A DNA stretch of 64,000 nt, from contig CAZLJQ010000004.1 of the NCBI GenBank assembly GCA_964559875.1, forward strand, positions 5,820-69,819. Direction: 5' to 3'. The stretch comes from an uncultured Acidobacteriaceae bacterium (GTDB lineage: Bacteria; Acidobacteriota; Terriglobia; Terriglobales; Acidobacteriaceae). The notes below the pieces were generated by a model. It had not been told where the DNA came from. It did not search any database and saw only the letters and a program-made list of their open reading frames with translations. Positions 1-64,000 of the stretch are shown piece after piece (within the stretch, counting starts at the first letter, position 1; every line of letters begins with the position of its first letter). The translations under genes were made by a program, and so were the position numbers.

Positions 1-15
1 TCATCACCGTCTCCG

Positions 16-1080
16 TTACTTGCCCGCCACAAGGCGCTGCGGAAGCAGAACCTCGGCGGTCATCCCCGGCACGTAGGTCTCGCGCGGATTGTCGATGATC
101 AGTTTCAGCCGCACCGTGCGGATGTCGCGCTTCGAGCGGCTGTAATCGCGCTGCGTGGCAAAATCGCTTTCAGCGGCCTTGGCAATCGTCTTGCCCGGAA
201 CCCGTTCCCCTCCCGGCATCCGCACCTCGAGCGTGTCGCCCAGCTTTACCGCCTGCGCCTGGGTCTCTGGAATGTCGGCGTAAACCCAAGTCTGCGTCAA
301 ATCCACGACGGTAACAATCGGTGTTCCCACGTTCACCACCTCGCCTTCGCGGGCGGCACGCACGCTCACAACTCCCGTCACTGGCGAGTAGATGTGGGTG
401 TATCCCAAAAGCACTCCGGCGTCGGCAAGCTTCGCCCTTGCCGAATCCATCTGGCCCTGCGTGGCGGCTATATTGCTATGCGCCGCCGCTGCCTGGTTAA
501 TGCGCGCTTCCATCGTCACCAGCGTGGCTCGGGCGGCGCTCACCTGCTCGCGGTTGGCGCGGACCCGCGCCTGGGCGGCGGCTAGCGCCTGCACCGCACG
601 GTCGCGGTCCTGCTGGCTGGCTATCCCCTGGTCTGCCAACGCAACCGTACGGTGAGTGTCCAGCGCCTGCTGCTTTTCATTAGCTTCGCTTTCCTCCAGC
701 GAGGCCTGCGCGGCCGCCAGCGCGGCAGAGGCATTCTTCACCTGAGCATCCGTCTCGCCATGCGTGCTCGCATAGCTCTCGCTGCTCTGGCGCACCTGCG
801 ACTGCAATCCCTCCAGCGTGGCGCGAGCCGCATCGCGCTGAGCGATAAGATCCGAGTCGTCGATCTGCGCAATCAGCTCTCCCTGCTTCACCTTTTGCCC
901 CTCGTCAACCAGCAGATGTGTAATCCGTCCCGCAACCTGGCTGCTGACAATCACCTGGTTCGCATCGACCGTGCCGATCAGAACCACATCCGAGGTGCCG
1001 CGCGTGGAGAACAAATAAAAGCCGAGCGAGAGTAGAAAGACAACCCCCAGCATTGCAAAGACACGGTACTTAGCGTTCAT
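16..1080 (-). CDS. HlyD-family membrane-fusion / efflux adaptor protein
   Basis: ORF 16..1221 trimmed to the ATG at 1080 (MNAKYRVFAMLGVVFLLSLGFYLF, an N-terminal TM anchor). A long Ala/Gln-rich coiled-coil is followed by a beta-rich segment (VVSVRAAREGEVVNVGTPIVTVVD). The start overlaps the TetR stop as ATGA. Confidence 0.8.
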   Translation of the reverse strand: MNAKYRVFAMLGVVFLLSLGFYLFSTRGTSDVVLIGTVDANQVIVSSQVAGRITHLLVDEGQKVKQGELIAQIDDSDLIAQRDAARATLEGLQSQVRQSSESYASTHGETDAQVKNASAALAAAQASLEESEANEKQQALDTHRTVALADQGIASQQDRDRAVQALAAAQARVRANREQVSAARATLVTMEARINQAAAAHSNIAATQGQMDSARAKLADAGVLLGYTHIYSPVTGVVSVRAAREGEVVNVGTPIVTVVDLTQTWVYADIPETQAQAVKLGDTLEVRMPGGERVPGKTIAKAAESDFATQRDYSRSKRDIRTVRLKLIIDNPRETYVPGMTAEVLLPQRLVAGK

Positions 1081-1817
1081 GATTGGTTTCCCTGCTGCCC
1101 GCGCGGCAGAGCCAAACGGGCAGCGGCAATCTTCTTGGCCAGCTTGATTCCGTAGCTGCGATCCGTGAACAGCGATGCGCCAATAAAATCCAGCGACATC
1201 GCGATGTGTCCGCGAATGCACTCCGGTGAAAATGGATCGACTCCGCGCACCATGCGCATAATCGGCGCGGAAACAAAATAGAAAACGTTCATGCCGAGGA
1301 TGGCGCTCAGAGTTCCAGGCCCCGCGACCTTGCGGAATTCTCCCGATGCAATTCCATCCTCCACCGCCTTCAGCCCGGCGCGCTGCAGCGGAATGAAGTG
1401 TGTAGTGCTGATGGAGCGAAAATCGTTGGAGACTTCGCCCGTGGCCCGCGTCCGCGATAGCTCCTGCTGAATGAGCCGGGGATAGTTCGGATGATGGATC
1501 AGGTACTCGAAATGCACGCGCGCAAAGCGGAGCAACTTTTCGCCCGGCGTCAGTGGCCCTTCCAGCAGGGGCAACACGTCCTCCACCAGCCCGCTGAAGA
1601 CCGCGTGCAGCGCGGCCGAGTACAGACTCCCTTTGTCCTTGAAGTAGTAATACAGCAGTGCCTTGTTGACCCCGGCGGCCTCGGCAATCGCCGCCGTGCG
1701 CGCCCCCGCCACCCCTTCGGTCGCAAACTCAGCAATGGCGTGTTCCAGAATCGCCATGCGAGTGGCCGTCGCATTACGGGCGCGTGGTGCTGCCGGAGTG
1801 GAACCAGGTCCATGCAT
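1077..1817 (-). CDS. TetR/AcrR-family transcriptional regulator
   Basis: N-terminal HTH ATRMAILEHAIAEFATEGVAGARTAAIAEAAGVNKALLYYYFKDKGSLY is the TetR signature. It sits upstream of, and is translationally coupled to, the HlyD gene. The start could also be the internal Met at MAILEH. Confidence 0.85.
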   Translation of the reverse strand: MHGPGSTPAAPRARNATATRMAILEHAIAEFATEGVAGARTAAIAEAAGVNKALLYYYFKDKGSLYSAALHAVFSGLVEDVLPLLEGPLTPGEKLLRFARVHFEYLIHHPNYPRLIQQELSRTRATGEVSNDFRSISTTHFIPLQRAGLKAVEDGIASGEFRKVAGPGTLSAILGMNVFYFVSAPIMRMVRGVDPFSPECIRGHIAMSLDFIGASLFTDRSYGIKLAKKIAAARLALPRGQQGNQS

Positions 1818-1818
1818 A

Positions 1819-1840
1819 ATTAACTAACTGGTTAGTTAGT
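1819..1840. promoter_or_regulatory. Perfect inverted repeat TAACTAAC-TG-GTTAGTTA, candidate TetR operator
   Basis: 8-bp arms at 1821-1828 and 1831-1838 with a 2-nt spacer, lying immediately upstream of the TetR start codon at 1817. Confidence 0.5.
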
Positions 1841-1877
1841 CTAGAGAGTCATGGAAGGAAACGCAAGTAGACGTTCC

Positions 1878-1913
1878 GGTGGCACACATCCGCCTTTCTT
1901 TGGCGAATGTGGG
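1878..1913. repeat. REP-like intergenic hairpin, copy a1
   Basis: GGTGGC prefix, then CACATCCGCC (1885-1894), a TTTCTTT loop and GGCGAATGTG (1902-1911). The stem is 10 bp with one mismatch. Confidence 0.6.
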
Positions 1914-1940
1914 AATCAGGTGGTGGCGGAGTAGTCGCTC

Positions 1941-1976
1941 GGGTGGCCCATACGGCAAATGTGGGACCGTTGACCC
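1941..1976. repeat. REP-like element, truncated copy a2
   Basis: GGGTGGCCCATACGGCAAATGTGGGACCGTTGACCC shares the GGTGGCCCA prefix and the GGC(G)AATGTGGG suffix with the other copies. Its tail GTGG-N-CGTTGACC matches copy e. Confidence 0.45.
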
Positions 1977-2012
1977 TGCCTTTGATCTTCAGCCTTGAAC
2001 TTTGAAACCTGA

Positions 2013-3203
2013 CTAATCCTTCGTGTACTGATTCCGCTTCTTGTCCGCATGGCGCTCCAGCGCCAGCTCAATCAGCTTGTCGATCAGCGCTGGATACTCG
2101 ATCCCCGTAGCCGCCCACAGCTTGGGATACATGCTGATCGCCGTAAACCCTGGCATGGTATTTACTTCGTTGAGGTAGAAGTGCCCCGTGATCGGGTCCA
2201 TCAGGAAATCCACCCGTGCCAGTCCCGAGCATTCCACGCTCTGGAAGGCGCGAATCGCCATCTCCTGAATCTGCCTTACCTGCGTATGGTCCAGCCGCGC
2301 CGGAATGATCAGCTCGGAGCCGGAGTCGATGTACTTTGCGTTGTAATCGTAGAATTCTTTCGCCGGGATCACTTCGCCGCAGATCGAGGCGCTCGGCTGG
2401 TCATTGCCCAGCACGGCGCATTCAATCTCGCGAGCCTTGTAGCGCTTGCCGCCCACTCCCTGCTCCACGATGATCTTGCGGTCAAAGCGCGCCGCTTCGT
2501 TGATTGCCGGCGCCAACTCGCTCGCATCGTGCGCCTTGCTAATGCCCACCGAGCTTCCCAGGTTCGCGGGCTTCACAAACACCGGGTATTTCAGCGCCGA
2601 ATCCACCGCCTTCTCAACCAGCTTCGGCTGCCGCTCCCACTCCGAGCGCATTACCGTCACGTGCTTCACCAGCGGCAGCCGCGAGTCGCCGAACAGCCGC
2701 TTCATCACGTCCTTGTCCATCCCCGCCGCCGAGCCCAGTACGCCCGAGCCAACATAGGCAATGTCGGCCAGTTCCAGCAGTCCCTGCATCGTTCCGTCTT
2801 CGCCAAAGGTACCGTGCAGCACCGGAAAAATCACATCCACGCTGATCCCCTTGGGGCTCTCGTGATTGCGCGGCGTCTCAAACGGCACCAGCGAATTGGC
2901 CGAAGGCATTGGCGGCACCAGCACGGCTTCACCCTTGGCCAGCACCGCGGCTGCCGATGTGGCTGCCGGGTCGCCTGCTCGCAGGTTCTTGCCCTTGCCG
3001 CCGTTCACAAACTCGCCTTTGATCAACAGTTCGGCGTGCCGGTCGGTCAGCCACTGCCCCTGCTTTGTAATGCCAATGGGAACAACATCGTACTTGGTAC
3101 GGTCGATTGCCTGCATAACCGACGCGGCGGACAAAAGGGAGACTTCATGTTCGCCGCTGCGCCCGCCAAACAGAACGCCTACACGGAGTTTCTTCACAGT
3201 CAT
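2013..3203 (-). CDS. ddl: D-alanine--D-alanine ligase
   Basis: MTVKKLRVGVLFGGRSGEHEVSLLSAASV N-terminus, an ATP-grasp body (VFVKPANLGSSVGISKA) and a C-terminal LNEVNTMPGFT motif. Confidence 0.9.
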   Translation of the reverse strand: MTVKKLRVGVLFGGRSGEHEVSLLSAASVMQAIDRTKYDVVPIGITKQGQWLTDRHAELLIKGEFVNGGKGKNLRAGDPAATSAAAVLAKGEAVLVPPMPSANSLVPFETPRNHESPKGISVDVIFPVLHGTFGEDGTMQGLLELADIAYVGSGVLGSAAGMDKDVMKRLFGDSRLPLVKHVTVMRSEWERQPKLVEKAVDSALKYPVFVKPANLGSSVGISKAHDASELAPAINEAARFDRKIIVEQGVGGKRYKAREIECAVLGNDQPSASICGEVIPAKEFYDYNAKYIDSGSELIIPARLDHTQVRQIQEMAIRAFQSVECSGLARVDFLMDPITGHFYLNEVNTMPGFTAISMYPKLWAATGIEYPALIDKLIELALERHADKKRNQYTKD

Positions 3204-3251
3204 AAGAGTGGGGCTTCCTTGTTGCTACTCCATATGATTATAAGGTCTTAT

Positions 3252-3276
3252 TCGAAAAGGCGCGGTGATCCGCGCA
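3252..3276 (-). terminator. Possible intrinsic terminator downstream of arginase
   Basis: On the minus strand, GCGCGG-ATCA-CCGCGC is followed by CTTTTCG. The stem is short and lies about 155 nt past the stop codon. Confidence 0.4.
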
Positions 3277-3431
3277 ACCGGGCCATCGGGAGAACAACTC
3301 TTGTACCAGAAATCACGTGATCGTTAGGACAGCGACATTAGTTTGTTTATCGGGAAACCAACACTCGTGATGTCCACAACCATGAACGTATGGACATTGC
3401 ATGGAGAAGAAATCGATGGCTCATCACTCCC

Positions 3432-4379
3432 CTACAGTATCTTCTTCCCAAACGCCGAGCTTGCCAGTTCCACCGCCAGCTCCGCCGTCCGGTTGTACTC
3501 GTCGATCACCGGATTCACCTCGACAATATCCATCGAAGTCATCCGCCCGTGGTCCGCGATAATCTCCATCGCCAGGTGCGCCTCGCGATACGTCGCCCCA
3601 CCCGGCACTCGCGTGCCCACCCCCGGAGCATCTTCAGGATCGACCCAGTCCATATCCAGCGAAATGTGATACCCCACCGTTCCCCGTCCCGCCATGCGCA
3701 GCGCCTCTTCCATCACCGTGCGCATCCCGCGCTCGTCGATGTCGCGCATCGTAAAAACCTCAATCCCCGTGCGCCTTATGTTTTCCTTCTCCGCCATGTC
3801 CACATCGCGGATGCCCACCAGCACGCAGTTGTCCGGCCTCACCTTCGGCGTCCACTCGTAAAGATTGGCCAGCGGGTCCAGTCCGGTCAGTCCCATCAGC
3901 GCTCCCAGCGGCATCCCGTGAACATTCCCCGAGGGCGAAGTCTCCGGCGTATTGATGTCCGAGTGTGCGTCAATCCAGATCAGCCCAATGTGCTGACCTT
4001 CTCTCCGGTAGTATTCCGCCACGCCGCTCACCGAACCCGCCGCCAGCGAATGATCTCCGCCGATCGACAGCGGAGTCTTTCCCTCCTCCAGCGCGTGCAG
4101 AACCTCATCCGCCAAATTCGTGCATGTAGCTGTAATCTCTCGCAGATACCTCGCGTGCGCCTCGCCAAAATTCTTCTGCTCCGGCAGTGTCACGCTGATA
4201 TTCCCTGCGTCCTCCACCACATGCCCCAGTGCCTTCAGCTTTGTCTCCAGCCCGGCTACCCGAACCGCCGAAGGCCCCATATCCACTCCGCGCCTCTGCT
4301 GTCCTAAATCCAGAGGCACGCCAATCACAAGAATCTTCTTCTTGATTACATCTGGAAATGATGCGGGAATACTTACCAT
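3432..4379 (-). CDS. rocF: Arginase (ureohydrolase family)
   Basis: Mn-binding motifs GGDHS, DAHSDINT and SLDMDWVDP, plus VDMGPSAVRVAGL. The ATG at 4379 is preferred over the upstream GTG at 4427. Confidence 0.85.
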   Translation of the reverse strand: MVSIPASFPDVIKKKILVIGVPLDLGQQRRGVDMGPSAVRVAGLETKLKALGHVVEDAGNISVTLPEQKNFGEAHARYLREITATCTNLADEVLHALEEGKTPLSIGGDHSLAAGSVSGVAEYYRREGQHIGLIWIDAHSDINTPETSPSGNVHGMPLGALMGLTGLDPLANLYEWTPKVRPDNCVLVGIRDVDMAEKENIRRTGIEVFTMRDIDERGMRTVMEEALRMAGRGTVGYHISLDMDWVDPEDAPGVGTRVPGGATYREAHLAMEIIADHGRMTSMDIVEVNPVIDEYNRTAELAVELASSAFGKKIL

Positions 4380-4527
4380 ACCGAAATCCGATCCTTGAGA
4401 CACTCTGCTGCCCCTGTCTGCAACCACTCTGCCTAATTACTCTGCTTCCGCCTAGCGCCAGCGGCCGAGGCGGCGTCTCTTGCTGCCGGGTGCCCTACCC
4501 TTCCGCCCGTCTTTACCGCGGAGGGAC

Positions 4528-4566
4528 GGGTGGCCCACATCCGCCCGCTTTTGGGCGAATGTGGGG
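4528..4566. repeat. REP-like intergenic hairpin, copy b (best copy)
   Basis: CCCACATCCGCCC (4534-4546), a GCTTTT loop and GGGCGAATGTGGG (4553-4565). The stem is 13 bp with one mismatch and is preceded by GGGTGG. Confidence 0.65.
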
Positions 4567-4571
4567 AAAGC

Positions 4572-5894
4572 CTACGGATACATCCGGTTCAGCATCCGCG
4601 GGAACGGAATCGTCTCCCTCACGTGATCCAGCTTGCAGATCCAGGCCACTGCCCGTTCCAATCCCATGCCAAATCCCGAGTGCGGCACGCCACCAAACTT
4701 CCGCAAATCCAGATACCATTGGAACGCCTCTTCCGGCAGCTCATGCTGATGAATTCGCTCCAACAGCCGCTCGTAAGATCCCATACGCTGCGAGCCGCCG
4801 ATCACCTCGCCATATCCCTCCGGCGCCAGTACGTCCACACACAGAGCCTTCGTCGCATCCTCCGGGTCCGGCTCCATGTAAAACGCCTTCACTGCCGAAG
4901 GATACCGGTGAATCATCACAGGACGGTCAAATTTCGAGGAAATATAGGTCTCATCCGGCGAGCCAAAATCGTTGCCATACTCAAACTTCGCCTCCAGCTC
5001 GCCCTTGGCAAAGCCCTCGTCCAGCATCTTCACCGCCTCGTCGTAGGAGACGCGCGGGAACGGCGCTTCAATCTTCTCCAGCGGCGCAATATCGCGTCCA
5101 ATCACGCCCAACTCATGCCGCCGCGTCTCCAGCACCCGCTTCACAATGAACGTGATGAAGTCTTCCGCCAGCTTCATGATGTCGTCCAGTGTCGCGTAGG
5201 CAACCTCCGGCTCAATCATCCAGAACTCGGTCAAGTGCCGCCGCGTCTTCGACTTTTCTGCCCTGAACGTTGGCCCAAAGCTGTACACCTTGCCCAGCGC
5301 CATCGCTGTCGCCTCAATGTAGAGCTGCCCCGACTGCGTCAGATACGCCTGCTCCTCGAAGTAGTCCACCGGAAACAACGTGCTCGTCCCTTCGCACGCC
5401 GCCGGAGTCAGAATCGGTGGATCGGTCCGCGTAAAGTCCCTTGAGTAGAAAAAGTCGTGCATCGCCCGCTCAATCTCTGAGCGTATCCGCAGAATCGCCA
5501 CTTGCCGTGGTGAACGCAGCCAAAGATGCCGGTGTTCCATCAGGAACTCAACCCCGTGATCCTTCAGCGAGATCGGATACGGAGTCTCTTCACTCACCTT
5601 CTGCACCACATCCACATTCGCCAGGTCCAGCTCAAACCCTCCCGGCGCCCGCTTGTCGGCCCTCACCTTGCCGTGAATGATGACGCTCGATTCCTGCGTC
5701 AGTCCCTTCACCGTCTCAAAGATTTCCGGCGCGACCGCGTTCTTCGCCATCACGCCCTGCACCAACCCGGTGCCGTCGCGAAAGATCGGAAACAGCAGTT
5801 TGCCGCTCTCGCGCAGATTGTAGAGCCAGCCGCGCAGGGTTACATCCTGCCCCTCGAACTGGCCAAGGTGTTCAATGCTTGTAATGGGTGCCAT
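4572..5894 (-). CDS. asnS: Asparagine--tRNA ligase
   Basis: Class IIb synthetase: N-terminal OB fold ([18 protein letters not shown]), motif 2 ([21 protein letters not shown]) and the C-terminus [34 protein letters not shown]. Confidence 0.9.
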
Positions 5895-6017
5895 GAATAC
5901 TTCCTAATGCCACCGCGCGAAGAATTGCACGGCCATACAGCCGAACCGGGCAGCGCGAGGCGCAACCATAGATTGTAAGCTCTGCCACGCAGGATGGATA
6001 GCCATGTGGACGGCCAG

Positions 6018-6047
6018 CTCCCATCCGCGCTCTTTTGGCGAATGTGG
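6018..6047. repeat. REP-like element, degenerate copy c
   Basis: CTCCCATCCGCGCTCTTTTGGCGAATGTGG keeps the right arm GGCGAATGTGG but has an eroded left arm. Confidence 0.4.
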
Positions 6048-6148
6048 AATTATGAACAGCCCTTGAATCCCCAGAAATAATTGGCAACCACCCCCCGCCG
6101 ATTCTTGCTCTCAACTCAATGCCTGCAGCTGCGGGCTGGAGTCACCCC

Positions 6149-6673
6149 ATGGCAATTCGCGACACGATCCTTCCTGAATTCGATCAGGAGATGGCCAACA
6201 CGCGCAAAATGCTCGAACGCATTCCCGATGATCGCTTCGATTTTCAGCCCCACCCCCGCTCCTGGAAGACCAATCGTCTCGCCGGACACGTTGCCGACCT
6301 TCCCGGCTGGGTCTCGCACACCATGCGCACCGAGGTCCTGGAGATGGAGCCCGGCCAGTACGCGCCCTTTGAGCCCATCACCCGCAAGGAACTCCTTGAG
6401 CAGTTTGACCGCTATACGCGCGAGGCTCACGATGCCATCGCCGCCGCCACCGACGAACAACTCAATGCCATCTGGAACATGAAATGGTCCGGCAAGACCG
6501 TGATGACCATGCCTCGCCTTCAGGTTCTCCGCAGCATCATACTCAACCACCTCATCCATCATCGTGCTCAGCTTGGAGTCTACCTGCGCCTCATGGACGT
6601 CGCTGTTCCCGGCATGTACGGCCCCTCCGCCGACGAGGCTCCATTTGGAATGACCGACGAAAAGGCCGCCTGA
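6149..6673 (+). CDS. DinB-family (DinB_2-like) protein
   Basis: Four-helix DinB pattern with conserved His residues: NRLAGHVADLPGW and LNHLIHHRAQLGVYLR. The start is taken at MAIRDTILPEF. Confidence 0.7.
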   Translation: MAIRDTILPEFDQEMANTRKMLERIPDDRFDFQPHPRSWKTNRLAGHVADLPGWVSHTMRTEVLEMEPGQYAPFEPITRKELLEQFDRYTREAHDAIAAATDEQLNAIWNMKWSGKTVMTMPRLQVLRSIILNHLIHHRAQLGVYLRLMDVAVPGMYGPSADEAPFGMTDEKAA

Positions 6674-6682
6674 CTTCGCGGT

Positions 6683-8191
6683 CTAGTACCGGATAATCGC
6701 ATCCACTGCAAACGTGAACTGGTTCTTCTTCGTGCCCAGGTCATAGGCAGGCATATTGTAGGCGCGTTCAAACCGAAGCTCAGGACGGAGGGTGATCAGG
6801 TCCGAGAACCAGTGCCCCCACATAATGGTGTGTTCCGTGTACCAGGTCTTGTAGCCTGTCCGCTGCCCCCTGGCATCGTCGAGAAACTCGTTGCGAATGG
6901 AGATGTAGTTCTTCGTTGAGAACTCCCTTTGCATGTAGTTCGCCGCGGACCACACCCCTGCTAGGCATTTCTCCTGCCCTGCCGGACAATACGCACCGTT
7001 GGCATTCGGCACCGTCGGCAGGTTGCCGAAAATACTCGGCACGTCTCTCTGGTACTCGTAATACCCTTCAGTCGCCGTGTGCCAGTGGTCGTTGAATTTG
7101 TGGTACCAGGTGCTCACGTAGAACTGCACATTGTTGTAAGCGTACTTGCCGCTGTTCGTTCCGCTCGCGCAAGGATAAACATTGTCCCTGCCATTGTTGA
7201 ATGTATAGCTCACGCAAGCTGTCAACGAAGCCTTTGCCCCCTTTGCCCACGGAGCAATATCGTTCCCTGCCGAAACTCCCAGATTCATCAGCCACCGGTC
7301 ATTCAGCTTCAGTGTGTTAATCACTCCCGTCTGCGTAAACGGGTCATACGAGTAAAGCAGTGAGTGGCTATACATATAGTTCTGCGGTGCCAGTTGCGCT
7401 TCAATGTCCGGCAGTGAGATATAGCGCCCGAACCTCACATTCAACCCCTTCGCCACCTTCGGAAAATACAAGTCGCCATAGAGCATCACCGGATCGTCCC
7501 CATACAACCGGTGCTGCTTCAGCAGTTGCTGGCTCAGCCATCCCTCTGCGGTCGTAAAGTGATAATCGATGCCGAAGAAATTCGCCGTCCTGAATCCCCA
7601 ATCGAAGTGGCTGGTCTGTACCGTGTCCGGTACCCGCTCGATGTAGGTCACAAGCTGGTCGAGTTCCAAACGGTTGGGAACAATGCTGTACCCTTCCGGC
7701 AGATTCGAATGTTTCGACGTGCTCAGGTTGTAGCCGCCGTCGATCCACCCATACACCTGCACCCCGCTCTTCTTCCACGCATCCCCATGCGGCCCAGCAT
7801 AGATCGCCCGCATCAACGTATAGTTCGTGGTATTCGTCTCGCCAATCACCGACGCCCCCCCATAAGTCCAGTCCGCACTCGGAAACGGCGGTGAACTTAG
7901 TGGCGACTCCGGTATCCGTCGCGGTGGCTCGGGCCCGCTCGCTCCGCTTTCATCCAGCTCTTGAGCGTAAGCCCCGTAAAACCGCCTTAAGAATCCACCC
8001 TGCAAGGTTTCGGACGTGGAAGCCGCGCCCGTAGCCGCGCCAGATGTCTGTGCCGCGCTTGCTTGCGGATCGCTAGCCGTCTCCGCCTCCGCGCTCTGTC
8101 CCCTCGCCCAAGGTGCCAGAAACGTAAGCAGAATCCACAACGCAACCGTCTGTGGAGGAACAACCCTGCGGAAGGCCGATAACCAGCTCAA
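6683..8191 (-). CDS. Outer-membrane beta-barrel protein (porin-like)
   Basis: Signal peptide (ALWILLTFLAPWARGQSAE), alternating beta-strand pattern rich in aromatics and Gly, and a C-terminal aromatic residue (FAVDAIIRY). Confidence 0.55.
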   Translation of the reverse strand: MSWLSAFRRVVPPQTVALWILLTFLAPWARGQSAEAETASDPQASAAQTSGAATGAASTSETLQGGFLRRFYGAYAQELDESGASGPEPPRRIPESPLSSPPFPSADWTYGGASVIGETNTTNYTLMRAIYAGPHGDAWKKSGVQVYGWIDGGYNLSTSKHSNLPEGYSIVPNRLELDQLVTYIERVPDTVQTSHFDWGFRTANFFGIDYHFTTAEGWLSQQLLKQHRLYGDDPVMLYGDLYFPKVAKGLNVRFGRYISLPDIEAQLAPQNYMYSHSLLYSYDPFTQTGVINTLKLNDRWLMNLGVSAGNDIAPWAKGAKASLTACVSYTFNNGRDNVYPCASGTNSGKYAYNNVQFYVSTWYHKFNDHWHTATEGYYEYQRDVPSIFGNLPTVPNANGAYCPAGQEKCLAGVWSAANYMQREFSTKNYISIRNEFLDDARGQRTGYKTWYTEHTIMWGHWFSDLITLRPELRFERAYNMPAYDLGTKKNQFTFAVDAIIRY

Positions 8192-8485
8192 TCTGTTCTC
8201 CTCAAAGATGCTCAGACATAGAGGAGCAAAGTTTCAGAGACAGGGTTGTCCGGAGTTGCTGCTTGAACCGCCGCCTTTAGCAACTCTTTAGCCCAGCGCC
8301 AGCAGCTGGAGAGCCACCCCGTGGCCCTACGCCAGCAGCCATCCGTTGGCCCTTACCCGTCGCCAATCCGTCTGTCGAGTGCTTATTCCGACTCTGCATG
8401 CAACCCAAAAGGTGAGTTGCTCAATCACAATACTTGCAGGCCCGGCTCCAAACTACCGGCAAGCCCCTTCGTCCATGGAGCGCTC

Positions 8486-8701
8486 GTGAAAAAAGTCACG
8501 CCTTACATCCTCGCCATCCTTCTCAGCCTGATGGTTTCAATCCCAACCGTCGCCCGTGCTGACGCGCACAGCGCGGCGCAAAAGTCTGCGATAAAGTCCG
8601 CAAAAAGAAGCGAACGGCAGGAGAGGAAAGCGGAGAAGAAGGCGCAGAGATCAAACAAAAGATCTGCAAAGCGCTTCAAAAAGCAGCACCAGCTAGGCTG
8701 A
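8486..8701 (+). CDS. Small secreted Lys/Arg-rich protein (hypothetical)
   Basis: GTG start 5 nt after GGAG, a signal-like segment (KKVTPYILAILLSLMVSIPTVARA) and a highly basic tail. No family recognised. Confidence 0.3.
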   Translation: MKKVTPYILAILLSLMVSIPTVARADAHSAAQKSAIKSAKRSERQERKAEKKAQRSNKRSAKRFKKQHQLG

Positions 8702-8883
8702 GTCCCGGAAACTTGCACGCTACCCTAAAGCAGGAGGCCTGCCCAGCCTCCGATGCTCCGGACCATCATTCGGCCTACACTCTTACCTAATGAACTTGTC
8801 GAACCCCTCCGCCACAAGCAGGGCAGAATTCGAGTGCGCTTTTGAAAAGCCAGTGTAGAATCTGCTCGTACCTTCAGCTCAGA

Positions 8884-8927
8884 GTGGCTCGTCATCCTTC
8901 TTTATTGGCGAACGTGGATTAGTCAAC
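8884..8927. repeat. REP-like element, degenerate copy d
   Basis: GTGGCTCGTCATCCTTCTTTATTGGCGAACGTGGATTAGTCAAC contains the GGCGAACGTGG right arm. Confidence 0.35.
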
Positions 8928-8952
8928 TTTCCCTATTGGCGTGGAGGCAGAG

Positions 8953-9612
8953 ATGAAGAACATCCTCGCAGCAGTCGCGCTCTCTATCGTTCTTATCTCG
9001 GCCTCTCTGGCAAACGCGCAGGCCGCCCCCGCCACTCCCGATCCCGCAATATTCGTCGCTATCCAGAAGGGCGATATCGCCCAGGTGCAACTGCTGCTCG
9101 ATCAAGGCACCAGCATCGAGACCAAGTACACCAGGGGCGCCACTGCACTGGTCGCCGCCTCCGCCATGGGAAAGGTTGAGATTGTGAAGCTGCTGCTGGC
9201 CAAGGGCGCCAACCCTGATGTCAGGGATGATCGTGGCGACACCGCGCTCCACTACGCCGCCATGATCGGCCAGATCGACGAGGCAAAGCTGCTGCTCGCC
9301 AAGGGTGCCAACATCAATCTCCAGGAGGGGGATGGTCTCACTCCGCTCATGTTCTCGGTCGTAAGTGGCTCACCCGAACTTGTCAAACTGCTCCTCGACA
9401 ACAACGCCGCCACCGAGGCCGCCGATAAACACGGCTTCACTGCTCTGATGGCGGCCTCCGGCGGAGGCCTGACCGACGTCGTAAAACTGCTGCTCGCCAA
9501 AGGGGCCAATATCAACGCCAAAAGCGACGATGGCACCACCGCCCTGCAACTAGCCACCAGCAATGGAAAACCCGAGGTCGTCGCCCTCCTGCGCTCAAAA
9601 GGCGCCCAATAG
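8953..9612 (+). CDS. Secreted ankyrin-repeat protein
   Basis: GGAGG RBS, signal peptide MKNILAAVALSIVLISASLANAQA, then repeated ANK units (GATALVAASAMGKVEIVKLLLAKGANPD; GDTALHYAAMIGQIDEAKLLLAKGANIN; GFTALMAASGGGLTDVVKLLLAKGANIN). Confidence 0.85.
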   Translation: MKNILAAVALSIVLISASLANAQAAPATPDPAIFVAIQKGDIAQVQLLLDQGTSIETKYTRGATALVAASAMGKVEIVKLLLAKGANPDVRDDRGDTALHYAAMIGQIDEAKLLLAKGANINLQEGDGLTPLMFSVVSGSPELVKLLLDNNAATEAADKHGFTALMAASGGGLTDVVKLLLAKGANINAKSDDGTTALQLATSNGKPEVVALLRSKGAQ

Positions 9613-9621
9613 CAATTCGCC

Positions 9622-9669
9622 GGTGGGTTCCCACATCCCCTTCCTTATGACGAACGTGGTTCGTTGACC
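9622..9669. repeat. REP-like element, copy e
   Basis: GGTGGGTTCCCACATCCCCTTCCTTATGACGAACGTGGTTCGTTGACC shares the prefix, the CCCACATCC left arm and the GTGG-N-CGTTGACC tail with copies a1, a2 and b. Confidence 0.45.
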
Positions 9670-9694
9670 TTCGTCAGGTGGCCAATACTCCTCT

Positions 9695-9994
9695 CTAGGC
9701 CGCCACCGTCTTCCGTGGGCGAACACTGCCAATATCCGCTTTGCTCTTGGCTATGCGGAGGTCGTAATCAGCCTGCAGGTTCATCCACGTCTGTGCGTCC
9801 GTGCCAAAGTACCGGCCTAGGCGAAGAGCAGTGTCCGCTGTCACGGCGCGACGCTCCCGCACAATATCGTTCACCCGGGGAATTGAGATATGCAGCTCCT
9901 TCGCGAGCTGGTACGCAGTGAGCCCAAAAGGCTTCATGAATTCCTCACGCAGTACCTCGCCCGGATGGATAGCAAAAACCTTTTTCTTGACCAT
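9695..9994 (-). CDS. higA: HigA-family antitoxin (XRE HTH)
   Basis: IHPGEVLREEFMKPFGLTAYQLAKELHISIPRVNDIVRERRAVTADTALRLGRYFGT is the typical HigA/VapI HTH. It lies downstream of the toxin gene, which is the higBA gene order. Confidence 0.85.
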   Translation of the reverse strand: MVKKKVFAIHPGEVLREEFMKPFGLTAYQLAKELHISIPRVNDIVRERRAVTADTALRLGRYFGTDAQTWMNLQADYDLRIAKSKADIGSVRPRKTVAA

Positions 9995-10006
9995 TTCGCT
10001 TCTCCT

Positions 10007-10288
10007 TCAGTGGTAGTCCACCATCTCGACAACATAGGCGTCGGTACCGGCCCACTCGAAGCACAGTCTGAATTGGTCGTTGATGCGAATGCTGTGCTGT
10101 CCTTCACGGTCGCCCGTCAGCGCTTCAAGGTGATTTCCTGGAGGAAAACGGAGATACTCGAAGCTCGTTGCCGCGTTCAACCACGCCAGCTTCCGGCCAA
10201 CTACCGCCCGCAAGTTCGCCGGAATCCGGCGGCTTTTGCCCGACTCCCAGAACCGCTCCAGATCGGCGTCCTTGAAGGACCTAATCAT
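10007..10288 (-). CDS. higB: HigB-family toxin (RelE/ParE superfamily, plasmid-maintenance killer protein)
   Basis: MIRSFKDADLERFWESGKSRRIPANL...LEALTGDREGQHSIRINDQFRLCFEW matches the killer-protein pattern. There is a 12-nt gap to higA. Confidence 0.85.
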   Translation of the reverse strand: MIRSFKDADLERFWESGKSRRIPANLRAVVGRKLAWLNAATSFEYLRFPPGNHLEALTGDREGQHSIRINDQFRLCFEWAGTDAYVVEMVDYH

Positions 10289-10298
10289 TGGCACCATA

Positions 10299-10331
10299 GT
10301 AACGCATGGCGTTCATAACGTCATGCGTTAT
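10299..10331. promoter_or_regulatory. Nested palindromes (TAACGCATG ... CATGCGTTA), candidate higBA operator/promoter
   Basis: The 9-bp arms at 10300-10308 and 10322-10330 are exact reverse complements, and the 13-nt spacer holds extra AACG/CGTT half-sites. The element lies directly upstream of the higB start and overlaps a TACTAT -10-like box on the minus strand. Confidence 0.45.
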
Positions 10332-10763
10332 TTCGAACTCCGCGCAACCATTACTCACCCAGTCACCCTCCAATTTTCAACGATTGCCCATCCAGTTACT
10401 CATACTGCACCAAACACAGTGCAAATCCCTCAAAACACCATTTTTCATCTTCTCCGGAATGCTTTCGAAAACGCATTTTTCACCTTCAAAACAGCCGATT
10501 TCTGCCTAAAACCGTCCACTTTGCGCACCTTGTCAAGCTTTTTTCTTGGAGCATTCCACCTAACCATCTGATTCAACACCAGATAGAGTCAATCTCAAAA
10601 TGACGGAATTACCATCTAATTTTGCTACTCTGGAAATAGGAGCACGAAGGCGCTGCGCCTTCAGATGTACTGGAAACGCTCGGAGACTCCTATATAACTA
10701 TCTTGTTTTCAAATTTTTAGCAGGAAATATAGGAGGGGGTATGGTCAGTCAATTCTTGCGTTC

Positions 10764-11612
10764 TTAAGCCGCTTTTTGTCCCACAATCACCCGCGGAATT
10801 CCCGCCAGATCCGCGACCGAATGAACGTTTTTCCAGCCCTTAAGAAGCTCTATCACTGCCTTTTCCATCGAAAATCCAATTTCAATCAGCAGCCAGCCGC
10901 CCGGACGCAACGCCTCAAAAGCCTGCGGAATCAGCCTCCGAATCACATCGAGCCCTTCGTCTCCGGCAAAAACCGCCATGTGAGGCTCGTAATCCTTCAC
11001 CACTTCCTGCACCTTATCCGCTTCGTTCAGCCCAACATAAGGAGGATTTGAGACCACAAAGTCAAAGCTGCCATCGCGTGCAACCGCCTCCAAAACGTCG
11101 CTCCGGGCAAAGCAAACGCGCGCATGGAGCCGCTCGGCATTGCGTCGCGCCACGCAAAGCGCAGCCTCCGAGAGATCGACTGCGTGAACCTCGGCCTGCG
11201 GCAACTCGCGCGCCAGCGAAACGGCAATCGCGCCCGATCCCGTGCCAACGTCGATCAGCTTGAGAGGCTTTCCAGATGGGAATTTGCGGACCAGATCGAG
11301 GACCGCTTCGATGATGTGCTCAGTCTCGGGCCTTGGAATCAGCACTGCGGGCGAGACCAGGAAGTCGGCCTTCCAGAACTCCTGATGCCCCGTAAGATAC
11401 TGCAAAGGCTCGCCCGAAGCACGCCGCGAGGCCAGCCGATCATACTCAGCCTGCTCTGCTTCGCTCAGCTCGCGCTCGGGATGTGCAAACAGATACGCGC
11501 GGTCGCAGCCCAGCACATGGAAGATCAGCACCTCCGCGCTGATGCGCGGCTCCTCGATCCCTGAGGTTTCGAGTTGCGCGATAGCCGAGTGAAGCGCCTG
11601 CCTGAGTTGCAC
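10764..11612 (-). CDS. prmC: Release-factor glutamine N5-methyltransferase
   Basis: SAM motif (IDVGTGSGAIAV) and the catalytic NPPY (VVSNPPYV). It lies downstream of prfA. Confidence 0.9.
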   Translation of the reverse strand: MQLRQALHSAIAQLETSGIEEPRISAEVLIFHVLGCDRAYLFAHPERELSEAEQAEYDRLASRRASGEPLQYLTGHQEFWKADFLVSPAVLIPRPETEHIIEAVLDLVRKFPSGKPLKLIDVGTGSGAIAVSLARELPQAEVHAVDLSEAALCVARRNAERLHARVCFARSDVLEAVARDGSFDFVVSNPPYVGLNEADKVQEVVKDYEPHMAVFAGDEGLDVIRRLIPQAFEALRPGGWLLIEIGFSMEKAVIELLKGWKNVHSVADLAGIPRVIVGQKAA

Positions 11613-11651
11613 GAGTGTATTGTACGTCGTGCGTCGCGGGCGCAGCTTGCC

Positions 11652-12728
<1,077 letters not shown>

Positions 12729-12878
12729 GGTGTTCCTGAACTTTCAGGCCAGACGGAATGAACACGCCGCAGCCGGAGAAATGGATTCAGATGTAACGGG
12801 TGACGAGCAAGCAGGCTGGCGGGCACCGCTAAAGGTGACGCTGGGAGGCAAGACGTGAGAGGCTGGCAGCGACGGTAA

Positions 12879-13868
12879 TCATGCGATCACCAGTTCCCCG
12901 CCCTGCCGTTGTTCGAGTTCCATCGCATGGTTCAAGGCGACGATGGCGCACTCTACCTGGGTGTCGTCAGGTGGTTGGGTGGTAATGCGCTGCAGCCAGA
13001 GTCCGGGAGCAGTCATGAGAGCAAAGAGCGACGAGCGCCTTCTGGCTGCATAGCGAATGATCTCATAGGAGCCGCCAGCAATCAGCGGCAGCAGGACGAT
13101 GCGCGAGGCAAACCCCATCCAGAATCCATGCACCGGGACCAGCGCGTAAACAGCGATCGAGATGATCATGACAGTCATCAGAAAGCTGGTGCCGCAGCGC
13201 GGATGATAGGTGGAGTAAGGTTGCACGCACTCGGCGGTGAGCGGGGCGTGACTCTCGTAGGCGAACACGGTCTTATGCTCGGCGCCGTGGTACTGGTAGA
13301 CGCGGCGAATGTCGCTCCAGCGCGAGGTAAGCCAGATGAACCCGAGGAAAATGATAAGGCGGATGACGCCTTCAACCAGAGCGAAGAGCACGGTGTTGGC
13401 AGTCTGCGGGGCCAAGTGGCGTAGTGAGCGCGCAGCCGCGTATGGCAAGAACTTGTACATGAAGATGAAGAAACCGAGCGAGAGTGTGATGTTGAGGGCC
13501 GCAACCCAGCCACTCATTTCGAGCTTTTCACCGCCGGCGGTCTTTTCGTCTTCCATGGCCACATCCGCCGAATAACGCAGGGCCTTAAAGCCAAGCACCA
13601 TGGCGGAGCCCAGGGTGACGATTCCGCGAATAAAGGGCCACCCCTTCCAGGGACTCTTGTCACTGGGCTTTGTGAGCGGCTCGGAATGCACCGCAAGCTT
13701 CCCGTCAGGCTTGCGAATCGCAATACCCCAGGCGTGCGGCGAGCGCATCATAACGCCTTCCAGCACGGCCTGCCCACCAACGAGAGCCTCCTCGGCGCTT
13801 TCCAGTGCGAGGGAAAGCTGCAGGGCTGTGTGAAAGCGCAAATGCGAGCGGAGAGACATCATTCTCAT
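12879..13868 (-). CDS. DUF1385-family membrane protein (YqhQ-like)
   Basis: GGQAVLEGVMMRSPHAWGIAIRKPDGKL plus HGAEHKTV motifs and four TM segments. The position next to prfA-prmC is conserved. The start is set at the ATG at 13868 to avoid a 26-nt overlap with the GGDEF gene; 13967 remains possible. Confidence 0.75.
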   Translation of the reverse strand: MRMMSLRSHLRFHTALQLSLALESAEEALVGGQAVLEGVMMRSPHAWGIAIRKPDGKLAVHSEPLTKPSDKSPWKGWPFIRGIVTLGSAMVLGFKALRYSADVAMEDEKTAGGEKLEMSGWVAALNITLSLGFFIFMYKFLPYAAARSLRHLAPQTANTVLFALVEGVIRLIIFLGFIWLTSRWSDIRRVYQYHGAEHKTVFAYESHAPLTAECVQPYSTYHPRCGTSFLMTVMIISIAVYALVPVHGFWMGFASRIVLLPLIAGGSYEIIRYAARRRSSLFALMTAPGLWLQRITTQPPDDTQVECAIVALNHAMELEQRQGGELVIA

Positions 13869-13941
13869 TAGACGCAGAAATGGGACGGAAGAACCAGAGA
13901 GCGGATTCCTTATTAAGCGTAAGATGAGCGGGCGGGCGGTG

Positions 13942-15462
13942 TCAAACACCGGGCGACGGCGCGGCATCGTTGGGCAAAAGCAAGTTTTCGGTAGAGGAAA
14001 CGCCGCCTATGCTGGCGAGGCAGACTCGGTTGCGTCCTGCTTCCTTGGCGACGTAGAGGGCGGTGTCTGCGGCACCCACAATGTCATCGCGGGTGATACC
14101 GTGGGCCGGGAACTCGGCAACGCCAATGCTGACGGTGATCGCGTAAGGAATTTCGCTAAACTGGGCGTTGGCGACGGCGCGGCGAAGCTTATCGGCCACA
14201 GAAGCGGCGCTGGCACCTTGGGTGGCCGGCAGAATGACGGTAAATTCTTCACCACCATACCGACAGACCACATCGACCTTACGGAGTTGACGAACGAATA
14301 CCGCAGAGACGGCGCGAAGAACATCGTCCCCTAACATGTGTCCGAACTCGTCGTTGATTTTCTTGAAGTGGTCCAGATCGATCATGAGAAGGCTGACGCC
14401 TCCGCCGTAGCGGGCGGCGCGGGTGATTTCTTCAACGAGACGGGACTCAAAATAGCGGCGATTGAAGACGCCGGTGAGTCCGTCGCGATATGCAAGCTGA
14501 CGCACCTTGTCCACGTAGCGTGCGTTCTGGGTGGCCGTAGCCAGAATATCGGCCACCGACTCTAACGCTTGAATGTCATTGGCCAGGAACGCCTTTCGCT
14601 GAGTGGTGGCGCAGGCCAGAAGCCCAATATCTTCGCCGAACGAGACTAATGGAAGGCAGACCTCCTCGCAGCCGGTAGGAAAGCAGCCAGCGGGGCAGAG
14701 CGAGGGATCGCCGGAATAGGGGTTATGGCCACCATCGCTCAGAGTGCACGCGGAGCCATGGGGTAGTACATCACCCACCTTAAACTTCCCGGGCAGAGTG
14801 CCTTGCTGAGCACGCAGGATAAGATTGCCATCTTCGTCGCGAAGAAAGATGGAAACATTTTCTACCGGAAACGACTGCGGAAGCTGGGTACAGAGACGAT
14901 CAAGGAGTTCCTTGAGGTCGAGTTCCACAGTGGTGCGTTTCGCGATTGCGTTAATGGCCTCTAGTTGTGCCGCGCGCCGCTGTAGCATGGAGTATAGCTT
15001 GGCGTTCTGCAAGCCGATGGAAGCCTGTGTGGCAAAAAGCGTGAGCAGGTCTACGGTTTCATTATCGAAATATTCGGGACGATCGCTGTGGCAGTCGAGC
15101 ACGCCGACGACCTCATCGCGCACCATGAGAGGGATGGCGAGTTCAGAGCGTGTGGTGGTGATCTTACCCAAGTAGCGTGGATCGAGAGTTACATCCGGAG
15201 AATAGATCGGGCGCCGAGCCTTGGCTGCGGTTCCAGTGATGCCCTTGCCGAACGGAACAAAAAAATCCTGAGACGAATAAGAGTCACCGAAATGAGCGCG
15301 AACGGACAACTGCTGGGTTGATTCGTCGAGCAGCAGAATGCCGCCGCTTTGCAGATGAAAATAATCCTGGACGATAGCCAGGATCTGGTTGAGCACCTCG
15401 TCGAGTTCAAAGGTGGACAGTACCGCCTGACTGGCGTCGTAAAGAATGGCAACCCGTTGCAT
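13942..15462 (-). CDS. GAF-GAF-GGDEF diguanylate cyclase
   Basis: C-terminal GGDEF domain with an intact active site (RYGGEEF), preceded by LTGVFNRRYF, and two N-terminal GAF-like domains. The start is uncertain: ATG at 15462 or TTG at 15501. Confidence 0.85.
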   Translation of the reverse strand: MQRVAILYDASQAVLSTFELDEVLNQILAIVQDYFHLQSGGILLLDESTQQLSVRAHFGDSYSSQDFFVPFGKGITGTAAKARRPIYSPDVTLDPRYLGKITTTRSELAIPLMVRDEVVGVLDCHSDRPEYFDNETVDLLTLFATQASIGLQNAKLYSMLQRRAAQLEAINAIAKRTTVELDLKELLDRLCTQLPQSFPVENVSIFLRDEDGNLILRAQQGTLPGKFKVGDVLPHGSACTLSDGGHNPYSGDPSLCPAGCFPTGCEEVCLPLVSFGEDIGLLACATTQRKAFLANDIQALESVADILATATQNARYVDKVRQLAYRDGLTGVFNRRYFESRLVEEITRAARYGGGVSLLMIDLDHFKKINDEFGHMLGDDVLRAVSAVFVRQLRKVDVVCRYGGEEFTVILPATQGASAASVADKLRRAVANAQFSEIPYAITVSIGVAEFPAHGITRDDIVGAADTALYVAKEAGRNRVCLASIGGVSSTENLLLPNDAAPSPGV

Positions 15463-15512
15463 AGTGATCCCAAAGAACGACGAAGTCGAGGGAAGTTCCA
15501 AACAATATTACA

Positions 15513-15722
15513 TCAGCGACGGGGGCGAGCTGTCTTTTTGTGTCGGTACCAAAGTTCCAGAATACCCATTACTACAAGGCAAAACCAAAAGTCGACCACG
15601 AGACCCAAATCGAGTCCGGCAGTGTTGTGGCGCGCAGCTGGCGGAAGGAAACGCGAACAGGCGAAGTAGAGCGCATTGCCGATCAAAACCGCCGCCAGCG
15701 ATCTCCAGAAGTTTCCGGGCAC
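15513..15722 (-). CDS. Possible small two-TM membrane protein (hypothetical)
   Basis: 69-codon ORF with two hydrophobic helices (FWRSLAAVLIGNALYFACSRFL; LGLVVDFWFCLVVMGILELWY) and a basic tail. It is co-directional with and abuts the GGDEF gene. It has a GTG start and no clear RBS. Confidence 0.3.
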   Translation of the reverse strand: MPGNFWRSLAAVLIGNALYFACSRFLPPAARHNTAGLDLGLVVDFWFCLVVMGILELWYRHKKTARPRR

Positions 15723-15805
15723 AACTATTTTGACACCGATGGGAAGTGAAAAGTTGGCAGCGCGGAGAACGCGCGGAGGACCCTGGCAGCCCAGAATGCG
15801 TTACC

Positions 15806-17968
15806 ATGCGAGGCATGCCGGAACTCGATACCGAAGTCCAGTTCTTGAAGGGCATTGGCCCCAGAGTGGCCGAGACCCTGGCCAACAAGGGCATTTGCAC
15901 CCTGGAAGACCTCCTTTACTACCTGCCATTCCGCTATGAAGACCGCATCAATCCGAGAAGCATTGAACAGTTGCAGCCGGGAGAGATGGCCTCGGTGATT
16001 GCCGAGGTTCGCACGAGTGGCCTGTTCCGGACCCGGCGCATGCCAATCTTTGAGATGACGGTGGGTCAGGGTCGAAGCAAGCTGAAGTGTCTATGGTTCC
16101 ACGGTGGCTACCTCGAGGGAAGGTTCAAACCAGGTTCGCTGGTGGCGCTCTACGGGAAGGTCGAGTTTTCGAGCTTTGGCCGCGGCGGATTGCAAATGCT
16201 GCAGCCGCAGTTCGAGATATTGCACGAACCGGCCGGTGAGGGCGAAACGGAGACCGAGCGGGAGGAACAGAAGCGCTTTGAATCTCTCGAAACTGGACGC
16301 ATCGTGCCCATTTACGAAGCGGCAGGAAAGCTCAACGCACGCTGGTTCCGGAGGGTGATCCGGACGGCGCTGGAGCAGATGCCGCCCGAAATATCCGACG
16401 CGATTCCAGCGGCAATTCGCGGGCGGGTGGGACTGATTCCACGGGCAGAGGCCTTTTGGCACGTGCACTGGCCGGATGAGGGAGAGAGCTTTGCAGACTT
16501 GCAGGCGGCGCGTACCCCGGCGCACCAGCGGCTGATCTTCGAGGAGCTGTTTTTCCTTGAGCTCGGCTTGGAACTGAAGCGACGCAAGGCACGGATGCAA
16601 CTGGGCATCAGCTTTCAGATCAATAACTTAGTGCGAGCGGCGCTCAAACGGGTACTACCTTTCCATCCCACGCGAGCACAGAAGCAGGTACTGAAAGAGA
16701 TAGCCGAGGACATGGCGCGAGCCTCCCCGATGCGGCGTCTGTTGCAGGGCGACGTGGGCTCGGGCAAAACGATCGTGGCCTTCGAGGCGGCTACGGTGGC
16801 AATGGAGAACGGCTACCAAGTGGTATTGATGGCCCCAACGGAGATTCTGGCCACCCAACATTATCTTTCTGCGCGGCAAATCCTGGAGCCGGCCGGCTAT
16901 CGGGTGGTGCTGCTGACCGGATCGCTCGAAGAGGAACGCAAGCGCGCAATCCGCAACCATTTGGGGCGCGGACACGCACAGATGGTGATTGGCACACATG
17001 CGTTGCTGGAAGACAAAGTGGAGTTCGAGCGCCTGGGGCTGGTGATTGTGGATGAGCAACACCGTTTTGGAGTGATGCAGCGGATGAAACTGATGCGCAA
17101 GAACAGCGAGGTGCAGCCCGACGTGCTGGTGATGACGGCCACCCCAATTCCACGCACGTTGGCGTTAACCCTGTACGGCGATCTGGATGTGAGCGTGATC
17201 GACGAGTTGCCGCCGGGACGCACTCCGGTGAGCACCCGGGTACTGGCAGACGAGCGCGCCGAGGAAGTCTGGGAGTTCGTGCGCAAAGTGGTCTCGGGCG
17301 GACAGCAGGCTTACGTCGTCTATCCGGTGATTGAGGAAAACGAAAAAGATACAGGACTGAAGGCAGCGATCAAGATGCATGACGAGCTGCGCAAAAAGAA
17401 GTTTCCGGAGTTGAAGCTGGGATTGCTGCACGGTCGCATGAGCGCCGAGGAAAAAGACAACATCATGCGGCGCTTTAAGGACGGCGAGTTTCACATTCTG
17501 GTTGCGACCACGGTAATCGAAGTGGGCGTGGATGTTGCTAACGCGACAGTGATGGTGATCGAACACGCGGAGCGCTTTGGGCTCTCGCAACTGCACCAGC
17601 TGCGTGGACGCATCGGCCGGGGCAGCGCGAAGTCTTACTGCTTGCTGATGACCGGGGGCAAGGTCAGTGAGGAAGCACAGCAGCGGCTTGACGCCATGGC
17701 CAACACCTGCAATGGCTTTGAAATTGCAGAAAAGGACCTGGAGTTGCGCGGCCCAGGCGAGTTCTTTGGAACACGACAGACGGGCATGCCGAGCCTGCGG
17801 GTGGCAAATCTGATTCGCGATCGCAAGCTGCTGGAACTGGCCAAAAGCGAAGCTCGCGGGTTGGTGGAAGCAAGTCCCGGCGATGTGTCGGCGGAGGAAA
17901 AGCGGGCGGCCGTGCGGTATCTGAGGATGCACTGGAACCGGCGTTATGGACTGGTGGAAGTGGGATAA
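15806..17968 (+). CDS. recG: ATP-dependent DNA helicase RecG
   Basis: Wedge/OB N-terminus, Walker A (GDVGSGKT), DEQH box (VDEQHRFG) and the motif VI region QLHQLRGRIGRG. The start is at the ATG at 15806 or 15815. Confidence 0.9.
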   Translation: MRGMPELDTEVQFLKGIGPRVAETLANKGICTLEDLLYYLPFRYEDRINPRSIEQLQPGEMASVIAEVRTSGLFRTRRMPIFEMTVGQGRSKLKCLWFHGGYLEGRFKPGSLVALYGKVEFSSFGRGGLQMLQPQFEILHEPAGEGETETEREEQKRFESLETGRIVPIYEAAGKLNARWFRRVIRTALEQMPPEISDAIPAAIRGRVGLIPRAEAFWHVHWPDEGESFADLQAARTPAHQRLIFEELFFLELGLELKRRKARMQLGISFQINNLVRAALKRVLPFHPTRAQKQVLKEIAEDMARASPMRRLLQGDVGSGKTIVAFEAATVAMENGYQVVLMAPTEILATQHYLSARQILEPAGYRVVLLTGSLEEERKRAIRNHLGRGHAQMVIGTHALLEDKVEFERLGLVIVDEQHRFGVMQRMKLMRKNSEVQPDVLVMTATPIPRTLALTLYGDLDVSVIDELPPGRTPVSTRVLADERAEEVWEFVRKVVSGGQQAYVVYPVIEENEKDTGLKAAIKMHDELRKKKFPELKLGLLHGRMSAEEKDNIMRRFKDGEFHILVATTVIEVGVDVANATVMVIEHAERFGLSQLHQLRGRIGRGSAKSYCLLMTGGKVSEEAQQRLDAMANTCNGFEIAEKDLELRGPGEFFGTRQTGMPSLRVANLIRDRKLLELAKSEARGLVEASPGDVSAEEKRAAVRYLRMHWNRRYGLVEVG

Positions 17969-18106
17969 CAGGGCTGCCGGGGTGGGACAGAGAATCGAAG
18001 AGGCGCGGTCATTTCGACAATCTGCCATTCTCGACAGGCAGTTTTTGCGTTGCGCCGGGAAGCACAGGCGGGCAATTGTCCCTGTGTTTCGTGTACGCTG
18101 GAGGGC

Positions 18107-18487
18107 ATGATTGCTGGCATTGGAGTGGATCTGTGCGAGGTGGACCGGATGGAAACGGCGATTGTGCGGCATGGTGAGCGCTTGCTGACGCGCATCTATA
18201 CAGAAGCCGAGCGCGCTTATTGCGAATCAAAGCCAAATCGCATGGAGCGCTATGCCGGACGATTTGCCGCTAAAGAAGCTGCAATGAAGGCGATTGGAAC
18301 GGGATGGCGGAGGGGAGTTGGATGGCGCGATTTCGAGGTGACACGTGCCGCGAGCGGCCAGCCAATCATTCTCTTCCACGGAGTGGCGCGGAGAATTGCC
18401 GGTGAGCTGGGTGTGACGCGAGCACTGGTTTCGATCTCCCACACAAAGAGCATGGCAATAGCACAAGTAGTGCTGGAGGCGGAGTGA
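18107..18487 (+). CDS. acpS: Holo-[acyl-carrier-protein] synthase
   Basis: MIAGIGVDLCEVDRM N-terminus, FAAKEAAMKA and a GGAGGG RBS 3 nt upstream of the ATG. Confidence 0.85.
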   Translation: MIAGIGVDLCEVDRMETAIVRHGERLLTRIYTEAERAYCESKPNRMERYAGRFAAKEAAMKAIGTGWRRGVGWRDFEVTRAASGQPIILFHGVARRIAGELGVTRALVSISHTKSMAIAQVVLEAE

Positions 18488-18555
18488 GGCGCGGGCGGCG
18501 GGTGAATTTCGGAGCAGGTTTGTTATGATTCCATTCAGTTGCGATTGGAGAAACC

Positions 18556-19641
18556 GTGCCTAGTCAGAAGCAACTTCACTGGGCTCAGCTTCGAGTGGGG
18601 CTGACCGTCGTATTCGCCGCCGTAGTCTTGGCGTTCCTCGTCTTTTTGATGAGTGGCACGACAGGGTTGTTTACCCCAACGCTGCACTATGTCTGCTACA
18701 CGGACAGTGCAGGCGGCCTGCGCAATGGCGCACCGGTGCGGTTGCAGAGCGTCGATATCGGGAATGTGGAGAAGATCCGGATCATAAATCATCATGATGC
18801 GACCGGCGCAAGCACGCCGGTGGAGATCGTCATGAAGGTGAACGCGAAGTTTCAACCGTTCATCCATACCGATTCGCAGGTACTGCTCTCGACAGCCGGC
18901 GTGCTAGGCGAAACGTTCATCAATATTGATTCGACACAAGCCAAGGGAGCCGTGGCATCGAATAACTCCGAACTGCTTTCAAAGGAAGTGCCGGACATTC
19001 AGGATGTGGTTCGCTCCTCGCAGTCTACGTTGCAAAACGTAAACATCTTAGTCAGCCGGCTGGACCGCATTGTGACCGCGGTGGAAGATCAGAAGGGTTC
19101 GGTTGGAAAGCTGATCTACGACAAGCAACTCTACGACAACCTGAACAGTTCGGTAGCACAAGTCAACGGGATGCTCAACGACATCAACAATGGGCGCGGC
19201 AGCCTAGGTAAGTTGATCAACGACGACACGTTGTACACGCGGGCCAGCGCCACCATTGACAAGTTGAACTCAATCGCCGACAGCGCAGACAGCGGCAACG
19301 GAACGCTGGGTAAACTGATTCACGATCCATCGCTGTATGACAACGCCAATCAAACGCTGGCGAAGGCGAATCAACTGATGGACGGGATCAATCGCGGGGA
19401 AGGCGGACTCGGTAAGTTTGCCAAGGACCCGGTGTTCGCAAAAAAGCTTGATCTTCTGGTCACAAACTTGTCGACGATCTCGGCAGAGTTGCAAGGCGGA
19501 CAAGGTACGGCAGGTAAACTGCTAAAAGATCCCGCGCTCTATAACAACGCCAATCAGATGTTGGTGGACAGCCGTGGGCTAATCACTGCGTTCCGCGAGA
19601 ATCCAAAGAAGTACCTGAGCATCAAATTGCATATCTTTTAG
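18556..19641 (+). CDS. MlaD/MCE-domain protein with a five-unit C-terminal repeat
   Basis: TM anchor, then an MCE domain (SAGGLRNGAPVRLQSVDIGNVEKIRI), then five roughly 34-aa units built on G-x-x-GKLI-x-D-x-x-LY (GSVGKLIYDKQLY, GSLGKLINDDTLY, GTLGKLIHDPSLY, GGLGKFAKDPVF, GTAGKLLKDPALY). Confidence 0.75.
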   Translation: MPSQKQLHWAQLRVGLTVVFAAVVLAFLVFLMSGTTGLFTPTLHYVCYTDSAGGLRNGAPVRLQSVDIGNVEKIRIINHHDATGASTPVEIVMKVNAKFQPFIHTDSQVLLSTAGVLGETFINIDSTQAKGAVASNNSELLSKEVPDIQDVVRSSQSTLQNVNILVSRLDRIVTAVEDQKGSVGKLIYDKQLYDNLNSSVAQVNGMLNDINNGRGSLGKLINDDTLYTRASATIDKLNSIADSADSGNGTLGKLIHDPSLYDNANQTLAKANQLMDGINRGEGGLGKFAKDPVFAKKLDLLVTNLSTISAELQGGQGTAGKLLKDPALYNNANQMLVDSRGLITAFRENPKKYLSIKLHIF

Positions 19642-19668
19642 CCAGGGAATGATTCGGTTCACAGGGTG

Positions 19669-19693
19669 GCCTGCGCACGTCGCAGGCTTTTCC
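19669..19693 (+). terminator. Intrinsic terminator after the MlaD-like gene
   Basis: GCCTGCG-CACGT-CGCAGGC (7-bp stem) followed by TTTTCC. Confidence 0.6.
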
Positions 19694-19719
19694 GTGTGCG
19701 GCAGGAGTCGCCGCTGCTC

Positions 19720-20682
19720 CTATTGTTGTTTTGTTGTTGTCTTTGCGCTCTCTGCCTGCTCGTGCGCATGGTAGCTGGAGCGCACCAGTGGGCCGGATTC
19801 AACGTGCTGGAAGCCCATCTTGCAGGCCTCTTGCTTGAGAAAGGCAAAATCTTCGGGAGGATACATGCGCTTGACCGGCAGGTGATCGCGCGAGGGAGCA
19901 AGGTACTGGCCGATGGTGAGGATGTTTACTTTGCAGGCGGCAAGATCGCGGCAGACCTGCAGCAGTTCTTCCATGTCTTCGCCTAAGCCGACCATGAGTC
20001 CGGTTTTCGTGACAGCCGTGGGCGAAAGCTGTTTGGCCATGGAAAGCAGCTTCAAGGTACGTTCATAACGAGCACCACTGCGGGCTACGCGATAGAGGCG
20101 AGGGACGGTCTCGGTGTTGTGATTCAGGATGTTGGGCTGGGCCTCGAGCACGATCTGAAGGCAGTCTTCGCGTCCCTGAAAGTCAGGGATAAGTACCTCG
20201 ACCGAACAGCCGGGCTCGAGACGGCGAATCTCGCGGATGGTTTCGGCGAAGACCTTGGCACCGCCGATGTTGTCATCGTCGCGGTTGACGCTGGTGACGA
20301 CGGCGAACTTGAGTCCGAGCTGAGCAACGGCTTCAGCAACGCGGCGCGGTTCGTCGAAATCGATTGCTTCGGGACGCCCCTTGGGCACAGCGCAGAAGCC
20401 GCATCGTCGGGTGCAGACGTTTCCGAGAAGCATGAAGGTCGCGGTGCGATGGTTCCAGCACTCGCCGATATTGGGACACTGGGCGGATTCGCAGACGGTG
20501 TGCAAGTCGAGACCGCGCGCCAGCTTCTTCAGCTCATGGTACTGCTCGCCCATGGGAGCCTTGGCGCGAAGCCAGGACGGCTTGGGAGCGCGTGCAGCAG
20601 AAACAGCCTGGATCTGGATAAGCTCGGGGGTCGCCATTGGTGTTAACAGTTTACGATGCCGAGGCCCGGAGAGGCGACTCAA
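19720..20682 (-). CDS. lipA: Lipoyl synthase
   Basis: Two cysteine clusters, [13 protein letters not shown] and [10 protein letters not shown] (radical SAM). An alternative start is MATPEL at 20637. Confidence 0.9.
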
Positions 20683-20687
20683 AAGTC

Positions 20688-21065
20688 TTAGAGCGTTTTA
20701 AGGTAGGCGAGCAGAGCCTCGATCTGTGCTTCAGAGAGAGAGTTGCCGAAAGCAGGCATTTTGGCACGGCCGCGCACGATGACTTCCGTGATGCGATCAT
20801 CATTGGCTGGCATTCCGCTAGGCAGATACTGCTTTTTGTACAGGTTGTGAAGGCTGGGGCCGTGTAATCCGCGGCTGGAATAAGGCTCATGGCAGCGGGC
20901 GCAACTGGCATCAAAAACATGGCGACCAATGGCCTGGGGCGGGGTGAGTCCGAGTTCGGCATCGGACTTTCGGGGTTCGGCCTGGCAGCCAAGCATAAAG
21001 CAGGAAAGCAGGACGATCAGAGAGCTGCGAAGAGGCGGAGAAAAGAAGCGCGTGCGAGCTGTCAT
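20688..21065 (-). CDS. Class I c-type cytochrome (lipoprotein-like signal)
   Basis: Haem motif CARCH and a distal Met region ([26 protein letters not shown]). The signal peptide ends in LSCFMLGC. Confidence 0.8.
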
Positions 21066-21130
21066 GGGCTGAGATCAGGTACTATCTTATCGCTGTTATA
21101 TACGCTGGCCAAACCACTCAGGAGGAATCA

Positions 21131-21913
21131 TTGATATTTCGAAACAGATTGGCCGCACAAGGGAGTGGCGGAGCGGTGCGCCCGGCCTTTGAGGCAATTG
21201 CCGAGACGCAGCAGAGAGCTACAGTGAGTGATTGGTACGTGACTCAGCCGGATCACGCCCACATTTCTGGCGAATTGGCGGCGGCGTTCGATTCACGCAA
21301 GGTTCCAAATCTGAGCAAGGCGGTTTTGCGCGCGATTGCCGTGCACGACGTTGGCTGGATGCCGTACGACGGAGACATGACGTCGCCCGGCAAACCAATA
21401 GAGCTCAACCCGGGCGGCGTACTTTCATTTGCGAATACCGAGCCGGAGATGTTTTTGCGAGCGTGGTTGGGATCGATTCAGGCGGCGCAAAGCACTGGGG
21501 CGTTGGGAGGATTGCTGGTGAGTGAGCACTTTGCGCGGCTTACGCACATGTACCTAAAGCGCGGTGCAGGCACCCCGGAACAGCGCACGCTGGTGGAACA
21601 ATTTCTGTGCCGTGAAGCGGCCCGGGTGGAGCGCTTGAAGCCGCAGGCGGGACTGTCGGCCGAGGAGATCGAGGCGCTGATAGGGGTTCTGCAATTCTGC
21701 GATTTAGCCTCGCTATATTTTTGTGCCAATCCAGAGAGCCCCGTGGAACTGCCACAGACACTCAATGGGAGCCGAGTGCAGTTCTCCTTTGAGCAGGGCT
21801 CATTCCGGATGAGGCCGAATCTGCTGGACCATGTGCTGGTGGTGGAGATACCGTGCGTGCGCTGGGTGGAGGGACGGGCAGAGCGGGAGATAGTTCCCAT
21901 AAAGGTGCAGTGA
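21131..21913 (+). CDS. Hypothetical protein, possibly DUF3891-like
   Basis: TTG start 5 nt after AGGAGG. The His-containing motifs QPDHAHISGELAAAF and AIAVHDVGW resemble DUF3891. The family assignment is from memory only. Confidence 0.5.
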   Translation: MIFRNRLAAQGSGGAVRPAFEAIAETQQRATVSDWYVTQPDHAHISGELAAAFDSRKVPNLSKAVLRAIAVHDVGWMPYDGDMTSPGKPIELNPGGVLSFANTEPEMFLRAWLGSIQAAQSTGALGGLLVSEHFARLTHMYLKRGAGTPEQRTLVEQFLCREAARVERLKPQAGLSAEEIEALIGVLQFCDLASLYFCANPESPVELPQTLNGSRVQFSFEQGSFRMRPNLLDHVLVVEIPCVRWVEGRAEREIVPIKVQ

Positions 21914-21991
21914 TGTCGCAGTCTGGCAAGCAAGAAATCCTGGTTGCTTTCGCTTGCCGCTGGAACCATGCGAAAATAGATAAGTCCGCCT

Positions 21992-24301
21992 ATGAACACC
22001 CCTGAAAAACAGTCGCAGATCACGCCGGAGGTCATTCGCAATCACGGATTGAGCCCGGAGGAATACGAACGCATTCTGAAATGGCTAGGCCGCATACCTA
22101 CCATGACCGAGCTTGGCATCTTCAGCGTGATGTGGAGCGAGCACTGCTCCTACAAATCGTCGCGCGTGCATTTGAAAAGGCTGCCGACCAAAAGCAAGTT
22201 GGTCATGCAGGGACCGGGTGAGAACGCTGGCATCATTGACATTGGCGGCGAGTGGGCTTGCGCCTTCAAGATCGAATCGCACAACCATCCCTCGTTCGTC
22301 GAGCCGTTCCAAGGCGCAACCACCGGAGTGGGTGGAATCTTGCGCGACATCTTCACCATGGGCGCGCGTCCGGTGGCGGTGATGGATTCGTTGCGCTTTG
22401 GACCGATCACGCGCGAACACGAGTCCGGAATGGACCGCTCGACATTGCACAAGAATCACTCTGTGCTGGACGGAGTGGTCGGTGGCGTCGCCAGTTACGG
22501 CAACTGCTTCGGGGTGCCCAATGTGGGCGGCGAGACGCGCTTTGAGAGCTGCTACTCGGGAAATCCGCTAGTGAATGCCTTTGCTTTAGGTCTGGTAAAG
22601 AAGAACGAGATTTTTTACGCCTCGGCTTCGGGCGCGGGTAATCCAGTGATCTACGTCGGCTCAAAGACGGGAAAAGACGGGATTCACGGCGCCACTATGG
22701 CGAGCGAGGAGTTCAGCGAAGGCAGCGAGGCGAAGCGTCCGAACGTGCAGGTGGGCGATCCGTTCATGGAGAAACTGCTGCTGGAAGCTTGCCTGGAGGC
22801 GATGAAGACAGGCGCAATCGTTGGTATACAGGACATGGGCGCCGCTGGACTGACCTGCTCGACCTGCGAACTGGGTGGACGCGGCGGAGTAGGACTGGAG
22901 ATTGAGCTGGACCTGGTGCCGCAGCGCGAGACCGGAATGAGCAGCTATGAGATCATGCTCAGCGAATCGCAGGAGCGCATGCTGCTGGTGGCGGAAAAGG
23001 GCCGCGAGGAGGAAGTGTTCTCGGTCTTCCGCAAATGGGGGCTGGATGCGGTAACGGTGGGCCGGGTCATCGGCGAAAACACAATGCGGGTGTTGCAGCA
23101 CGGCGTTGCGGTGGCGGAGATTCCGAACGAGGCGCTGACCGACGATGCGCCGCTGTATCACCGCGAAGTGGGCGAGTGGACGGCTCCGGTGCCAAAGCAG
23201 AAACCCGGTGCACTGCAATTGGGAGCGAAGAGCCACTTCAATAGCGAGTTTCTCAAGCTGCTGGCGAGTCCGAATATCTGTTCGAAGCACTGGGTGTATG
23301 AGCAGTACGACTCGATGGTACAGACGAACACAGTGCAGGGACCGGGGTCGCTGGCGGGAGTGATCCGCATCAAAGGCACCGGGCGCGGGCTGGCAATGGC
23401 GCTCTATGGCAATGGACGCTGGTGCTATCTGGATCCGAGGCTGGGCGCCGCCCATAACGTGGCGCGGGCGGCGCGGATGGTGGCCTGCACAGGCGCGCAG
23501 CCAGTGGCGGCGACGAATTGCCTGAATTTCGGCAATCCGGAGAAGCCGCCGATCATGGGGCAGTTCTCCGAGGTGATTGATGGATTGTCCGAAGCGTGCA
23601 TCGCGCTGGAAACTCCGATCACAGGCGGAAACGTAAGCTTCTACAACGAAACCCTGGGCGAAGCGATTTACCCAACTCCGACGCTTGGCATCGTGGGAAT
23701 TCTGCAGGACGCGGCCAAGGCCGTGGGGGCAAATGCCGTTGGAGCCGGGCGTGTAATCGTTCTGCTGACGCCGGGACAGAAGGCACATAGCCGCGAGGAG
23801 CAGACCGAGTTTGGCTCCTCTGAATATGCCCTGCATGTGTTGGGCGAACTGTGGGGCGCGCCACCCATGCTGGACCTGAAGGCGGAAAAAGCTTTGCAGG
23901 AGCTGCTACAGACGTTGGCCGCAGAAGGACTCGTGGAATCTGCGCGCGACGTGGCTGAAGGCGGAATCGCCGTGGCGGTAGCTAAGTTAGCGTTTCCGCA
24001 GGGATTAGGCGCGGAGATTGATCTGATTTCGGCTGGACTCCCGGCCGAGTGCGTGCTGTTTGGCGAGGATGCATCGCGCGTGCTGCTGACCTGCAATGTT
24101 ACAAACGTGAGAACAATTGAAGAGATCGCGGTAAAATATGGATTGAACGCGCAGGCAATTGGCACCACTACCGGCAAAGAGTTTACCGTTCGGATTGATG
24201 GCTCGTCTGTCATTGAGGGTGAGGCTTTGGCCTTCAAAGAGAGCTGGCGGCTGGCGCTGGAACAGGCACTGCAGCCGAATCCGGAGTTTGCGCGAGCCTG
24301 A
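21992..24301 (+). CDS. purL: Phosphoribosylformylglycinamidine synthase subunit PurL
   Basis: [15 protein letters not shown] and [12 protein letters not shown] motifs, with the duplicated PurM-like architecture. Confidence 0.95.
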
Positions 24302-24444
24302 ATTCGTCCAGGAAGTCAGTGCTGATGCTGACAGAAGTGTCAGTGCGGATTGGGACGGGGAGTAATGATGCACGGAACAACAGGCACGGCTCCGGCCGTG
24401 CCATTGCCTTCCATCGCGGCGCACAGGGCACAAGGCGGGTATAG

Positions 24445-25881
24445 ATGATCGAAATCGAGCTGGATAAGCTTCACGAGGAGTGCGGCGTGGTCGCCGTGTA
24501 CGGCAACCCCGAATCGGCCAAGCTGTGCTACCTGGGACTGCACGCCTTGCAGCATCGAGGCCAGGAATCGGCCGGCATTGCGGCCAGTGACGGCCGGCGA
24601 ATGACCGTGTATAAGTCTATGGGGCTGGTGGCGGATATCTTTAGCGAGGCGGTCCTGCAAAAGCTGGCTGGTAGCCATGCCATTGGACATACTCGCTACT
24701 CGACCGCCGGAGACTCGGCGCTGCTCAACGCGCAGCCGATTCAGGTGGACTGCAACAAGGGCCGGATAGCGATTGCACACAACGGCAACATCGTGAACGC
24801 TACAGAGCTCCGCAAACGCTTCGAGTTGGCCGGTTCGATCTTCCAGACCTCGAGCGATACCGAAATCGTACTACACCTGATTGCTCAGTCGCACGAGACT
24901 ACGCTTCCGGATGCGCTTGCTGACGCCCTGCGCCGCATTGAAGGCGCATTTTCATTTGTACTGGCGACCAGCGACCACATTTTCGCCGCTCGCGATCCGC
25001 GCGGCTTCCGTCCGCTGGCGATGGGGCACATCCCTGGCAAGGACGGACTGCCAGACTCCATCGTGTTTGCCTCTGAGACCTGCGCCTTCGATCTGCTGGG
25101 CGCTGAATATGATCGCGACGTGAAGCCCGGTGAATTAGTAGTGGTGGGAGCCGAGGGCGTGCGCTCACATTTCTATGCTCCGGCGCTGGCTCAATCGCAA
25201 TGCATCTTCGAGCAGGTGTATTTTGCGCGTCCGGACTCACTGGTGTTTGGCAAGAGCGTGCAGGAGTCGCGCGAACAGATGGGACGGCAGTTGGCACGTG
25301 AGGCCCCAGTGGACGCCGACCTCGTGGTGGGAGTGCCGGACAGTGGATTGACGGCAGCACTGGGCTACGCGCGTGAGAGCGGCATTCCATTGCAGTTCGG
25401 GCTAGTCCGCAATCACTATGTGGGCCGCACTTTCATCGAGCCAGAACAACGGGTGCGCGACTTTGGCGTGAAGCTGAAGTTGAACCCAGTGCGGCGACTG
25501 TTGGTAGGCAAAAGGGTGATCCTGATCGATGATTCGATTGTGCGCGGCACCACCAGCCAGAAGATTGTTCGCTTGGTGCGCGATGCGGGGGCAACTGAGG
25601 TGCACATGCGGATTTCATGTCCGCCGACAACTTCACCGTGTTATTACGGCGTGGACACGCCGGAGCGCCGTCAACTTATCGCAGCACGGAAATCGGTGGA
25701 AGAGGTGCAGGAGTTCATCGGCGCCGATTCGCTCGCCTATCTTTCGCTAGAAGGATTGCGTGCCTCCTGCGGAGAGCCGGTCGGCGATCCTCATTACTGC
25801 ACGTCCTGCTACACGGGCCACTATCCGACCGGCTATGTAGACCTGCTTGAGATTCGTCCGGCGGTTGCAGTGGCAAGATAA
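24445..25881 (+). CDS. purF: Amidophosphoribosyltransferase
   Basis: Short propeptide, then the nucleophile Cys (ECGVVAVYG), the PRTase motif (ILIDDSIVRGTT) and C-terminal Fe-S cysteines (CPPTTSPCYYG, YCTSCY). Confidence 0.95.
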   Translation: MIEIELDKLHEECGVVAVYGNPESAKLCYLGLHALQHRGQESAGIAASDGRRMTVYKSMGLVADIFSEAVLQKLAGSHAIGHTRYSTAGDSALLNAQPIQVDCNKGRIAIAHNGNIVNATELRKRFELAGSIFQTSSDTEIVLHLIAQSHETTLPDALADALRRIEGAFSFVLATSDHIFAARDPRGFRPLAMGHIPGKDGLPDSIVFASETCAFDLLGAEYDRDVKPGELVVVGAEGVRSHFYAPALAQSQCIFEQVYFARPDSLVFGKSVQESREQMGRQLAREAPVDADLVVGVPDSGLTAALGYARESGIPLQFGLVRNHYVGRTFIEPEQRVRDFGVKLKLNPVRRLLVGKRVILIDDSIVRGTTSQKIVRLVRDAGATEVHMRISCPPTTSPCYYGVDTPERRQLIAARKSVEEVQEFIGADSLAYLSLEGLRASCGEPVGDPHYCTSCYTGHYPTGYVDLLEIRPAVAVAR

Positions 25882-25901
25882 GATTGCTTCCAGAGATGAA
25901 C

Positions 25902-25934
25902 AAGGCCGCGGAATCTCCGTGGCCTTTGCTTTGC
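25902..25934. terminator. Hairpin between convergent purF and the Tmk-like gene (possible bidirectional terminator)
   Basis: AAGGCCGCGG-AATCT-CCGTGGCCTT (10 bp with one G-T pair) followed by TGCTTTG on the plus strand. Confidence 0.5.
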
Positions 25935-25949
25935 TCATTGTTCTGCCAT

Positions 25950-26654
25950 TTATGCGGCGGGAGCAGCTCCGGCGAGAGATTCTCCCTGACGCCGCCCAAG
26001 GACGCGCAGAAAGGCGGTCAGCACGGCGCGCTGAGCATCCTCGAGGGCAAGCGGGGGAATGACCGTTATGCTTCCCAGAAGCTGGGCCAGGCGAAAATAG
26101 GAGTTTCGCGATTCGTGCATGAAATCCAACGAGTACTCCGGTTTGCGGGCGCGCGCGGCGACCGGATCGGTATCCAACAGGATGGCTAGCTCCGGACGGG
26201 GCACAATCCATGCGAGCAGCTTGGCGTAGAAGGCCGAGAAGCGATTATTCAGCGGTAGATTGGCCAGTTCATCATAGAGATAACGGTCCATCACAATTAC
26301 CTGCGCTCCATCCAGACGGGCACGGGAGAGCACAAGCCGCAGGTGCACCGCGTCTGCCAGATAAAGCAAGTGGCGGGTCAGAGTGAGATAGGCGGAGTGC
26401 ACATTCTTGTCGCGGCGCTCGACCGGACGGCCGGGCTCACCGACCCCCTTTTCGCTACCCAGAACCTTGTGCACGAACCCCTCGCGAAATCTGGTGGCAA
26501 CCACCACGTCGTCCCAGAAGGTAATGAGCTCACTGGGCAGTCCGAGGTGAGCGATTGCTTCTCGCAGAGCAATGATCTGTGTCGTCTTTCCTGAGCCATC
26601 CAGCCCGGAGAAGCTGACCAGGATCGGTTCACTTAGATTCTGGCGCGATGACAT
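25950..26654 (-). CDS. Thymidylate-kinase-like P-loop kinase
   Basis: The P-loop FSGLDGSGKTTQ is the Tmk-type G-x-D-G-x-GK-T-T. This is the last gene of the 8-gene envelope operon. Confidence 0.65.
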   Translation of the reverse strand: MSSRQNLSEPILVSFSGLDGSGKTTQIIALREAIAHLGLPSELITFWDDVVVATRFREGFVHKVLGSEKGVGEPGRPVERRDKNVHSAYLTLTRHLLYLADAVHLRLVLSRARLDGAQVIVMDRYLYDELANLPLNNRFSAFYAKLLAWIVPRPELAILLDTDPVAARARKPEYSLDFMHESRNSYFRLAQLLGSITVIPPLALEDAQRAVLTAFLRVLGRRQGESLAGAAPAA

Positions 26655-26659
26655 GGCAC

Positions 26660-27166
26660 CTACTTCGCTGCCGCGCTGGCAGAGTGCGGCGGTGTGCTGG
26701 GGGTGGCGTGAGTGAGGCCATAGACCGTTCCAACGGCGATTCCCGCGGCTGCGACGGCCCCGAGCTTGATGACAAGCGACCTGTATTGATGCTGCTTGAC
26801 GGGCGCGATTGCGTTTCCGGCCGGGCGTGATGCGCCGCCTCCAGCGGTTTTCACCTGTTCAGCGGCGGCGGCGCCAAGCGGTTGCTGTTCTCCGGTTTGA
26901 GCAGGTTGAGAAGACTGCTTCGCCGGGGCTGCGGTGGCAGCGGGCTGCGGCGCGTCTGGCAGTGGGACTGTGCTTGGCTGCGAGTTGGCAGGGGGCGATC
27001 CACTGGGCTGCAAGGGACCGGCGGACGGATCGACGGAAACGCCGGACGTGGATTGCTGCTGCGGAGCGATCTGCTGAAACGGTTGGGCGGTTAAGTTGCC
27101 GGAGAACAGCAGCGCAACAACCAACAATGGGACTCCGAGACCGGTGGATCGTTGTTTCATCTTCAC
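26660..27166 (-). CDS. Secreted Pro/Gln/Ala-rich protein with a C-terminal hydrophobic segment (hypothetical)
   Basis: GAGGAG RBS, signal peptide (GLGVPLLVVALLFSGNLTAQP), a low-complexity P/Q/A/S region and a C-terminal LGAVAAAGIAVGTVYGL helix. Confidence 0.5.
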   Translation of the reverse strand: MKMKQRSTGLGVPLLVVALLFSGNLTAQPFQQIAPQQQSTSGVSVDPSAGPLQPSGSPPANSQPSTVPLPDAPQPAATAAPAKQSSQPAQTGEQQPLGAAAAEQVKTAGGGASRPAGNAIAPVKQHQYRSLVIKLGAVAAAGIAVGTVYGLTHATPSTPPHSASAAAK

Positions 27167-27204
27167 GTGAGTATCTCCTCAGGCCAGCGTGTGCCGATAG
27201 CGTC

Positions 27205-27963
27205 CTACTTTGAGTCTCCAACGACTTTCCCGGCGCGCACTGGGTTCATGCGGCCGTCGAGTGACGGGGCCCCGGATGCGTGAGACAGGCGGCGCAAGAC
27301 GCGGCTAACATCGGCGTCGCGGTCATAAAACAGGTTGCGCAGGCGGTTCTGTCCGTAGCGCCACAGGTTGGGCAGATTCGTCTCGTACCAGCATGAGCGC
27401 GGCATCTGGGAGGAAAATCCGCAGAAGATCCGGAACTGATGGCCGAACATGCCTGGGCTGGCAAGCAGCGCAGCGGTAAGTCGGTGATTTCCTTCCAGAA
27501 TGGTGACCGGATTGTGCTCATCGACCCCGATGAGTAGTACCGCACTCTGGTCGTGCTCATTCCGCAAGCGGTAGCTCAAGGCCTGTATGCGGGAGATAAA
27601 CTCGCGCTTGACGCCGGAAAACCTCACCGTGCGAATGCGGTTCACAATGTCGCGAAGCAGGAAACTTTCGCCTGCAATCTTGCGCCACTGGGCACGCGGA
27701 AATACTCTGACGAAGCTGAGATCGCCAGATTCGAGTTCCACCTCCCACCACTGGGTATCGTCGGGCACCTCGCGCCACATGTGTCCGCGGCGGCGAAAGA
27801 GCAGGGCACGGCGCAAGGCGTTCTCATCCTCATTGCCAAGGTCTGCCTCAAGCACCAGGCGTTCAAAGCTATTGCGATCCGCTTGAAACTCCTCGTGGTA
27901 AAACTCGTTCTTCAGGAATTCGGCAATGACTTCGGCCTCAGTGGCCCGTCTTAGCTTCTTCAT
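27205..27963 (-). CDS. Hypothetical protein with a ParB/Srx-like GxHR motif
   Basis: The ATG at 27963 overlaps the upstream stop (ATGA). The upstream in-frame extension to 28128 would lie inside the permease gene. The motif PVTILEGNHRLTAALL resembles the DGhHR core of ParB-like nuclease/sulfiredoxin folds. Confidence 0.6.
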   Translation of the reverse strand: MKKLRRATEAEVIAEFLKNEFYHEEFQADRNSFERLVLEADLGNEDENALRRALLFRRRGHMWREVPDDTQWWEVELESGDLSFVRVFPRAQWRKIAGESFLLRDIVNRIRTVRFSGVKREFISRIQALSYRLRNEHDQSAVLLIGVDEHNPVTILEGNHRLTAALLASPGMFGHQFRIFCGFSSQMPRSCWYETNLPNLWRYGQNRLRNLFYDRDADVSRVLRRLSHASGAPSLDGRMNPVRAGKVVGDSK

Positions 27964-29273
27964 GCTGCCTCCTGACCCAGACCCGGAACACGGCGAAAAA
28001 AAGGAATCGAAACAGCCACGAGCAACAGGCCACGGAGCACCTGCTGAACAATAATTACCTGCATCAGTGAGGCATGAAAGAAGGAGACAGTGAGAACGAT
28101 GAGCAGGCTCACCACCAGTTGCAGCCATCCAGTGTTGGCAATGCGTCGCGACATTTCGTAGGTGATCAACACGACGCAGACGGCATAGACAGCAGTGGCA
28201 ACTGCATTCATGGCCAGCAAATGCTCCACGCCGGCGCCGACCGGATGAAAGTCGCTGCCGAAGAGGGTGCGAATGACCAAGCCGGGAAAGCTGGCGAGAA
28301 AGACCACGAAGACGGTGGAGAGTCCGGCAACGAATAAGAGAGGTACGACCAGCACGCGGCGGCTGTCGCTCTCCGCCTGGCTGCCGGCCGAAACGGGAAA
28401 CATGGCACTGGTTACCGACCAGGTCGCAAAGTACAACAGGCGTCCGACCAGCGCGACGGCAGCATAGATGCCCGCTTCGCTGGGTGCGAAATAATGTTTA
28501 ACCATTAGTATGTCGACGTTGTTTATGATGACTTGGCCGACAAAAAAGATGATGGCCTGAATACCTTCCAATAGCGAGCCGGGCTTGTAGAGCGCGGGAG
28601 CCTGGCGCAGTTCACGGTCGTCCGTGGGAAGCAGGAAGGCGGCAAAGACGGAGAGCGATATTGCGCCGACCGCCCCCATCACTCCGAAACCTCCCATTAC
28701 AAGCACCATCGCTGCGATGAGCTTTACGAAGGCTTCGGCAGCCAGGTTAAGGCTGAGGCGAAGGAAGCGGCAGGTCCCTTGCATGCCGCCGCGGCGCACG
28801 CCGAGCGGTATGTAAAAAAGCATACCGAGGCCGAGCAGCACCACCAGCGTGGAAGAAGGCATTCGCAGGTAGGCGGCGATCCAGTTTCTGGCGCCAACAA
28901 AAAACGCCGCCAGCAGGAAGCCGGTTAGCCATGCGCGATGCATGAGGTATTGGTAGACTGCAGCGCGCTCGTCCGGAGGAGTCGTTTTGGCAATCAGCTT
29001 TGCAGTGACAAGCTGGTACGCGAGGTTAATGCAGGAGGCCAGCATGAGCAGCGTGACGGCAGCCGCAGCCTGGCTGAAATCTCCTGGACCGAGCAAGTGC
29101 GCGACCCCGATGTTGTAGCCAAAGTTGGCCAGCGACACAAGAACAGAACCGGCCAGCATGACAACGCCACCGGTAAACACCTTGCCCTCTGAGCCACCTG
29201 ACCTCAGAGTCTCGATTGCGGTGCGCATCCGAGATTGCGGCCAGGAGCCCAATGTCTGTTCGCGAACGCTCAC
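27960..29273 (-). CDS. PST/MOP-family polysaccharide transporter (Wzx/PelG-like)
   Basis: About 12 predicted TM helices and the typical flippase segment SEAGIYAAVALVGRLLYFATWSVTSAMFPV. Confidence 0.7.
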   Translation of the reverse strand: MSVREQTLGSWPQSRMRTAIETLRSGGSEGKVFTGGVVMLAGSVLVSLANFGYNIGVAHLLGPGDFSQAAAAVTLLMLASCINLAYQLVTAKLIAKTTPPDERAAVYQYLMHRAWLTGFLLAAFFVGARNWIAAYLRMPSSTLVVLLGLGMLFYIPLGVRRGGMQGTCRFLRLSLNLAAEAFVKLIAAMVLVMGGFGVMGAVGAISLSVFAAFLLPTDDRELRQAPALYKPGSLLEGIQAIIFFVGQVIINNVDILMVKHYFAPSEAGIYAAVALVGRLLYFATWSVTSAMFPVSAGSQAESDSRRVLVVPLLFVAGLSTVFVVFLASFPGLVIRTLFGSDFHPVGAGVEHLLAMNAVATAVYAVCVVLITYEMSRRIANTGWLQLVVSLLIVLTVSFFHASLMQVIIVQQVLRGLLLVAVSIPFFRRVPGLGQEAA

Positions 29274-29668
29274 GCCGCCTTCCTTTCGCCATTTCCAGCC
29301 GCCACCGGAGTAGAGCGGAACTGGCGGACCATGTTGGGGAGATATCCACTGAAGCTGTGCGCCGCCTCGGCAGAGCTGGCAAAGATTTCAAAGAGCCTGC
29401 TCGCCCGGGTTAAATCCAATACGATCTGCGCCTGCGGACTCAGCGAAGCCAGCTTCAAATCGCCATCCCGGCGCGAGGCCTCCTTCATGCACTGAAGCAG
29501 CATGTCCACTCCGGCGGCATCGATCCTGCGCACCAGCGAAAGGTCGAAGACGATCTGAGGACGGTCATGCTCCAACAGCGGCTTTACTTCTTCCAGAAAG
29601 GCCCGGGCTTGCTTCAGGTTCAGGTTCTCTGGAACGCGCTTTACGATCACAGGTCTACTCGTTTCCAT
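29270..29668 (-). CDS. STAS-domain protein (anti-sigma-antagonist fold)
   Basis: GGGAGG RBS 4 nt before the ATG at 29668. STAS core: IVFDLSLVRRIDAAGVDMLLQC...LKLASLSPQAQIVLDLTRASRLFEIF. The Ser that is normally phosphorylated (DSSG) is replaced here, giving DAAG. Confidence 0.75.
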   Translation of the reverse strand: METSRPVIVKRVPENLNLKQARAFLEEVKPLLEHDRPQIVFDLSLVRRIDAAGVDMLLQCMKEASRRDGDLKLASLSPQAQIVLDLTRASRLFEIFASSAEAAHSFSGYLPNMVRQFRSTPVAAGNGERKAA

Positions 29669-30863
29669 ATCGCCTCCCGGCGGCCATTTCTCTATAAGAC
29701 TTTGTCTGTGACTCGACCGGCGCCAGAGCGGCATCGGGCATAGCCGAGATTTGTGACATTGCCTCGGACGGGGAACCCAAATTGGTTTCCGTTCTGGAAC
29801 CAAAGATCAACCTCCAACCAATCGTTGGCAGGAGATTGATCAGCCAGCTAAGCCCTGCGATAAGACGTACAGAAATATCAGTAGTGGTCGCACCAATCAG
29901 GTGCGGATCTTCGATGTTGACGGTCAGCTCCCGCGGCACGCTATGCACCTGGCGGAATCCCACGATGGAATGTTCCACATCCAGGCCTGCGCCAACCCGA
30001 GTGAATGGCATCACGTTGGAGTTTTCAATCACGGTGGCACAATCGACCTCGGAGTGATGCTCCAAAGAACTGCCGCGAGTAATCACCGCGTCGCGCCGCA
30101 CGCTGCAGTAATCTCCGATGAAGGCCGGGGCAACCACGCGCGCACAACGATGAACATGTGCGCCTCGGCCGATCCACACACCGGGACGCAGTTCGCGGCC
30201 ACAAGGATGAATCTCGCATTCGCCGGCAAAAGCATCCAGGCTGAGGGCACGCAGATCAGCCGGAGTGGCCAGCAGGTTTACATAGCCATCGCAGTAGTGC
30301 ACGGCAGTGGCAATGCGCTCGTCGCGTAGTTCGCCGCGCAGGAGGGCTGCGGCCTCGGTCTGGTTGCCGGAGGAGATCACAAAGACATCGAGCGCCTCAT
30401 TGGCCGGCGAATAGGCCCTCAAGATGGCAGAGCCCGAATCCCGGTGCTGGTTCACCATGGCGGCGAAATCCACCTCAGCCCAAGCGCCAAGGCGTAACAC
30501 CAGGACACGCTCCGAATGACGGCTCAGGCGGCGGAACTTCTGCAAGGCATCGTCCCAAAAGTGCTGCGGGCTAGCAACGCTGAACTTACAGGTGACAGAC
30601 TTGGGATGCGGCAAAGGATCGGTATCACTGACAACCGTTATCTCGGCCACGCCAGCGGCGCGGATGCGATCCAGCGTACGCATGAGCACGCTACGCCCCA
30701 ACACGTCGAGCAGCGCCAGGGGATATTCGCCAAAACGCTCGGCTTCCTGCCTGCCGCCGACCAGCACCAAAGCATGAACTCCAGCAAGGCCACGTGACGC
30801 GGGAGCAACGCGATGAAGAGCTCCGGATCGAAGTTTGCGCGCTCCTAGGCCCATGGATACCAC
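29655..30863 (-). CDS. Nucleotidyltransferase-like protein with a left-handed beta-helix domain (degenerate active-site loop)
   Basis: Rossmann-like N-terminus (ALVLVGGRQEAERFGEYPLALLDVLGRSVLMRTLDRI), an LbH hexapeptide region (GVWIGRGAHVHRCARVVAPAFIGDYCSVRRDAVI) and a C-terminal hydrophobic helix (LIAGLSWLINLLPTIGWRLIFG). Confidence 0.6.
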   Translation of the reverse strand: MVSMGLGARKLRSGALHRVAPASRGLAGVHALVLVGGRQEAERFGEYPLALLDVLGRSVLMRTLDRIRAAGVAEITVVSDTDPLPHPKSVTCKFSVASPQHFWDDALQKFRRLSRHSERVLVLRLGAWAEVDFAAMVNQHRDSGSAILRAYSPANEALDVFVISSGNQTEAAALLRGELRDERIATAVHYCDGYVNLLATPADLRALSLDAFAGECEIHPCGRELRPGVWIGRGAHVHRCARVVAPAFIGDYCSVRRDAVITRGSSLEHHSEVDCATVIENSNVMPFTRVGAGLDVEHSIVGFRQVHSVPRELTVNIEDPHLIGATTTDISVRLIAGLSWLINLLPTIGWRLIFGSRTETNLGSPSEAMSQISAMPDAALAPVESQTKSYREMAAGRRYGNE

Positions 30864-32095
30864 CTAGGCGCAGTGGCGCGGAAGATCGCCGAACGAAGCG
30901 GGACCCATCCTGGCAGCCTTCGGAAGCGCGTAAAGGGCTGCAGCGCCCGATGTCCCTGCTGCGTGCTGAAGGAGCGCAGATACTGACTGATGATCATTGG
31001 CATGGTTTGACGCAAAGCGACGGAAAAGTTTGCCTCGCCCATCTCGCGCTGTATCGCCGGACTTTCTAAAACGCTCACAATGCAATCGGCCATACTGTGT
31101 GCGTTGCCGGTTTCAAAGAAACTGATCGCGAGTTGCTCGTCGGCGCTCATCTCGCGGAAGTCGGCGATATCGGCGCAAACGATAGGCAAGCCGTATTCGC
31201 AAGCCATGTGAGCAACGCCGCTAGAGCCGGTGGCGGAAGAGTAAGGCATCACCATCAGGCTGGACGAGGCACAGAGTTCGTAAACGTCCTCCTCCGCGAC
31301 GTAGCCTGTGAAGCGAATATTAGGGTTGTCGGCATAACGCTCGGCAATCCGCTCGACGTAGCCCGGAGCAGCCGGATGATTGCCGCCTGCAATGACCAGA
31401 CGCGCCAGAGGAACGCGCTCCACGATCTCCGCAAAGGCCTCGATCAGCAACTCTAGCCGTTTGTAGGTACCCCACTTGCCAAAAGCAAGGATGCGATGTT
31501 CAGGGTTGCCGCGCTTTTCAAACGCAGGCGGCTCGGGCCGTGCCGAGAGAATGCCATGAGCACGAAAATGGACATTATCACCGTTGTACTTTTGCATCAG
31601 CGTGCGGCGATAAGCGGGCAACAGCACGGAAATCGAGTTGGCCATCAAGAGTGCGCGCGTGGCCAAGTATCCCGCGGCGCGGTAGCTGCGCGGATAGCGA
31701 ATACCGGCATGTTGAAGATCCACGTTGTCCATCAGATGGTGCAGGGTGACGTGGGTGTAAGTCCCTGACAACCTAGTCAGTACCGGGATAGTCAGTCCGG
31801 CGAAGGCGGCCGCGGGCTTGGCCCCGAAGGTGGAGAACAACAGATTGAACCAGACCACGTCAGGCTTTAGCTCGCGAATCACGCGCAACAGGCGCACAGG
31901 GTTGCCGAGACTATTGAAGTCCCAGCAGCGGATTACCTCGAATTCATCCATCTCTGGCTGGACAGTCTCCAGAGTATCGCCGAGGATGGTAAGGCTCAGC
32001 AGCGGGTCGCTCTGCAGTTCGCGAGCGATATGGAATCCGTATTCGTTGAGCCCCCGCCGCGAAGGCGGGAACGCTGTCACCAGACAAATCTTCAT
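30845..32095 (-). CDS. GT4-family (GT-B) glycosyltransferase
   Basis: MKICLVTAFPPSRRGLNEYG N-terminus and a Glycos_transf_1-type C-terminal half (RLVIAGGNHP...SSATGSSGVAHMACEYGLPIV). Confidence 0.85.
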   Translation of the reverse strand: MKICLVTAFPPSRRGLNEYGFHIARELQSDPLLSLTILGDTLETVQPEMDEFEVIRCWDFNSLGNPVRLLRVIRELKPDVVWFNLLFSTFGAKPAAAFAGLTIPVLTRLSGTYTHVTLHHLMDNVDLQHAGIRYPRSYRAAGYLATRALLMANSISVLLPAYRRTLMQKYNGDNVHFRAHGILSARPEPPAFEKRGNPEHRILAFGKWGTYKRLELLIEAFAEIVERVPLARLVIAGGNHPAAPGYVERIAERYADNPNIRFTGYVAEEDVYELCASSSLMVMPYSSATGSSGVAHMACEYGLPIVCADIADFREMSADEQLAISFFETGNAHSMADCIVSVLESPAIQREMGEANFSVALRQTMPMIISQYLRSFSTQQGHRALQPFTRFRRLPGWVPLRSAIFRATAPRWYPWA

Positions 32096-32109
32096 GGGGC
32101 CCCCTGACC

Positions 32110-35100
32110 CTAAAACAACGTCAGACGAACTACCGGACGCAGTATCGTCTGGTTGTGGCCAGTAAAATTAAAGTAGTTCGCGTTCTGAACTCCGAGGGAG
32201 AACCGGATCGGATATTCCACCGGCACTCGCCCGAAGCTGTCGCTTACATCGCGACGCAGCGGTCTGGTGTAAGAGATGAGAAAACTGCTCTGCACGTTGT
32301 CATAGTCGTGAATTCCTTCCCCTCGCGAGAAAATAAAATCGCCGTATGCGCCCCAACGTCTTGTGGGTTTCCATTCAACCTCCGTCTCGGGACAGAAGGC
32401 CTGTGCAATCCAGTAGTTCAAGTCTTGTACGCGCCACGACCGTATATATGTGCCCAGCACGGCGAGGCGCAGCTTTTCACTGAACTCATGCTGCAGCCCG
32501 GCCGAGGTCGAGGTGGAATAGAACTCGCGGATCAGGGGGCGGAAGAGCAGATCGCGCGAGCTGTAGGCGGTGATGAACTGCGTGCGTCCCCACGGACGGC
32601 CAACGATGAACTGCAGGCGTGCGCCCAACTCTCGCGAATGCAGGTTCTGGTCGGTGAATGGGCCGGTCTCATGGAAGGCTTCCGCCTGTACCGTAAGCCA
32701 GTTTCCGAGCGCATTTGTGGACATGTAGGCAAACTGCCGGAAGAGGTTCTGATTGAGTTCGACCGGGCTCTCCTTGTCGCGCCGCAGGGTGAATTGCAGA
32801 CCGGTATTGAACGTGATTGTGGCCGAGCCGAGTTTGAGCACAGGGTTAAGCGCACTGTTAGCCGTGTAATCCCACGTGTCGCGATTGATGATGAGCTCTT
32901 CGCTGGGCAGTGAAATCTGGCCGGTAGCATTGCGTACCTGGAAGAATCCGCTGACTCCGGGATACTTGCCGAGTCCGGCACGATAGCCATTGGTCCACAG
33001 AGTTTCGAGCGAGGAGCGGGGCGGCGGGATAGCCCCTCCCTGTGCGTTGTGAAAAATCTGACGGTCGAGGCCCAAGATGGTAGCGTCATCAATGATGCCG
33101 TGCACCAGAACATCGGAATTGACGCTAACCCTGCGGCTCACCTGCACACCCTGCTCTCCGGCTGCCTGTACCATAGCGAACTCGGCCGAGTCGTCTTCGC
33201 CGCCGAGCTGATTGGCGCGCGCAAAAGCCGTCATGGCCTGGAATTGCTGGTGTTCCTGACGGTAAACATTGGCCTGCGCCATGGTGTAGTCGAAGTTGTT
33301 CGCAAACTCCGCCGGGTTGCCCAACTTCGCAAGCTGGTTCTGGGCCTCTGCGGTGCGGCCTTCAGCGATGGCTGAGTTCGCCATGCCGATGGTCACAACT
33401 TCATCGGCAGCGCCTGCCTGGTGTGCGCGCTCGTAGTAACGCCGCGCAAGATCGAAGTCGTCCATGGCGAGAAAGAGATTCGCGGCTTCGAGGAAGTTGT
33501 CGCTGTTGACCGGGGAAGCTTCTCCAACCCGCGATTCAGCAAAGGCCAACGCAATCTGTTGCTGCGCCGCCTCATACTTGTGCTGCTTGACGAAGACGCG
33601 CGCGAAGAGCAGACGGGCGTCAACGCGGTTGGCATCCGGAGCCTCCAGCGCGCGAGCAAAACGCTGCATGGCCGCTCCCTCATCGCCCATGGTCAGCAGC
33701 GCGGTGCCGGTGTTGAGCAGGATGGACGATGTGTTCGGGCTTTGCTTTTCTGCCGCAGCGATATAACGCATGGCCGCGTCGCGGTGATGCAACTCGGCGT
33801 GAGCGTTGGCAAGCTGAGCGTAAATCTCAGGGTCATCGGGCGAGATGGCGAGCGCTGCATTCAGAGTCTGGATGGCAGCGGGATAGCGGCGCGAGTGAAA
33901 TTGAGTGTCGGCCAACGCCAATTGGAGCTTCAGATTGTCAGGTGCATACTTGATCGCCGCGATGTACTCCTGCTCTGCCTTATCGAGCAAATGCAGGTCG
34001 CGATACGCGGTAGCGCGCGCAAGATGAGTGGCGCCAGATTCGCCAAGCAGCTTCTCGGCTTCGCCGGTTTCCTCCAGGGCGGCTCGACCGTGGTGTAGTT
34101 GCAACTCGGAGAAAGCCAAGCCAAGGTGGGCGACGCCATTGGAAGACTGCATCGCAAGCGCCGAGCGGAAGTCGCGCATCGCGGCGTCTGGGTTCTGCAG
34201 ATCGTTAAGCACGTAGCCACGGTTTACGTAACCCTCCACCATCTTTGGATCGCGCCGTATGGCTTCGGTATAGTCCTCAACCGCCTGCTGCAGAAGCTGG
34301 TTCTGCTTGTGCACGTGGCCGGTGAGCAAGGGAAAGTTGGCCTCGTTTGGCAACAGTGCTGTGTAATGGGATGTTAGGGTGAGCACGTCGTCAAAGCGCC
34401 CGAGGTTGTACAAATCGTATGCCAGATAGACGGCCGCATTGCGGTCGTTTTGCAACTGGGACAGCACCTGGTAGCCAAGGCGTGCCGACTCGGCGTACTT
34501 GCCCTGATGAAACAGAACTCGCTCACGTTCGCGCATCACGCGGGGATCGTCGAGCAGACTTCCGGTGGCACGGTCCACCCAGCTACCGGCATCGCTGATG
34601 CGGCCTGCCTCGAGGGCGGCATTGGCTGCGTTGGCTATGACCACGGCATTGCGTGGTGCACGCTTGAATGCCTGCTCGTAGGAGGCGTTGGCACGATCGA
34701 ATTGCCTAGCCGACGCAAAAAGGTCGCCCAGCGCGAGATACGGCACATAGTCATCCGGATAATCGGCAGCCATTTGCTGGAAGTAGCGCTCGGCGGAGGC
34801 GGTGTCGTTTTGCTCGCGCGCGATGTATCCCATTGCTTCCAGGGCGTAGCGATTCTTCGGGTCGGTTTCGAGAATCTGGGCGTAGAGCTTGCGCGCCTCG
34901 TCGCTCCGCTTGGCGTGCCAGAGCAGATTCGCGTATTGCAGAGTGATGGCGGGATTGCCTGGGTCCAGACGCATGGCTTCCTTCAGATCGCTCTCTGCTC
35001 CGTCCAGATCGTTGACCCCCAGACGTATGGAGGCACGCACACGCAAGAACTCCGCGCGAGGAGCGCCTTCGAGATGCAATTGATTGACCAAGGTCTCGGC

Positions 35101-36300
35101 AGATGCGATTTGCTGCTTCGCTGCCGCTTCATCGCCCGTCTCGTGGTAGATTTCCGCAAGATTCAATCGCAGCTCAATCGGGTAGAGCGGCCCCTCAGGC
35201 ACCTCAGCATTGGGCAAGCTGGCAATCGCGGCTTGGTACTCGCGGATCGCATCCGGATTGCGGTTCTGCATGTGGGCAAGCTGCGCGTTGAGCGCATGCA
35301 GCCGGTAGTGATTGGGATCGATCTGCGTGGCGCGGGCGAGAAACGCGCGCGCGCCGTCCATCTCTCCCAGATGCAGCTCTGCCTGTGCCGCGCTCAACTG
35401 CAACCCGATCTGCCGTGGCAAAAGGTTGGCCGCACGTTTGTAGCTTTCTGCAGCCAGCCGCTGATCTCCAGCAAGTTCGTAAGTGTAAGCAAGATCGGCC
35501 AGCACCTCGGGATTCTGCCCGGATGCATTCTTGAGCGCCGCAATCGCTGCTGGGTAGTCGTGCTGCTCGCGGTAGAAATTTGCGACGGCGCGGAAGACCG
35601 ACGGGTTCTTTGGGTCGTGGCTTTTCGCCCGCTCCAACATCTGCCGAGCGCGCTCGGGTTGCTTCAGCTTTAGATAGGCAACAGCCAGCATCACTTCGGC
35701 ATGCGACGTAGGATGCACCGACTCGGCGCGTGCAAGCAGCGCAATGCCCTGCTGCACGTCACCGCTCTGCAGGAAGAGCTCACCTGCCATCAGCAGATCG
35801 TTCTCGCGTTGCGGCGCGGCACTTATGACCTGCATAAAGAGCCGCCGGGCGTCGCTTAGCTGTCCCATGCGCTGATACGTCTGAGCCAAACCGCTAAGTC
35901 CATCCAGATTGTTGCGCTCGATCTTCAATCCCTGCTGGTATGCATCCACTGACTTGGGAAATTGGCCTGCTAGCCGGGAAGCATAGCCCAAAAGAAACCA
36001 GAGCCGGGCGTTCTGCGGCGCAGCCTTCACCGCCCGCTCGGCAGCCACAGCTGCGCCTGCGGAGTTGCCTCGCTTCAAATCGTCTTCGGCAGCACGGGCG
36101 TTACGCCCCACTTCAATGCTCGTACCCCAGCCCATTCCTTCTGTGGCGGGCTTCTTCGAGTTCTTTGAACCATTTTGTGAACCGCTCCCCAGGTCTATCT
36201 CTTGCGCGCAGAGGAGCAGCGGCAAGAACAACAGAAAGCAAAGCGAGCTGGTGACCAACAGATTTTTTTTCACTGGGCTACTCAAAATTGCCACGCTCAT
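32110..36300 (-). CDS. Giant TPR-repeat protein with a predicted C-terminal outer-membrane beta-barrel (BcsC/PgaA/PelB-like exporter scaffold)
   Basis: Signal peptide (LCFLLFLPLLLCAQE) and roughly 950 aa of TPR units. The last roughly 430 aa show an alternating amphipathic strand pattern and end in the OMP-type terminal Phe (RPVVRLTLF). Confidence 0.8.
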   Translation of the reverse strand: MSVAILSSPVKKNLLVTSSLCFLLFLPLLLCAQEIDLGSGSQNGSKNSKKPATEGMGWGTSIEVGRNARAAEDDLKRGNSAGAAVAAERAVKAAPQNARLWFLLGYASRLAGQFPKSVDAYQQGLKIERNNLDGLSGLAQTYQRMGQLSDARRLFMQVISAAPQRENDLLMAGELFLQSGDVQQGIALLARAESVHPTSHAEVMLAVAYLKLKQPERARQMLERAKSHDPKNPSVFRAVANFYREQHDYPAAIAALKNASGQNPEVLADLAYTYELAGDQRLAAESYKRAANLLPRQIGLQLSAAQAELHLGEMDGARAFLARATQIDPNHYRLHALNAQLAHMQNRNPDAIREYQAAIASLPNAEVPEGPLYPIELRLNLAEIYHETGDEAAAKQQIASAETLVNQLHLEGAPRAEFLRVRASIRLGVNDLDGAESDLKEAMRLDPGNPAITLQYANLLWHAKRSDEARKLYAQILETDPKNRYALEAMGYIAREQNDTASAERYFQQMAADYPDDYVPYLALGDLFASARQFDRANASYEQAFKRAPRNAVVIANAANAALEAGRISDAGSWVDRATGSLLDDPRVMRERERVLFHQGKYAESARLGYQVLSQLQNDRNAAVYLAYDLYNLGRFDDVLTLTSHYTALLPNEANFPLLTGHVHKQNQLLQQAVEDYTEAIRRDPKMVEGYVNRGYVLNDLQNPDAAMRDFRSALAMQSSNGVAHLGLAFSELQLHHGRAALEETGEAEKLLGESGATHLARATAYRDLHLLDKAEQEYIAAIKYAPDNLKLQLALADTQFHSRRYPAAIQTLNAALAISPDDPEIYAQLANAHAELHHRDAAMRYIAAAEKQSPNTSSILLNTGTALLTMGDEGAAMQRFARALEAPDANRVDARLLFARVFVKQHKYEAAQQQIALAFAESRVGEASPVNSDNFLEAANLFLAMDDFDLARRYYERAHQAGAADEVVTIGMANSAIAEGRTAEAQNQLAKLGNPAEFANNFDYTMAQANVYRQEHQQFQAMTAFARANQLGGEDDSAEFAMVQAAGEQGVQVSRRVSVNSDVLVHGIIDDATILGLDRQIFHNAQGGAIPPPRSSLETLWTNGYRAGLGKYPGVSGFFQVRNATGQISLPSEELIINRDTWDYTANSALNPVLKLGSATITFNTGLQFTLRRDKESPVELNQNLFRQFAYMSTNALGNWLTVQAEAFHETGPFTDQNLHSRELGARLQFIVGRPWGRTQFITAYSSRDLLFRPLIREFYSTSTSAGLQHEFSEKLRLAVLGTYIRSWRVQDLNYWIAQAFCPETEVEWKPTRRWGAYGDFIFSRGEGIHDYDNVQSSFLISYTRPLRRDVSDSFGRVPVEYPIRFSLGVQNANYFNFTGHNQTILRPVVRLTLF

Positions 36301-36495
36301 GCCGATGAAGCGAGAAACTCGAATTCATCTGCTTGGGATGCAGAGAAGCCGCAAATGGTCTTATCGCTAAGGTTGCAGAATCAGGAAACTGCGCAAGATC
36401 GCAGGAATCTGGGGCTCGCGGCAAACCTATCAGCAGCTCTGGGAATCTCACTTAATCGCGGTAAGGCGGAGACAAATCCCTTGAATTCGAAGTCC

Positions 36496-38235
36496 ATGCT
36501 TTCCTCAAGCCGTGGCATTCCACTGCTGGCGATTGTCCTGTTGGCCCTGGCGGTCCACGGCCCGTTGCTGCTGATGCAGCTTCCCGCCAACTCGTATGAT
36601 GCGACCACCCACATTTTTTTTGCGGCTCACTACGCGCACCACTGGTTCTCACCGTGGAATGAAAAATGGTTCGGTGGAATGTCGCAGACCACCTATCCCC
36701 CGCTGACCCACCAATGGATTGCGTTGTTCTCGCATTTGTTTGGGTTAACCGGCGCTTACATGTTTGTGCAGCTGATCGCGATACTTCTGCTGCCGGTAGG
36801 GATGTTTCGCTATGCGCGACTCTGGATCCCAGAGCGCGAGGCCAGCTATGCCGCGCTAGGCTCGGTTTTTCTGGGATCACTGGCGATGCTGGTCTACCAA
36901 TCCGGCCAGTTGCCCACCATCACGGCGGCGGCACTCACGTTGAACGCGTTACCCTACTTCTATCGGTGGACGCGCGATGGCGGAGCAGGCCAACTACTGA
37001 GGGGAGCTGCTATTTCCGTGGCAGGAGCCGCGGCTCATCACGTCACGTTTCTCTTCGGAGCCATTCTGTTTGCGCTGCCGGTAATCTGGCTGAGCGTGCT
37101 CGACCGCAATGAAAGTGAGCGCAAGTCATCGGCTGCAGGAATGCTGGGACGCGCGGCTGTCTTCGCCGTCATTATCCTGGTGGCAGGAATCGTAGTGCTG
37201 CTTCCCTACTTCATTGCTCTGCGCCATAACCCGATCACCCAAATACCCATTCCGCATCAGTCGCGCGACAACTACATCCTGGTGCCGCACAGCGGAATGA
37301 ACTTCTGGATCATTCCGATGGGCGCGCTGATTCTCGCCATTCCATACATCCTGTTCAAGGGGGCTGCGGAACGCCGTCTGCGGCCGCTTATGTTTGGCTG
37401 GTATTTGACTACCCTGCTCGGGCTCGGCGGAACGACGCCAGTCGGACGCTTGCTGCTGGGCCGTGCGTTTGAGGTGCTCACCTTCGAACGGTTCACCTTC
37501 TGGGCAACCCTGATGGCGCTGCCGTTTGTGGGCCTGCTCGCCGCTTGGATGATCGATCGGTGGGGGCGCCGTGGAGCGGTGCTACTCGGGATTGCCGCCA
37601 CTTATAGCTGCGCGATGGCAGTGGCATGGGTGGTCTTCAATCCGATCAACAGCGGAGACTTCCGGGTACAACAGGTGATCGACTTCCTGAACCGCGAAGA
37701 TCACGCGAAGTATCGCTACATTACGCTCGGTTTCGGCAACCAGTTTGCCAAGGTCTCCGCCTACGCCAAAGCTGGAAGTCTTGACGGAGATTACAACTCG
37801 GCACGACTGCTGCCCGAACTGACCGCCCACGGAGCCGGCCAACTCTACAACTCAAAGTACTACGGAACCGGCGGAATGGAGGCTCTGCGCGCAATCCTGA
37901 AGCACGCCGACCAGTATGGACTGCGCTACGTTTTTGTGCGCGACCGCTACTACGAGCCGCTCCTGGCCTTTGCCGGATGGCGGCAGGCGGAGGTCTATGA
38001 CAACGGCGCCACCGCACTGTGGACAAAGGACGATGTGCCCCCAGCGAAGCATTTGGACTTTGGCGCTGCCGTGCCGACCAGATGGGAGGGCATCATGTGG
38101 GGACTACTTCCAGTGGGCGCAAGCTTGTTTGCGATCTTCGTGGTTCTGCTTCCTGAGCGGCGGCGCTATTCGGAGGCAATCGAGTTCCCATCGTCATCCG
38201 ATTCGCGCGAAATCTCTTTGCGGGAGGCCCATTAG
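36496..38235 (+). CDS. GT-C fold membrane glycosyltransferase (ArnT/PMT_2-like)
   Basis: Start at the ATG at 36496 (MLSSSRGIPLLAIVLLALAV). The first periplasmic loop, SYDATTHIFFAAHYAHHWFSPWNEKWFGG...TYPPLTHQWIALFSHLFG, follows the ArnT/PMT pattern (acidic residue, aromatic stretch, then PPL-x-x-W). At least 10 TM helices are followed by a soluble domain of about 190 aa and a final TM. Confidence 0.55.
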   Translation: MLSSSRGIPLLAIVLLALAVHGPLLLMQLPANSYDATTHIFFAAHYAHHWFSPWNEKWFGGMSQTTYPPLTHQWIALFSHLFGLTGAYMFVQLIAILLLPVGMFRYARLWIPEREASYAALGSVFLGSLAMLVYQSGQLPTITAAALTLNALPYFYRWTRDGGAGQLLRGAAISVAGAAAHHVTFLFGAILFALPVIWLSVLDRNESERKSSAAGMLGRAAVFAVIILVAGIVVLLPYFIALRHNPITQIPIPHQSRDNYILVPHSGMNFWIIPMGALILAIPYILFKGAAERRLRPLMFGWYLTTLLGLGGTTPVGRLLLGRAFEVLTFERFTFWATLMALPFVGLLAAWMIDRWGRRGAVLLGIAATYSCAMAVAWVVFNPINSGDFRVQQVIDFLNREDHAKYRYITLGFGNQFAKVSAYAKAGSLDGDYNSARLLPELTAHGAGQLYNSKYYGTGGMEALRAILKHADQYGLRYVFVRDRYYEPLLAFAGWRQAEVYDNGATALWTKDDVPPAKHLDFGAAVPTRWEGIMWGLLPVGASLFAIFVVLLPERRRYSEAIEFPSSSDSREISLREAH

Positions 38236-38237
38236 CC

Positions 38238-39332
38238 ATGAACAAGATCTTGCCCGTTCTGCTTATTGTTCTCGCCATGGTGCTGGTCGCCGCCTCTACC
38301 ATACATTCCTCGACTCTCACTCCGGCCGCCACACCCCAGAGTGCGGTGGATTCGTTGCTGAACCATGTAAAGATGCGCGATGCCCCGGCGGCCTATCGTT
38401 ACGTGGCCAAGGCCGGCAATACAAGTCCGGAGGATTTTGCGCGCGACGTCTTTGGCCAAGACAGCAACCTGCGCACCTACTCCGCATTGCAGCAGTTCAA
38501 TACCAAGGTGCTGCATGAGGACGACCAGCAGGCTGTAGTGCGCGCCAGTCTGGAATGGGCCTCGGCGGTAGGCGCCGTGTATGACACACGCGACTTGAAG
38601 GTAGTGCGCGAGGACAACAGTTGGAAGGTTTTGTGGCCTGTGCAGCCACGCGCCAAGGTTCCGCCACAGGTGATTCCGGTGAACTATCTGCGCTGGGACA
38701 TTGTGACTCGCGGCGCAGATGACGACTGGGGTGCGCAAAACGTGGACGCTCCGCGGGTCCGCATCATCTCCATGAATCCGGTGGAGCACGATGGCAACTT
38801 CATTCTTCTGGGCGAGATTGAAAATGAGGACACTGTGCCGGGGTTTGTCTCCGTGGAAGCCACGCTCATCGGAAAAGACGGCCAACCGTTCGCGCAGGAA
38901 GAGAGCTTTGACAAAATCAGCCACGTGCTGCTGCCCAAAGAAATTTCTCCCTTCCGTATCGACTTTCCAAACGTGAGCCGCAGCCGCATTCAGAGCGTAC
39001 ACATGCAGCCCAATGCCATGCTGGTTCCAGCCTCGACCGACCCAGTGATGGGAGTAATTCATCAGGCTTTGCAGAAAGATGCACGGGGACACCTAGTACT
39101 GAGCGGCGAGTTGATGAACCAGAGCGGGCAAACCGTGAACATCCCGCACGTACTCGCCACGTTTTACGACAACACAGGCAAGGTCATCTGGGTATCGGAC
39201 GGTTATGTAGATCAAGCGCTGGTGCCGCAGACGCCAGTGGCCTTCAGCATCGGCGTGCGCGATGATCTCGCTCCGCAGATTCACAGCTACCGTGTCACGG
39301 TGAACCAGTACAGCCGTGACCGGGTGCAGTAA
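38238..39332 (+). CDS. Membrane-anchored protein: NTF2-like module plus two beta-sandwich repeats (hypothetical)
   Basis: 2-nt gap from the upstream stop and an N-terminal anchor (ILPVLLIVLAMVLVAAS). There is an internal duplication: NFILLGEIENEDTVPGFVSVEATLIGKDGQPF versus HLVLSGELMNQSGQTVNIPHVLATFYDNTGKVI. Confidence 0.6.
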   Translation: MNKILPVLLIVLAMVLVAASTIHSSTLTPAATPQSAVDSLLNHVKMRDAPAAYRYVAKAGNTSPEDFARDVFGQDSNLRTYSALQQFNTKVLHEDDQQAVVRASLEWASAVGAVYDTRDLKVVREDNSWKVLWPVQPRAKVPPQVIPVNYLRWDIVTRGADDDWGAQNVDAPRVRIISMNPVEHDGNFILLGEIENEDTVPGFVSVEATLIGKDGQPFAQEESFDKISHVLLPKEISPFRIDFPNVSRSRIQSVHMQPNAMLVPASTDPVMGVIHQALQKDARGHLVLSGELMNQSGQTVNIPHVLATFYDNTGKVIWVSDGYVDQALVPQTPVAFSIGVRDDLAPQIHSYRVTVNQYSRDRVQ

Positions 39333-39344
39333 CAGGAGGCGGTG

Positions 39345-40199
39345 ATGAATACACTGCGGCGAGGGTTCGTTCTCGGAGTCTTCTGCGCGGCATCGGCATT
39401 TTGTACGGCACAGCTGCGGATCTCGGTCCCGGTCGCAGCCGGAGCGGAAGTCACGTTGCAGGCACCCGGCTCGGGCAACACAACGCTTTACCTTTTCGGC
39501 CCCGGCGGTGCCAGCAAACGTTCCGTACAGCGTGGCGCGATCAAGCTCTCTAGCGACGAATTGAAGACAGCCGGACATTACACTGCAATTCTGGATGGCA
39601 GCAGCACATCGTTTTTCGTAATTGCCGCGTCTCTCGATAACGTCTCTTTTCTCGCTCATCCCTCGCGCGTTCCAACCAATACCGGTAGCGCGGTAACTGG
39701 CACGGCTTTTCTATTCGACCGCTTTCACAATCTTGTGCTCACGCCAACTCCAGTCAGCTTCCGGCTGGCTTTGGAGGAAACTTCCGGCGAGGAGCGCAGG
39801 GTAACCTCGAGGGATGGAGTTGCCTGGGTGCAGTTGAATTCAGGAAGACGCAGCGGCCCGGCGCGGTTCACTGCATCCTCCGGCGATTTGGAAGTGCGGC
39901 GAGTGGTCCAGCAGGTAGCGGCCGATCCTTGCTCTATTCGCATGAAGGCTGGGCACGCACCAGACGGCAACATCCTGGTGGAGACCGATCCCATTCGAGA
40001 CTGCTCCGGCAATGCCGTGCCTGACGGCACGATCGTTACATTCACATCGGTCGATGAGGCGGGACGCAGCACGGTGGATGCCCGCATCAAGCGCGGATTT
40101 GCGCGGGCTGAGCTACCCCCGTCTCACTCCGCTACGTTGACAGTGGCCGCCGGTGTTGTGCTGGGTAATGAAATCCACTGGGGAGGTGGCGAGCGATGA
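39345..40199 (+). CDS. Secreted protein with Ig-like (Big_1-like) repeats (hypothetical)
   Basis: AGGAGG RBS and signal peptide MNTLRRGFVLGVFCAASAFCTAQ. Segments such as DCSGNAVPDGTIVTFTSVDEAGRSTVDARIKRGFARAEL...ATLTVAAG fit bacterial Ig-like patterns. Confidence 0.55.
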   Translation: MNTLRRGFVLGVFCAASAFCTAQLRISVPVAAGAEVTLQAPGSGNTTLYLFGPGGASKRSVQRGAIKLSSDELKTAGHYTAILDGSSTSFFVIAASLDNVSFLAHPSRVPTNTGSAVTGTAFLFDRFHNLVLTPTPVSFRLALEETSGEERRVTSRDGVAWVQLNSGRRSGPARFTASSGDLEVRRVVQQVAADPCSIRMKAGHAPDGNILVETDPIRDCSGNAVPDGTIVTFTSVDEAGRSTVDARIKRGFARAELPPSHSATLTVAAGVVLGNEIHWGGGER

Positions 40200-40744
40200 A
40201 CCGCGTCCACGACTTCGCCCGCCGAAGCGGTATCTGGCTCGCCATGATTGGCTTGATCATTCTGTTCGTTCTTGCATCGATTCCGCCCTCGATGCTGGCC
40301 GCCGGGCCTCGGCTCTTACAATCCTTTGATGTATCTTCATCCGCGCCACGTGCGGTCGAACCTACTACTGCTCTCGCTATTCAGCGCGATTACGTTCACG
40401 CATGGCAATCGTTGGCCTCAGCTCTGGAAGAGAACCGCTCCGATCTGCTCGGCGAGGATTTCATTGGCGGGGCCCAGCAGCAGTGGCAGGAGGCAATTCG
40501 AGCCCAGCAGCAGAACGGTCTTAGCCGGCGCATCGTCGATCATGGACACCACGTGCGGGTCAGCTTCTACTCTCCGGATGGGTCCTCTCTTGAGGCCCTT
40601 GATACCGCCGACCTGGAGATTGAGTATCGCGAAGGCAGCCGGGTTCTATCCACTGAACACGTGCAGGCCCATTATATGGTTTTGTTTACTCCGGCAGAGA
40701 ATAGTTGGAAGGTTCGAATCCTGCAGGAACTCCCCCCGAGCTAA
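40196..40744 (+). CDS. Membrane-anchored NTF2-like protein (hypothetical)
   Basis: ATGA overlap with the upstream gene and a TM anchor (IWLAMIGLIILFVLASI). The C-terminus ...MVLFTPAENSWKVRILQ parallels ...VVREDNSWKVLWPV in the 38238 gene. Confidence 0.55.
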   Translation: MNRVHDFARRSGIWLAMIGLIILFVLASIPPSMLAAGPRLLQSFDVSSSAPRAVEPTTALAIQRDYVHAWQSLASALEENRSDLLGEDFIGGAQQQWQEAIRAQQQNGLSRRIVDHGHHVRVSFYSPDGSSLEALDTADLEIEYREGSRVLSTEHVQAHYMVLFTPAENSWKVRILQELPPS

Positions 40745-40885
40745 ATTCGCGCGGAGTGCCTGAACCAGGCAAGATTCGCAATGTGGAAGCCGACCCTACC
40801 CAACCTGTGCTGTTTCTTAGCCTAGAATAGAATAATGCTTCGGTGGTAGGCCTCAGCGCATCAAAGTACCACTGGCTTGGTGAAC

Positions 40886-43027
40886 ATGAAAATTCCAACT
40901 AGCTCGCTCGTTCTCGCCCTCCTTGTAGCTTCGGTGGCCGCATTCGCTCAGCAACCTGCGAGCGCTCCTGCGCAGGCTCAGCCGGCAAAGGTTCCGGCAA
41001 GTGCGGCCTCGCAGGCGGCACCGTCGAATGCTTCCGCCAAGAACTCACCTGCGGTGGATTCGTCAGTTCCGAACCGCGCCGATGCGTACTATCACTTCCA
41101 ACTCGGACACATTTACGAGGAGATGGTAGCTGTCACTGGGCGCGCTGAATTCGCCTCTAAAGCCGTGGATGAGTACAAGGCCGCGTTGAAGGCCGATCCG
41201 TCGTCCGCCTATCTGGCCTCTTCGCTAGCTGAGCTCTATGCGCGCACGGGAGATGTCCGCGAAGCCGTTGTGCAGGCGCAGGACGTCATCGATCGCGACC
41301 CCGACAACCTGGATGCCCGTCGGCTGCTGGGCCGCATTTATCTCCGCTCCATCGGTGACATGCAGGGAGGCACGAAGGATGATAGCGAGAAAATCCTCCA
41401 CCTCGCCATCGAGCAGTATGAACAAATTGTGCGCCTGGACCCGAGGAGTATTGAGGATCACCTCCTGCTGGGCCGCCTCTATCGTCTGAACAGCGAAACG
41501 GCCAAGGCCGAAGCCGAGTTCCGCACCGCCGTCAAGCTGCAGCCCTCGTCGGAAGACGCGGTTACCACGCTGGCGCTGCTCTATAACGAAGAGGGTGACG
41601 CCGGTCGCGCTTTGGTAATTCTGCAATCGGTGCCCGAAGCGGACCGCACGCCGCGCATCGATTCGGTGCTCGGATACACCTACGAGCAGAAAAAGGATTA
41701 CGCCCACGCCATTGATGCCTACCGCAAAGCCGTCGATCTCGATAAGGACAACCTCGACGCAGTGCGCGGACTGGCGCAAAATCTTCTCAACGATAACCAG
41801 GTTGACGCAGCGCTGGAGCAGTACAAGGCAATTGCCGAAGCCGATCCGCAGGACGCCCAGACCCTGCTGCACATCTCGGAGATTTACCGCCGTAATGGGC
41901 AGTTCGACAAGGCCCTGGAGACGCTGGATAAAGCTCAAACGGTTGTTCAGGATTCAATGGAAATCGAGTACAACCGGGCCGTCATTGAAGAGGCGATGGG
42001 TAAGTATGACGACGCCACAAAACAGCTCGATCAGCTGCTGGAGCGCACGGAGAAACCAAACGGTGCGTACTCGACCTTTGAGCGCAACAATCGCGCCATC
42101 TTCCTTGAGCGGCTCGGTACCGTGTATCGCGACCAGAATAAGACGCAGTTAGCGGTCGACACGTTCCGCAAGATGGTCCCCCTCGGCGACGACTCGGCAG
42201 CGCGCGCTTATCAGCAGATTATCGAGACCTATCGTGACGCCAAGAACTGGCCGGGAGCTACGGCTACAGCAAAAGAGGCGGTTGCAAAACTTCCCAACGA
42301 CCGGGGACTGCAAATGGTGCTCGCCGGACAGGAAGCCGACAGCGGCCAGGCTGATGCAGCAATCGCACGCGTCAAGGCGATGCTCAAGGGCAATCCCTCG
42401 GATGACCGCGAGGTCTGGATCGCACTGGCCCAGATGTACAGCCGCCTGCGCCGTTATCCGGAGGCGGAAAATGCCTTGGCAAAGGCATTGGAGTATTCCA
42501 CCAAGCAGGACGAGAAGGATTATGTCAACTTTATCGCCGGCTCGGTTTACGAACGCCAGAAGAAGTATGACGAGGCCGAGAGCTACTTCCGGAAGGTGCT
42601 TGCCTCCGATCCGAAGAGCGCAACCGCCCTCAACTACCTGGGCTACATGCTGGCAGACCGCGGAACCCGTCTCAATGAGGCGCTCGCGCTGATTCGGCGT
42701 GCGGTCACGCTCGACCCACAGAATGGCGCATATCTTGATTCGCTGGGCTGGGCTTATTTCAAGATGGGAAGATACGATCAGGCCGAAATTGAATTGCGTA
42801 AGGCCGTGGATCGCATGGACAACGACCCAACGGTACATGAGCACCTGGGCGACGTCTACCAGAAGACTAATCGCCTCCGACTCGCCGCTACCCAGTGGGA
42901 GCGATCGTTGCAGGAGTGGAAGAAGACGACGCCCGCCGAGGTTGAAGCTGCCGACGTAGCCAAAGTGCAGAAGAAATTGGATGGCGCAAAAGTGAAGCTC
43001 GCCAGGGAAGAGAGCGCCGCAAAATAG
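40886..43027 (+). CDS. Secreted TPR-repeat protein
   Basis: Signal peptide MKIPTSSLVLALLVASVAAFAQQ followed by TPR units throughout (for example ADAYYHFQLGHIYEEM and ALNYLGYMLADRGTRLNEALALIRRAVTLDPQNGAYLDSLGWAYFKMGRYDQAE). Confidence 0.8.
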   Translation: MKIPTSSLVLALLVASVAAFAQQPASAPAQAQPAKVPASAASQAAPSNASAKNSPAVDSSVPNRADAYYHFQLGHIYEEMVAVTGRAEFASKAVDEYKAALKADPSSAYLASSLAELYARTGDVREAVVQAQDVIDRDPDNLDARRLLGRIYLRSIGDMQGGTKDDSEKILHLAIEQYEQIVRLDPRSIEDHLLLGRLYRLNSETAKAEAEFRTAVKLQPSSEDAVTTLALLYNEEGDAGRALVILQSVPEADRTPRIDSVLGYTYEQKKDYAHAIDAYRKAVDLDKDNLDAVRGLAQNLLNDNQVDAALEQYKAIAEADPQDAQTLLHISEIYRRNGQFDKALETLDKAQTVVQDSMEIEYNRAVIEEAMGKYDDATKQLDQLLERTEKPNGAYSTFERNNRAIFLERLGTVYRDQNKTQLAVDTFRKMVPLGDDSAARAYQQIIETYRDAKNWPGATATAKEAVAKLPNDRGLQMVLAGQEADSGQADAAIARVKAMLKGNPSDDREVWIALAQMYSRLRRYPEAENALAKALEYSTKQDEKDYVNFIAGSVYERQKKYDEAESYFRKVLASDPKSATALNYLGYMLADRGTRLNEALALIRRAVTLDPQNGAYLDSLGWAYFKMGRYDQAEIELRKAVDRMDNDPTVHEHLGDVYQKTNRLRLAATQWERSLQEWKKTTPAEVEAADVAKVQKKLDGAKVKLAREESAAK

Positions 43028-43047
43028 GCTTGGCAACGTAGCTATTG

Positions 43048-43085
43048 AGCCGCCGGACGTAGCGATCCGGCGGCTTTCGTTTCTT
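43048..43085 (+). terminator. Intrinsic terminator after the TPR gene
   Basis: AGCCGCCGGA-CGTAGCGA-TCCGGCGGCT (perfect 10-bp stem) followed by TTCGTTTCTT. Confidence 0.75.
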
Positions 43086-43148
43086 CGCAACCCAGTGGTT
43101 TTTCCGAAGCGGCCAGAGTGGCGCCGCGCGAGGTGCTACACTTCCCCC

Positions 43149-44276
43149 ATGCTGGCTTCTTACGCAGTACGAGTTGAGTCTTCTCTCGGCCGCCGGTATC
43201 CTGAACCACCGCACCCGTATCGCGACGACTTCCAGCGCGATCGCGACCGCGTGATCCATGCCCGTGCCTTTCGCCGTCTGGAGAACAAGACGCAGGTCTT
43301 CACCCGGCGGCTCTCGGATCACTTCCGCACCCGGCTCACCCACACCATCGAGGTCGCGCAAATCTCGCGCACCATTGCCGCCGCTCTGCAGTTGAATGAA
43401 ACCTTGGTCGAAACCTTGGCCTTGGTACATGACATCGGTCATCCCCCATTCGGGCATTCCGGCGAGCTTGCCCTGCATCTGGCGATGCGCAAACACGGCG
43501 AGAGCTTCGACCACAACCTGCACGCGCTACGCATCGTCGAGCACTTTGAGCAGCGTTACGCATCGCATCCCGGCCTCAATCTCACCTTCGAGGTTCGCGA
43601 AGGAATCATCAAGCACTCGCACGACTACGCGCTCGCCGATTACCCTGAGCTGGCTGAATATCTACTCGACCGGCGTCCGCCGCTGGAAGCCCAACTGATC
43701 GACCATACCGACGAGATTGCCTACAACACTGCGGATCTGGACGATGGCTATGAGGCGCGGCTGCTCAAACTCGATGACATACGCCGTGGGGTTGCAATAT
43801 TCGACCGTTATTACCGCGAAGTTGAGCGGGAGTTCACGGCCGTGCGCGAGAAGCTCAAATTCAACGAGGCGCTGAAACGCATGTTGAACCACCTTGTCAC
43901 CGACCTGATCGAAAATACCCGCCTTCGGATAGAGAAGTCCGGCGTGCGGACGGTCGACGAGATCCGGCACTGTCCCGAGCGTCTCGCGACTTTCAGTCCT
44001 GCCACGGACGCCGAGCGCGCACAGGCAAAACACTTCCTCAATGAGAATCTCTACCACAGTGAGTCGCTGCGTCCGCAGAAGGCCGATGGGGAAAAGATTG
44101 TGCGCGAACTTTTCGGCTACTGGATCGAGCACCCCGCCAGTCTGCCCGCCAGCTACCAGCGCCAGATGGAATCCGAGAGCCCGGCCCGTGTGATCTGCGA
44201 CTACATCGCCGGCATGACCGACAACTACATCTTGGACCTGCATCGCAAACTGTTCGTGCAAGCCTTGACAAAGTAA
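43149..44276 (+). CDS. dgt: dGTP triphosphohydrolase-like HD-domain protein
   Basis: FQRDRDRVIHARAFRRLENKTQVF, RLTHTIEVAQISR and LVHDIGHPPFGH are the Dgt-family HD motifs. Confidence 0.85.
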   Translation: MLASYAVRVESSLGRRYPEPPHPYRDDFQRDRDRVIHARAFRRLENKTQVFTRRLSDHFRTRLTHTIEVAQISRTIAAALQLNETLVETLALVHDIGHPPFGHSGELALHLAMRKHGESFDHNLHALRIVEHFEQRYASHPGLNLTFEVREGIIKHSHDYALADYPELAEYLLDRRPPLEAQLIDHTDEIAYNTADLDDGYEARLLKLDDIRRGVAIFDRYYREVEREFTAVREKLKFNEALKRMLNHLVTDLIENTRLRIEKSGVRTVDEIRHCPERLATFSPATDAERAQAKHFLNENLYHSESLRPQKADGEKIVRELFGYWIEHPASLPASYQRQMESESPARVICDYIAGMTDNYILDLHRKLFVQALTK

Positions 44277-44506
44277 CCTCAGGCACCTATAGCCGAGAGT
44301 TGCGCTCCTTCCACCCTGTAATTCCTACCTAACAAGCCCATTCCTACCGCTCAGCTTTTTCACTCCGTTTTTCGGTTCCTATTGAGCATAAGGGACTTAC
44401 GCGAATTTCGAGTTTGGCATCTGAACTGTACTGTAAGACGGCATGGCGCCGCCGCGATGAGCGGTACGCAGCCTGAGAAGCGGGCTACTCCCGCCGGAGG
44501 TATGTA

Positions 44507-45385
44507 ATGAAATTTCGTTCCCTGTATGCCTTGTCCCTGATTGCCGCGCTATCTTTCCCCGCCTTGGCGCAACAAGATAGCAGCGCGCCGGTTCAGCAGC
44601 CCACCGCTCAGGCACAGACATCCGCCGACGCCAACTCGCCAATGTCTAACCCCGACAAACAGCTAGAGCCGCTCCAGCCTGACACCCACGAAGGGTTTTG
44701 GGGACACCTGAATCCGTTTGCCCGCAAGAAGTACGTGCAACGCCAGATGGCTCCAATTCGTGATCGCGCCAATGAACTCGATGAACTGACGGCCAACAAT
44801 TCGCGGATGTTGAAGGACGTTGACGCGCGCGCCACTGCCGGTATCCAGCGCGCCGACGCACACGCCACCCTCGCCGATCAGCATGCAGTGGATGCCGCGA
44901 ACCGTGCCCAGATGGCCAACCAGACCGCCCAACAGGCCACCTCTCAACTACACTCCGTCTCGCAGGTGGTGCAGAACCTGGACCAGTATCAGAGCGCCAG
45001 CCAGATTGAAATTCGCTTCCGTCCGGGCGCCGCAACGCTCAGCAAGAACGCCAAGGACGCACTTGACCAGCTTGCCGAAACGATGAAAGACCAGAAGGGA
45101 TATCTGGTAGAGATTCAGGGCTTTTCGCCTGGCCGCGGCGGCGCCTCCATCCAGCAATCGCAGCATTTGGCCGACTCGGTGGTGCGTTACCTGGTCATCA
45201 ATCACCAGATCCCGGTCTATCGCATTTATGAGCTTGGCTTGGGCAATGCCCAGGTGCAGGCTGCCTCCGACGAACAGACAGCCAAGCCCTCACGTGGCAG
45301 CCGGGTCGAGGTCACGCTGCTGAAGAACGGCCTCGGTGATTTGCAGGCTACCCAGCAGGCTCCTGCGATGTCTCAACCCCAGTAG
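44507..45385 (+). CDS. OmpA-family protein with an N-terminal coiled-coil
   Basis: GGAGG RBS and signal peptide (LIAALSFPALAQQ). OmpA_C-like end: IRFRPGAATLSKNAKDALDQLAETMK...YLVEIQGF...SQHLADSVVRYLV...SRGSRVEVTLL. Confidence 0.8.
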   Translation: MKFRSLYALSLIAALSFPALAQQDSSAPVQQPTAQAQTSADANSPMSNPDKQLEPLQPDTHEGFWGHLNPFARKKYVQRQMAPIRDRANELDELTANNSRMLKDVDARATAGIQRADAHATLADQHAVDAANRAQMANQTAQQATSQLHSVSQVVQNLDQYQSASQIEIRFRPGAATLSKNAKDALDQLAETMKDQKGYLVEIQGFSPGRGGASIQQSQHLADSVVRYLVINHQIPVYRIYELGLGNAQVQAASDEQTAKPSRGSRVEVTLLKNGLGDLQATQQAPAMSQPQ

Positions 45386-45407
45386 ATCGAATGTCGTGCA
45401 GAGCGGA

Positions 45408-45438
45408 GGCGCGGGCCAACCAGCCCGCGCCTTTTGCT
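45408..45438 (+). terminator. Intrinsic terminator after the OmpA-family gene
   Basis: GGCGCGGGC-CAACCA-GCCCGCGCC (perfect 9-bp stem) followed by TTTTGCT. Confidence 0.75.
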
Positions 45439-45496
45439 CGCTCGCTCATCGCCAGACGAGCATCTCTGCGACTTTCATGCTATCTTTTCCCAACCG

Positions 45497-46051
45497 ATGC
45501 TATTCACCGAGCCATCCGAATTCTTCTTCACCACCGGCTACGACTCTCCGATCGGCCATCTCGAACTTGCCATGAGCGAGCGAGGCTTGACCGTGCTTGC
45601 CTTCGAGGGAAGATGGATGGCGCCACGTGGCACCGAGGGCGCTCGCTGGATTGAGGAGCCAAATCGTTTTGGCGATGTTACGCGCCAGCTGGATGAATAC
45701 TTTTCCGGAACCCGGCGCTCATTTGATTTGCCACTTGATTTGCGTGGCCCGGCCTTTCACCAGCGTTGCTGGCAGGCTTTGTTGCGAATCCCCTACGGCC
45801 AGACGTGGTCTTACGCGCAGCTTGCATCCGAAGTCGGCTCGCCACTTGCATCTCGTGCCGTGGGCCAGGCGAACCATCACAATCCGGTCGCCATCATCGT
45901 TCCCTGCCATCGGGTCATCGCTTCAAATGGCACTCTGGCCGGCTTTGGCGGAGGCCTTGCTGCCAAGGAGTTCCTACTGAACCTCGAAGGCGCCCACTTC
46001 CGCGGATCTCCCCCGGAGCAGCGCAAATTGTTTGGTGAGTTCGCCGTTTAG
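45497..46051 (+). CDS. ogt: Methylated-DNA--protein-cysteine methyltransferase
   Basis: Active site NPVAIIVPCHRVI and the helix-turn-wing IPYGQTWSYAQLA. Confidence 0.85.
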   Translation: MLFTEPSEFFFTTGYDSPIGHLELAMSERGLTVLAFEGRWMAPRGTEGARWIEEPNRFGDVTRQLDEYFSGTRRSFDLPLDLRGPAFHQRCWQALLRIPYGQTWSYAQLASEVGSPLASRAVGQANHHNPVAIIVPCHRVIASNGTLAGFGGGLAAKEFLLNLEGAHFRGSPPEQRKLFGEFAV

Positions 46052-46104
46052 CCGCCGCACACAACAAAACTCTTAGGCCGGAGTTCGCGAACAGAAAGCA
46101 GCTT

Positions 46105-46734
46105 CTATCGCGATGACATGCTGGGCACGACCTCGATGCGATCCACCAGCTTGCGATTCCAGGCGTAACTCTGTGCCAAGCGCTCTGCCTGCAATCGCTC
46201 CTCGGTCCCATTGGCCTTCCCAGCTAAAGTTACCTCGACATCGCTTACGTTTATCTGAATGGTCGAGCGTGCCAGCTTCGGGTCGCGAGCCAGAGCACTG
46301 GAGATTTCGCTCTGCAAGGTGAGGGCATCTCGCGTATCGGCCATAGCCCATGCAGGGCGGGCAGGAAGCTTCTGTGGAGCAGGCATTGCCTCTGGAGCTT
46401 CACCTTTTGCCGTTGTCTGAGTAGGCGGAGCCGACGGTATCACCTGTGTGGATGGCGCTGGCTTTGCCGCAACCTGCGTGGTCGGAGTCTTTCTCGCCCG
46501 CTTAGGGGCCATGCTGCGAGACTGATCTTCGGATTTCGCTGCAGATTGCGTTGCGGACTTCGCGACCTTGGCCGGCTTGGAGGCGACCACTCCTGTCTCC
46601 ACCGCTGCTGGATGCGGTAGACGACGAGCGGGTGATGCTCGCCCATTCGTCGGCTCAATCACAATCTCCTGCGCAATCGCCCTTACGGCAATCAGGCCCA
46701 CCGCCAAAATCAACAGCCAAGGTTGTTTGCGCAT
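46105..46734 (-). CDS. Secreted BON-domain protein
   Basis: Signal peptide (LLILAVGLIAVRAIAQE), a Pro/Ala/Lys-rich linker and a C-terminal BON pattern (LQSEISSALARDPKLARSTIQINVSDVEVTLAGKANGTEERLQAERLAQSY). Confidence 0.75.
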   Translation of the reverse strand: MRKQPWLLILAVGLIAVRAIAQEIVIEPTNGRASPARRLPHPAAVETGVVASKPAKVAKSATQSAAKSEDQSRSMAPKRARKTPTTQVAAKPAPSTQVIPSAPPTQTTAKGEAPEAMPAPQKLPARPAWAMADTRDALTLQSEISSALARDPKLARSTIQINVSDVEVTLAGKANGTEERLQAERLAQSYAWNRKLVDRIEVVPSMSSR

Positions 46735-46972
46735 GAATCGCCCCCGCAGCAGGTGGCCATCGCTGGCCGTGCCACACTTTTGCTCTTTGTGTGAGATGCC
46801 GGATACGGCGCTCTCGCTGCCCTGTTAGACAATCACTCGCATCATGCCGGGCTGAATCCTTGTCACTCACCTTGCGGATACATTCCCCAATGCAGTACTC
46901 AAGAGGCGCCGCAATGAAGAGGTTTTACCACGCGTCTTGATGCCGATGGCTGCGCCGCCGTAAACTCCATCC

Positions 46973-48001
46973 ATGCATTCCCATGCCGGACCATCCCATG
47001 GACACGTTCATCCGGTGCTTACCGCCAGGATGTTGCGTCTTGCCCTGGGATTCACGCTGGCTTATATTGCTTTGTTGGTGGTTGCGGGATTCCGGGCACA
47101 CAGCCTGGCGCTGCTCTCAGAGGCCGGACACAATGTTTCCGACTTCTTTGCCCTCTTACTCTCCTGGGTCGCCGCTTTCTTCAGCGAGCGGCCTGCCACC
47201 AGCACCAAGACCTACGGATGGAGGCGCGCCGGTGTCCTGGCAGCCTTCGTCAATGCCATAGGTCTTATCGTCGTTGCCTTTCTTATTCTCTACTCGGCCA
47301 TCCAACGCCTCTATCATCCAGAGCCCGTACAATCCGGACTGATGATGTGGGTTGCCGGCGCTGGCGTACTGCTGAATGGCGCCATTACCCTGCTGCTGCT
47401 TCGCGGCGCCCGGGACTTGAACCTGCGGTCAGTGCTTGTCCACGAGATTGGCGACACCCTCTCGACGGCTGCGGTTATCGCCGGTGCATGGGCCATTGCC
47501 GTCACCGGCCATAACTGGATCGATCCCGCGCTCTCCATCGCGATCTCTGCGATGGTGCTGTGGTCATCGACTGGAATTGTGCGCGAGAGCCTGAACATCC
47601 TTCTGGAAGGTGCTCCCAGCAGCATGGAGTTGCAAACCATCGACGCCGACCTGCGCGCTGTGCCCGGCGTCCTCGACGTGCATGATCTTCACATCTGGAG
47701 CATCGGCAGCGACACACACGCGCTTTCGTCGCACATCACTATTGCCGATATTCCGCCCTCAGCCAGCAATGTCATACTCGACGAGTTGCGCCATATGCTG
47801 GCTGGCCGCCACCATATCCATCACACCACCATTCAGTTTGAGAGTGCCGACTGCGACCTGGCACATGGCTGCATTATGCCTGTGCCTCACGAGCACCATC
47901 ACGATGTTTCTCATCTTCCAGCGCCCGCAGCCGGAGCGGCGTCTGTTGCCGCGTACCCGGCTGAGAAGCCAGCGAACCCGCAACCGGGAAGCACGGAGTA
48001 A
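46973..48001 (+). CDS. Cation diffusion facilitator (Zn/Co/Cd efflux) transporter
   Basis: His-rich N-terminus (MHSHAGPSHGHVH), TM2 HSLALLSEAGHNVSD and TM5 HEIGDTL (the HD-HD metal site), and a C-terminal cytoplasmic domain with a His-rich tail (PHEHHHD). Confidence 0.85.
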   Translation: MHSHAGPSHGHVHPVLTARMLRLALGFTLAYIALLVVAGFRAHSLALLSEAGHNVSDFFALLLSWVAAFFSERPATSTKTYGWRRAGVLAAFVNAIGLIVVAFLILYSAIQRLYHPEPVQSGLMMWVAGAGVLLNGAITLLLLRGARDLNLRSVLVHEIGDTLSTAAVIAGAWAIAVTGHNWIDPALSIAISAMVLWSSTGIVRESLNILLEGAPSSMELQTIDADLRAVPGVLDVHDLHIWSIGSDTHALSSHITIADIPPSASNVILDELRHMLAGRHHIHHTTIQFESADCDLAHGCIMPVPHEHHHDVSHLPAPAAGAASVAAYPAEKPANPQPGSTE

Positions 48002-48013
48002 GGAACTCTGTCC

Positions 48014-48445
48014 ATGCGTTTTCGACTTGTTGTTATCGTCGCCATCGCCGCCATAGCGTACTTTGCCTTTAACAAGTTCAGACCCCAACCTTCGGAGCTT
48101 CCACCTGCTCCGGCTGCGCTTATCAACAGCACACGTGACCGGCTCACGCCTTTCCGTTTCAACCTCACGACCGATCCTGCATCGCCCAGCGCTAACAGCT
48201 CAGTCCTGCTCAAGGTTCACGTGATTGACGGTGCGAATCAGCCAGCTGATGGTGTCACACTCTCGGCGGATGTTTCGATGATTGGCGGAGGCAGTATGCA
48301 ACATCTGACCCTGGATGGCAACGGGGACGGCGATTACGAAGGACGAGTAAACCTGGATGCGGCGGGAAGCTGGGACGTGGACCTGACTGCGTCCAAGGAT
48401 GGTAAGAGCCGTCAGCAGCGGCTTAACATCGTGGTTGGCGGATAG
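48014..48445 (+). CDS. FixH/YtkA-like domain protein, paralog 1
   Basis: TM anchor followed by a beta-sandwich segment (LLKVHVIDGANQPADGVTLSADVSM...GNGDGDYEGRVNLDAAGSWDVDLTASKDG). Confidence 0.6.
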   Translation: MRFRLVVIVAIAAIAYFAFNKFRPQPSELPPAPAALINSTRDRLTPFRFNLTTDPASPSANSSVLLKVHVIDGANQPADGVTLSADVSMIGGGSMQHLTLDGNGDGDYEGRVNLDAAGSWDVDLTASKDGKSRQQRLNIVVGG

Positions 48446-48453
48446 GCTTTCCC

Positions 48454-48915
48454 ATGCGCGTTCGCACCATCGCTATCGTCGTCGTTGGCGTTCTCGCCTT
48501 CTTCGCCGTAACCCACAACGTCAGGCTAGCTGACCTGCGCGATCCCCGCGCGCTGATCCTTCAAATGCATAATTCGCCATTGCGCTTCGCACTCACCACG
48601 GAGCCGAAGCCACCCAATTATGACACCCCGGTCACGCTGAAGGTGCATGTCGTCGACGCCGCCGGTAAGCCAGCCGACCGGTTGACCGTAGATGCCTATA
48701 TCTCCATGAGCAGCATGGATCACGGAAGACGACTGCTGACTCTGCGCGGAAAAGGCAATGGCGATTACGAGGGAAGGGCTGATCTCGATATGGAAGGTAC
48801 TTGGGATGTGGATCTTACGGCCATGAAGGACGGCATCAAGAGCGAACAGAGAATCAGCATCGAGGTCTTTGCCCCACCGCCTCAGAGCACTACACATGAC
48901 GATGATGATTCATAG
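48454..48915 (+). CDS. FixH/YtkA-like domain protein, paralog 2
   Basis: Same architecture and shared blocks as paralog 1 (TLKVHVVDAAGKPADRLTVDAYISM...GKGNGDYEGRADLDMEGTWDVDLTAMKDG). Confidence 0.6.
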   Translation: MRVRTIAIVVVGVLAFFAVTHNVRLADLRDPRALILQMHNSPLRFALTTEPKPPNYDTPVTLKVHVVDAAGKPADRLTVDAYISMSSMDHGRRLLTLRGKGNGDYEGRADLDMEGTWDVDLTAMKDGIKSEQRISIEVFAPPPQSTTHDDDDS

Positions 48916-50109
48916 TTAGTGGGCGTTGCGCAGTTCGATCTGTCCGGCCATGGTTCGAACTTCGATCGGCGGGCCACCGCCATGAATAGCTCCATCCGCG
49001 GAAATACTGCGCGGCCCGTACGCGGCAGTTCCTTTGGAAATCTTTAACTCCGGGAACTCGCTGAGAATGTGCCCAGTGGGACTCGTTCCGGTAACTGCAT
49101 GGATGTTGCCCGGAGCGGTGGCCGCAAAATACACCACTACGTCGCCCATCGAGGTCACCAGTTCTGAGTCGCGCATGGAATTCCGGCCACCTACAAATTC
49201 GACAGTAATGCGCCCCATGCCGGTATGAGCTTCGGCTCCCTGCGAGAGCTTCCATAGCTCAATGTTGCCTAGGGCTGTGCTTGCCACTACCCCTCCGTGA
49301 GCAACGCCAATGCGGATGTTACCGCCGCCCGTCTCAGCAGTAACCGCTCCGTCCATCTCTCCAAGATTAATGTTGCCGCCCGCCGTGCGCACCAGCAGCG
49401 GCCCCAGGCAACGCACCACTTCAATATTTCCGCCGCCGGATTGCACTCGCCCTTTGGCAATTGCCTTCAGCCAGATGCTTCCACCGAGGGAAACGATTTC
49501 AAGATCGCCCACTGAGGAATCGACGCGAATGTCGCCACCACCCGTACGAATCAAGGAATCGCCGATCCGGTGATTCACCGTGACCGAGCCGCCCATGGTC
49601 ACCGCACGTAGCAGCTCCGCATCGTCAATCTCAATGTCGCCGCCGTGAGTCTGGAGATCAAGATGCTTGACCTTGCCATGGATCGTGATCTTGCCAGCCA
49701 GGGTATCGACGTGTACGTTTTCCGCTTGAGGAAGCTGAACAATCAACTCGGCGCGAACGGCCAGTTCAAGCGGACCTACCGCTTGAAACAGAACCTCGCC
49801 TTTTCTCAGACCAACGCCGACATGAAAGTTGGCGAATTGTCTGAGCGCATCTTTTTCCAATGGCTCTTGCGAGCGCAAACGCAATGTATAACCGCTGGGC
49901 TGGGTTCCAGTCACCACCTGTATGGAACCCACAAAGCGTGGTACCTGCAGTGACTTCACACCGCTCAGAGGTCCGGTACTCTCCTGCATCCATCCGCTGC
50001 CATCGCGCACCACGCGCTGTTTGTGCTGCTCGGCCAGCGCCGGAAGCACCAGCGCAAACATCAGCAGGGCACAGCCTGCCCACGCCCCCGATCTTGCGCT
50101 TGCCCTCAC
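48916..50109 (-). CDS. DUF4097-like beta-helical protein (putative adhesin fold)
   Basis: Signal-like N-terminus and periodic rungs (HGGDIEIDD, TGGGDIRVDS, LGGSIWLKA, SGGGNIEVVR, TAGGNINLGE, TGGGNIRIGV). It is the last gene of the sigma/anti-sigma operon. Confidence 0.7.
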   Translation of the reverse strand: MRASARSGAWAGCALLMFALVLPALAEQHKQRVVRDGSGWMQESTGPLSGVKSLQVPRFVGSIQVVTGTQPSGYTLRLRSQEPLEKDALRQFANFHVGVGLRKGEVLFQAVGPLELAVRAELIVQLPQAENVHVDTLAGKITIHGKVKHLDLQTHGGDIEIDDAELLRAVTMGGSVTVNHRIGDSLIRTGGGDIRVDSSVGDLEIVSLGGSIWLKAIAKGRVQSGGGNIEVVRCLGPLLVRTAGGNINLGEMDGAVTAETGGGNIRIGVAHGGVVASTALGNIELWKLSQGAEAHTGMGRITVEFVGGRNSMRDSELVTSMGDVVVYFAATAPGNIHAVTGTSPTGHILSEFPELKISKGTAAYGPRSISADGAIHGGGPPIEVRTMAGQIELRNAH

Positions 50110-50118
50110 CGCAGTCCT

Positions 50119-51057
50119 CTACTCAACACCGGCCGCCTGCGCCAGCACGCGTGAGGATTGCTGCCTGATATATTCGTTGGGATCTTCCTTGGCCAGTTGC
50201 GCCAGAGCCTGCCGGACGCTGGTATCGTTGCGTACCGTAGCCAGCACCTTCAGCGCGCCGGCACGAACCCCGGGATTGTTGTCATTCAGTAGCGACTCCA
50301 GCATGGCATTGCGAACGCGGATATCCTGCTTCACCATCGGACTCAGCGCCTCTTCGGCCTTAAGCCGCACCCCGGGATTGCTGTCAGAACGCAAGGAATA
50401 CACCAAGCTCTCACGCACCGCCGGATCGTCGGGCTTCTGCCGCAAAAGCTCTACGGAGTCCATGCGCAGTCCCGAATTCGCCGTGCTGCGCGAAGCCATT
50501 ACCAGCAATGCCTGTATCTGCGGATCGTTCACCGAGCCCTGGACCGTCTCCGGCAGCGCCCGTTCGTAGTCAATGCGCACGCGATCGCTGCCCGGCTCCT
50601 GAATGATATTGCGAATGCCACCGATTGAAGTTTGCTGTTGCAGCTCGGCCGAAAGCGCGCCGCCATGCAGTGATGCGCTCATGCGATACATGGTGCCAAG
50701 GCCGCCGCCGAAGCCCATGATGAAAATCACCGAAGCCAGTGCGGGTGAGAAACGGACTTGCCGCAGCAGTGCCATCGGGTCCAGCGCCCACCGCCAGCCG
50801 CGATGTTGCTCCGCCATCTCCAGAGCCTCTGCAAGCTTCATGCGCGCCGACGCTAGAAGATTCGGCGTCACTTCCAGTTGCGGTACTCCACTCATTTCGC
50901 CATGGAAGGCTCGCATCGCATGCAACTCGGCGGCGCACCCGGCGCAACGCTCCGCGTGTACTTCCAACTCGTGACGTGCGTCATCGGCGAGCTCGTTGTA
51001 GAGGTAGAGCGCGATGTTTTCCCGAACCCACTCGCAATTCATAAGCGCCTTCTTCAA
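50119..51057 (-). CDS. Anti-sigma factor (zf-HC2) with one TM and a C-terminal HEAT-repeat domain
   Basis: zf-HC2 motif (HELEVHAERCAGCAAEL), a TM helix (FSPALASVIFIMGFGGGLG) and HEAT-like units (DSNPGVRLKAEEAL, DNNPGVRAGALKVL). The start is TTG at 51057 or ATG at 51042. Confidence 0.75.
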   Translation of the reverse strand: MKKALMNCEWVRENIALYLYNELADDARHELEVHAERCAGCAAELHAMRAFHGEMSGVPQLEVTPNLLASARMKLAEALEMAEQHRGWRWALDPMALLRQVRFSPALASVIFIMGFGGGLGTMYRMSASLHGGALSAELQQQTSIGGIRNIIQEPGSDRVRIDYERALPETVQGSVNDPQIQALLVMASRSTANSGLRMDSVELLRQKPDDPAVRESLVYSLRSDSNPGVRLKAEEALSPMVKQDIRVRNAMLESLLNDNNPGVRAGALKVLATVRNDTSVRQALAQLAKEDPNEYIRQQSSRVLAQAAGVE

Positions 51058-51084
51058 CGTGCACCTTTATTACCTAAAATCGGG

Positions 51085-51681
51085 CTACTTCAAGTCGGCC
51101 AGTGCCGCCCTCAACTTCTGTGTTGCGCGGAACAGCGTGTTCTTAGCCGTCTCTTCCGTGGTATTCAGGGCTTCGCCGATAGTGCGCAGCTTCAACCCCT
51201 GGTAATGCTTCATCTCAAATACCATGCGCTCGCGCGGACTCAGCTTGGATAATGCCCGGGCGATGCGTTTGCCCAACTCGCGCCGCATCAGGTCCTGCTC
51301 AGGACTGGCCCCCGCACGTACGTCCGGAAGTTGCTCCAGCAGATCGAACTCTTCACCTTCCGAGCTGACCCGCACCGAAGGTTCCTCTTTGCGGACCTGC
51401 TTCCGCCGCAGATAATCCATGCACAAGTTGGAAACGATCCGGTACACCCATGTGTAAAACGAACACTCGAAGCGAAAGCTCCCCAGGTTGCGATACACCT
51501 TCAGAAACGCTTCCTGGTAAATATCTTTGGCGTCGTGCTCAGAGCCGGTGAGATGCAACGCCAGCCGCAGTACCGGCTGATCGTACTGGCGCACCAGTTC
51601 CTCGAACGCAGCATGATCTCCCTGCTGCGCCGCGCGAATCAGTTCGGCGTCGTTTACCCGATCCGGGCCCAGCCCCACCAT
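51085..51681 (-). CDS. ECF-type RNA polymerase sigma-70 factor
   Basis: Region 2 (DAKDIYQEAFLKVYRNLGSFR) and region 4 HTH (PRERMVFEMKHYQGLKLRTIGEALNTTEETAKNTLFRA). The ATG at 51681 follows AAGGA. Confidence 0.85.
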   Translation of the reverse strand: MVGLGPDRVNDAELIRAAQQGDHAAFEELVRQYDQPVLRLALHLTGSEHDAKDIYQEAFLKVYRNLGSFRFECSFYTWVYRIVSNLCMDYLRRKQVRKEEPSVRVSSEGEEFDLLEQLPDVRAGASPEQDLMRRELGKRIARALSKLSPRERMVFEMKHYQGLKLRTIGEALNTTEETAKNTLFRATQKLRAALADLK

Positions 51682-51807
51682 ACTTTCCTTAGGGGAATCT
51701 TCGCTTTGCCCGGCGCCGCCGTCTTCCGTGCCCGCCCCGCTGAGGCAGAGCACGGTTATGAGTTGGACGGTACAAAGCTCACTCCGTTAGCAATCTATTT
51801 TGCAATC

Positions 51808-51845
51808 CTAAATGCAGAAAGGCCAGCGCTCACCGGCGCCGGCCT
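51808..51845 (-). terminator. Intrinsic terminator after rplI
   Basis: On the minus strand, AGGCCGGCGC-CGGTGA-GCGCTGGCCT (10 bp with one G-T pair) followed by TTCTGCATTT. Confidence 0.55.
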
Positions 51846-51869
51846 CCGCAGAATCAATTCGCCCACAGC

Positions 51870-52334
51870 TTAGGCGGTTTGTTCTTCGCTATCCTGCTTC
51901 GTTATAGTCACCTTAATCTGCACCGTGACTTCCTTGTGCAACTTGATGGCGACGCTGAACTCGCCCAACGATTTCAACGGTTGATCGAGCTCGATCTTGC
52001 GGCGGTCGATGTTGAATCCGCGGCCTTCGAGTTCGTGCGCAATGTCGGACGAAGTCACCGAACCGAACAGCGCATTATTTTCACCGGCCTTGCGGACAAA
52101 GTGCAGGCTTACGCCGTCAAACTGTTTGGCCAGCAGTTCGGCATCGCCTTTTTCCTTAGCCAGCTTGCGTACCGAGGAGGCTTTCATCTGGTCGATGACC
52201 GCCTTGTTCGCCTGGGTCGCTTCAACGGCGAGCTTCTTAGGCAGCAGGTAGTTGCGGCCATAACCTTCAGCCACACTTACCACTTCGCCACGCGCGCCAA
52301 GCTTGACCACATCCTCTTTCAGAATAACTTCCAT
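51870..52334 (-). CDS. rplI: 50S ribosomal protein L9
   Basis: MEVILKEDVVKLGARGEVVSVAEGYGRNYLLPKKLA. Confidence 0.95.
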   Translation of the reverse strand: MEVILKEDVVKLGARGEVVSVAEGYGRNYLLPKKLAVEATQANKAVIDQMKASSVRKLAKEKGDAELLAKQFDGVSLHFVRKAGENNALFGSVTSSDIAHELEGRGFNIDRRKIELDQPLKSLGEFSVAIKLHKEVTVQIKVTITKQDSEEQTA

Positions 52335-52395
52335 GACTCAATCCCTCTCTAATCTCGAGCGACCGCGCGCCGCAACCAGGCAGCGACGACGGAGT

Positions 52396-52758
52396 CTAAC
52401 GGGTGGCCGCGAAGGGCAGCAAAGCGATGTTGCGTGCCTGCTTAATGGCCTCGGTAACGCGGCGTTGATGGGGCGTACAGACACCCGTCAGGCGGCGAGG
52501 TACGATCTTGCCGCTCTCTGCCACGAAGCCGGAGAGCAGACGAACGTCCTTGTAATTAATATTGTCGATCTTCTCGGTGCAGAACTTGCAGACCTTCTTG
52601 CGCCGGAAGAATTTGCGGCCACCGTCGCGGCCGCTGCCGCCGGGACGGCCGCCTTGGCGCGGTCCCGAGGAACGGGGACCGGAGGGACGCGCGCCGCCCT
52701 CGGGTGCCGCTGCTTCGGATCTCTCCGGAGCTGTCTGTTTGGTGCTCTCGTCTGCCAT
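52396..52758 (-). CDS. rpsR: 30S ribosomal protein S18 with a Gly/Arg/Pro-rich N-terminal extension
   Basis: AAGGAG RBS 4 nt before the ATG at 52758. Conserved core: [62 protein letters not shown]. Confidence 0.9.
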
Positions 52759-52851
52759 AACTCTCCTTGTTGGCGCCCAAGGCGCCGAATCTTTCACCAA
52801 TGTTTGGCGCACTGCTCACTCGCGCTACCCGCCCGCAGGCGAGCCGCTTGC

Positions 52852-53397
52852 CTATACCGTCGCCGGAGGGACTTCCGCCGGAGCTTCTTCGGAAACGGGT
52901 GCCGGCTCCACTGCCTGCACCGCCAAGGCTGCCGCGTTTTCGACCGTCTGGGCTGCCAAGGCTGCTGCGTTTTCAGCCGCTTGGGCTGCCACGGCAGTCG
53001 CATTTTCAGCCGCCTGGGCTGCCGCCGCGGCTGCGGCCTGGCCCTGCACTCCTTGGCCCTTGACCTTGGCGTCGCGCAGCTTCTTGACCTTTGCCAGACG
53101 CTTCTCTTCCTCGTCGGTGCGAACGGTAATAAACTTGATTACCAATTCCTGCACGCGCAGGCGGCGCTCCAGTTCCTTGAGCACCGAGCCCGGACCCTCC
53201 ACAAAGGCCAGAATGTAGATACCATCCTGAAACTTCTTGACTGTGTAAGCCAGGCGGCGCTTGCCCATACGCTCAAAGCCGGTCACCTTGCCACCGGTGG
53301 CGGCAACGTTGGTCTCCATCGTCTGGAGAAGGCGATCCACATCCTCCTCGGGCGTATCCGGGCGAAGGATGAACATCACTTCATATTTACGATCCAT
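52852..53397 (-). CDS. rpsF: 30S ribosomal protein S6 with an Ala-rich repetitive C-terminal tail
   Basis: MDRKYEVMFILRPD...RRLAY core, followed by a tail of about 70 aa containing AAQAAENATAV / AAQAAENAAAL / AAQTVENAAAL. Confidence 0.9.
   Translation of the reverse strand: MDRKYEVMFILRPDTPEEDVDRLLQTMETNVAATGGKVTGFERMGKRRLAYTVKKFQDGIYILAFVEGPGSVLKELERRLRVQELVIKFITVRTDEEEKRLAKVKKLRDAKVKGQGVQGQAAAAAAAQAAENATAVAAQAAENAAALAAQTVENAAALAVQAVEPAPVSEEAPAEVPPATV
52924..53022. repeat. Three tandem 33-nt repeats inside the rpsF 3' region
   Basis: Units start at 52924, 52957 and 52990 (CAAGGCTGCCGCGTTTTCGACCGTCTGGGCTGC and variants), with a more degenerate fourth unit upstream of 52924. They encode the 11-aa Ala-rich repeat of S6. 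Confidence 0.75.
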
Positions 53398-53437
53398 CTG
53401 TTCTCTCCTGGGCTGCGCTGGCGCTTGCCCTCAATCT

Positions 53438-54031
53438 TTACTCCGCTTGTCCGGCCTCGTTCACTTTCTGATTGAACCGGTTCATCGCGGCTGACGCTCC
53501 CAGCGTCAAAATCATTCGAACTGCTTCACTGCTCGCGTCCAGGGCCTCGTCGGCCAATGGCAGTTGCGCCTTCCGCATCGGCGACAGCAGGTAATCCCTG
53601 CCATTCGTCAGCTTGTACTCCGGCGCGACCCCAAGGCGGATCCGCAGAAACTCCTGCAAACCGCCCAGACAGGCGATGATCGACTTCATCCCGTTGTGTC
53701 CGCCTGCGCTTCCGCGCTCGCGAACCCGGATGGAGCCGAACGGGAGTGCCAGCTCGTCATACAACACAATCAGGTCCTTCTCCGGATCCGCTTCATAGCG
53801 GTCCACTAATTCCCTGACCGACTCGCCGCTGAGGTTCATGTAGGTTTCAGGCTTGGCCAGCAGCACAGGCTGCCCCTCCAAGATTGCCCTCGCCGTAACT
53901 GCCTTGCAGTGGCGGTTTGCAAGCTTCACTCCGCACTGCCCGGCGATGCGATCCACCGCCAGATACCCCATGTTGTGCGGTGTGAACTGGTACTCGATGC
54001 CCGGATTTCCGAGCCCGACAATCAGTTTCAC
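53438..54031 (-). CDS. pth: Peptidyl-tRNA hydrolase
   Basis: MKLIVGLGNPGIEYQFTPHNMGY and GGHNGMKSI motifs. Confidence 0.9.
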   Translation of the reverse strand: MKLIVGLGNPGIEYQFTPHNMGYLAVDRIAGQCGVKLANRHCKAVTARAILEGQPVLLAKPETYMNLSGESVRELVDRYEADPEKDLIVLYDELALPFGSIRVRERGSAGGHNGMKSIIACLGGLQEFLRIRLGVAPEYKLTNGRDYLLSPMRKAQLPLADEALDASSEAVRMILTLGASAAMNRFNQKVNEAGQAE

Positions 54032-54091
54032 CGTCCCGCCTCTCCCCTAGCCGCGGGCCCGCCAGACCGTGCCGGCGAGCCCATCACGGTG

Positions 54092-54787
54092 TTACTTCTT
54101 CTTCGTTTCCTTTGCGTCCTTCGCATCCGGTTCCGTCTCTACCTTGCCCTTCTTAATGACTTCAGGCTCGGCAGTTACGGCAGCAGCAGTCTCATCCGCA
54201 GGTGCCGCGACTACTTCTTCCTTCACAAAGGTAATGTGCACAACCAATGCATCGGGATCATTCAAGTACTTCACCGAAGCGGTCTGTTGCAACTCGGAGA
54301 CGCGAATCGCATCGCCCACGCCGAGATTGGTTACGTCTACCGTAATGTGGCTCGGAATGTCCGCAGGCAGGCACTCGATCTGGATTTCACGGAGCACCAG
54401 ATCCAGCAGGCCGCCCTCTTCCTTGGTGCCCTTGGCTTCGCCCTCAATGTGCACCGGAACCGAGAGACGCATCTTCTGATCCATGGCGATGCGCTTCAGG
54501 TCGACGTGCAGAAGGCTTCCCTTCAGCGGTTCGTACTGCCAATCCACCACCATCGCCTTGGCATCTTCGCCCTCAATGTTGAGATCGAAGATCGTGTTGT
54601 GACCCGAGGCCGAACGCAGAATCTTTAGAATCTGTTTCGGATCCACGGCGATTGCTCGCGGGTCTTTCTTTGCGCCGTACAGCACCGCAGGAATCAAACC
54701 CGTGGTGCGCAGACGGCGCGCGGCGTTTTTGTCGGAAGCTTCACGGAGCTTTGCTTCCACTGTGTTTGTTGCAGTTGCGGTTGCCAT
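54092..54787 (-). CDS. rplY: 50S ribosomal protein L25 / general stress protein Ctc
   Basis: ARRLRTTGLIPAVLYG N-terminal motif, the two-domain Ctc form and an acidic/Lys-rich tail. Confidence 0.9.
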   Translation of the reverse strand: MATATATNTVEAKLREASDKNAARRLRTTGLIPAVLYGAKKDPRAIAVDPKQILKILRSASGHNTIFDLNIEGEDAKAMVVDWQYEPLKGSLLHVDLKRIAMDQKMRLSVPVHIEGEAKGTKEEGGLLDLVLREIQIECLPADIPSHITVDVTNLGVGDAIRVSELQQTASVKYLNDPDALVVHITFVKEEVVAAPADETAAAVTAEPEVIKKGKVETEPDAKDAKETKKK

Positions 54788-54853
54788 CAGTTTCCGTTCC
54801 TTCTACGTCTGGGTTCACGTCGAAGCTTCGGCGCGCACCGTGCGCGTCAGAGC

Positions 54854-55930
54854 TTAGCTAAACAGCTTGCTCACCGAGGTCTCTTCGTGGATCGACTGGA
54901 TCGCACGCGCGATGAGACCGGCGATCGAAAGCACCTTGATCTTCGGTTCCTTCTGTCCCGCTTCGCTCAGCGGAATTGTGTTAGTTACAATCAGCTCTTT
55001 CAGGTTCGACTTGGCAATCCGCTCCAGAGCCGGGCCGGAAAGCACTGCATGAGAAGCGCAGGCATAGACCGCAATTGCGCCGTTGTCCAGCATCGCCTGC
55101 GCAGTCTTCACCAGCGTTCCTGCTGTGTCCACAATGTCATCCAGAATCAGGCATGTGCGCCCACGCACGTCGCCGATTACATTCATCACTTCGGTTACGT
55201 TGATCTCCGTGCGGCGTTTATCCACGATGGCCATCGGAGCATCCATCTTCTTGGCGAAGAAGCGGGCGCGCTCCACGCCACCGGCATCGGGAGAGATCAC
55301 CGTCAGATTGGGTAGCGCCCGTTTACGGAAGTGATCCACCAGAACGGGTGAAGCAAACAGGTGATCGACAGGTATATTGAAGAAACCCTGAATCTGCGGC
55401 GCGTGCAGATCCACCACCAGTGCGCGATTGGCTCCGGCCGTGGTCAAGATGTCGGCCACCAGTTTAGAACTGATCGGAACCCTCGGCTTATCCTTGCGGT
55501 CCTGCCGGGCATAACCAAAATACGGAATCACAACCGTGATGCGACGCGCCGACGCGCGCTTGAGTGCATCGATAATCAGCAGCAGTTGCACCAAATTGTG
55601 CGAGACCGGATCGCAGGTGGGTTGAATGATGAAAACATCAGAGCCGCGCACGTTCTCCAGAATCTGCACATAAATCTCGCCATCGGAGAACTGCGTAAGA
55701 AAGGTCTGTCCGAGTGGCAGTCCGAGAAAATCGCAAACCTCTTTGGCAAGAGCCGGATTCGCGGTACCGCAGAAAATTCTGAGCTTATCTTCACGGCGCG
55801 TGGGCACCGGTTTCTTGTCGCTTTTGGACTGTTCGGTGCCTTTCGCAGGCGTGGCTACTCCTGCCTCCGGCGCTGTTTGCGTGGCCTCGGCTGTGGCTGT
55901 CATCTCACTCGGCTTGACTACTGCGTCCAT
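54854..55930 (-). CDS. prs: Ribose-phosphate pyrophosphokinase
   Basis: LRIFCGTANPALAKEV, the PRPP loop (LILDDIVDTAGT) and YFGYARQDRK. An apparent N-terminal extension of about 45 aa precedes the core. An internal GTG at 55808 is an alternative start but lacks an RBS. Confidence 0.9.
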   Translation of the reverse strand: MDAVVKPSEMTATAEATQTAPEAGVATPAKGTEQSKSDKKPVPTRREDKLRIFCGTANPALAKEVCDFLGLPLGQTFLTQFSDGEIYVQILENVRGSDVFIIQPTCDPVSHNLVQLLLIIDALKRASARRITVVIPYFGYARQDRKDKPRVPISSKLVADILTTAGANRALVVDLHAPQIQGFFNIPVDHLFASPVLVDHFRKRALPNLTVISPDAGGVERARFFAKKMDAPMAIVDKRRTEINVTEVMNVIGDVRGRTCLILDDIVDTAGTLVKTAQAMLDNGAIAVYACASHAVLSGPALERIAKSNLKELIVTNTIPLSEAGQKEPKIKVLSIAGLIARAIQSIHEETSVSKLFS

Positions 55931-56073
55931 CGCTATCTCCGCTGTGGGGACTGGTTGATCCCTTGCTTGATTCGCGTAATCTCCAAGTTGGCCGCCGCGA
56001 CGTCATTCACGGCACGACCAGCCTGGGAGCGGTACTGGCTGCAACATTTCTCCGACTCATCGACCTGGAATTC

Positions 56074-56147
56074 TGGCTGGGCGGCCAGGATTCGAACCTG
56101 GACGAAGTGCTCCAAAGGCACTTGACCTACCATTAGTCTACCGCCCA
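56074..56147 (-). tRNA. tRNA-Gln (anticodon UUG), CCA encoded
   Basis: Manual cloverleaf on the minus strand: TGGGCGG-TA-GACT-AATGGTA-GGTC-A-AGTGC-CTTTGGA-GCACT-TCGT-CCAGG-TTCGAAT-CCTGG-CCGCCCA-G-CCA. It has the U1:A72 pair and G73 discriminator typical of tRNA-Gln. Confidence 0.85.
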
Positions 56148-56170
56148 GTGGGGCAAGATTCGCCGAATCG

Positions 56171-57154
56171 CTACTTTGCAAATCTCTGCGCGCGATACTG
56201 ACTACGCGGCAGCGTTTCGGTGACCGTGACTGCCAAGCCTTCCGCGCTCATCTGCTCGGCTGCCTGAACCGCGCGCTCGCGTGTGCGGTACAAACCGAAC
56301 ATCGTTGAGCCCGATCCAGAGAGCGAGGCATAATCAGCGCCTTCGCGCTCAAGTACACGCTTCACATCGCGCAATTCGGGATATTGCGGAAAGACGACTC
56401 TTTCGAAATCGTTTTCTATCCCGGCTCGGACGAGGTCGAGAAGCGGTGTCTCGGCCCGGTCCCCGCCACACTCAGCGGGAACACCGGATACATCCAGGTA
56501 GCTCAACCACTCAAATGCAGAGCGGTTGAACTTAGATAGTGTAACGGAGCCGGAAGGGGGCGTCAAATTCCATGCCGCGGCTTCACTCTCCATGAACGCA
56601 TCCCAATCGCGAAAAGCCTGCGGCGTGGAGACCGCAACAGCAGGCGACACCAGCACACATGCGAGCGTGGGAAGATCGGCCAGCGGATAAACTTGTTCGC
56701 CGCGTCCGAGGCCGAGCACGCATCCGCCCAGCAGGAACAACGGAAGATCGGAACCTACTTCGGCGCAGATACGCAGCCGCTCGTCGGGCGGAAGCGGCTC
56801 CTTAAGTTCGCGCTCAAGAGCGAACATGGTAGCCACAGCATTGGATGAACCGGCTCCGAGTCCGCCCTGCACGGGAAGATTTTTTTCGATGGTGATGACG
56901 AGTTTGGCGCGCTGCTTCCAGTGGCGCAACATGCGGTCGGCGACACGATAGCAGGTGTTCGTTTCATCGCATGGAACCTGGGGATTCTTGCAGCGGATCT
57001 CGATGCCGTTGCCGCGCGAAGCCTCGATGCGAACTACATCGTGGGCGGCGACCGTTTGGTAAATCGTCTCCAGAGCATGGTAGCCATCTGGACGCGAGGG
57101 ACCGATAGCTAATCCGAGATTGATTTTCGCAAAAGAGCGAACTGTTACGGCCAT
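56171..57154 (-). CDS. ispE: 4-diphosphocytidyl-2-C-methyl-D-erythritol kinase
   Basis: FAKINLGLAIGPSRPDGYHALETIYQTV and the GHMP motif GGLGAGSSNAVA. Confidence 0.9.
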   Translation of the reverse strand: MAVTVRSFAKINLGLAIGPSRPDGYHALETIYQTVAAHDVVRIEASRGNGIEIRCKNPQVPCDETNTCYRVADRMLRHWKQRAKLVITIEKNLPVQGGLGAGSSNAVATMFALERELKEPLPPDERLRICAEVGSDLPLFLLGGCVLGLGRGEQVYPLADLPTLACVLVSPAVAVSTPQAFRDWDAFMESEAAAWNLTPPSGSVTLSKFNRSAFEWLSYLDVSGVPAECGGDRAETPLLDLVRAGIENDFERVVFPQYPELRDVKRVLEREGADYASLSGSGSTMFGLYRTRERAVQAAEQMSAEGLAVTVTETLPRSQYRAQRFAK

Positions 57155-57518
57155 ACAAGGATTCTACGCGTCAGGGCCAGGGAAAACAGCATGGTTCTTG
57201 AAGCCGCATAAATGCTGGATGAAACGAGATACGGCGACAGAATACAACGAAAAGTGGTGAGCGGGGGGATTCCGCCGAAAGGGGGCAACGATTGACTGAT
57301 TGGATAATCGTGGGTTTATGAGAAAGTCAATGGTTGCGCGGATTTGCGAACGATTGGCTTTCTGGTGAACCTGGGCGACAAAACATTGGCGCATTGGTAT
57401 ATGGTTCCGGCGGAGAAGCGATGGCTTGTGAATGGATGGATGAAGATTTTTCGGCGGGCTGCTAACAAGCGAAGCGGTGGCGCGTCTAACAGACATACGA
57501 AGGACCTCCTCTGATGAC

Positions 57519-57550
57519 TGAGGCGTGGATTGAATCCGCGTCTCTTTTTT
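57519..57550 (+). terminator. Strong intrinsic terminator inside the ispE/dsbA intergenic region
   Basis: GAGGCGTGGA-TTGAA-TCCGCGTCTC (10-bp stem with two G-U pairs) followed by seven T residues (57544-57550). There is no T-run on the opposite strand. Confidence 0.65.
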
Positions 57551-57767
57551 TGCGCGCAAATTGCTCCGTGGTCTTTCGGCGTGTGCGATGGGTGACCGAC
57601 GGGTGCCAGCGAAAAGCAGGGTGGAATAGGGATGGAGTAGGGTGCGCGAGGTAGGGGCTTCGTCTATGATTGAAACCCAGAGGAAAGCGCGCTGCGCGCG
57701 CCGCGTGGAGGCTGGCGATCGGCTGGCAAGCGGCAGCGAAGAAGCAGAACTGAAGGGAAATGCGACG

Positions 57768-58382
57768 ATGAAGAAAAAGATGGTAGCTGTGGTTACGGTG
57801 GTGATGATGATGGTTGCGGCCTCATGGGCGGCGGACACGAGCGCACTGCATCCTCCGAAGGGGAGCAGGATTGCGCTGGTGGTCTTCGAAGACCTGGAGT
57901 GTCCGGCGTGCGCCAAGGCCGAACCCTTGCTATTGCAGGCAGAACGTAACTATGGGCTGCCGCTGGTGCGGCATGACTTTGTTATCCCCAACCATGCGTG
58001 GAGCAAGGAAGCGCACATCATGGCGCGCTGGTTCGATACGCAGTCGCCGCAATTGGGCGAGGAGTTCCGGCATTACATCTTTACGAACCAGAACGCGATC
58101 TACAAGACGAACCTGCGCGGGTGGGCAGACAAGTTCGCCAACGCACACGGCCATCCGCTGCCGTCCTTCTACGATCCGACGGGTGCACTGCGCTCCAAGG
58201 TGGAGACCGACACGCAGCTTGGGATTGCAACCGGCGTGCACGTGACACCAACGATCTACGTGGTGACCGATTCGGCGCGTGTGCCGTTTGAACAGGTGGC
58301 AGACCAGGGGAAGCTCTTTGAGACGATTGAGAAGGTAAAAGGCGAGCTGCCGCCTGAGCCAAAGACGGCAAAGAAGAAGTAA
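57768..58382 (+). CDS. DsbA-family thiol:disulfide oxidoreductase, paralog 1 (CPAC)
   Basis: Signal peptide (MKKKMVAVVTVVMMMVAASWA) and the thioredoxin-fold active site FEDLECPACAKAEP. Confidence 0.8.
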   Translation: MKKKMVAVVTVVMMMVAASWAADTSALHPPKGSRIALVVFEDLECPACAKAEPLLLQAERNYGLPLVRHDFVIPNHAWSKEAHIMARWFDTQSPQLGEEFRHYIFTNQNAIYKTNLRGWADKFANAHGHPLPSFYDPTGALRSKVETDTQLGIATGVHVTPTIYVVTDSARVPFEQVADQGKLFETIEKVKGELPPEPKTAKKK

Positions 58383-58402
58383 GACAGCAAGGACACGCAA
58401 CG

Positions 58403-59032
58403 ATGAAGACGAAGGTCATGACGCTGGCTGCAGTGGTGGTGATGATGTTTGCGTCCGCGTGGGCGGCTGATATGAGCGCGGCAGAGACAAGCGCACTGCA
58501 GCCTCCGAAGGGGAGACGGATTGCGCTGGTGGCCTTTGAGGACCTGGAGTGTCAGGCGTGCGCCAAAGCCGAACCCTTGCTTATGCAGGCGGAGCGTAAC
58601 TACGGGCTGCCGCTGGTGCGGCATGACTTTGTCATCCCCGTTCATGTGTGGAGCGAAGAAGCACACATCATGGCGCGCTGGTTCGATGCGCAATCGCCAG
58701 AGTTGGGCGAAGAGTTCCGGCATTACATCTTTACAAACCAGAACGCGATCTATAAGACGAACCTGCGGGAGTGGGCGGAGAAGTTCGGCAGGACACAAGG
58801 CCATCCGCTGCCGGTTACCTTCGATCCGGCACTGCGCTCCAAGGTAGAAGCCGACAAGCAGCTTGGAATCGCACTCGGCGTGCACGGGACGCCGACGATT
58901 TTCGTGGTGACCAATTCGCCGAAGGTGCAGTTTGTTCAGGTGATGGACACGGAGAAGCTCTTCGAGACGATTGATAAGGTGAATGAGGAGTTGAAGAACG
59001 AGCCGCAGCCAGCACCAACAAAGAAGAAGTAA
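58403..59032 (+). CDS. DsbA-family thiol:disulfide oxidoreductase, paralog 2 (CQAC)
   Basis: Signal peptide and FEDLECQACAKAEP. It shares long identical runs with paralog 1 (AERNYGLPLVRHDFVIP, EAHIMARWFD, GEEFRHYIFTNQNAIYKTNLR). Confidence 0.8.
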   Translation: MKTKVMTLAAVVVMMFASAWAADMSAAETSALQPPKGRRIALVAFEDLECQACAKAEPLLMQAERNYGLPLVRHDFVIPVHVWSEEAHIMARWFDAQSPELGEEFRHYIFTNQNAIYKTNLREWAEKFGRTQGHPLPVTFDPALRSKVEADKQLGIALGVHGTPTIFVVTNSPKVQFVQVMDTEKLFETIDKVNEELKNEPQPAPTKKK

Positions 59033-59052
59033 GAGACGGGCGGGAGACGAGG

Positions 59053-59526
59053 GTGAAACTCCACACCTATGAGGTCCAAGTGGATTGGACCGGCAACGAT
59101 GGCGAGGGCACGAAGAGTTACCGAGGCTATCGCCGCGATCACACGATCCGCTCCGCGGGCAAGACTTTGATTGAGGGTTCCAGCGACCCGAGCTTTCGCG
59201 GAGATGGTACCCGCTACAATCCGGAGGAGCTTCTGGTGGCGAGTCTTTCGGCGTGCCACATGCTCGGGTATCTGCATCTGTGTTCGGCAAATCACATCGC
59301 GGTTCTCGAATACAACGACGCTGCTTCTGGAGAGATGGCGGAGAGCGATGACGGCTCAGGAGAGTTTGTGCGTGTGGAGTTGAGACCGGCGGTGAAGATT
59401 TCCGCAGATGGAGACGTTGCAATGGCGAGGGCGCTGCACGCGGAGGCGCATCATTTGTGCTTTATCGCAAGGTCGGTGAAATTCCCGGTGGAAGTTGCGG
59501 CGGAGATTACGGCTGTTTCGGAATGA
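59053..59526 (+). CDS. OsmC/Ohr-family peroxiredoxin-like protein
   Basis: GTG start. YNPEELLVASLSACHMLGYLHLC and HHLCFIARSV carry the two conserved Cys of the OsmC family. Confidence 0.8.
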   Translation: MKLHTYEVQVDWTGNDGEGTKSYRGYRRDHTIRSAGKTLIEGSSDPSFRGDGTRYNPEELLVASLSACHMLGYLHLCSANHIAVLEYNDAASGEMAESDDGSGEFVRVELRPAVKISADGDVAMARALHAEAHHLCFIARSVKFPVEVAAEITAVSE

Positions 59527-59548
59527 CAATTTTCGGCGGTGAAAAATG

Positions 59549-59572
59549 AAGGCGCGGCTTCGGCTGCGCCTT
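59549..59572. terminator. Bidirectional terminator hairpin between osmC-like and thiL
   Basis: AAGGCGCGGC-TTCG-GCTGCGCCTT (10 bp with one G-T pair and a UUCG loop). It is flanked by an A-run upstream (GAAAAATG) and TTTCGTGTT downstream, so each strand reads a hairpin followed by a U-tract. Confidence 0.55.
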
Positions 59573-59704
59573 TCGTGTTGCACAAAGACTCACAGTCTCA
59601 CTGCTTTCCATATCCCAGAGTTGGAAATGCGCCAACTCTGGGCCACCCGACGTTGTTATAGATGAATGACACCTTAAGAAACAGATACACATTAAGGAAC
59701 AAAT

Positions 59705-60727
59705 TCATGGCTTGCGCGCGGAGCGTTTGGTGGAGCGGGTGGCGGCGGGAGTGAAGTACTGCCAGCCGAGAGGTTCGAGTTCGGTGGTGTAGCCGTTCTC
59801 GTGCTCCATGGAGATTTCGTCACCTTCGGTGATGTAGCCGATGAGAGAGAGCGAAACATCCTTGTATTCGGCGGGGAGACGGCGGCCGGGCGGGACGGTG
59901 AAGAGAAGCTGGTACTCGTCGCCTCCGTGGAGAGCGTGACGCAGTTCGACCTCGTGCCGATTGAGCGAGGCGATAGGGATGGCATTTTCCTGCAAGACGG
60001 CGCCAACGCCGGAGGCGCGGCAGAGGCGGGAGAGATCGAGCGAGAGGCCGTCGCTGATGTCGATCATGGCCGAGGGGATCTGCTTTTCGCCGAGGAAGCG
60101 GGCGAGGGCGAGCTGAGCCTGGGGATAGAAGTGCGCGGGATAAGAAGAGGCTCGGAAGCGGCGTTCGGGCGAGGCGTACATCTGCTCAAGCAGAGCGCAG
60201 GGTGCGCCGAGTTCTCCGCTGACGAAGATGCGGTCGCCGGGCTGAGCGGTGCTGCGCAGGATGGCCTTACCTTCGGCTACGGTGCCAACGACGGTGATGT
60301 CGGCGAGGACTCCGGCGGGGGATTGCGCCAGATCGCCTCCGGCGAGGGTGACTCCGGCTTGCTTGGCGAGGCTGAGAAGGCCGTCGAAAAACTGGTCGGC
60401 CCAGCGCTGGGGCAGCGCGGCGGGCAAAGCAAGAGAAAGAAAGGCGGCGAAGGGTTCGCCGCCCATGGCTGCGATGTCGGAGAGTCCGCGGGTGAGGCAG
60501 CGGTGGCCGACAGAGTCGGCGGGATGCCACTCGCGACGGAAGTGAATGCCTTCGAGCGAGAAGTCGGTGGTGACCAGAGTCTGGTGGCCGGGGAGAGCGG
60601 AGAGCAGGGCGCAATCGTCTCCGATGGAGCGGATGACGCGGGCAGGAACCGAGCGGCGCAGAGCGGGAAGAGCCGACTGGCTGGCGTGAGCAATGCGTTC
60701 GATGAGACGAGTCTCGGAAATAGGCAT
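59705..60727 (-). CDS. thiL: Thiamine-monophosphate kinase
   Basis: Start at MPISETRLIERI. Motifs: IGDDCALL, TTDFSLEGIHF and VTLAGGDLAQSP. Confidence 0.85.
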   Translation of the reverse strand: MPISETRLIERIAHASQSALPALRRSVPARVIRSIGDDCALLSALPGHQTLVTTDFSLEGIHFRREWHPADSVGHRCLTRGLSDIAAMGGEPFAAFLSLALPAALPQRWADQFFDGLLSLAKQAGVTLAGGDLAQSPAGVLADITVVGTVAEGKAILRSTAQPGDRIFVSGELGAPCALLEQMYASPERRFRASSYPAHFYPQAQLALARFLGEKQIPSAMIDISDGLSLDLSRLCRASGVGAVLQENAIPIASLNRHEVELRHALHGGDEYQLLFTVPPGRRLPAEYKDVSLSLIGYITEGDEISMEHENGYTTELEPLGWQYFTPAATRSTKRSARKP

Positions 60728-60919
60728 AACAGAGAGAAGCGTACTCGAAAAGACGGACGGGCGAAAGTGGAGCTTGACCAAGGAGCGGGCAGAAGAGAAA
60801 AGGCGGAGACGGGGCAAACGAGATTGTGGATACTTGGCGATGTATTGTGAGCTAACGAGAAAGGCAAGATCAAAAGCCCCACTCAAGCCAACAACGGGCT
60901 TGAATGGGCCCCCAGCCTG

Positions 60920-61342
60920 CTAGACGTTGGCGGATTCGCTGATCTGGGCGGTGAGTTCGTCGACCTTGCGCTCCAGGACGTGGCGGATGGAGAGGATGCC
61001 AATGAGGCGTCCATCGTCTTCGACCACGGGAAGGTGGCGCACCTGATGGTTGATCATGACGGCGGTGGCTTCGGCAATCGAAGTGGCGCGGGTTGCCAGG
61101 AGGACCGGGGTGGTCATGACTTCCCTGATGGGAAGCTGATGCGGGTCGCGGCCAGAGAGGGCAACGCGCTTCATGACGTCGCGCTCGGTGAAGACGCCGG
61201 CAACGATGCCGTGTTCATCCACAACGGCGGAGGCGCCCATGCGGCGGTGAATCATGGCCTCGATGGCATCGGCAACGGTGGCGGTGAGAGGAACTGAGGC
61301 GGGATTGGCAGCGCAGTAATTCAGAATGCTCATGGGGATCAC
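60920..61342 (-). CDS. CBS-domain pair protein
   Basis: Two CBS units (GASAVVDEHGIVAGVFTERDVMKRV; RHLPVVEDDGRLIGILSIRHVL). Confidence 0.8.
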   Translation of the reverse strand: MIPMSILNYCAANPASVPLTATVADAIEAMIHRRMGASAVVDEHGIVAGVFTERDVMKRVALSGRDPHQLPIREVMTTPVLLATRATSIAEATAVMINHQVRHLPVVEDDGRLIGILSIRHVLERKVDELTAQISESANV

Positions 61343-61568
61343 GTGTATGAAAGAGTAACTCTAAAGAGACGCCGGTGGGCCGAAAAGTTTCTTGATTGCG
61401 GAAATGAGCATTGAAATGCGCGTTTTCCGGCCTGATTCCGTAGCTGGAACAAGCGGAGAGGTGCACTCATGAGGATTAGCACTAGTGGGTAGAGGCTTTT
61501 AGGTCGCGGACGCTGGCTACTGAGCTGGCGGGTACGCGGCAATGAACACCGCTCGGTCGCGACGCTGG

Positions 61569-62474
61569 TTAGCTGGCGCTCTGCTTGCCGACTTCCGCCA
61601 TGGTGGTGCGGAGATACTTGTGAGGATTGACGGGAACACTCTGGATGCGGACCTCGTAGTGAAGATGAGGCGCGGTGACCCGGCCGGTTGTGCCTACGTA
61701 TCCGATGACCTGTCCGCGACGGACATGCTGGCCGGGAGTGATGGCGAATCCGGAGAGATGGCCGTAACGGGTGGCGATGCCGTAGCCATGATCGACGTTG
61801 ATGAGGCGTCCGTAGCCGCTCATAAACTCGGCGAAGGTAACGACGCCGTCGGCAGCAGCGTGGACCGGAGTACCGTAGGGAACCGAGATATCGACGCCGC
61901 TATGAAACGCACCTTCTCCGTTGAAGGGATCGACGCGCTCGCCGAAGGAGCTGGTGATACGGCCTTCGACTGGCCACAAGGAGGGAGCGTCGGCAATGCG
62001 AGTCCAATCGGAGAGCGAGGCGAGACGATGGGTTGGGTCCTGCAGGCCGGCAGCAGCGCTCCCGTTAAGGGCCGAGCCGCGAAGCGCGTAGAGAGTATTG
62101 AGCGAAGCCTGATATTGGCCGGGCTGCACGTCAGCATTGGTGGGCAGCAGGTGGGTGTTGGTCTTGAGTCCGTAGATGGCGGAGACTTCGCCGGCAATAG
62201 AGCCAAGAGATGCTACCTGAACATCCTTTTCCTTGGAGACCTGCTCAAGTTGCGAGTAGTTGCGCTTGATCTGGTCCTTCTCGGCACGAAGATCGTTGAA
62301 GCGTTCGACCTTCCACAACATGCGGGCGTAGGAGCCAGCCATGCCGGTAATGGTGAACATTCCGATGATGGCGCCAGCGAGGAAGACGTAAAGGTAGTGA
62401 ACTGGGATGGGGATCTTGCGGAGCTGGCCTTCTGCGTCGCGTGCAACAAAAAGGATGTACCAGCGCTTCCGCAA
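61569..62474 (-). CDS. M23-family metallopeptidase (membrane-anchored)
   Basis: Catalytic motifs FHSGVDISVPYGTPVHAAADG and GTTGRVTAPHLHYEV, with a TM helix and coiled-coil upstream. The proposed TTG start at 62474 lies 6 nt after AGGAG. The ORF continues upstream to 62624 without an RBS. Confidence 0.8.
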   Translation of the reverse strand: MRKRWYILFVARDAEGQLRKIPIPVHYLYVFLAGAIIGMFTITGMAGSYARMLWKVERFNDLRAEKDQIKRNYSQLEQVSKEKDVQVASLGSIAGEVSAIYGLKTNTHLLPTNADVQPGQYQASLNTLYALRGSALNGSAAAGLQDPTHRLASLSDWTRIADAPSLWPVEGRITSSFGERVDPFNGEGAFHSGVDISVPYGTPVHAAADGVVTFAEFMSGYGRLINVDHGYGIATRYGHLSGFAITPGQHVRRGQVIGYVGTTGRVTAPHLHYEVRIQSVPVNPHKYLRTTMAEVGKQSAS

Positions 62475-62797
62475 ATGAGTTCTCCTGAATATTAACGACA
62501 GGCACGGCCGGAATCGAGGCCAGCAGCGGGAATTCACAAGAGGCGACGTCCTGACAGGGCGTCTGTACGCCCCTCCCTTGCCCACTGATTTTGTTTTAGA
62601 CGACTTGAAGAGACTAACAACCATGGTGTACTAGCGTCAACAAGAAGAATGCGTAACGGTTACCCAATAGGCCGATGAGATTCGAGTTACCGTGTAAAAG
62701 TTGCCCGCTGAAAAGCGATGAAAACACGAAGACGGCAGTGAAGCAAGCGATGAAAGCCTTCGCGCGGGCGGCACTGTTATAATCAAAGACTACGCCA

Positions 62798-63382
62798 ATG
62801 CCGACGAAATCTACTACTGGACTTCCTGCCTTCGAGGCACCTTCCCAGAAACAGAAAATCCGTTCTACCACAGTGCTTTGCGTGCGACGCGCAGGGCGAG
62901 TGGTGATGGCCGGAGATGGACAGGTGACACTCGGTGATCATGTCATTAAACAGAGCGCGCGAAAGATCCGGCGCTTGTACCAAGGGAAAATTCTTGCAGG
63001 CTTTGCGGGCTCGACGGCGGATGCGTTTTCGCTGTTTGCGCGCTTTGAGACAAAGCTGGAGCAGTATGCGGGGAACCTGGGACGCTCCGCAGTGGAGCTG
63101 GCCAAGGATTGGCGCACGGACAAGAGTCTGCGCCAGCTGGAAGCACTGCTGCTGGTGGCCGACCAGAGCCAGACGTACTTGCTCAGCGGAAATGGCGACG
63201 TGATTGAACCCGACGATGATATTGCCGCAATCGGCAGTGGCGGGCCTTTCGCACTGAGCGCGGCACGCGCGCTGCTGCAGTTTACCGAGCTGGACGCGCT
63301 GAAAATTGCCGAAGCGTCGATGACAATTGCCGGACAGACCTGCATTTATACGAACGAAAAGTTCACGATCGAAGAGCTCTAA
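62798..63382 (+). CDS. hslV: ATP-dependent protease subunit HslV
   Basis: [37 protein letters not shown]...[10 protein letters not shown]. The only in-frame start gives a 23-aa leader before the catalytic Thr. Confidence 0.9.
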
Positions 63383-63487
63383 GAGCCTGCGTACGGCTTG
63401 CCTGCAAAATGCGGCAGGCTGGACGGAGGCGGAAGTATAAGGCGTCCGAAAAGGGGCTGCGGCCTTGGAGGCCGAAAGGAATTAGCA

Positions 63488-64000
63488 ATGGCGATTTACC
63501 TGCCACAGACCGTGGAAGAAGAGTTGATTGCGTTGGACGAGTTGACGCCGCGCGAAATTGTGGCCGAGTTGGATAAGTACGTGGTGGGACAGCACGACGC
63601 CAAGCGCGCCGTGGCCATCGCACTACGGAACCGGATGCGGCGGCAGAAACTTTCGCCGGAGATGGCCGAAGAGGTGATGCCGAAAAACATCATCATGATT
63701 GGGCCGACCGGAGTGGGAAAAACAGAGATCGCGCGCAGGCTGGCAAAGCTGGCGAACTCACCGTTCCTGAAGGTGGAGGCTTCGAAGTTTACGGAAGTGG
63801 GCTACGTGGGCCGCGACGTGGAATCGATGATTCGCGACCTGATCGAGATTGCCATTGATATGGTGCGCGAGGAAAAGCTTGAGGACGTTGCGGAAAAGGC
63901 GGAGATGAATGCAGAGGAGCGCATTCTGGATCTGCTACTACCGCCTTCCCCGGGTACGGTGACGGCTCCGGCGGATGGCGCGGCAGCGCCAGCAGGCACA
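63488..64000 (+). CDS. hslU: ATP-dependent protease ATPase subunit HslU (5' part; runs off the window)
   Basis: [34 protein letters not shown], Walker A ([15 protein letters not shown]) and [24 protein letters not shown]. There is no stop before position 64000. Confidence 0.9.

Follow-up and report, generated by a model that had tools for sequence, protein, structure and literature searches.

Results

Two divergent operons form one conserved unit

The eight minus-strand genes at 25950-36300 of the window (the whole stretch of 64,000 nucleotides) are one half of a larger unit. Together with a divergent plus-strand operon they make up 13 genes (25950-43027) that are tightly conserved in soil Acidobacteria, and that look like an undescribed route to a surface sugar polymer and its export via a TPR/beta-barrel pore. 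The eight genes are co-directional and translationally coupled, and the open reading frames bear out the coordinates, overlaps and gaps given in the first-pass annotation. There is an ATGA overlap between the genes for the permease and the 252-aa protein (27960-27963), and there are overlaps of 14 nt (29655-29668) and 19 nt (30845-30863). The STAS/permease junction, which was missing from that annotation, is a GTGA overlap (29270-29273), and the remaining gaps are 5, 14 and 38 nt. No terminator-like sites above chance were found inside the eight-gene block. The plus-strand operon (36496-43027), which had been overlooked, begins 195 nt upstream of the block. The features are:

25950-26654, minus strand: Tmk-like P-loop kinase, 234 aa (PF02223)
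26660-27166, minus strand: Pro/Gln/Ala-rich bitopic protein, 168 aa (two hydrophobic segments)
27205-27963, minus strand: LEGNHRL protein, 252 aa from ATG, cytoplasmic, highly conserved (invariant motif)
27960-29273, minus strand: PST/MOP-family polytopic permease (Wzx-type flippase family), 437 aa (Pfam matches of orthologues)
29270-29668, minus strand: single-domain STAS protein, 132 aa from ATG (PF01740)
29655-30863, minus strand: pseudo-nucleotidyltransferase with left-handed beta-helix (GMPP/eIF2B-type two-domain), 402 aa (weak Pfam matches)
30845-32095, minus strand: GT4 (GT-B fold), cytoplasmic glycosyltransferase, 416 aa (Pfam)
32110-36300, minus strand: 1396-aa TPR protein with C-terminal beta-barrel, proposed periplasmic scaffold and outer-membrane exit pore
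32110-33129, minus strand: barrel of the 1396-aa protein, approximately residues 1058-1396 (AF2 model)
36301-36495: divergent intergenic region, presumed shared promoter of both operons
36496-38235, plus strand: GT-C-clan polytopic membrane glycosyltransferase, 579 aa (ATG at 36496), proposed periplasmic transferase or polymerase
38238-39332, plus strand: membrane-anchored periplasmic protein, 364 aa, NTF2-like with two FxLYD/DUF3426-type beta-sandwiches
39342-40199, plus strand: secreted Ig-like (Big_1-like) protein, 285 aa (weak Big_1 match; signal segment)
40196-40744, plus strand: membrane-anchored periplasmic protein, 182 aa, NTF2-like by eye (N-terminal transmembrane helix)
40877-43027, plus strand: secreted TPR protein, 716 aa, last in the operon (TPR Pfam; signal segment)

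The intergenic region contains no sigma-70-like match, in a type of scan that may not apply to Acidobacteria.

Conservation was assessed in the best 80 GTDB species genomes encoding the 252-aa protein, with some counts taken over 84 loci. The eight genes keep the same order and orientation in these 80 Acidobacteriota genomes wherever the contig extends, far above chance, with identities of 45-85%, and the accessory genes are real and syntenic. The 168-aa gene is in place in 82/84 loci, the Tmk-like kinase gene in 81/84, and the GT-C gene is a conserved divergent neighbour in 70/84. OmpA-Ogt adjoins the Tmk-like end in at least 44 loci analysed and the opposite end in the window, which is consistent with inversion of the whole block as a single piece relative to its flanks. 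The block is set among housekeeping genes and is kept across the whole lineage, a pattern seldom seen in variable EPS loci.

The TPR giant ends in an outer-membrane type barrel

The 1396-aa protein has an N-terminal hydrophobic signal segment and many TPR Pfam matches. As anticipated, it ends in a barrel: in the AF2 model of residues 941-1396 (the C-terminal 456 aa; pLDDT 89.2, pTM 0.83), TPR helices are followed by 16 beta-strands that occupy about the last 340 aa. Among the Foldseek matches listed, the top TM-scores are those to PelB (9h80, 0.49/0.56), BcsC (6tzk, 0.47) and PgaA (4y25, 0.40/0.59). The likeness to these EPS porins is moderate, with TM-scores below 0.6, and generic porins reach E-values at least as good. 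At the sequence level no link to PelB was found, and the barrel profile does not retrieve it. The C-terminal domain has 265 homologues, none with a barrel Pfam domain; those with a phylum-level source name are acidobacterial, except for one from Aggregatilineales. The earlier view that a beta-barrel porin is the hallmark of synthase-dependent export only is dated: in Myxococcus, Wzx/Wzy pathways use PgaA/BcsC-like porins (PMC9603273, PMC9601211).

Glycosyltransferase, permease, STAS protein and accessory genes

The GT4 assignment holds (Glycos_transf_1/Glyco_trans_1_4; PF13692, E 5e-20; PF00534, E 2e-17). We know of no GT4 enzymes that make polyprenyl-monophosphate sugars. The permease has about 10 or more hydrophobic segments and no Pfam match of its own in the window. 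Its designation as PST-type is nevertheless upheld by 30 orthologues, of which 13 match PF01943 (Polysacc_synt) and one PF13440, both generic Wzx-type families. The JGI name is O-antigen/teichoic acid export protein, and a Deinococcus orthologue is annotated as oligosaccharide flippase. Characterised PST members are mostly flippases of lipid-linked glycans. Neither the GT4 nor the permease fits a Pel-named family model, and the PelG model matches neither the permease nor any of the 30 orthologues. As the first-pass annotation had noted for the block, domains of PelA, PelC, PelD, PelE, GT2 synthase, PilZ, Wza and Wzz are missing, and none was found elsewhere in the 64-kb window.

The STAS protein matches PF01740 (E 8e-14) and, weakly, an MlaB-like model. 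Ala (DAAG) replaces the canonical phospho-serine in the window and in most acidobacterial orthologues. The same position is Ser in metagenome contigs L087 and L088, where a kinase and a phosphatase occur.

The nucleotidyltransferase is degenerate, as had been suspected. It has weak matches to NTP_transf_3 (E 5e-6), Hexapep and LbH_EIF2B, and 58 orthologues have a variable insert where the GxGTR signature and the PKPL lysine would be. It is the fastest-evolving product, with 31-40% identity to nearly all more distant relatives, compared to 55-70% for the other genes, and is a candidate regulator or NDP-sugar sensor. The 252-aa family (1682 homologues) has 83 invariant columns, including the LEGNHRL motif; among the 120 homologues listed there is no Pfam domain, and the sole source name is "hypothetical protein". 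AF2 gives a poor model (pLDDT 48.7), whose best Foldseek matches, to KorB, Spo0J, Srx and SbnI, are non-significant. A ParB/Srx-like nucleotide-binding fold is possible, as is a role as partner of the permease. The Pro/Gln-rich 168-aa protein matches no Pfam family. With hydrophobic segments at residues 9-27 (N-terminal signal or anchor) and 130-148 (C-terminal transmembrane helix), it is likely to be a periplasmic linker that is disordered and tethered to the inner membrane. The Tmk-like kinase matches Thymidylate_kin (PF02223, E 6e-11) and, as read from the sequence, keeps the P-loop GLDGSGKTT and the DRY motif. It is not a housekeeping dTMP kinase, since it scores 43.8 bits against an NCBIfam cutoff of 83.25 and lacks the REP dTMP-binding stretch.

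The divergent operon and its GT-C protein

The window's 579-aa protein matches no Pfam or NCBIfam model, and its family profile (848 representatives) retrieves no solved GT-C structure. Matches were found among 41 family members: PF10131 (PTPS_related) in 13/41, DUF6541 in 5/41 and PMT_2 in 2/41. PF10131 belongs to the GT-C clan CL0111 (PMC7801869). Membership of the window protein in this clan is thus a transitive assignment through relatives about 30% identical. Asp35 and His39 are near-invariant, in a motif SYDAxTHxFFAxHY directly after TM1, and the transmembrane bundle is followed by a loop of about 150 aa and a final transmembrane helix. GT-C enzymes use polyprenyl-phosphate-linked donors at the extracytoplasmic face.

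The 364-aa protein (DUF3426, E 1e-7; matches to Rv0361_Cterm and FxLYD_dom) corresponds in most relatives to a C-terminal domain within the GT-C protein; examples are fusions of roughly 1000 aa in P0369 (43% identity) and P0377 (21%, E 4e-17). Homologues of the Ig-like protein lie 3' of the GT-C gene in L085 (42-45% identity), L087/L088 (29%) and L089 (24%). The 182-aa protein is kept in L085 (37% identity) and resembles, weakly, the N-terminus of a GH5 protein of Deinococcus L090. The P0145 locus keeps the five-gene operon, with a 177-aa gene in place of the 182-aa gene and a 721-aa TPR gene at the position of the 716-aa gene.

Related loci in other phyla

Deinococcus megaplasmids, a MAG that is probably from Bacteroidota and metagenome contigs all bring together the genes for GT4, PST, STAS and GT-C protein. 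GT4 orthologues in other phyla are 34-44% identical and adjoin the PST, STAS and GT-C genes. The STAS gene adjoins PST/GT4 in three phyla, the Ig-like protein recurs alongside, and the GT-C protein is the most widely conserved cross-phylum partner. Fusions join GT-C to GT4 in P0370 (49% identity), GT2 to GT4 in D. aquaticus, and, in frame at the PST C-terminus, PST to the LEGNHRL protein in L085 (671-aa ORF). The L085 variant is without the GT4, NTase, STAS, Pro/Gln-rich and Tmk genes. A Dol-P-Glc-synthase-like (Dol-P-beta-Glc-transferase-like) GT2 is present in L085 and in the cross-phylum loci. The latter also carry GH5/GH-A hydrolases and AlgI/AlgF-type O-acetylation genes, which point to a secreted polysaccharide. 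The L086 context contains an epimerase, a GT2, two DegT aminotransferases and a DedA protein. Deinococcus and the L087/L088 contigs have the full STAS partner-switching set (SpoIIE/PP2C phosphatase and anti-sigma-type kinase); this pair is missing in Acidobacteria. The seven contexts examined contained no phosphoglycosyl transferase for initiation, no Wzz/Wzc and no Wza. Searches of the non-acidobacterial loci yielded no TPR-barrel, pseudo-NTase, LEGNHRL protein or Tmk-like kinase, so that the link of these four to the core rests on synteny in one class.

Discussion

Gene content, folds and families, synteny and fusions are direct observations on this unit. The donor preference of GT-C enzymes, which use lipid-phosphate-linked sugars outside the cytoplasm, points to a flippase-dependent two-compartment pathway and not to a Pel-type synthase. 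The best model is a STAS-gated, two-compartment assembly of a glycan on a lipid carrier, with export through a dedicated outer-membrane pore; we would put its chances at slightly under even. The cytoplasmic GT4 would build or prime a lipid-linked sugar intermediate on the cytoplasmic side of the inner membrane, possibly together with the Dol-P-Glc-synthase-like GT2 in relatives. The PST-family permease would flip the intermediate, and the GT-C enzyme and the 364-aa beta-sandwich protein would transfer or polymerise sugars on the periplasmic side. The TPR arrays and 16-strand barrel of the 1396-aa protein would carry the product over the periplasm and outer membrane. The STAS protein may act on the permease/GT complex and so gate output post-translationally. 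In Deinococcus and L087/L088, it would be switched by the SpoIIE/PP2C phosphatase and the anti-sigma-type kinase; in Acidobacteria, the pseudo-NTase, LEGNHRL protein, Pro/Gln-rich linker and Tmk-like kinase may occupy the regulatory positions instead. That a lipid carrier is involved, that material flows in this direction, that the product is a polymer and that any of these proteins is regulatory are points we infer. The window's own cluster contains no GT2, recognisable polyprenyl-P-sugar synthase or priming enzyme.

The Pel-like reading of the first-pass annotation is partly supported: the PelB/PelF/PelG outline is recognisable, but the Pel-named models are unmatched and no sequence link between barrel and PelB was found. 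In its full form, which we consider unlikely, the GT4 would polymerise directly from nucleotide sugar like PelF, the TPR-barrel would be the PelB equivalent, and the PST, STAS, pseudo-NTase and LEGNHRL proteins would form an inner-membrane translocon like PelD/E/G. The GT-C operon would merely decorate the product or have a separate function. The TPR array and barrel with best TM-scores to PelB, BcsC and PgaA (PMC12141448) suit this view, as do the adjacent or overlapping GT4/PST genes in L087, L089 and D. aquaticus (compare pelF-pelG). So do the missing priming transferase, Wzy, Wzz and Wza, and the GH and O-acetylation genes of relatives, which are typical for synthase-dependent systems. The GT-C::GT4 fusion could equally be a membrane partner holding a processive GT4. 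However, the permease orthologues match PF01943/PF13440 and not PelG, no counterpart of PelA, PelC, PelD or PelE was found by domain, and the constant cross-phylum GT-C protein and GT2 would be superfluous to a pure synthase.

It is quite unlikely, in our view, that the unit serves periplasmic glycosylation and not polymer export, with the GT-C enzyme decorating LPS/lipoglycan or an outer-membrane or S-layer protein from a flipped lipid-P-sugar, by the logic of GtrABC, ArnC/ArnT, CsbB/YfhO or PMT/TMTC. The TPR proteins would then be substrate-binding modules, and the TPR-barrel a substrate or assembly factor and no pore. The GT2, flippase and GT-C triad in L085, L087, L089 and Deinococcus follows this three-component logic, the L086 context is Arn-like in look, GT-C enzymes with TPR partners (TMTC) glycosylate proteins (PMC7801869), and the housekeeping surroundings and lineage-wide conservation would also fit. 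Yet the flippase is a large PST protein and not of GtrA type, a dedicated 16-strand barrel joined to some 1000 aa of TPR is how polymer exporters are built, the GH5 and AlgI/AlgF-type genes of relatives imply a free polysaccharide, and the GT4 and the GT2::GT4 fusion suggest chain building over single-sugar decoration. A core of TPR-barrel, GT4 and PST with the STAS, pseudo-NTase, LEGNHRL, Pro/Gln-rich and Tmk-like genes as co-transcribed passengers would explain why the pseudo-NTase, LEGNHRL protein and kinase are not found in the Deinococcus, L087 and L089 loci, and the reduced gene set of L085, but is very improbable in view of the shared order and start/stop overlaps in about 80 species, the STAS gene beside PST/GT4 in three phyla and the PST::LEGNHRL fusion.

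Comparison with known systems

STAS proteins regulate polysaccharide synthesis in Vibrio fischeri (SypA/SypE, PMC10120452), and act directly on polysaccharide enzymes in Anabaena (All4160/HenR/Alr3423, PMC13555669). By analogy, the acidobacterial protein, likewise a single STAS domain, may act post-translationally within a polysaccharide locus, and the Deinococcus and L087 relatives have the full kinase/phosphatase set. In contrast, the window has Ala for the phospho-serine, no kinase or phosphatase and a different locus content, and adjacency suggests the permease/GT4 as target. The EPS, BPS and MASC pathways of Myxococcus xanthus (PMC9603273, PMC9601211) likewise combine a PST flippase pathway with a PgaA/BcsC-like barrel in place of the Wza pore. 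The window differs in having no OPX, PCP, Wzy-family polymerase or priming transferase genes, and in the fusion of the barrel to a very long TPR array.

The Pel system of Pseudomonas aeruginosa (PelABCDEFG) shares the giant periplasmic TPR protein with a 16-strand outer-membrane barrel, the soluble GT4 and the PST-superfamily permease, and post-translational control via a small cytoplasmic receptor-type protein is plausible here as well. Unlike Pel, the window cluster lacks PelA, PelC, PelD, PelE and a c-di-GMP receptor, its GT4 and permease miss the Pel-named models, and it has STAS, pseudo-NTase, ParB/Srx-like protein and Tmk-like kinase instead; it also neighbours a GT-C operon, which Pel does not.

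Three-component periplasmic glycosylation systems (GtrA/B/C, ArnC/E-F/T, CsbB/GtcA/YfhO) consist of a polyprenyl-phosphate-loading GT2, a flippase and a GT-C transferase, a set shared by the L085, L087, L089 and Deinococcus versions. The flippase is of PST and not GtrA type, the window cluster has no GT2, and the additional genes (GT4, TPR-barrel, GH, O-acetylation) speak for a polymer that is made and exported, and not for decoration.

Mycobacterial PIM/LM/LAM and arabinogalactan are made by cytoplasmic GT4s (PimA/PimB), the GT2 Ppm1 and periplasmic GT-C enzymes (MptA/EmbC/AftD). The phylum is different, and the likeness drawn here is one of logic and not one of sequence-level orthology. In both cases GT-B/GT4 steps in the cytoplasm, a GT2 for polyprenyl-P-sugar and a polytopic GT-C enzyme divide the work, the GT-C enzyme has a periplasmic domain of carbohydrate-binding type, and Wzy, Wzz and Wza are missing. 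In contrast to the mycobacterial pathway, the system in the window has an identified PST flippase, a TPR/beta-barrel outer-membrane exporter and putative STAS regulation.

Organization of the gene block

All eight minus-strand ORFs between 25950 and 36300 are present exactly as the first-pass annotation had described them, and its account of their tight junctions holds as well. Reading of the DNA confirmed that the permease stop overlaps, as ATGA, with the start codon of the 252-aa protein (27205-27963, minus strand; here termed the LEGNHRL protein), and ORF coordinates place two overlaps (14 and 19 nt) and three gaps (5, 14 and 38 nt) at other junctions. To these, the DNA adds a GTGA overlap of the STAS stop with the permease start, which was absent from the earlier list. 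Inside the eight-gene block, no terminator-like hairpins exceed the shuffled expectation, and promoter and terminator scans of the region were uninformative. By Pfam and NCBIfam models, the 1396-aa protein is extremely rich in TPRs; the permease, the LEGNHRL protein and the Pro/Gln-rich protein lack direct matches in either collection at E-values up to 10.

Opposite the TPR gene, at 32155-35673 on the plus strand, there are long ORFs of 252, 225 and 407 aa. In view of their low-complexity, Arg/Gly/Leu-rich translations, they are interpreted as shadow ORFs, which are typical where GC content is high, and not as genes.

The first-pass annotation overlooked a divergent operon of five plus-strand genes, the first of which lies 195 nt upstream of the TPR giant. 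The two operons together comprise the following features.

25950-36300, minus strand: eight-gene operon for the TPR/beta-barrel giant, a GT4, a pseudo-nucleotidyltransferase, a STAS protein, a PST permease, the LEGNHRL protein, a Pro/Gln-rich protein and a Tmk-like kinase
36496-38235, plus strand: 579-aa polytopic membrane protein (transmembrane bundle, loop of about 150 aa, final helix)
38238-39332, plus strand: 364-aa anchored periplasmic protein (DUF3426/FxLYD beta-sandwiches and an NTF2-like Rv0361_Cterm region)
Third to fifth genes of the divergent operon (to 43027), plus strand: 285-aa Ig-like protein, 182-aa anchored protein and 716-aa secreted TPR protein (TPR716)

In the locus of the homologous protein P0145, where the barrel is only 49% identical, the eight-gene operon is accompanied by these five genes at unchanged sizes.

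Conservation, distribution and genomic setting

Homologues number more than 2,200 for the permease and about 1,700 for the LEGNHRL protein. One of the latter, P0241, is 100% identical to the LEGNHRL protein of the window, which comes from an uncultured acidobacterium. Contigs on which the permease is only 56-61% identical still carry the eight genes in order, together with two divergent upstream genes. When each GTDB species was represented by one genome and searched with a LEGNHRL profile, 175 genomes were positive, and the best 80 of these 175 are all Terriglobia-type Acidobacteriota MAGs, a few with obviously wrong bin labels. According to tblastn, order and orientation of the eight genes are kept in every locus long enough to tell, as the first-pass annotation required, and 70 of 84 loci also have the gene for the divergent membrane protein.

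Three MAGs (L005, L015 and L064) are labelled Saccharimonadales, Clostridia and Verrucomicrobiia. They contain the cluster in full synteny, with 56-86% identity for most genes, and their bins or labels are almost certainly wrong. In locus L004 (contig_38218) and several loci from MFD long-read MAGs, frameshifts break up or join many genes (the TPR giant, for instance, comes in 3-8 pieces), and apparent fusions from these assemblies need care. An apparent STAS-permease fusion of 702 aa (P0062) was rejected, because its contig is the heavily frameshifted L004.

In most relatives analysed (at least 44 loci), an OmpA-Ogt gene pair lies 3' of the Tmk-like gene. The window and 14 close relatives have purF at this position, and HD-OmpA-Ogt of the window (43095-46051) lies past the far end of the block, where it follows TPR716. 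This is consistent with an inversion of the whole 13-gene block as one piece, which supports the treatment of 25950-43027 as a single unit. The HD gene of the window (43095-44276, directly after TPR716) encodes an HD plus HD_assoc, dGTPase-like phosphohydrolase, and in L001 (13536-14936) and L002 the Tmk-like gene has an HD phosphohydrolase gene as its immediate downstream neighbour. The enzyme could be a partner from nucleotide metabolism with a loose tie to the block, or its position could be a coincidence.

The rest of the 64-kb window contains housekeeping genes, among them purF/purL, prfA/prmC, recG, lipA, prs and pth. With these surroundings and its gene-for-gene conservation across the whole lineage, the block resembles a core function of the envelope more than a capsule that varies between strains. 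Elsewhere in the window, there are genes for an ECF sigma factor with an adjacent zf-HC2 and HEAT-repeat anti-sigma factor (50119-51753, minus strand), for a BBP2/OmpL-like beta-barrel porin (6683-8191) and for a 223-aa ankyrin-repeat protein (8941-9612), a type of protein that is unusual in bacteria.

The proposed TPR/beta-barrel exporter

The C-terminus of the giant had been proposed to be a beta-barrel, and the structure prediction bears this out with confidence. The barrel region (last 456 residues) has 265 homologues, and those with a phylum-level source name are all acidobacterial except for one labelled Aggregatilineales. A Pfam barrel domain is present in none of the 265, and the window barrel itself matches no NCBIfam or Pfam barrel family. 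An AlphaFold2 model of the 456 residues, built from 46 of the homologues (pLDDT 89.2, pTM 0.83), consists of TPR helices followed by 16 beta-strands, at approximately residues 1058-1396. Foldseek comparison of this model with the PDB returned many porins with similar E-values. Among the matches listed, the highest TM-scores belong to the TPR-linked polysaccharide porins PelB, BcsC and PgaA, each of which has a 16-strand barrel (PMC12141448).

Foldseek TM-scores of the modelled barrel region against TPR-linked polysaccharide porins
PelB, 9h80 (chain M): 0.49 / 0.56
BcsC, 6tzk / 9b8h: 0.47
PgaA, 4y25: 0.40 / 0.59

Searches of PDB sequences with the barrel-domain profile recover TPR proteins only, and not PelB, which indicates that the likeness of the predicted exporter to PelB, BcsC and PgaA is architectural only. 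HMMs of the barrel and of the LEGNHRL protein found no counterpart outside Acidobacteria in the related loci L086-L089. L089 encodes a 675-aa TPR protein with a Pfam-less C-terminal half, the last 340 aa of which are barrel-like by eye only.

Comparison with Pel and Wzx/Wzy systems

The first-pass annotation considered the eight-gene operon to be Pel-like. This reading can draw on the adjacency of GT4 and PST genes, on the PelB-type exporter architecture and on the lack of a priming enzyme. The family assignments lend it no support. Pfam confirms the GT4 fold, and among 12 NCBIfam matches of the GT4 there is no Pel-named family; the best ones, PEP-CTERM stp2 and EpsE (E of about 1e-10), are far under their cutoffs. 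Permease orthologues match PF01943 in 13 of 30 cases (best E 1.4e-13) and PF13440 in one, and neither the window permease nor any of the 30 matches the PelG model, which Pfam presumably includes. The permease has the features of the PST/MOP flippase family, and PGAP annotates its Deinococcus orthologue as an oligosaccharide flippase family protein. The comparison with Pel was made at the level of family models for both GT4 and permease. Among the matches listed in tblastn searches of a plasmid collection, with permease and GT4 as queries, there is no Pel-annotated gene. PDB sequence searches with the permease, the barrel region, the GT4 and the family profiles A1-A4 retrieved only TPR repeats and generic GT4s. 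Domains of PelA (GH114/deacetylase), PelC (lipoprotein), PelD (c-di-GMP receptor with GAF and degenerate GGDEF) and PelE are absent from all 13 cluster proteins, as the first-pass annotation had noticed for the eight-gene operon. We retain the exporter architecture from the Pel comparison, and regard a Pel-like synthase system as unlikely.

The only GGDEF-GAF gene of the window, for a GAF-GAF-GGDEF diguanylate cyclase (13942-15501, minus strand), is 10 kb away from the cluster. GGDEF and EAL genes also flank the cluster of D. aquaticus. A c-di-GMP receptor domain was not seen in the cluster itself.

A Pfam scan of approximately 50 ORFs of the window detected no priming phosphoglycosyl transferase, Wzy, PCP (Wzz/Wzc) or OPX (Wza), and none of these was present in seven related contexts examined. 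The functional analogue of the polymerase could be the GT-C-clan protein discussed below. A PEP-CTERM/XrtA system was also considered, as PrsT and stp2 were the top NCBIfam matches. It was rejected, since the scores are far under the cutoffs and exosortase and EpsI are lacking.

A predicted GT-C protein in the divergent operon

The 579-aa protein has no direct match to any Pfam or NCBIfam model, and profile searches found no solved structure for its family. An exhaustive HMMER search identified 848 family representatives. Among 41 aligned members, 13 match PF10131 (PTPS_related), five DUF6541 and two PMT_2. PF10131, which is listed in the GT-C clan CL0111 (PMC7801869), is matched with a best E-value of 8e-10, and one member, P0451, lies above the gathering score. 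The family motif SYDAxTHxFFAxHY, with near-invariant Asp35 and His39, follows directly after TM1. Asp35 is thus located just past the first transmembrane helix, which we take to be the place where GT-C enzymes carry their catalytic acid. The protein is polytopic, its relatives match a family of CL0111, and its conserved acid would lie in the first extracytoplasmic loop; it can be assigned to this clan as a predicted member. Most members of the family reach about 1,000 aa through fusion to the counterpart of the 364-aa protein, as in P0369 (43% identity) and P0377 (21%, E 4e-17).

The core in other loci

P0370 is a single ORF that joins a GT-C-like domain to a GT4 (49% identical to the window GT4), with an epimerase, a GT2, two DegT aminotransferases and a DedA protein as neighbours. 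On the metagenome contigs L087 and L088, the order is GT4, PST, GT2, STAS, SpoIIE, anti-sigma-type kinase, STAS, response regulator, acyltransferase and GT-C giant, followed by further unknowns. L089, which is probably from Bacteroidota as judged from a Por_Secre_tail neighbour, encodes a GT2, a GT-C giant and a GH-A hydrolase, with GT4, PST and STAS on the other strand. In tblastn comparisons of the L087-L089 loci with the window, identities are 34-39% for GT4, 24-30% for PST, 35-37% for GT-C, 20-21% for the 364-aa protein and 24-29% for the Ig-like protein; STAS is 30% identical (L087/L088).

The cultured Deinococcus sp. KNUC1210 (L090) carries on a megaplasmid a flippase, GT2, GT4, STAS, PP2C, ATP-binding protein, STAS, GT-C giant, hypothetical protein, GH5, MBOAT, hypothetical protein and AlgF, in this order. 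Its GT4 is 44% identical to that of the window, and its GT2 is annotated as 'dolichyl-phosphate beta-glucosyltransferase'. Other culturable carriers of the core are D. grandis and D. aquaticus PB-314 (pDATS01, 344-374 kb). In D. aquaticus, GT2 and GT4 are fused in one 651-aa protein. An acidobacterial variant, L085, retains the TPR-barrel, PST and divergent genes, with a homologous GT2 in place of the GT4, pseudo-nucleotidyltransferase, STAS, Pro/Gln-rich and Tmk genes, and with the PST fused in frame to the LEGNHRL protein. A GT2 is present in L085, L086, L087, L089, L090 and L091. A GT2 polyprenyl-phosphate sugar synthase is absent from the window cluster and from the scanned parts of the 64-kb window.

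Adjoining the GT2 of L085, there is a gene for a second polytopic membrane protein (15541-17112, minus strand) without a Pfam match. The stretch AEDAEIYLPG after its first transmembrane helix suggests that it may be another GT-C-like enzyme.

Accessory and putative regulatory genes

The window STAS protein matches PF01740 (E 8.4e-14) and, under the cutoff, TIGR00377 (E 1e-11). Its canonical phospho-serine position is occupied by Ala (DAAG), and acidobacterial orthologues mostly have Ala or Gly there, and few Ser. HATPase kinase and PP2C/SpoIIE phosphatase domains were not found in the window cluster. In L087/L088, where a kinase and a phosphatase are present, STAS keeps the Ser, and the Deinococcus loci also combine STAS with kinase and phosphatase genes. 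In Anabaena, STAS proteins are documented to control polysaccharide enzymes directly (PMC13555669), and for SypA such control is implied (PMC10120452). The STAS protein of the block probably gates a flippase/glycosyltransferase complex.

Active nucleotidyltransferases such as RmlA, GlmU and GMPPB have a G-x-G-T/S-R signature and a catalytic Lys (PKPL). An alignment of 58 orthologues upheld the reading of the window protein as degenerate: a variable insert replaces GxGTR, and P-[LI]-A replaces P-K-P. With weak NTP_transf_3 and hexapeptide/LbH_EIF2B matches, this fastest-evolving gene of the block is, we infer, best compared with the non-catalytic GMPPA/eIF2B-type NT plus LbH proteins. The Tmk-like kinase stays under the TIGR00041 cutoff (43.8 versus 83.25 bits) and passes that of Pfam Thymidylate_kin (42.8 versus 27); direct reading shows that P-loop and DRY motif are kept and the dTMP-binding stretch is absent.

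The LEGNHRL protein has 83 invariant columns and no sequence match in Pfam, NCBIfam or the PDB. Its AlphaFold2 model is of low confidence (pLDDT 48.7), and the top Foldseek matches, KorB, Spo0J, sulfiredoxin, SbnI and Atu1540, are non-significant (E at least 0.066). The earlier guess of a ParB/Srx-like fold appears plausible on this model. Fusion to the PST would place the protein at the cytoplasmic face of the permease.

Proposed pathway and relation to known systems

GT-C enzymes are extracytoplasmic and use polyprenyl-phosphate-linked donors, and characterised PST proteins are mostly flippases for lipid-linked glycans. The GT2 of the relatives is of the polyprenyl-phosphate hexose synthase type. 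On these grounds, a two-compartment pathway with TPR-barrel export appears to be the most economical model, at not quite even chances. The GT4 (and GT2) would act in the cytoplasm, and the PST flippase would transfer the product to the periplasmic side. There, the GT-C protein would extend the chain, which the beta-sandwich domains may hold, and the polymer would exit through the TPR scaffolds and the 16-strand barrel. The GH5 and AlgI/AlgF-type genes in relatives speak for a polysaccharide product that is secreted and open to modification. A system for decoration only is improbable.

The two-compartment model can be extended, more doubtfully, to a hybrid that spans Acidobacteriota, Deinococcota and probably Bacteroidota. 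In this hybrid, the PST would feed a GT-C periplasmic polymerase that is physically coupled to GT4/GT2, with a TPR/beta-barrel exit and a STAS switch that acts directly at the flippase/glycosyltransferase complex. In Acidobacteria, a set of proteins that sense nucleotides or NDP-sugars would have taken the place of the phospho-switch: the pseudo-nucleotidyltransferase, the Tmk-like kinase and a ParB/Srx-like protein tethered to the permease.

The individual parts all fall into known classes, and the combination is undescribed in the literature that we found: searches on the gene combination, on PF10131 and on Deinococcus EPS/STAS identified no published description of the cluster. The proposal as a whole is an in silico lead, well supported and testable. 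As the core of GT4, PST flippase, STAS and GT-C recurs in cultured Deinococcus, the test could be genetic. Acidobacteria rank with the most abundant bacteria of soils, where their surface polymers influence aggregation and the retention of carbon; to our knowledge, acidobacterial polysaccharide machinery is almost entirely unstudied. If the model is true, about 850 uncharacterised GT-C proteins gain a pathway context, and the flippase/glycosyltransferase complex is a concrete target for STAS regulators such as SypA, for which we know of no target.

The model would also join lipid-carrier/GT-C assembly to TPR-porin export, and thus parts of two textbook schemes. The hybrid reading, if true, would add a fourth scheme to the Wzx/Wzy, ABC and synthase pathways. 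The two-compartment model shares its logic with mycobacterial PIM/LM/LAM assembly, to which the window would add an outer-membrane exporter of the synthase type.

Follow-up and report, generated by a model that had tools for sequence, protein, structure and literature searches.

A GT-C glycosyltransferase module shared between bacterial phyla, with a probable role in making and exporting a surface polysaccharide

The locus described here raises the question of what two divergent gene clusters make together. It lies in the genome of an uncultured Acidobacteriaceae bacterium (GCA_964559875.1, contig CAZLJQ010000004.1), within the window, by which we mean the whole 64,000-nt stretch analysed (5,820-69,819, forward strand). 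The plus strand carries four tightly coupled genes and a TPR gene, with a polysaccharide operon opposite them on the minus strand. A sequence-only reading had suggested that the plus-strand genes modify the polymer of a Pel-like exporter operon, or envelope proteins, in the periplasm, and had been unable to map them to any known system.

The five plus-strand open reading frames are all present where that reading placed them, with the junctions it described. The gene for a GT-C-fold membrane glycosyltransferase (36481-38235) is separated by 2 nt from that for P2 (38238-39332), with TAG-cc-ATG at 38233-38240. A TAA, an AGGAGG and the ATG at 39345 follow in that order between P2 and P3 (39345-40199), and P3 and P4 (40196-40744) overlap in an ATGA at 40196-40199. 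The TPR gene (TPR716, 40877-43027) ends before a terminator-like 11-pair hairpin and T-tract on the same strand (43047-43086), as claimed. All four genes from GT-C to P4 are under purifying selection, with dN/dS values of 0.07-0.18; selection on the downstream unknowns had been named beforehand as a check. The arms do diverge from a shared region, but the 195 bp first given for its length is probably too long. With TTG 36481 as the GT-C start it measures 180 nt (36301-36480); this codon is conserved, has a GGAG upstream and is a more likely start than ATG 36496. The protein would be 584 aa long from the TTG and 579 aa from the ATG. Alignment of 12 related loci revealed conserved islands in this region, GGATGC, GGGAATC and GGAG-N9-TTG, and a sigma-70 consensus scan found no promoter there.

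The AF2 model of the enzyme (pLDDT 93.4, pTM 0.92) shows about 13 TM helices and, ahead of a last TM helix, a small alpha/beta domain on the periplasmic side at approximately residues 392-528. The best 33 Foldseek matches in the PDB were all GT-C enzymes (TMq 0.31-0.53; probability 0.97-1.0, mostly 1.0; E down to 1e-6), among them AglB/STT3/PglB, AftA, AftD and ArnT, and the model has the polytopic core of the GT-C_A fold class, as in STT3, ArnT, PMT and Emb/Aft. The sequence itself has no Pfam, NCBIfam (family thresholds) or PDB-sequence match, and does not reach the gathering thresholds of PF10131 or other GT-C-clan families. The GT-C assignment of the 579-aa protein is thus borne out by structure and not by sequence-family thresholds. 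Some of its relatives do match Pfam: among 50 diverse homologs, 26-79% identical, 13 match PTPS_related (PF10131), five DUF6541 and three PMT_2. Pfam places PTPS_related in clan CL0111 (PMC7801869). At least 90% of these homologs retain D35, H39 and H45, and F41, P69, Q73 and D430 are invariant. D35 sits right behind TM1 (helix 10-26) in the first periplasmic loop, and is the acidic residue whose conservation in the first extracytoplasmic loop is expected of a GT-C enzyme.

The best of these fold matches are the oligosaccharyltransferases AglB, STT3 and PglB, which share the acidic residue of the first external loop. The GT-C enzyme might glycosylate periplasmic or surface proteins, possibly P3, with the TPR proteins recruiting substrates. 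The relatives that match PMT_2 fit such a role, as does the Ig-like secreted protein that is always encoded beside GT-C, and in TMTC O-mannosyltransferases TPR repeats accompany a GT-C domain (PMC7801869). However, ArnT, AftA and AftD reach similar TM-scores, and the translation, read directly, contains no WWD and lacks a WWDYG-type motif. The periplasmic domain, a small alpha/beta unit of residues 392-528, also differs from that of the oligosaccharyltransferases, and TPR716 lies outside the conserved core. The genomic context points to polysaccharide and not to protein targets: the recurring fusion of a glycoside hydrolase to the P4 module, the Wzx-type flippase, the GT4 and the outer-membrane component all fit a polysaccharide better. 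The recurrence of the hydrolase and the outer-membrane TPR protein leads us to favour a polysaccharide product and to consider protein glycosylation improbable.

P2 is anchored by an N-terminal TM helix or signal anchor and has an NTF2-like domain (residues 33-132) and two beta-sandwiches (174-262 and 271-356), as the sequence-only reading had described it. Foldseek pairs its AF2 model (pLDDT 90.4) with the PBP2a/PBP5 N-terminal domain and with transglutaminase barrels, and its sequence matches DUF3426. It is not, however, an independent unknown protein. In 49 of 60 long representatives P2 forms the C-terminus of the GT-C protein, and since this fusion is found in most other lineages, P2 is the detached C-terminal periplasmic domain of the enzyme.

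P3 and P4 are dedicated partners of GT-C, as P2 is and as had been suggested. P3 is secreted, with a Sec signal peptide, and its Ig-like character stands only on weak Big_1/Invasin_D3 matches. In hhalign comparisons it matches the product of the gene that follows GT-C::P2 in Kouleothrix (probability 98.5%) and in a T9SS-bearing bacterium, L100 (95%). P4, a small alpha+beta protein that is secreted or anchored, had been called NTF2-like, which we could not uphold: it has no family match in Pfam, and one ortholog matches VirB8 with E=0.0034. It aligns with residues 69-197 of a 585-aa Kouleothrix protein (hhalign probability 97%, E=8e-11), whose C-terminus matches GH5 mannanases. Judged from this alignment, P4 is the N-terminal module of what in other phyla is a glycoside hydrolase. 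TPR families and a signal peptide confirm the 716-aa protein as a secreted TPR protein. It had been counted as a member of the operon, but it follows P4 after a gap of 132 nt and is restricted to a closer clade of loci ('version A'). As roughly half of the related loci lack it, it is a clade-specific accessory outside the module core.

The minus strand encodes a 1396-aa TPR protein (32110-36300), whose last residue is Phe, a GT4 glycosyltransferase (30845-32095, Pfam Glycos_transf_1), a STAS-domain protein (29270-29668), a flippase of the Wzx/PST (Polysacc_synt) type (27960-29273), a cytoplasmic 253-aa protein with no assigned fold (27205-27963), and further genes for an NTP-transferase/LbH-like protein and unknowns. 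PF01943 is matched by 17 of 31 members of the flippase family (best E=4.5e-13). In 'version B' loci the flippase carries the 253-aa protein as a C-terminal fusion, one ORF of some 670 aa spanning both genes in about 30 loci. The GT4 is likewise found fused to GT-C, in P0122, where the GT4 part is 49% identical to that of the minus arm. The resemblance of this arm to Pel goes no further than a TPR protein, presumed to lie in the outer membrane, and a GT4; PelA, PelC, PelD, PelE and PelG are absent, and the permease is of the Wzx/PST type. A Wzx/Wzy-dependent pathway was also rejected, as beyond the Wzx-type flippase no cluster gene, in the window or in related loci, matched the Wzy, Wzz or Poly_export families. 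The scan of cluster genes turned up no other polymerase or synthase either.

The two arms are conserved together, a check the sequence-only reading had proposed. In this family of 81 genera GT-C occurs in 41 and the presumed barrel domain in 40, with an overlap of 40 (Fisher p = 2e-22): the barrel is found in 40 of the 41 genera with GT-C, the sole exception being G267, and in none of the 40 without it. GT-C, P2, P3 and P4 are collinear in all 80 Terriglobales loci with enough flank. The barrel is presumed to be formed by the C-terminal 400 or so residues of the 1396-aa protein. The last 417 residues have no Pfam match and no detectable similarity to known barrels, and the partial similarity to PgaA/BcsC/PrsT is confined to the TPR part. 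In having a very long periplasmic TPR protein with a presumed outer-membrane-type C-terminal domain, glycosyltransferases alongside and an associated glycoside hydrolase, the module resembles the synthase-dependent exopolysaccharide exporters (PgaA, BcsC, PelB, AlgK/AlgE). Unlike these it has no processive GT2 synthase and no c-di-GMP receptor, and polymerisation would be periplasmic, carried out by GT-C.

Conservation of the module extends over at least three named phyla and a fourth, unplaced lineage. GT4, Wzx-type flippase, STAS, GT-C::P2, P3 and P4, the last with or without a glycoside hydrolase domain, recur as a set in Actinomycetota and in L100, while Chloroflexota carry the GT-C::P2, P3 and P4-GH part. 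In Nakamurella and Microbacterium the genes for GT4, Polysacc_synt, GT2 and STAS (with SpoIIE, kinase, STAS and response regulator) are followed by GT-C::P2, a P3-like gene and a P4-like gene with a C-terminal extension. The actinobacterial GT4 is 38-39% and the flippase 29-31% identical to that of the window. Kouleothrix has GT-C::P2, a P3-like and a P4-GH5-like gene. L100 has GT2, GT-C::P2, P3-like, P4-like with a faint GH domain, GT4, flippase, STAS and a TPR protein, and in it, as in the actinobacterial modules, STAS adjoins the flippase or GT2. Terriglobales loci of version B carry a GH99/GH71-like gene after P4. GT-C, P2, P3 and P4 are thus the ancient core of a cross-phylum module, together with GT4, the Wzx-type flippase, STAS and glycoside hydrolase, and not an accessory to the product of a Pel-like operon.

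What would the enzyme use as its donor? A flippase is always linked to it, and in other phyla so is a DPM1/ArnC-like GT2, a context that would fit a polyprenyl-phosphate-linked sugar. The actinobacterial GT2 has polyprenyl-phosphate hexose transferases as its best matches. This GT2 stands beside flippase and GT-C in Nakamurella, Microbacterium and L100. A family scan of the window's cluster genes found no GT2 donor synthase; the nearest homolog in the genome is unlinked and, being near-universal (71 of the 81 genera), does not track the module.

Known GT-C enzymes beside flippases mostly decorate with a single sugar and do not build polymer backbones, as in the extracytoplasmic three-component systems GtrA/GtrB/GtrC, ArnC/ArnEF/ArnT and CsbB/GtcA/YfhO. 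Like these, the module places a periplasmic-face GT-C beside a flippase, with the GT2 as well in the actinobacterial and L100 versions, whose trio of genes then corresponds exactly to that of the known systems. In the GT136 system of Citrobacter youngae, which is of this three-component type, a MOP-superfamily flippase occurs with a GT-C enzyme bearing a C-terminal CBM (PMC11127046), to which the beta-sandwich periplasmic domain attached to our enzyme may be compared. GT-C could accordingly add a flipped polyprenyl-phosphate side-chain sugar to a polysaccharide or lipoglycan backbone made by other enzymes, with P2 as the CBM. Yet the module has neither a conserved backbone synthase nor a Wzy polymerase or ABC exporter, and no backbone pathway is linked to it. 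In Terriglobales a TPR outer-membrane protein is added. The module further differs in its GT-C, which lacks Pfam membership and is nearest to PTPS_related, in its Wzx/PST-type flippase, and in its additional GT4, STAS, Ig-like and P4 or glycoside-hydrolase proteins. The dedicated outer-membrane TPR protein and the hydrolase that travel with it would be expected of a self-contained polymer pathway and not of a decoration step, and we regard decoration as rather unlikely.

The product might instead stay attached to lipid. In mycobacteria the GT4 enzymes PimA/PimB, the GT2 Ppm1 and the GT-C enzymes MptA, EmbC, AftA and AftD assemble PIM/LM/LAM and arabinan: the GT4 enzymes prime in the cytoplasm, and GT-C enzymes then build the chain in the periplasm from polyprenyl-phosphate sugars. 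The GT4, polyprenyl-phosphate-sugar GT2, flippase and GT-C of the module mirror this arrangement, and ArnT, AftA and AftD are among its fold matches, AftA and AftD among the best. GT-C may extend or decorate a GT4-primed membrane glycolipid, in the manner of ArnT or PimE/Mpt enzymes, to give a lipomannan-like amphiphile that is not a free exopolysaccharide, and the monoderm Actinomycetota, as well as Chloroflexota, do carry the module without an accompanying outer-membrane exporter. The mycobacterial enzymes, however, are only 12-16% identical in sequence to that of the window, and here there is a single compact operon with an NTF2-like domain, an Ig-like partner and a hydrolase, in a diderm acidobacterium with an outer-membrane component. 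No lipid-anchor-specific enzyme was identified, and in Terriglobales the module is locked to the outer-membrane TPR protein, which suggests release across the outer membrane. Such a lipoglycan seems improbable as well.

The likeliest role of the module is to make a surface polysaccharide and carry it out of the cell, by a route that has yet to be described; we found no system in the literature that matches its make-up, in agreement with the earlier failure to map it. That GT-C builds the polymer at the periplasmic face, and that the TPR/outer-membrane protein exports it in these diderms, we put at about an even chance. In such a pathway the cytoplasmic GT4 would make a lipid-linked primer or oligosaccharide, and in other phyla the DPM1/ArnC-like GT2 would make the polyprenyl-phosphate sugar. 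The Wzx/PST-type flippase would bring the lipid-linked sugar to the periplasmic face, where GT-C would transfer it from its polyprenyl-linked donor to the growing glycan using Asp35, building the chain and not simply decorating it. C-terminal carbohydrate-binding domains are found in the mycobacterial GT-C enzymes of arabinan and LM/LAM synthesis, and P2 probably holds the acceptor chain, like the modules of Emb, AftD and GT136 enzymes. Their gene context suggests that P3 and P4 are further periplasmic subunits, the P4 module carrying a glycoside hydrolase in other phyla, and in Terriglobales the 1396-aa protein would move the polymer out of the cell. The hydrolase relatives give a weak hint of a hexose polymer of the mannan or glucan type; the glycoside hydrolase copy in the window's genome is unlinked to the cluster.

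The product of the first plus-strand gene (36496-38235, 579 aa from its ATG) had no significant match in Pfam, NCBIfam or a phmmer search of PDB sequences, nor did a PDB profile search built from 50 of its homologues return one. Exhaustive searching among 1.8 billion representatives brought up 847 relatives, and for 354 of these E was <=1e-30. In individual scans of 50 diverse relatives, 13 matched PTPS_related (PF10131), a member of the Pfam GT-C clan (PMC7801869), five matched DUF6541 and three PMT_2. The AlphaFold2 model, made on an alignment of relatives, had a pLDDT of 93.4 and a pTM of 0.92. The best 33 matches of this model in a PDB structure search were all GT-C enzymes, most with probability 1.0, and included AglB, STT3, PglB, AftA, AftD, ArnT, EmbA/B/C, DPY19, ALG3 and AftB; unrelated transporters ranked only below them, with probability <0.25. 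The WWDYG motif was not found in the translated sequence, and we consider it improbable that the enzyme glycosylates proteins. The motif SYD35-x3-H-x-FF-x2-HY lies in the enzyme's first periplasmic loop; D35, H39 and H45 are kept in at least 90% of homologues and F41 is invariant, as are P69, Q73, G137, G311, G412 and D430. The fold matches and the conserved loop residues bear out the sequence-only reading, which had called the protein a GT-C enzyme. We conclude that the protein is a genuine glycosyltransferase of GT-C_A fold, from a family so far neither curated nor studied.

The public gene call for this enzyme is 584 aa. As TTG 36481, with GGAG 9 nt upstream, is invariant when the divergent intergenic regions of 12 related loci are aligned, the enzyme probably starts at this TTG, 15 nt upstream of ATG 36496. 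Three genes follow on the same strand, encoding P2 (38238-39332, 364 aa), P3 (39342/39345-40199, 285 aa) and P4 (40196-40744, 182 aa). The junctions previously described between the four genes (TAG-cc-ATG, TAA-AGGAGG-ATG and an ATGA overlap) are all present. The TPR protein TPR716 (40877-43027, 716 aa), earlier placed in the same operon, lies beyond a gap of 132 nt and is followed by a hairpin of 11 pairs and a T-tract at 43047-43086. Against four relatives, dN/dS was 0.07-0.18 for the GT-C enzyme, P2, P3 and P4, so all four are under purifying selection.

The model of P2 (pLDDT 90.4) shows a transmembrane helix at residues 4-25, an alpha+beta cone at 33-132 and beta-sandwiches at 174-262 and 271-356, which are the anchor, NTF2-like module and two sandwiches that had been proposed. 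In Foldseek searches the cone resembled the NTF2-like N-terminal domain of PBP2a/PBP5, and the sandwiches resembled transglutaminase barrel domains, RbmA and WxLIP. Weak DUF3426, FxLYD and Rv0361-type matches agree with these folds, as does a sub-threshold match of the P2 family profile to the PBP2a N-terminal domain (E=0.14). Searched against PDB sequences, the family profiles of P2, P3, P4 and the flippase with its 253-aa partner gave sub-threshold matches only. The GT-C enzyme and P2 are fused in 49 of the 60 representative homologues of at least 850 aa, which makes P2 a periplasmic domain detached from the C-terminus of the enzyme. In topology the models fit this assignment, as the GT-C enzyme ends in a transmembrane helix (529-551) after a small periplasmic domain and P2 opens with one. 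The fused proteins come from Actinomycetota (Nakamurella, Actinoplanes, Microbacterium, Cryobacterium) and Chloroflexota (Kouleothrix, Chloroploca), and in these phyla all are annotated as hypothetical.

P3 had been described as a secreted Ig-like protein. It does carry a Sec signal peptide, and several orthologues give weak Big_1/Invasin_D3 matches. P4, a putative NTF2-like protein in the sequence-only reading, matched no family, with one ortholog reaching VirB8 at E=0.0034, and a sequence module shared between P4 and the N-terminus of P2 was unsupported (hhalign probability 1.7%). In Kouleothrix the first gene after the GT-C::P2 fusion is homologous to P3 (hhalign probability 98.5%, E=3e-15) and the second to P4 (97%, E=8e-11). 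The product of the latter is a protein of 585 aa that has the P4-like module at its N-terminus and, at its C-terminus, a NEP/GEFG-type clan GH-A domain, with GH5 beta-mannanases as its best PDB matches (E=5e-6 over a short stretch). A GH99/GH71-like hydrolase also lies directly 3' of P4 in one of the two versions of the cluster found in Terriglobales, version B. The similarities to GH99, GH71 and GH5 mannanases, weak and short as these matches are, hint that the polymer is mannan- or glucan-like. The window genome's own GH71/GH99-like copy is unlinked (G000:C80:2684-3682); its neighbours are recR and dnaX, and we rejected the idea of a related cluster around it. In version B loci (L045:15484-16632) the hydrolase is followed by an uncharacterised nucleotidyltransferase (NTP_transf_5) and then by three response-regulator genes.

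On the minus strand, the neighbours are genes for a 1396-aa TPR protein, the proposed outer-membrane exporter; a GT4; an NTP-transferase/left-handed-beta-helix-like protein; a STAS protein; a 437-aa polytopic protein; a protein of ~253 aa; a Pro-rich secreted protein; and a Tmk-like kinase. We took 80 loci from Terriglobales genomes and searched these with the window proteins. Wherever the flank is long enough, GT-C, P2, P3 and P4 stand in collinear order, and the TPR outer-membrane gene, the 437-aa gene and the 253-aa gene lie divergently upstream in all loci except L049, in whose genome the latter pair sits elsewhere. Version A, that of the window's clade, has the GT4, NTP-transferase-like and STAS genes inserted between the outer-membrane gene and the 437-aa gene, and TPR716 after P4. 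Version B clusters are without these four genes, and their genomes carry orthologs of the GT4 and NTP-transferase-like genes a few kb off or elsewhere. Sampling one genome per genus across the 81 genera of the family, we found the GT-C gene in 41 genera and the non-TPR C-terminal domain of the 1396-aa protein in 40, with an overlap of 40 (Fisher p = 2e-22), and the claim that the two arms are co-conserved is thus upheld. The sole exception, genome G267, has GT-C (C5:23102-24739) within a 1012-aa reading frame and is without the TPR outer-membrane protein. In the phylum at large the GT-C gene is rare, being found in 4 of 201 sampled genomes, all of the window's family.

Among 31 members of the 437-aa family, 17 match Polysacc_synt (best E 4.5e-13), and we assign the family to the Wzx/PST flippases. 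A single ORF of ~670 aa joins the flippase to the ~253-aa protein in about 30 Terriglobales loci (for example L045:3571-5580); in the window the two are at 27205-29273. The 253-aa protein is cytoplasmic, matches no family and bears a conserved GNHR motif. Such a domain attached to a flippase is unusual. In one GT-C homolog, P0122 (L101:587-3610), GT-C is fused to a GT4 in a protein of ~1010 aa, and the GT4 part is 49% identical to the minus-arm GT4; an epimerase gene and then a GT2 gene lie downstream.

The same components recur outside the Terriglobales. The Nakamurella/Microbacterium operon runs GT4, Polysacc_synt, GT2, STAS, SpoIIE, anti-sigma-type kinase, STAS, response regulator, GT-C::P2, an Ig-like protein of ~410 aa and a protein of 545-605 aa. 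Its GT4 is 38-39% and its flippase 29-31% identical to those of the window, and the best matches of its GT2 are dolichyl- and undecaprenyl-phosphate sugar transferases, all below curated cut-offs. The best DPM1-like GT2 of the window's genome is present in 71 of the 81 family genera, a near-universal profile that is uninformative on a role as dedicated donor synthase. In the T9SS-bearing genome (L100) the order is GT2, GT-C::P2, P3-like (probability 95%), P4-like/GH (probability 69%), GT4, flippase, STAS and a TPR protein. The putative barrel domain of the 1396-aa protein has no similarity to this TPR protein, and we rejected equating TPR716 with it, as the two have only generic TPR similarity in common. 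This distribution makes the module much older than Terriglobales. A STAS gene accompanies the flippase and glycosyltransferase genes in the window (29270-29668), in two actinobacterial loci (L090:6023-8641; L091:7052-9636) and in the T9SS-bearing genome (L100:18144-18482). The actinobacterial loci add the SpoIIE phosphatase, anti-sigma-type kinase, second STAS and response regulator, which by analogy suggests partner-switching control of glycan synthesis, like that by SypA/SypE in Vibrio fischeri.

The recurring set consists of a GT4 in the cytoplasm, a flippase for lipid-linked sugars, a periplasmic GT-C bearing an appendage of glycan-binding type, and a glycoside hydrolase; diderm versions add a TPR outer-membrane protein. 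From its gene content it looks like a self-contained polysaccharide pathway. Because none of the module versions examined comes with a Wzy, PCP, OPX, ABC exporter or processive GT2 synthase, we favour the GT-C enzyme as the one that builds the chain, a reading to which we give an even chance. It is rather unlikely that the enzyme instead decorates a glycan, as in the three-component type (PMC11127046), and a lipoglycan as the product is a poorer prospect still. If GT-C is the chain builder, the whole may, more tentatively, be a further general and ancient assembly route, found in Acidobacteriota, Actinomycetota, Chloroflexota and an FCB-type lineage. Sugars linked to polyprenyl carriers, once flipped, would be polymerised into the chain on the outer side of the cytoplasmic membrane by a GT-C_A-fold enzyme that has a detachable NTF2/beta-sandwich domain and works with Ig-like and hydrolase-bearing partners. 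The chain would then, in diderms, pass to a TPR/beta-barrel porin, and a STAS partner-switching module would provide post-translational control.

The assembly of surface polysaccharides in bacteria is at present put down to a few routes: Wzx/Wzy, ABC transporter, synthase-dependent and extracellular sucrase-type. The gene set described here (~850 representative clusters at 50% identity) fits none of these, centres on a GT-C enzyme from an unstudied family, and is carried by soil Acidobacteriota, Actinomycetota, Chloroflexota and a T9SS-bearing lineage. Literature searches on the family names and gene combination found no description of it, an absence that is not proof of an undescribed system. 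If the GT-C enzyme is a polymerase, both the pathway and the glycosyltransferase family would be new, and part of the exopolysaccharide production of abundant, poorly studied soil bacteria would be explained. Even if it only decorates, P2, a widespread membrane-anchored NTF2-plus-beta-sandwich protein with similarity of DUF3426 and Rv0361 type, is assigned as a detached enzyme domain and P4 is given a role as a hydrolase-carrying module. Microbacterium, Nakamurella and Actinoplanes offer cultivable actinobacterial hosts for genetics.

In several long-read MAG loci (L008, L012 and L017, ~5500-9800) the 1396-aa gene is split into frame-shifted pieces, and an apparent P3-P4 fusion in another MAG (L032, 12843-14228) was rejected as a frameshift artefact; for all of them indel errors in assembly seem a likelier cause than biology. 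In the divergent region (36301-36480) a sigma-70 consensus was not found, and a sigma-54-like GGCAC-N5-TGC in the intergenic consensus was rejected, having the wrong spacing and being missing from the window. Two short islands, GGATGC (near 36337) and GGGAATC (near 36443), are invariant in the 12 loci amid otherwise diverged surroundings and are candidate operator or promoter elements. At the end of the minus arm (25950-27166), a Pro/Ala/Gln-rich secreted protein of 168 aa is conserved in version A loci only, and a search of all 80 related loci with the adjacent Tmk-like P-loop kinase found no homolog.
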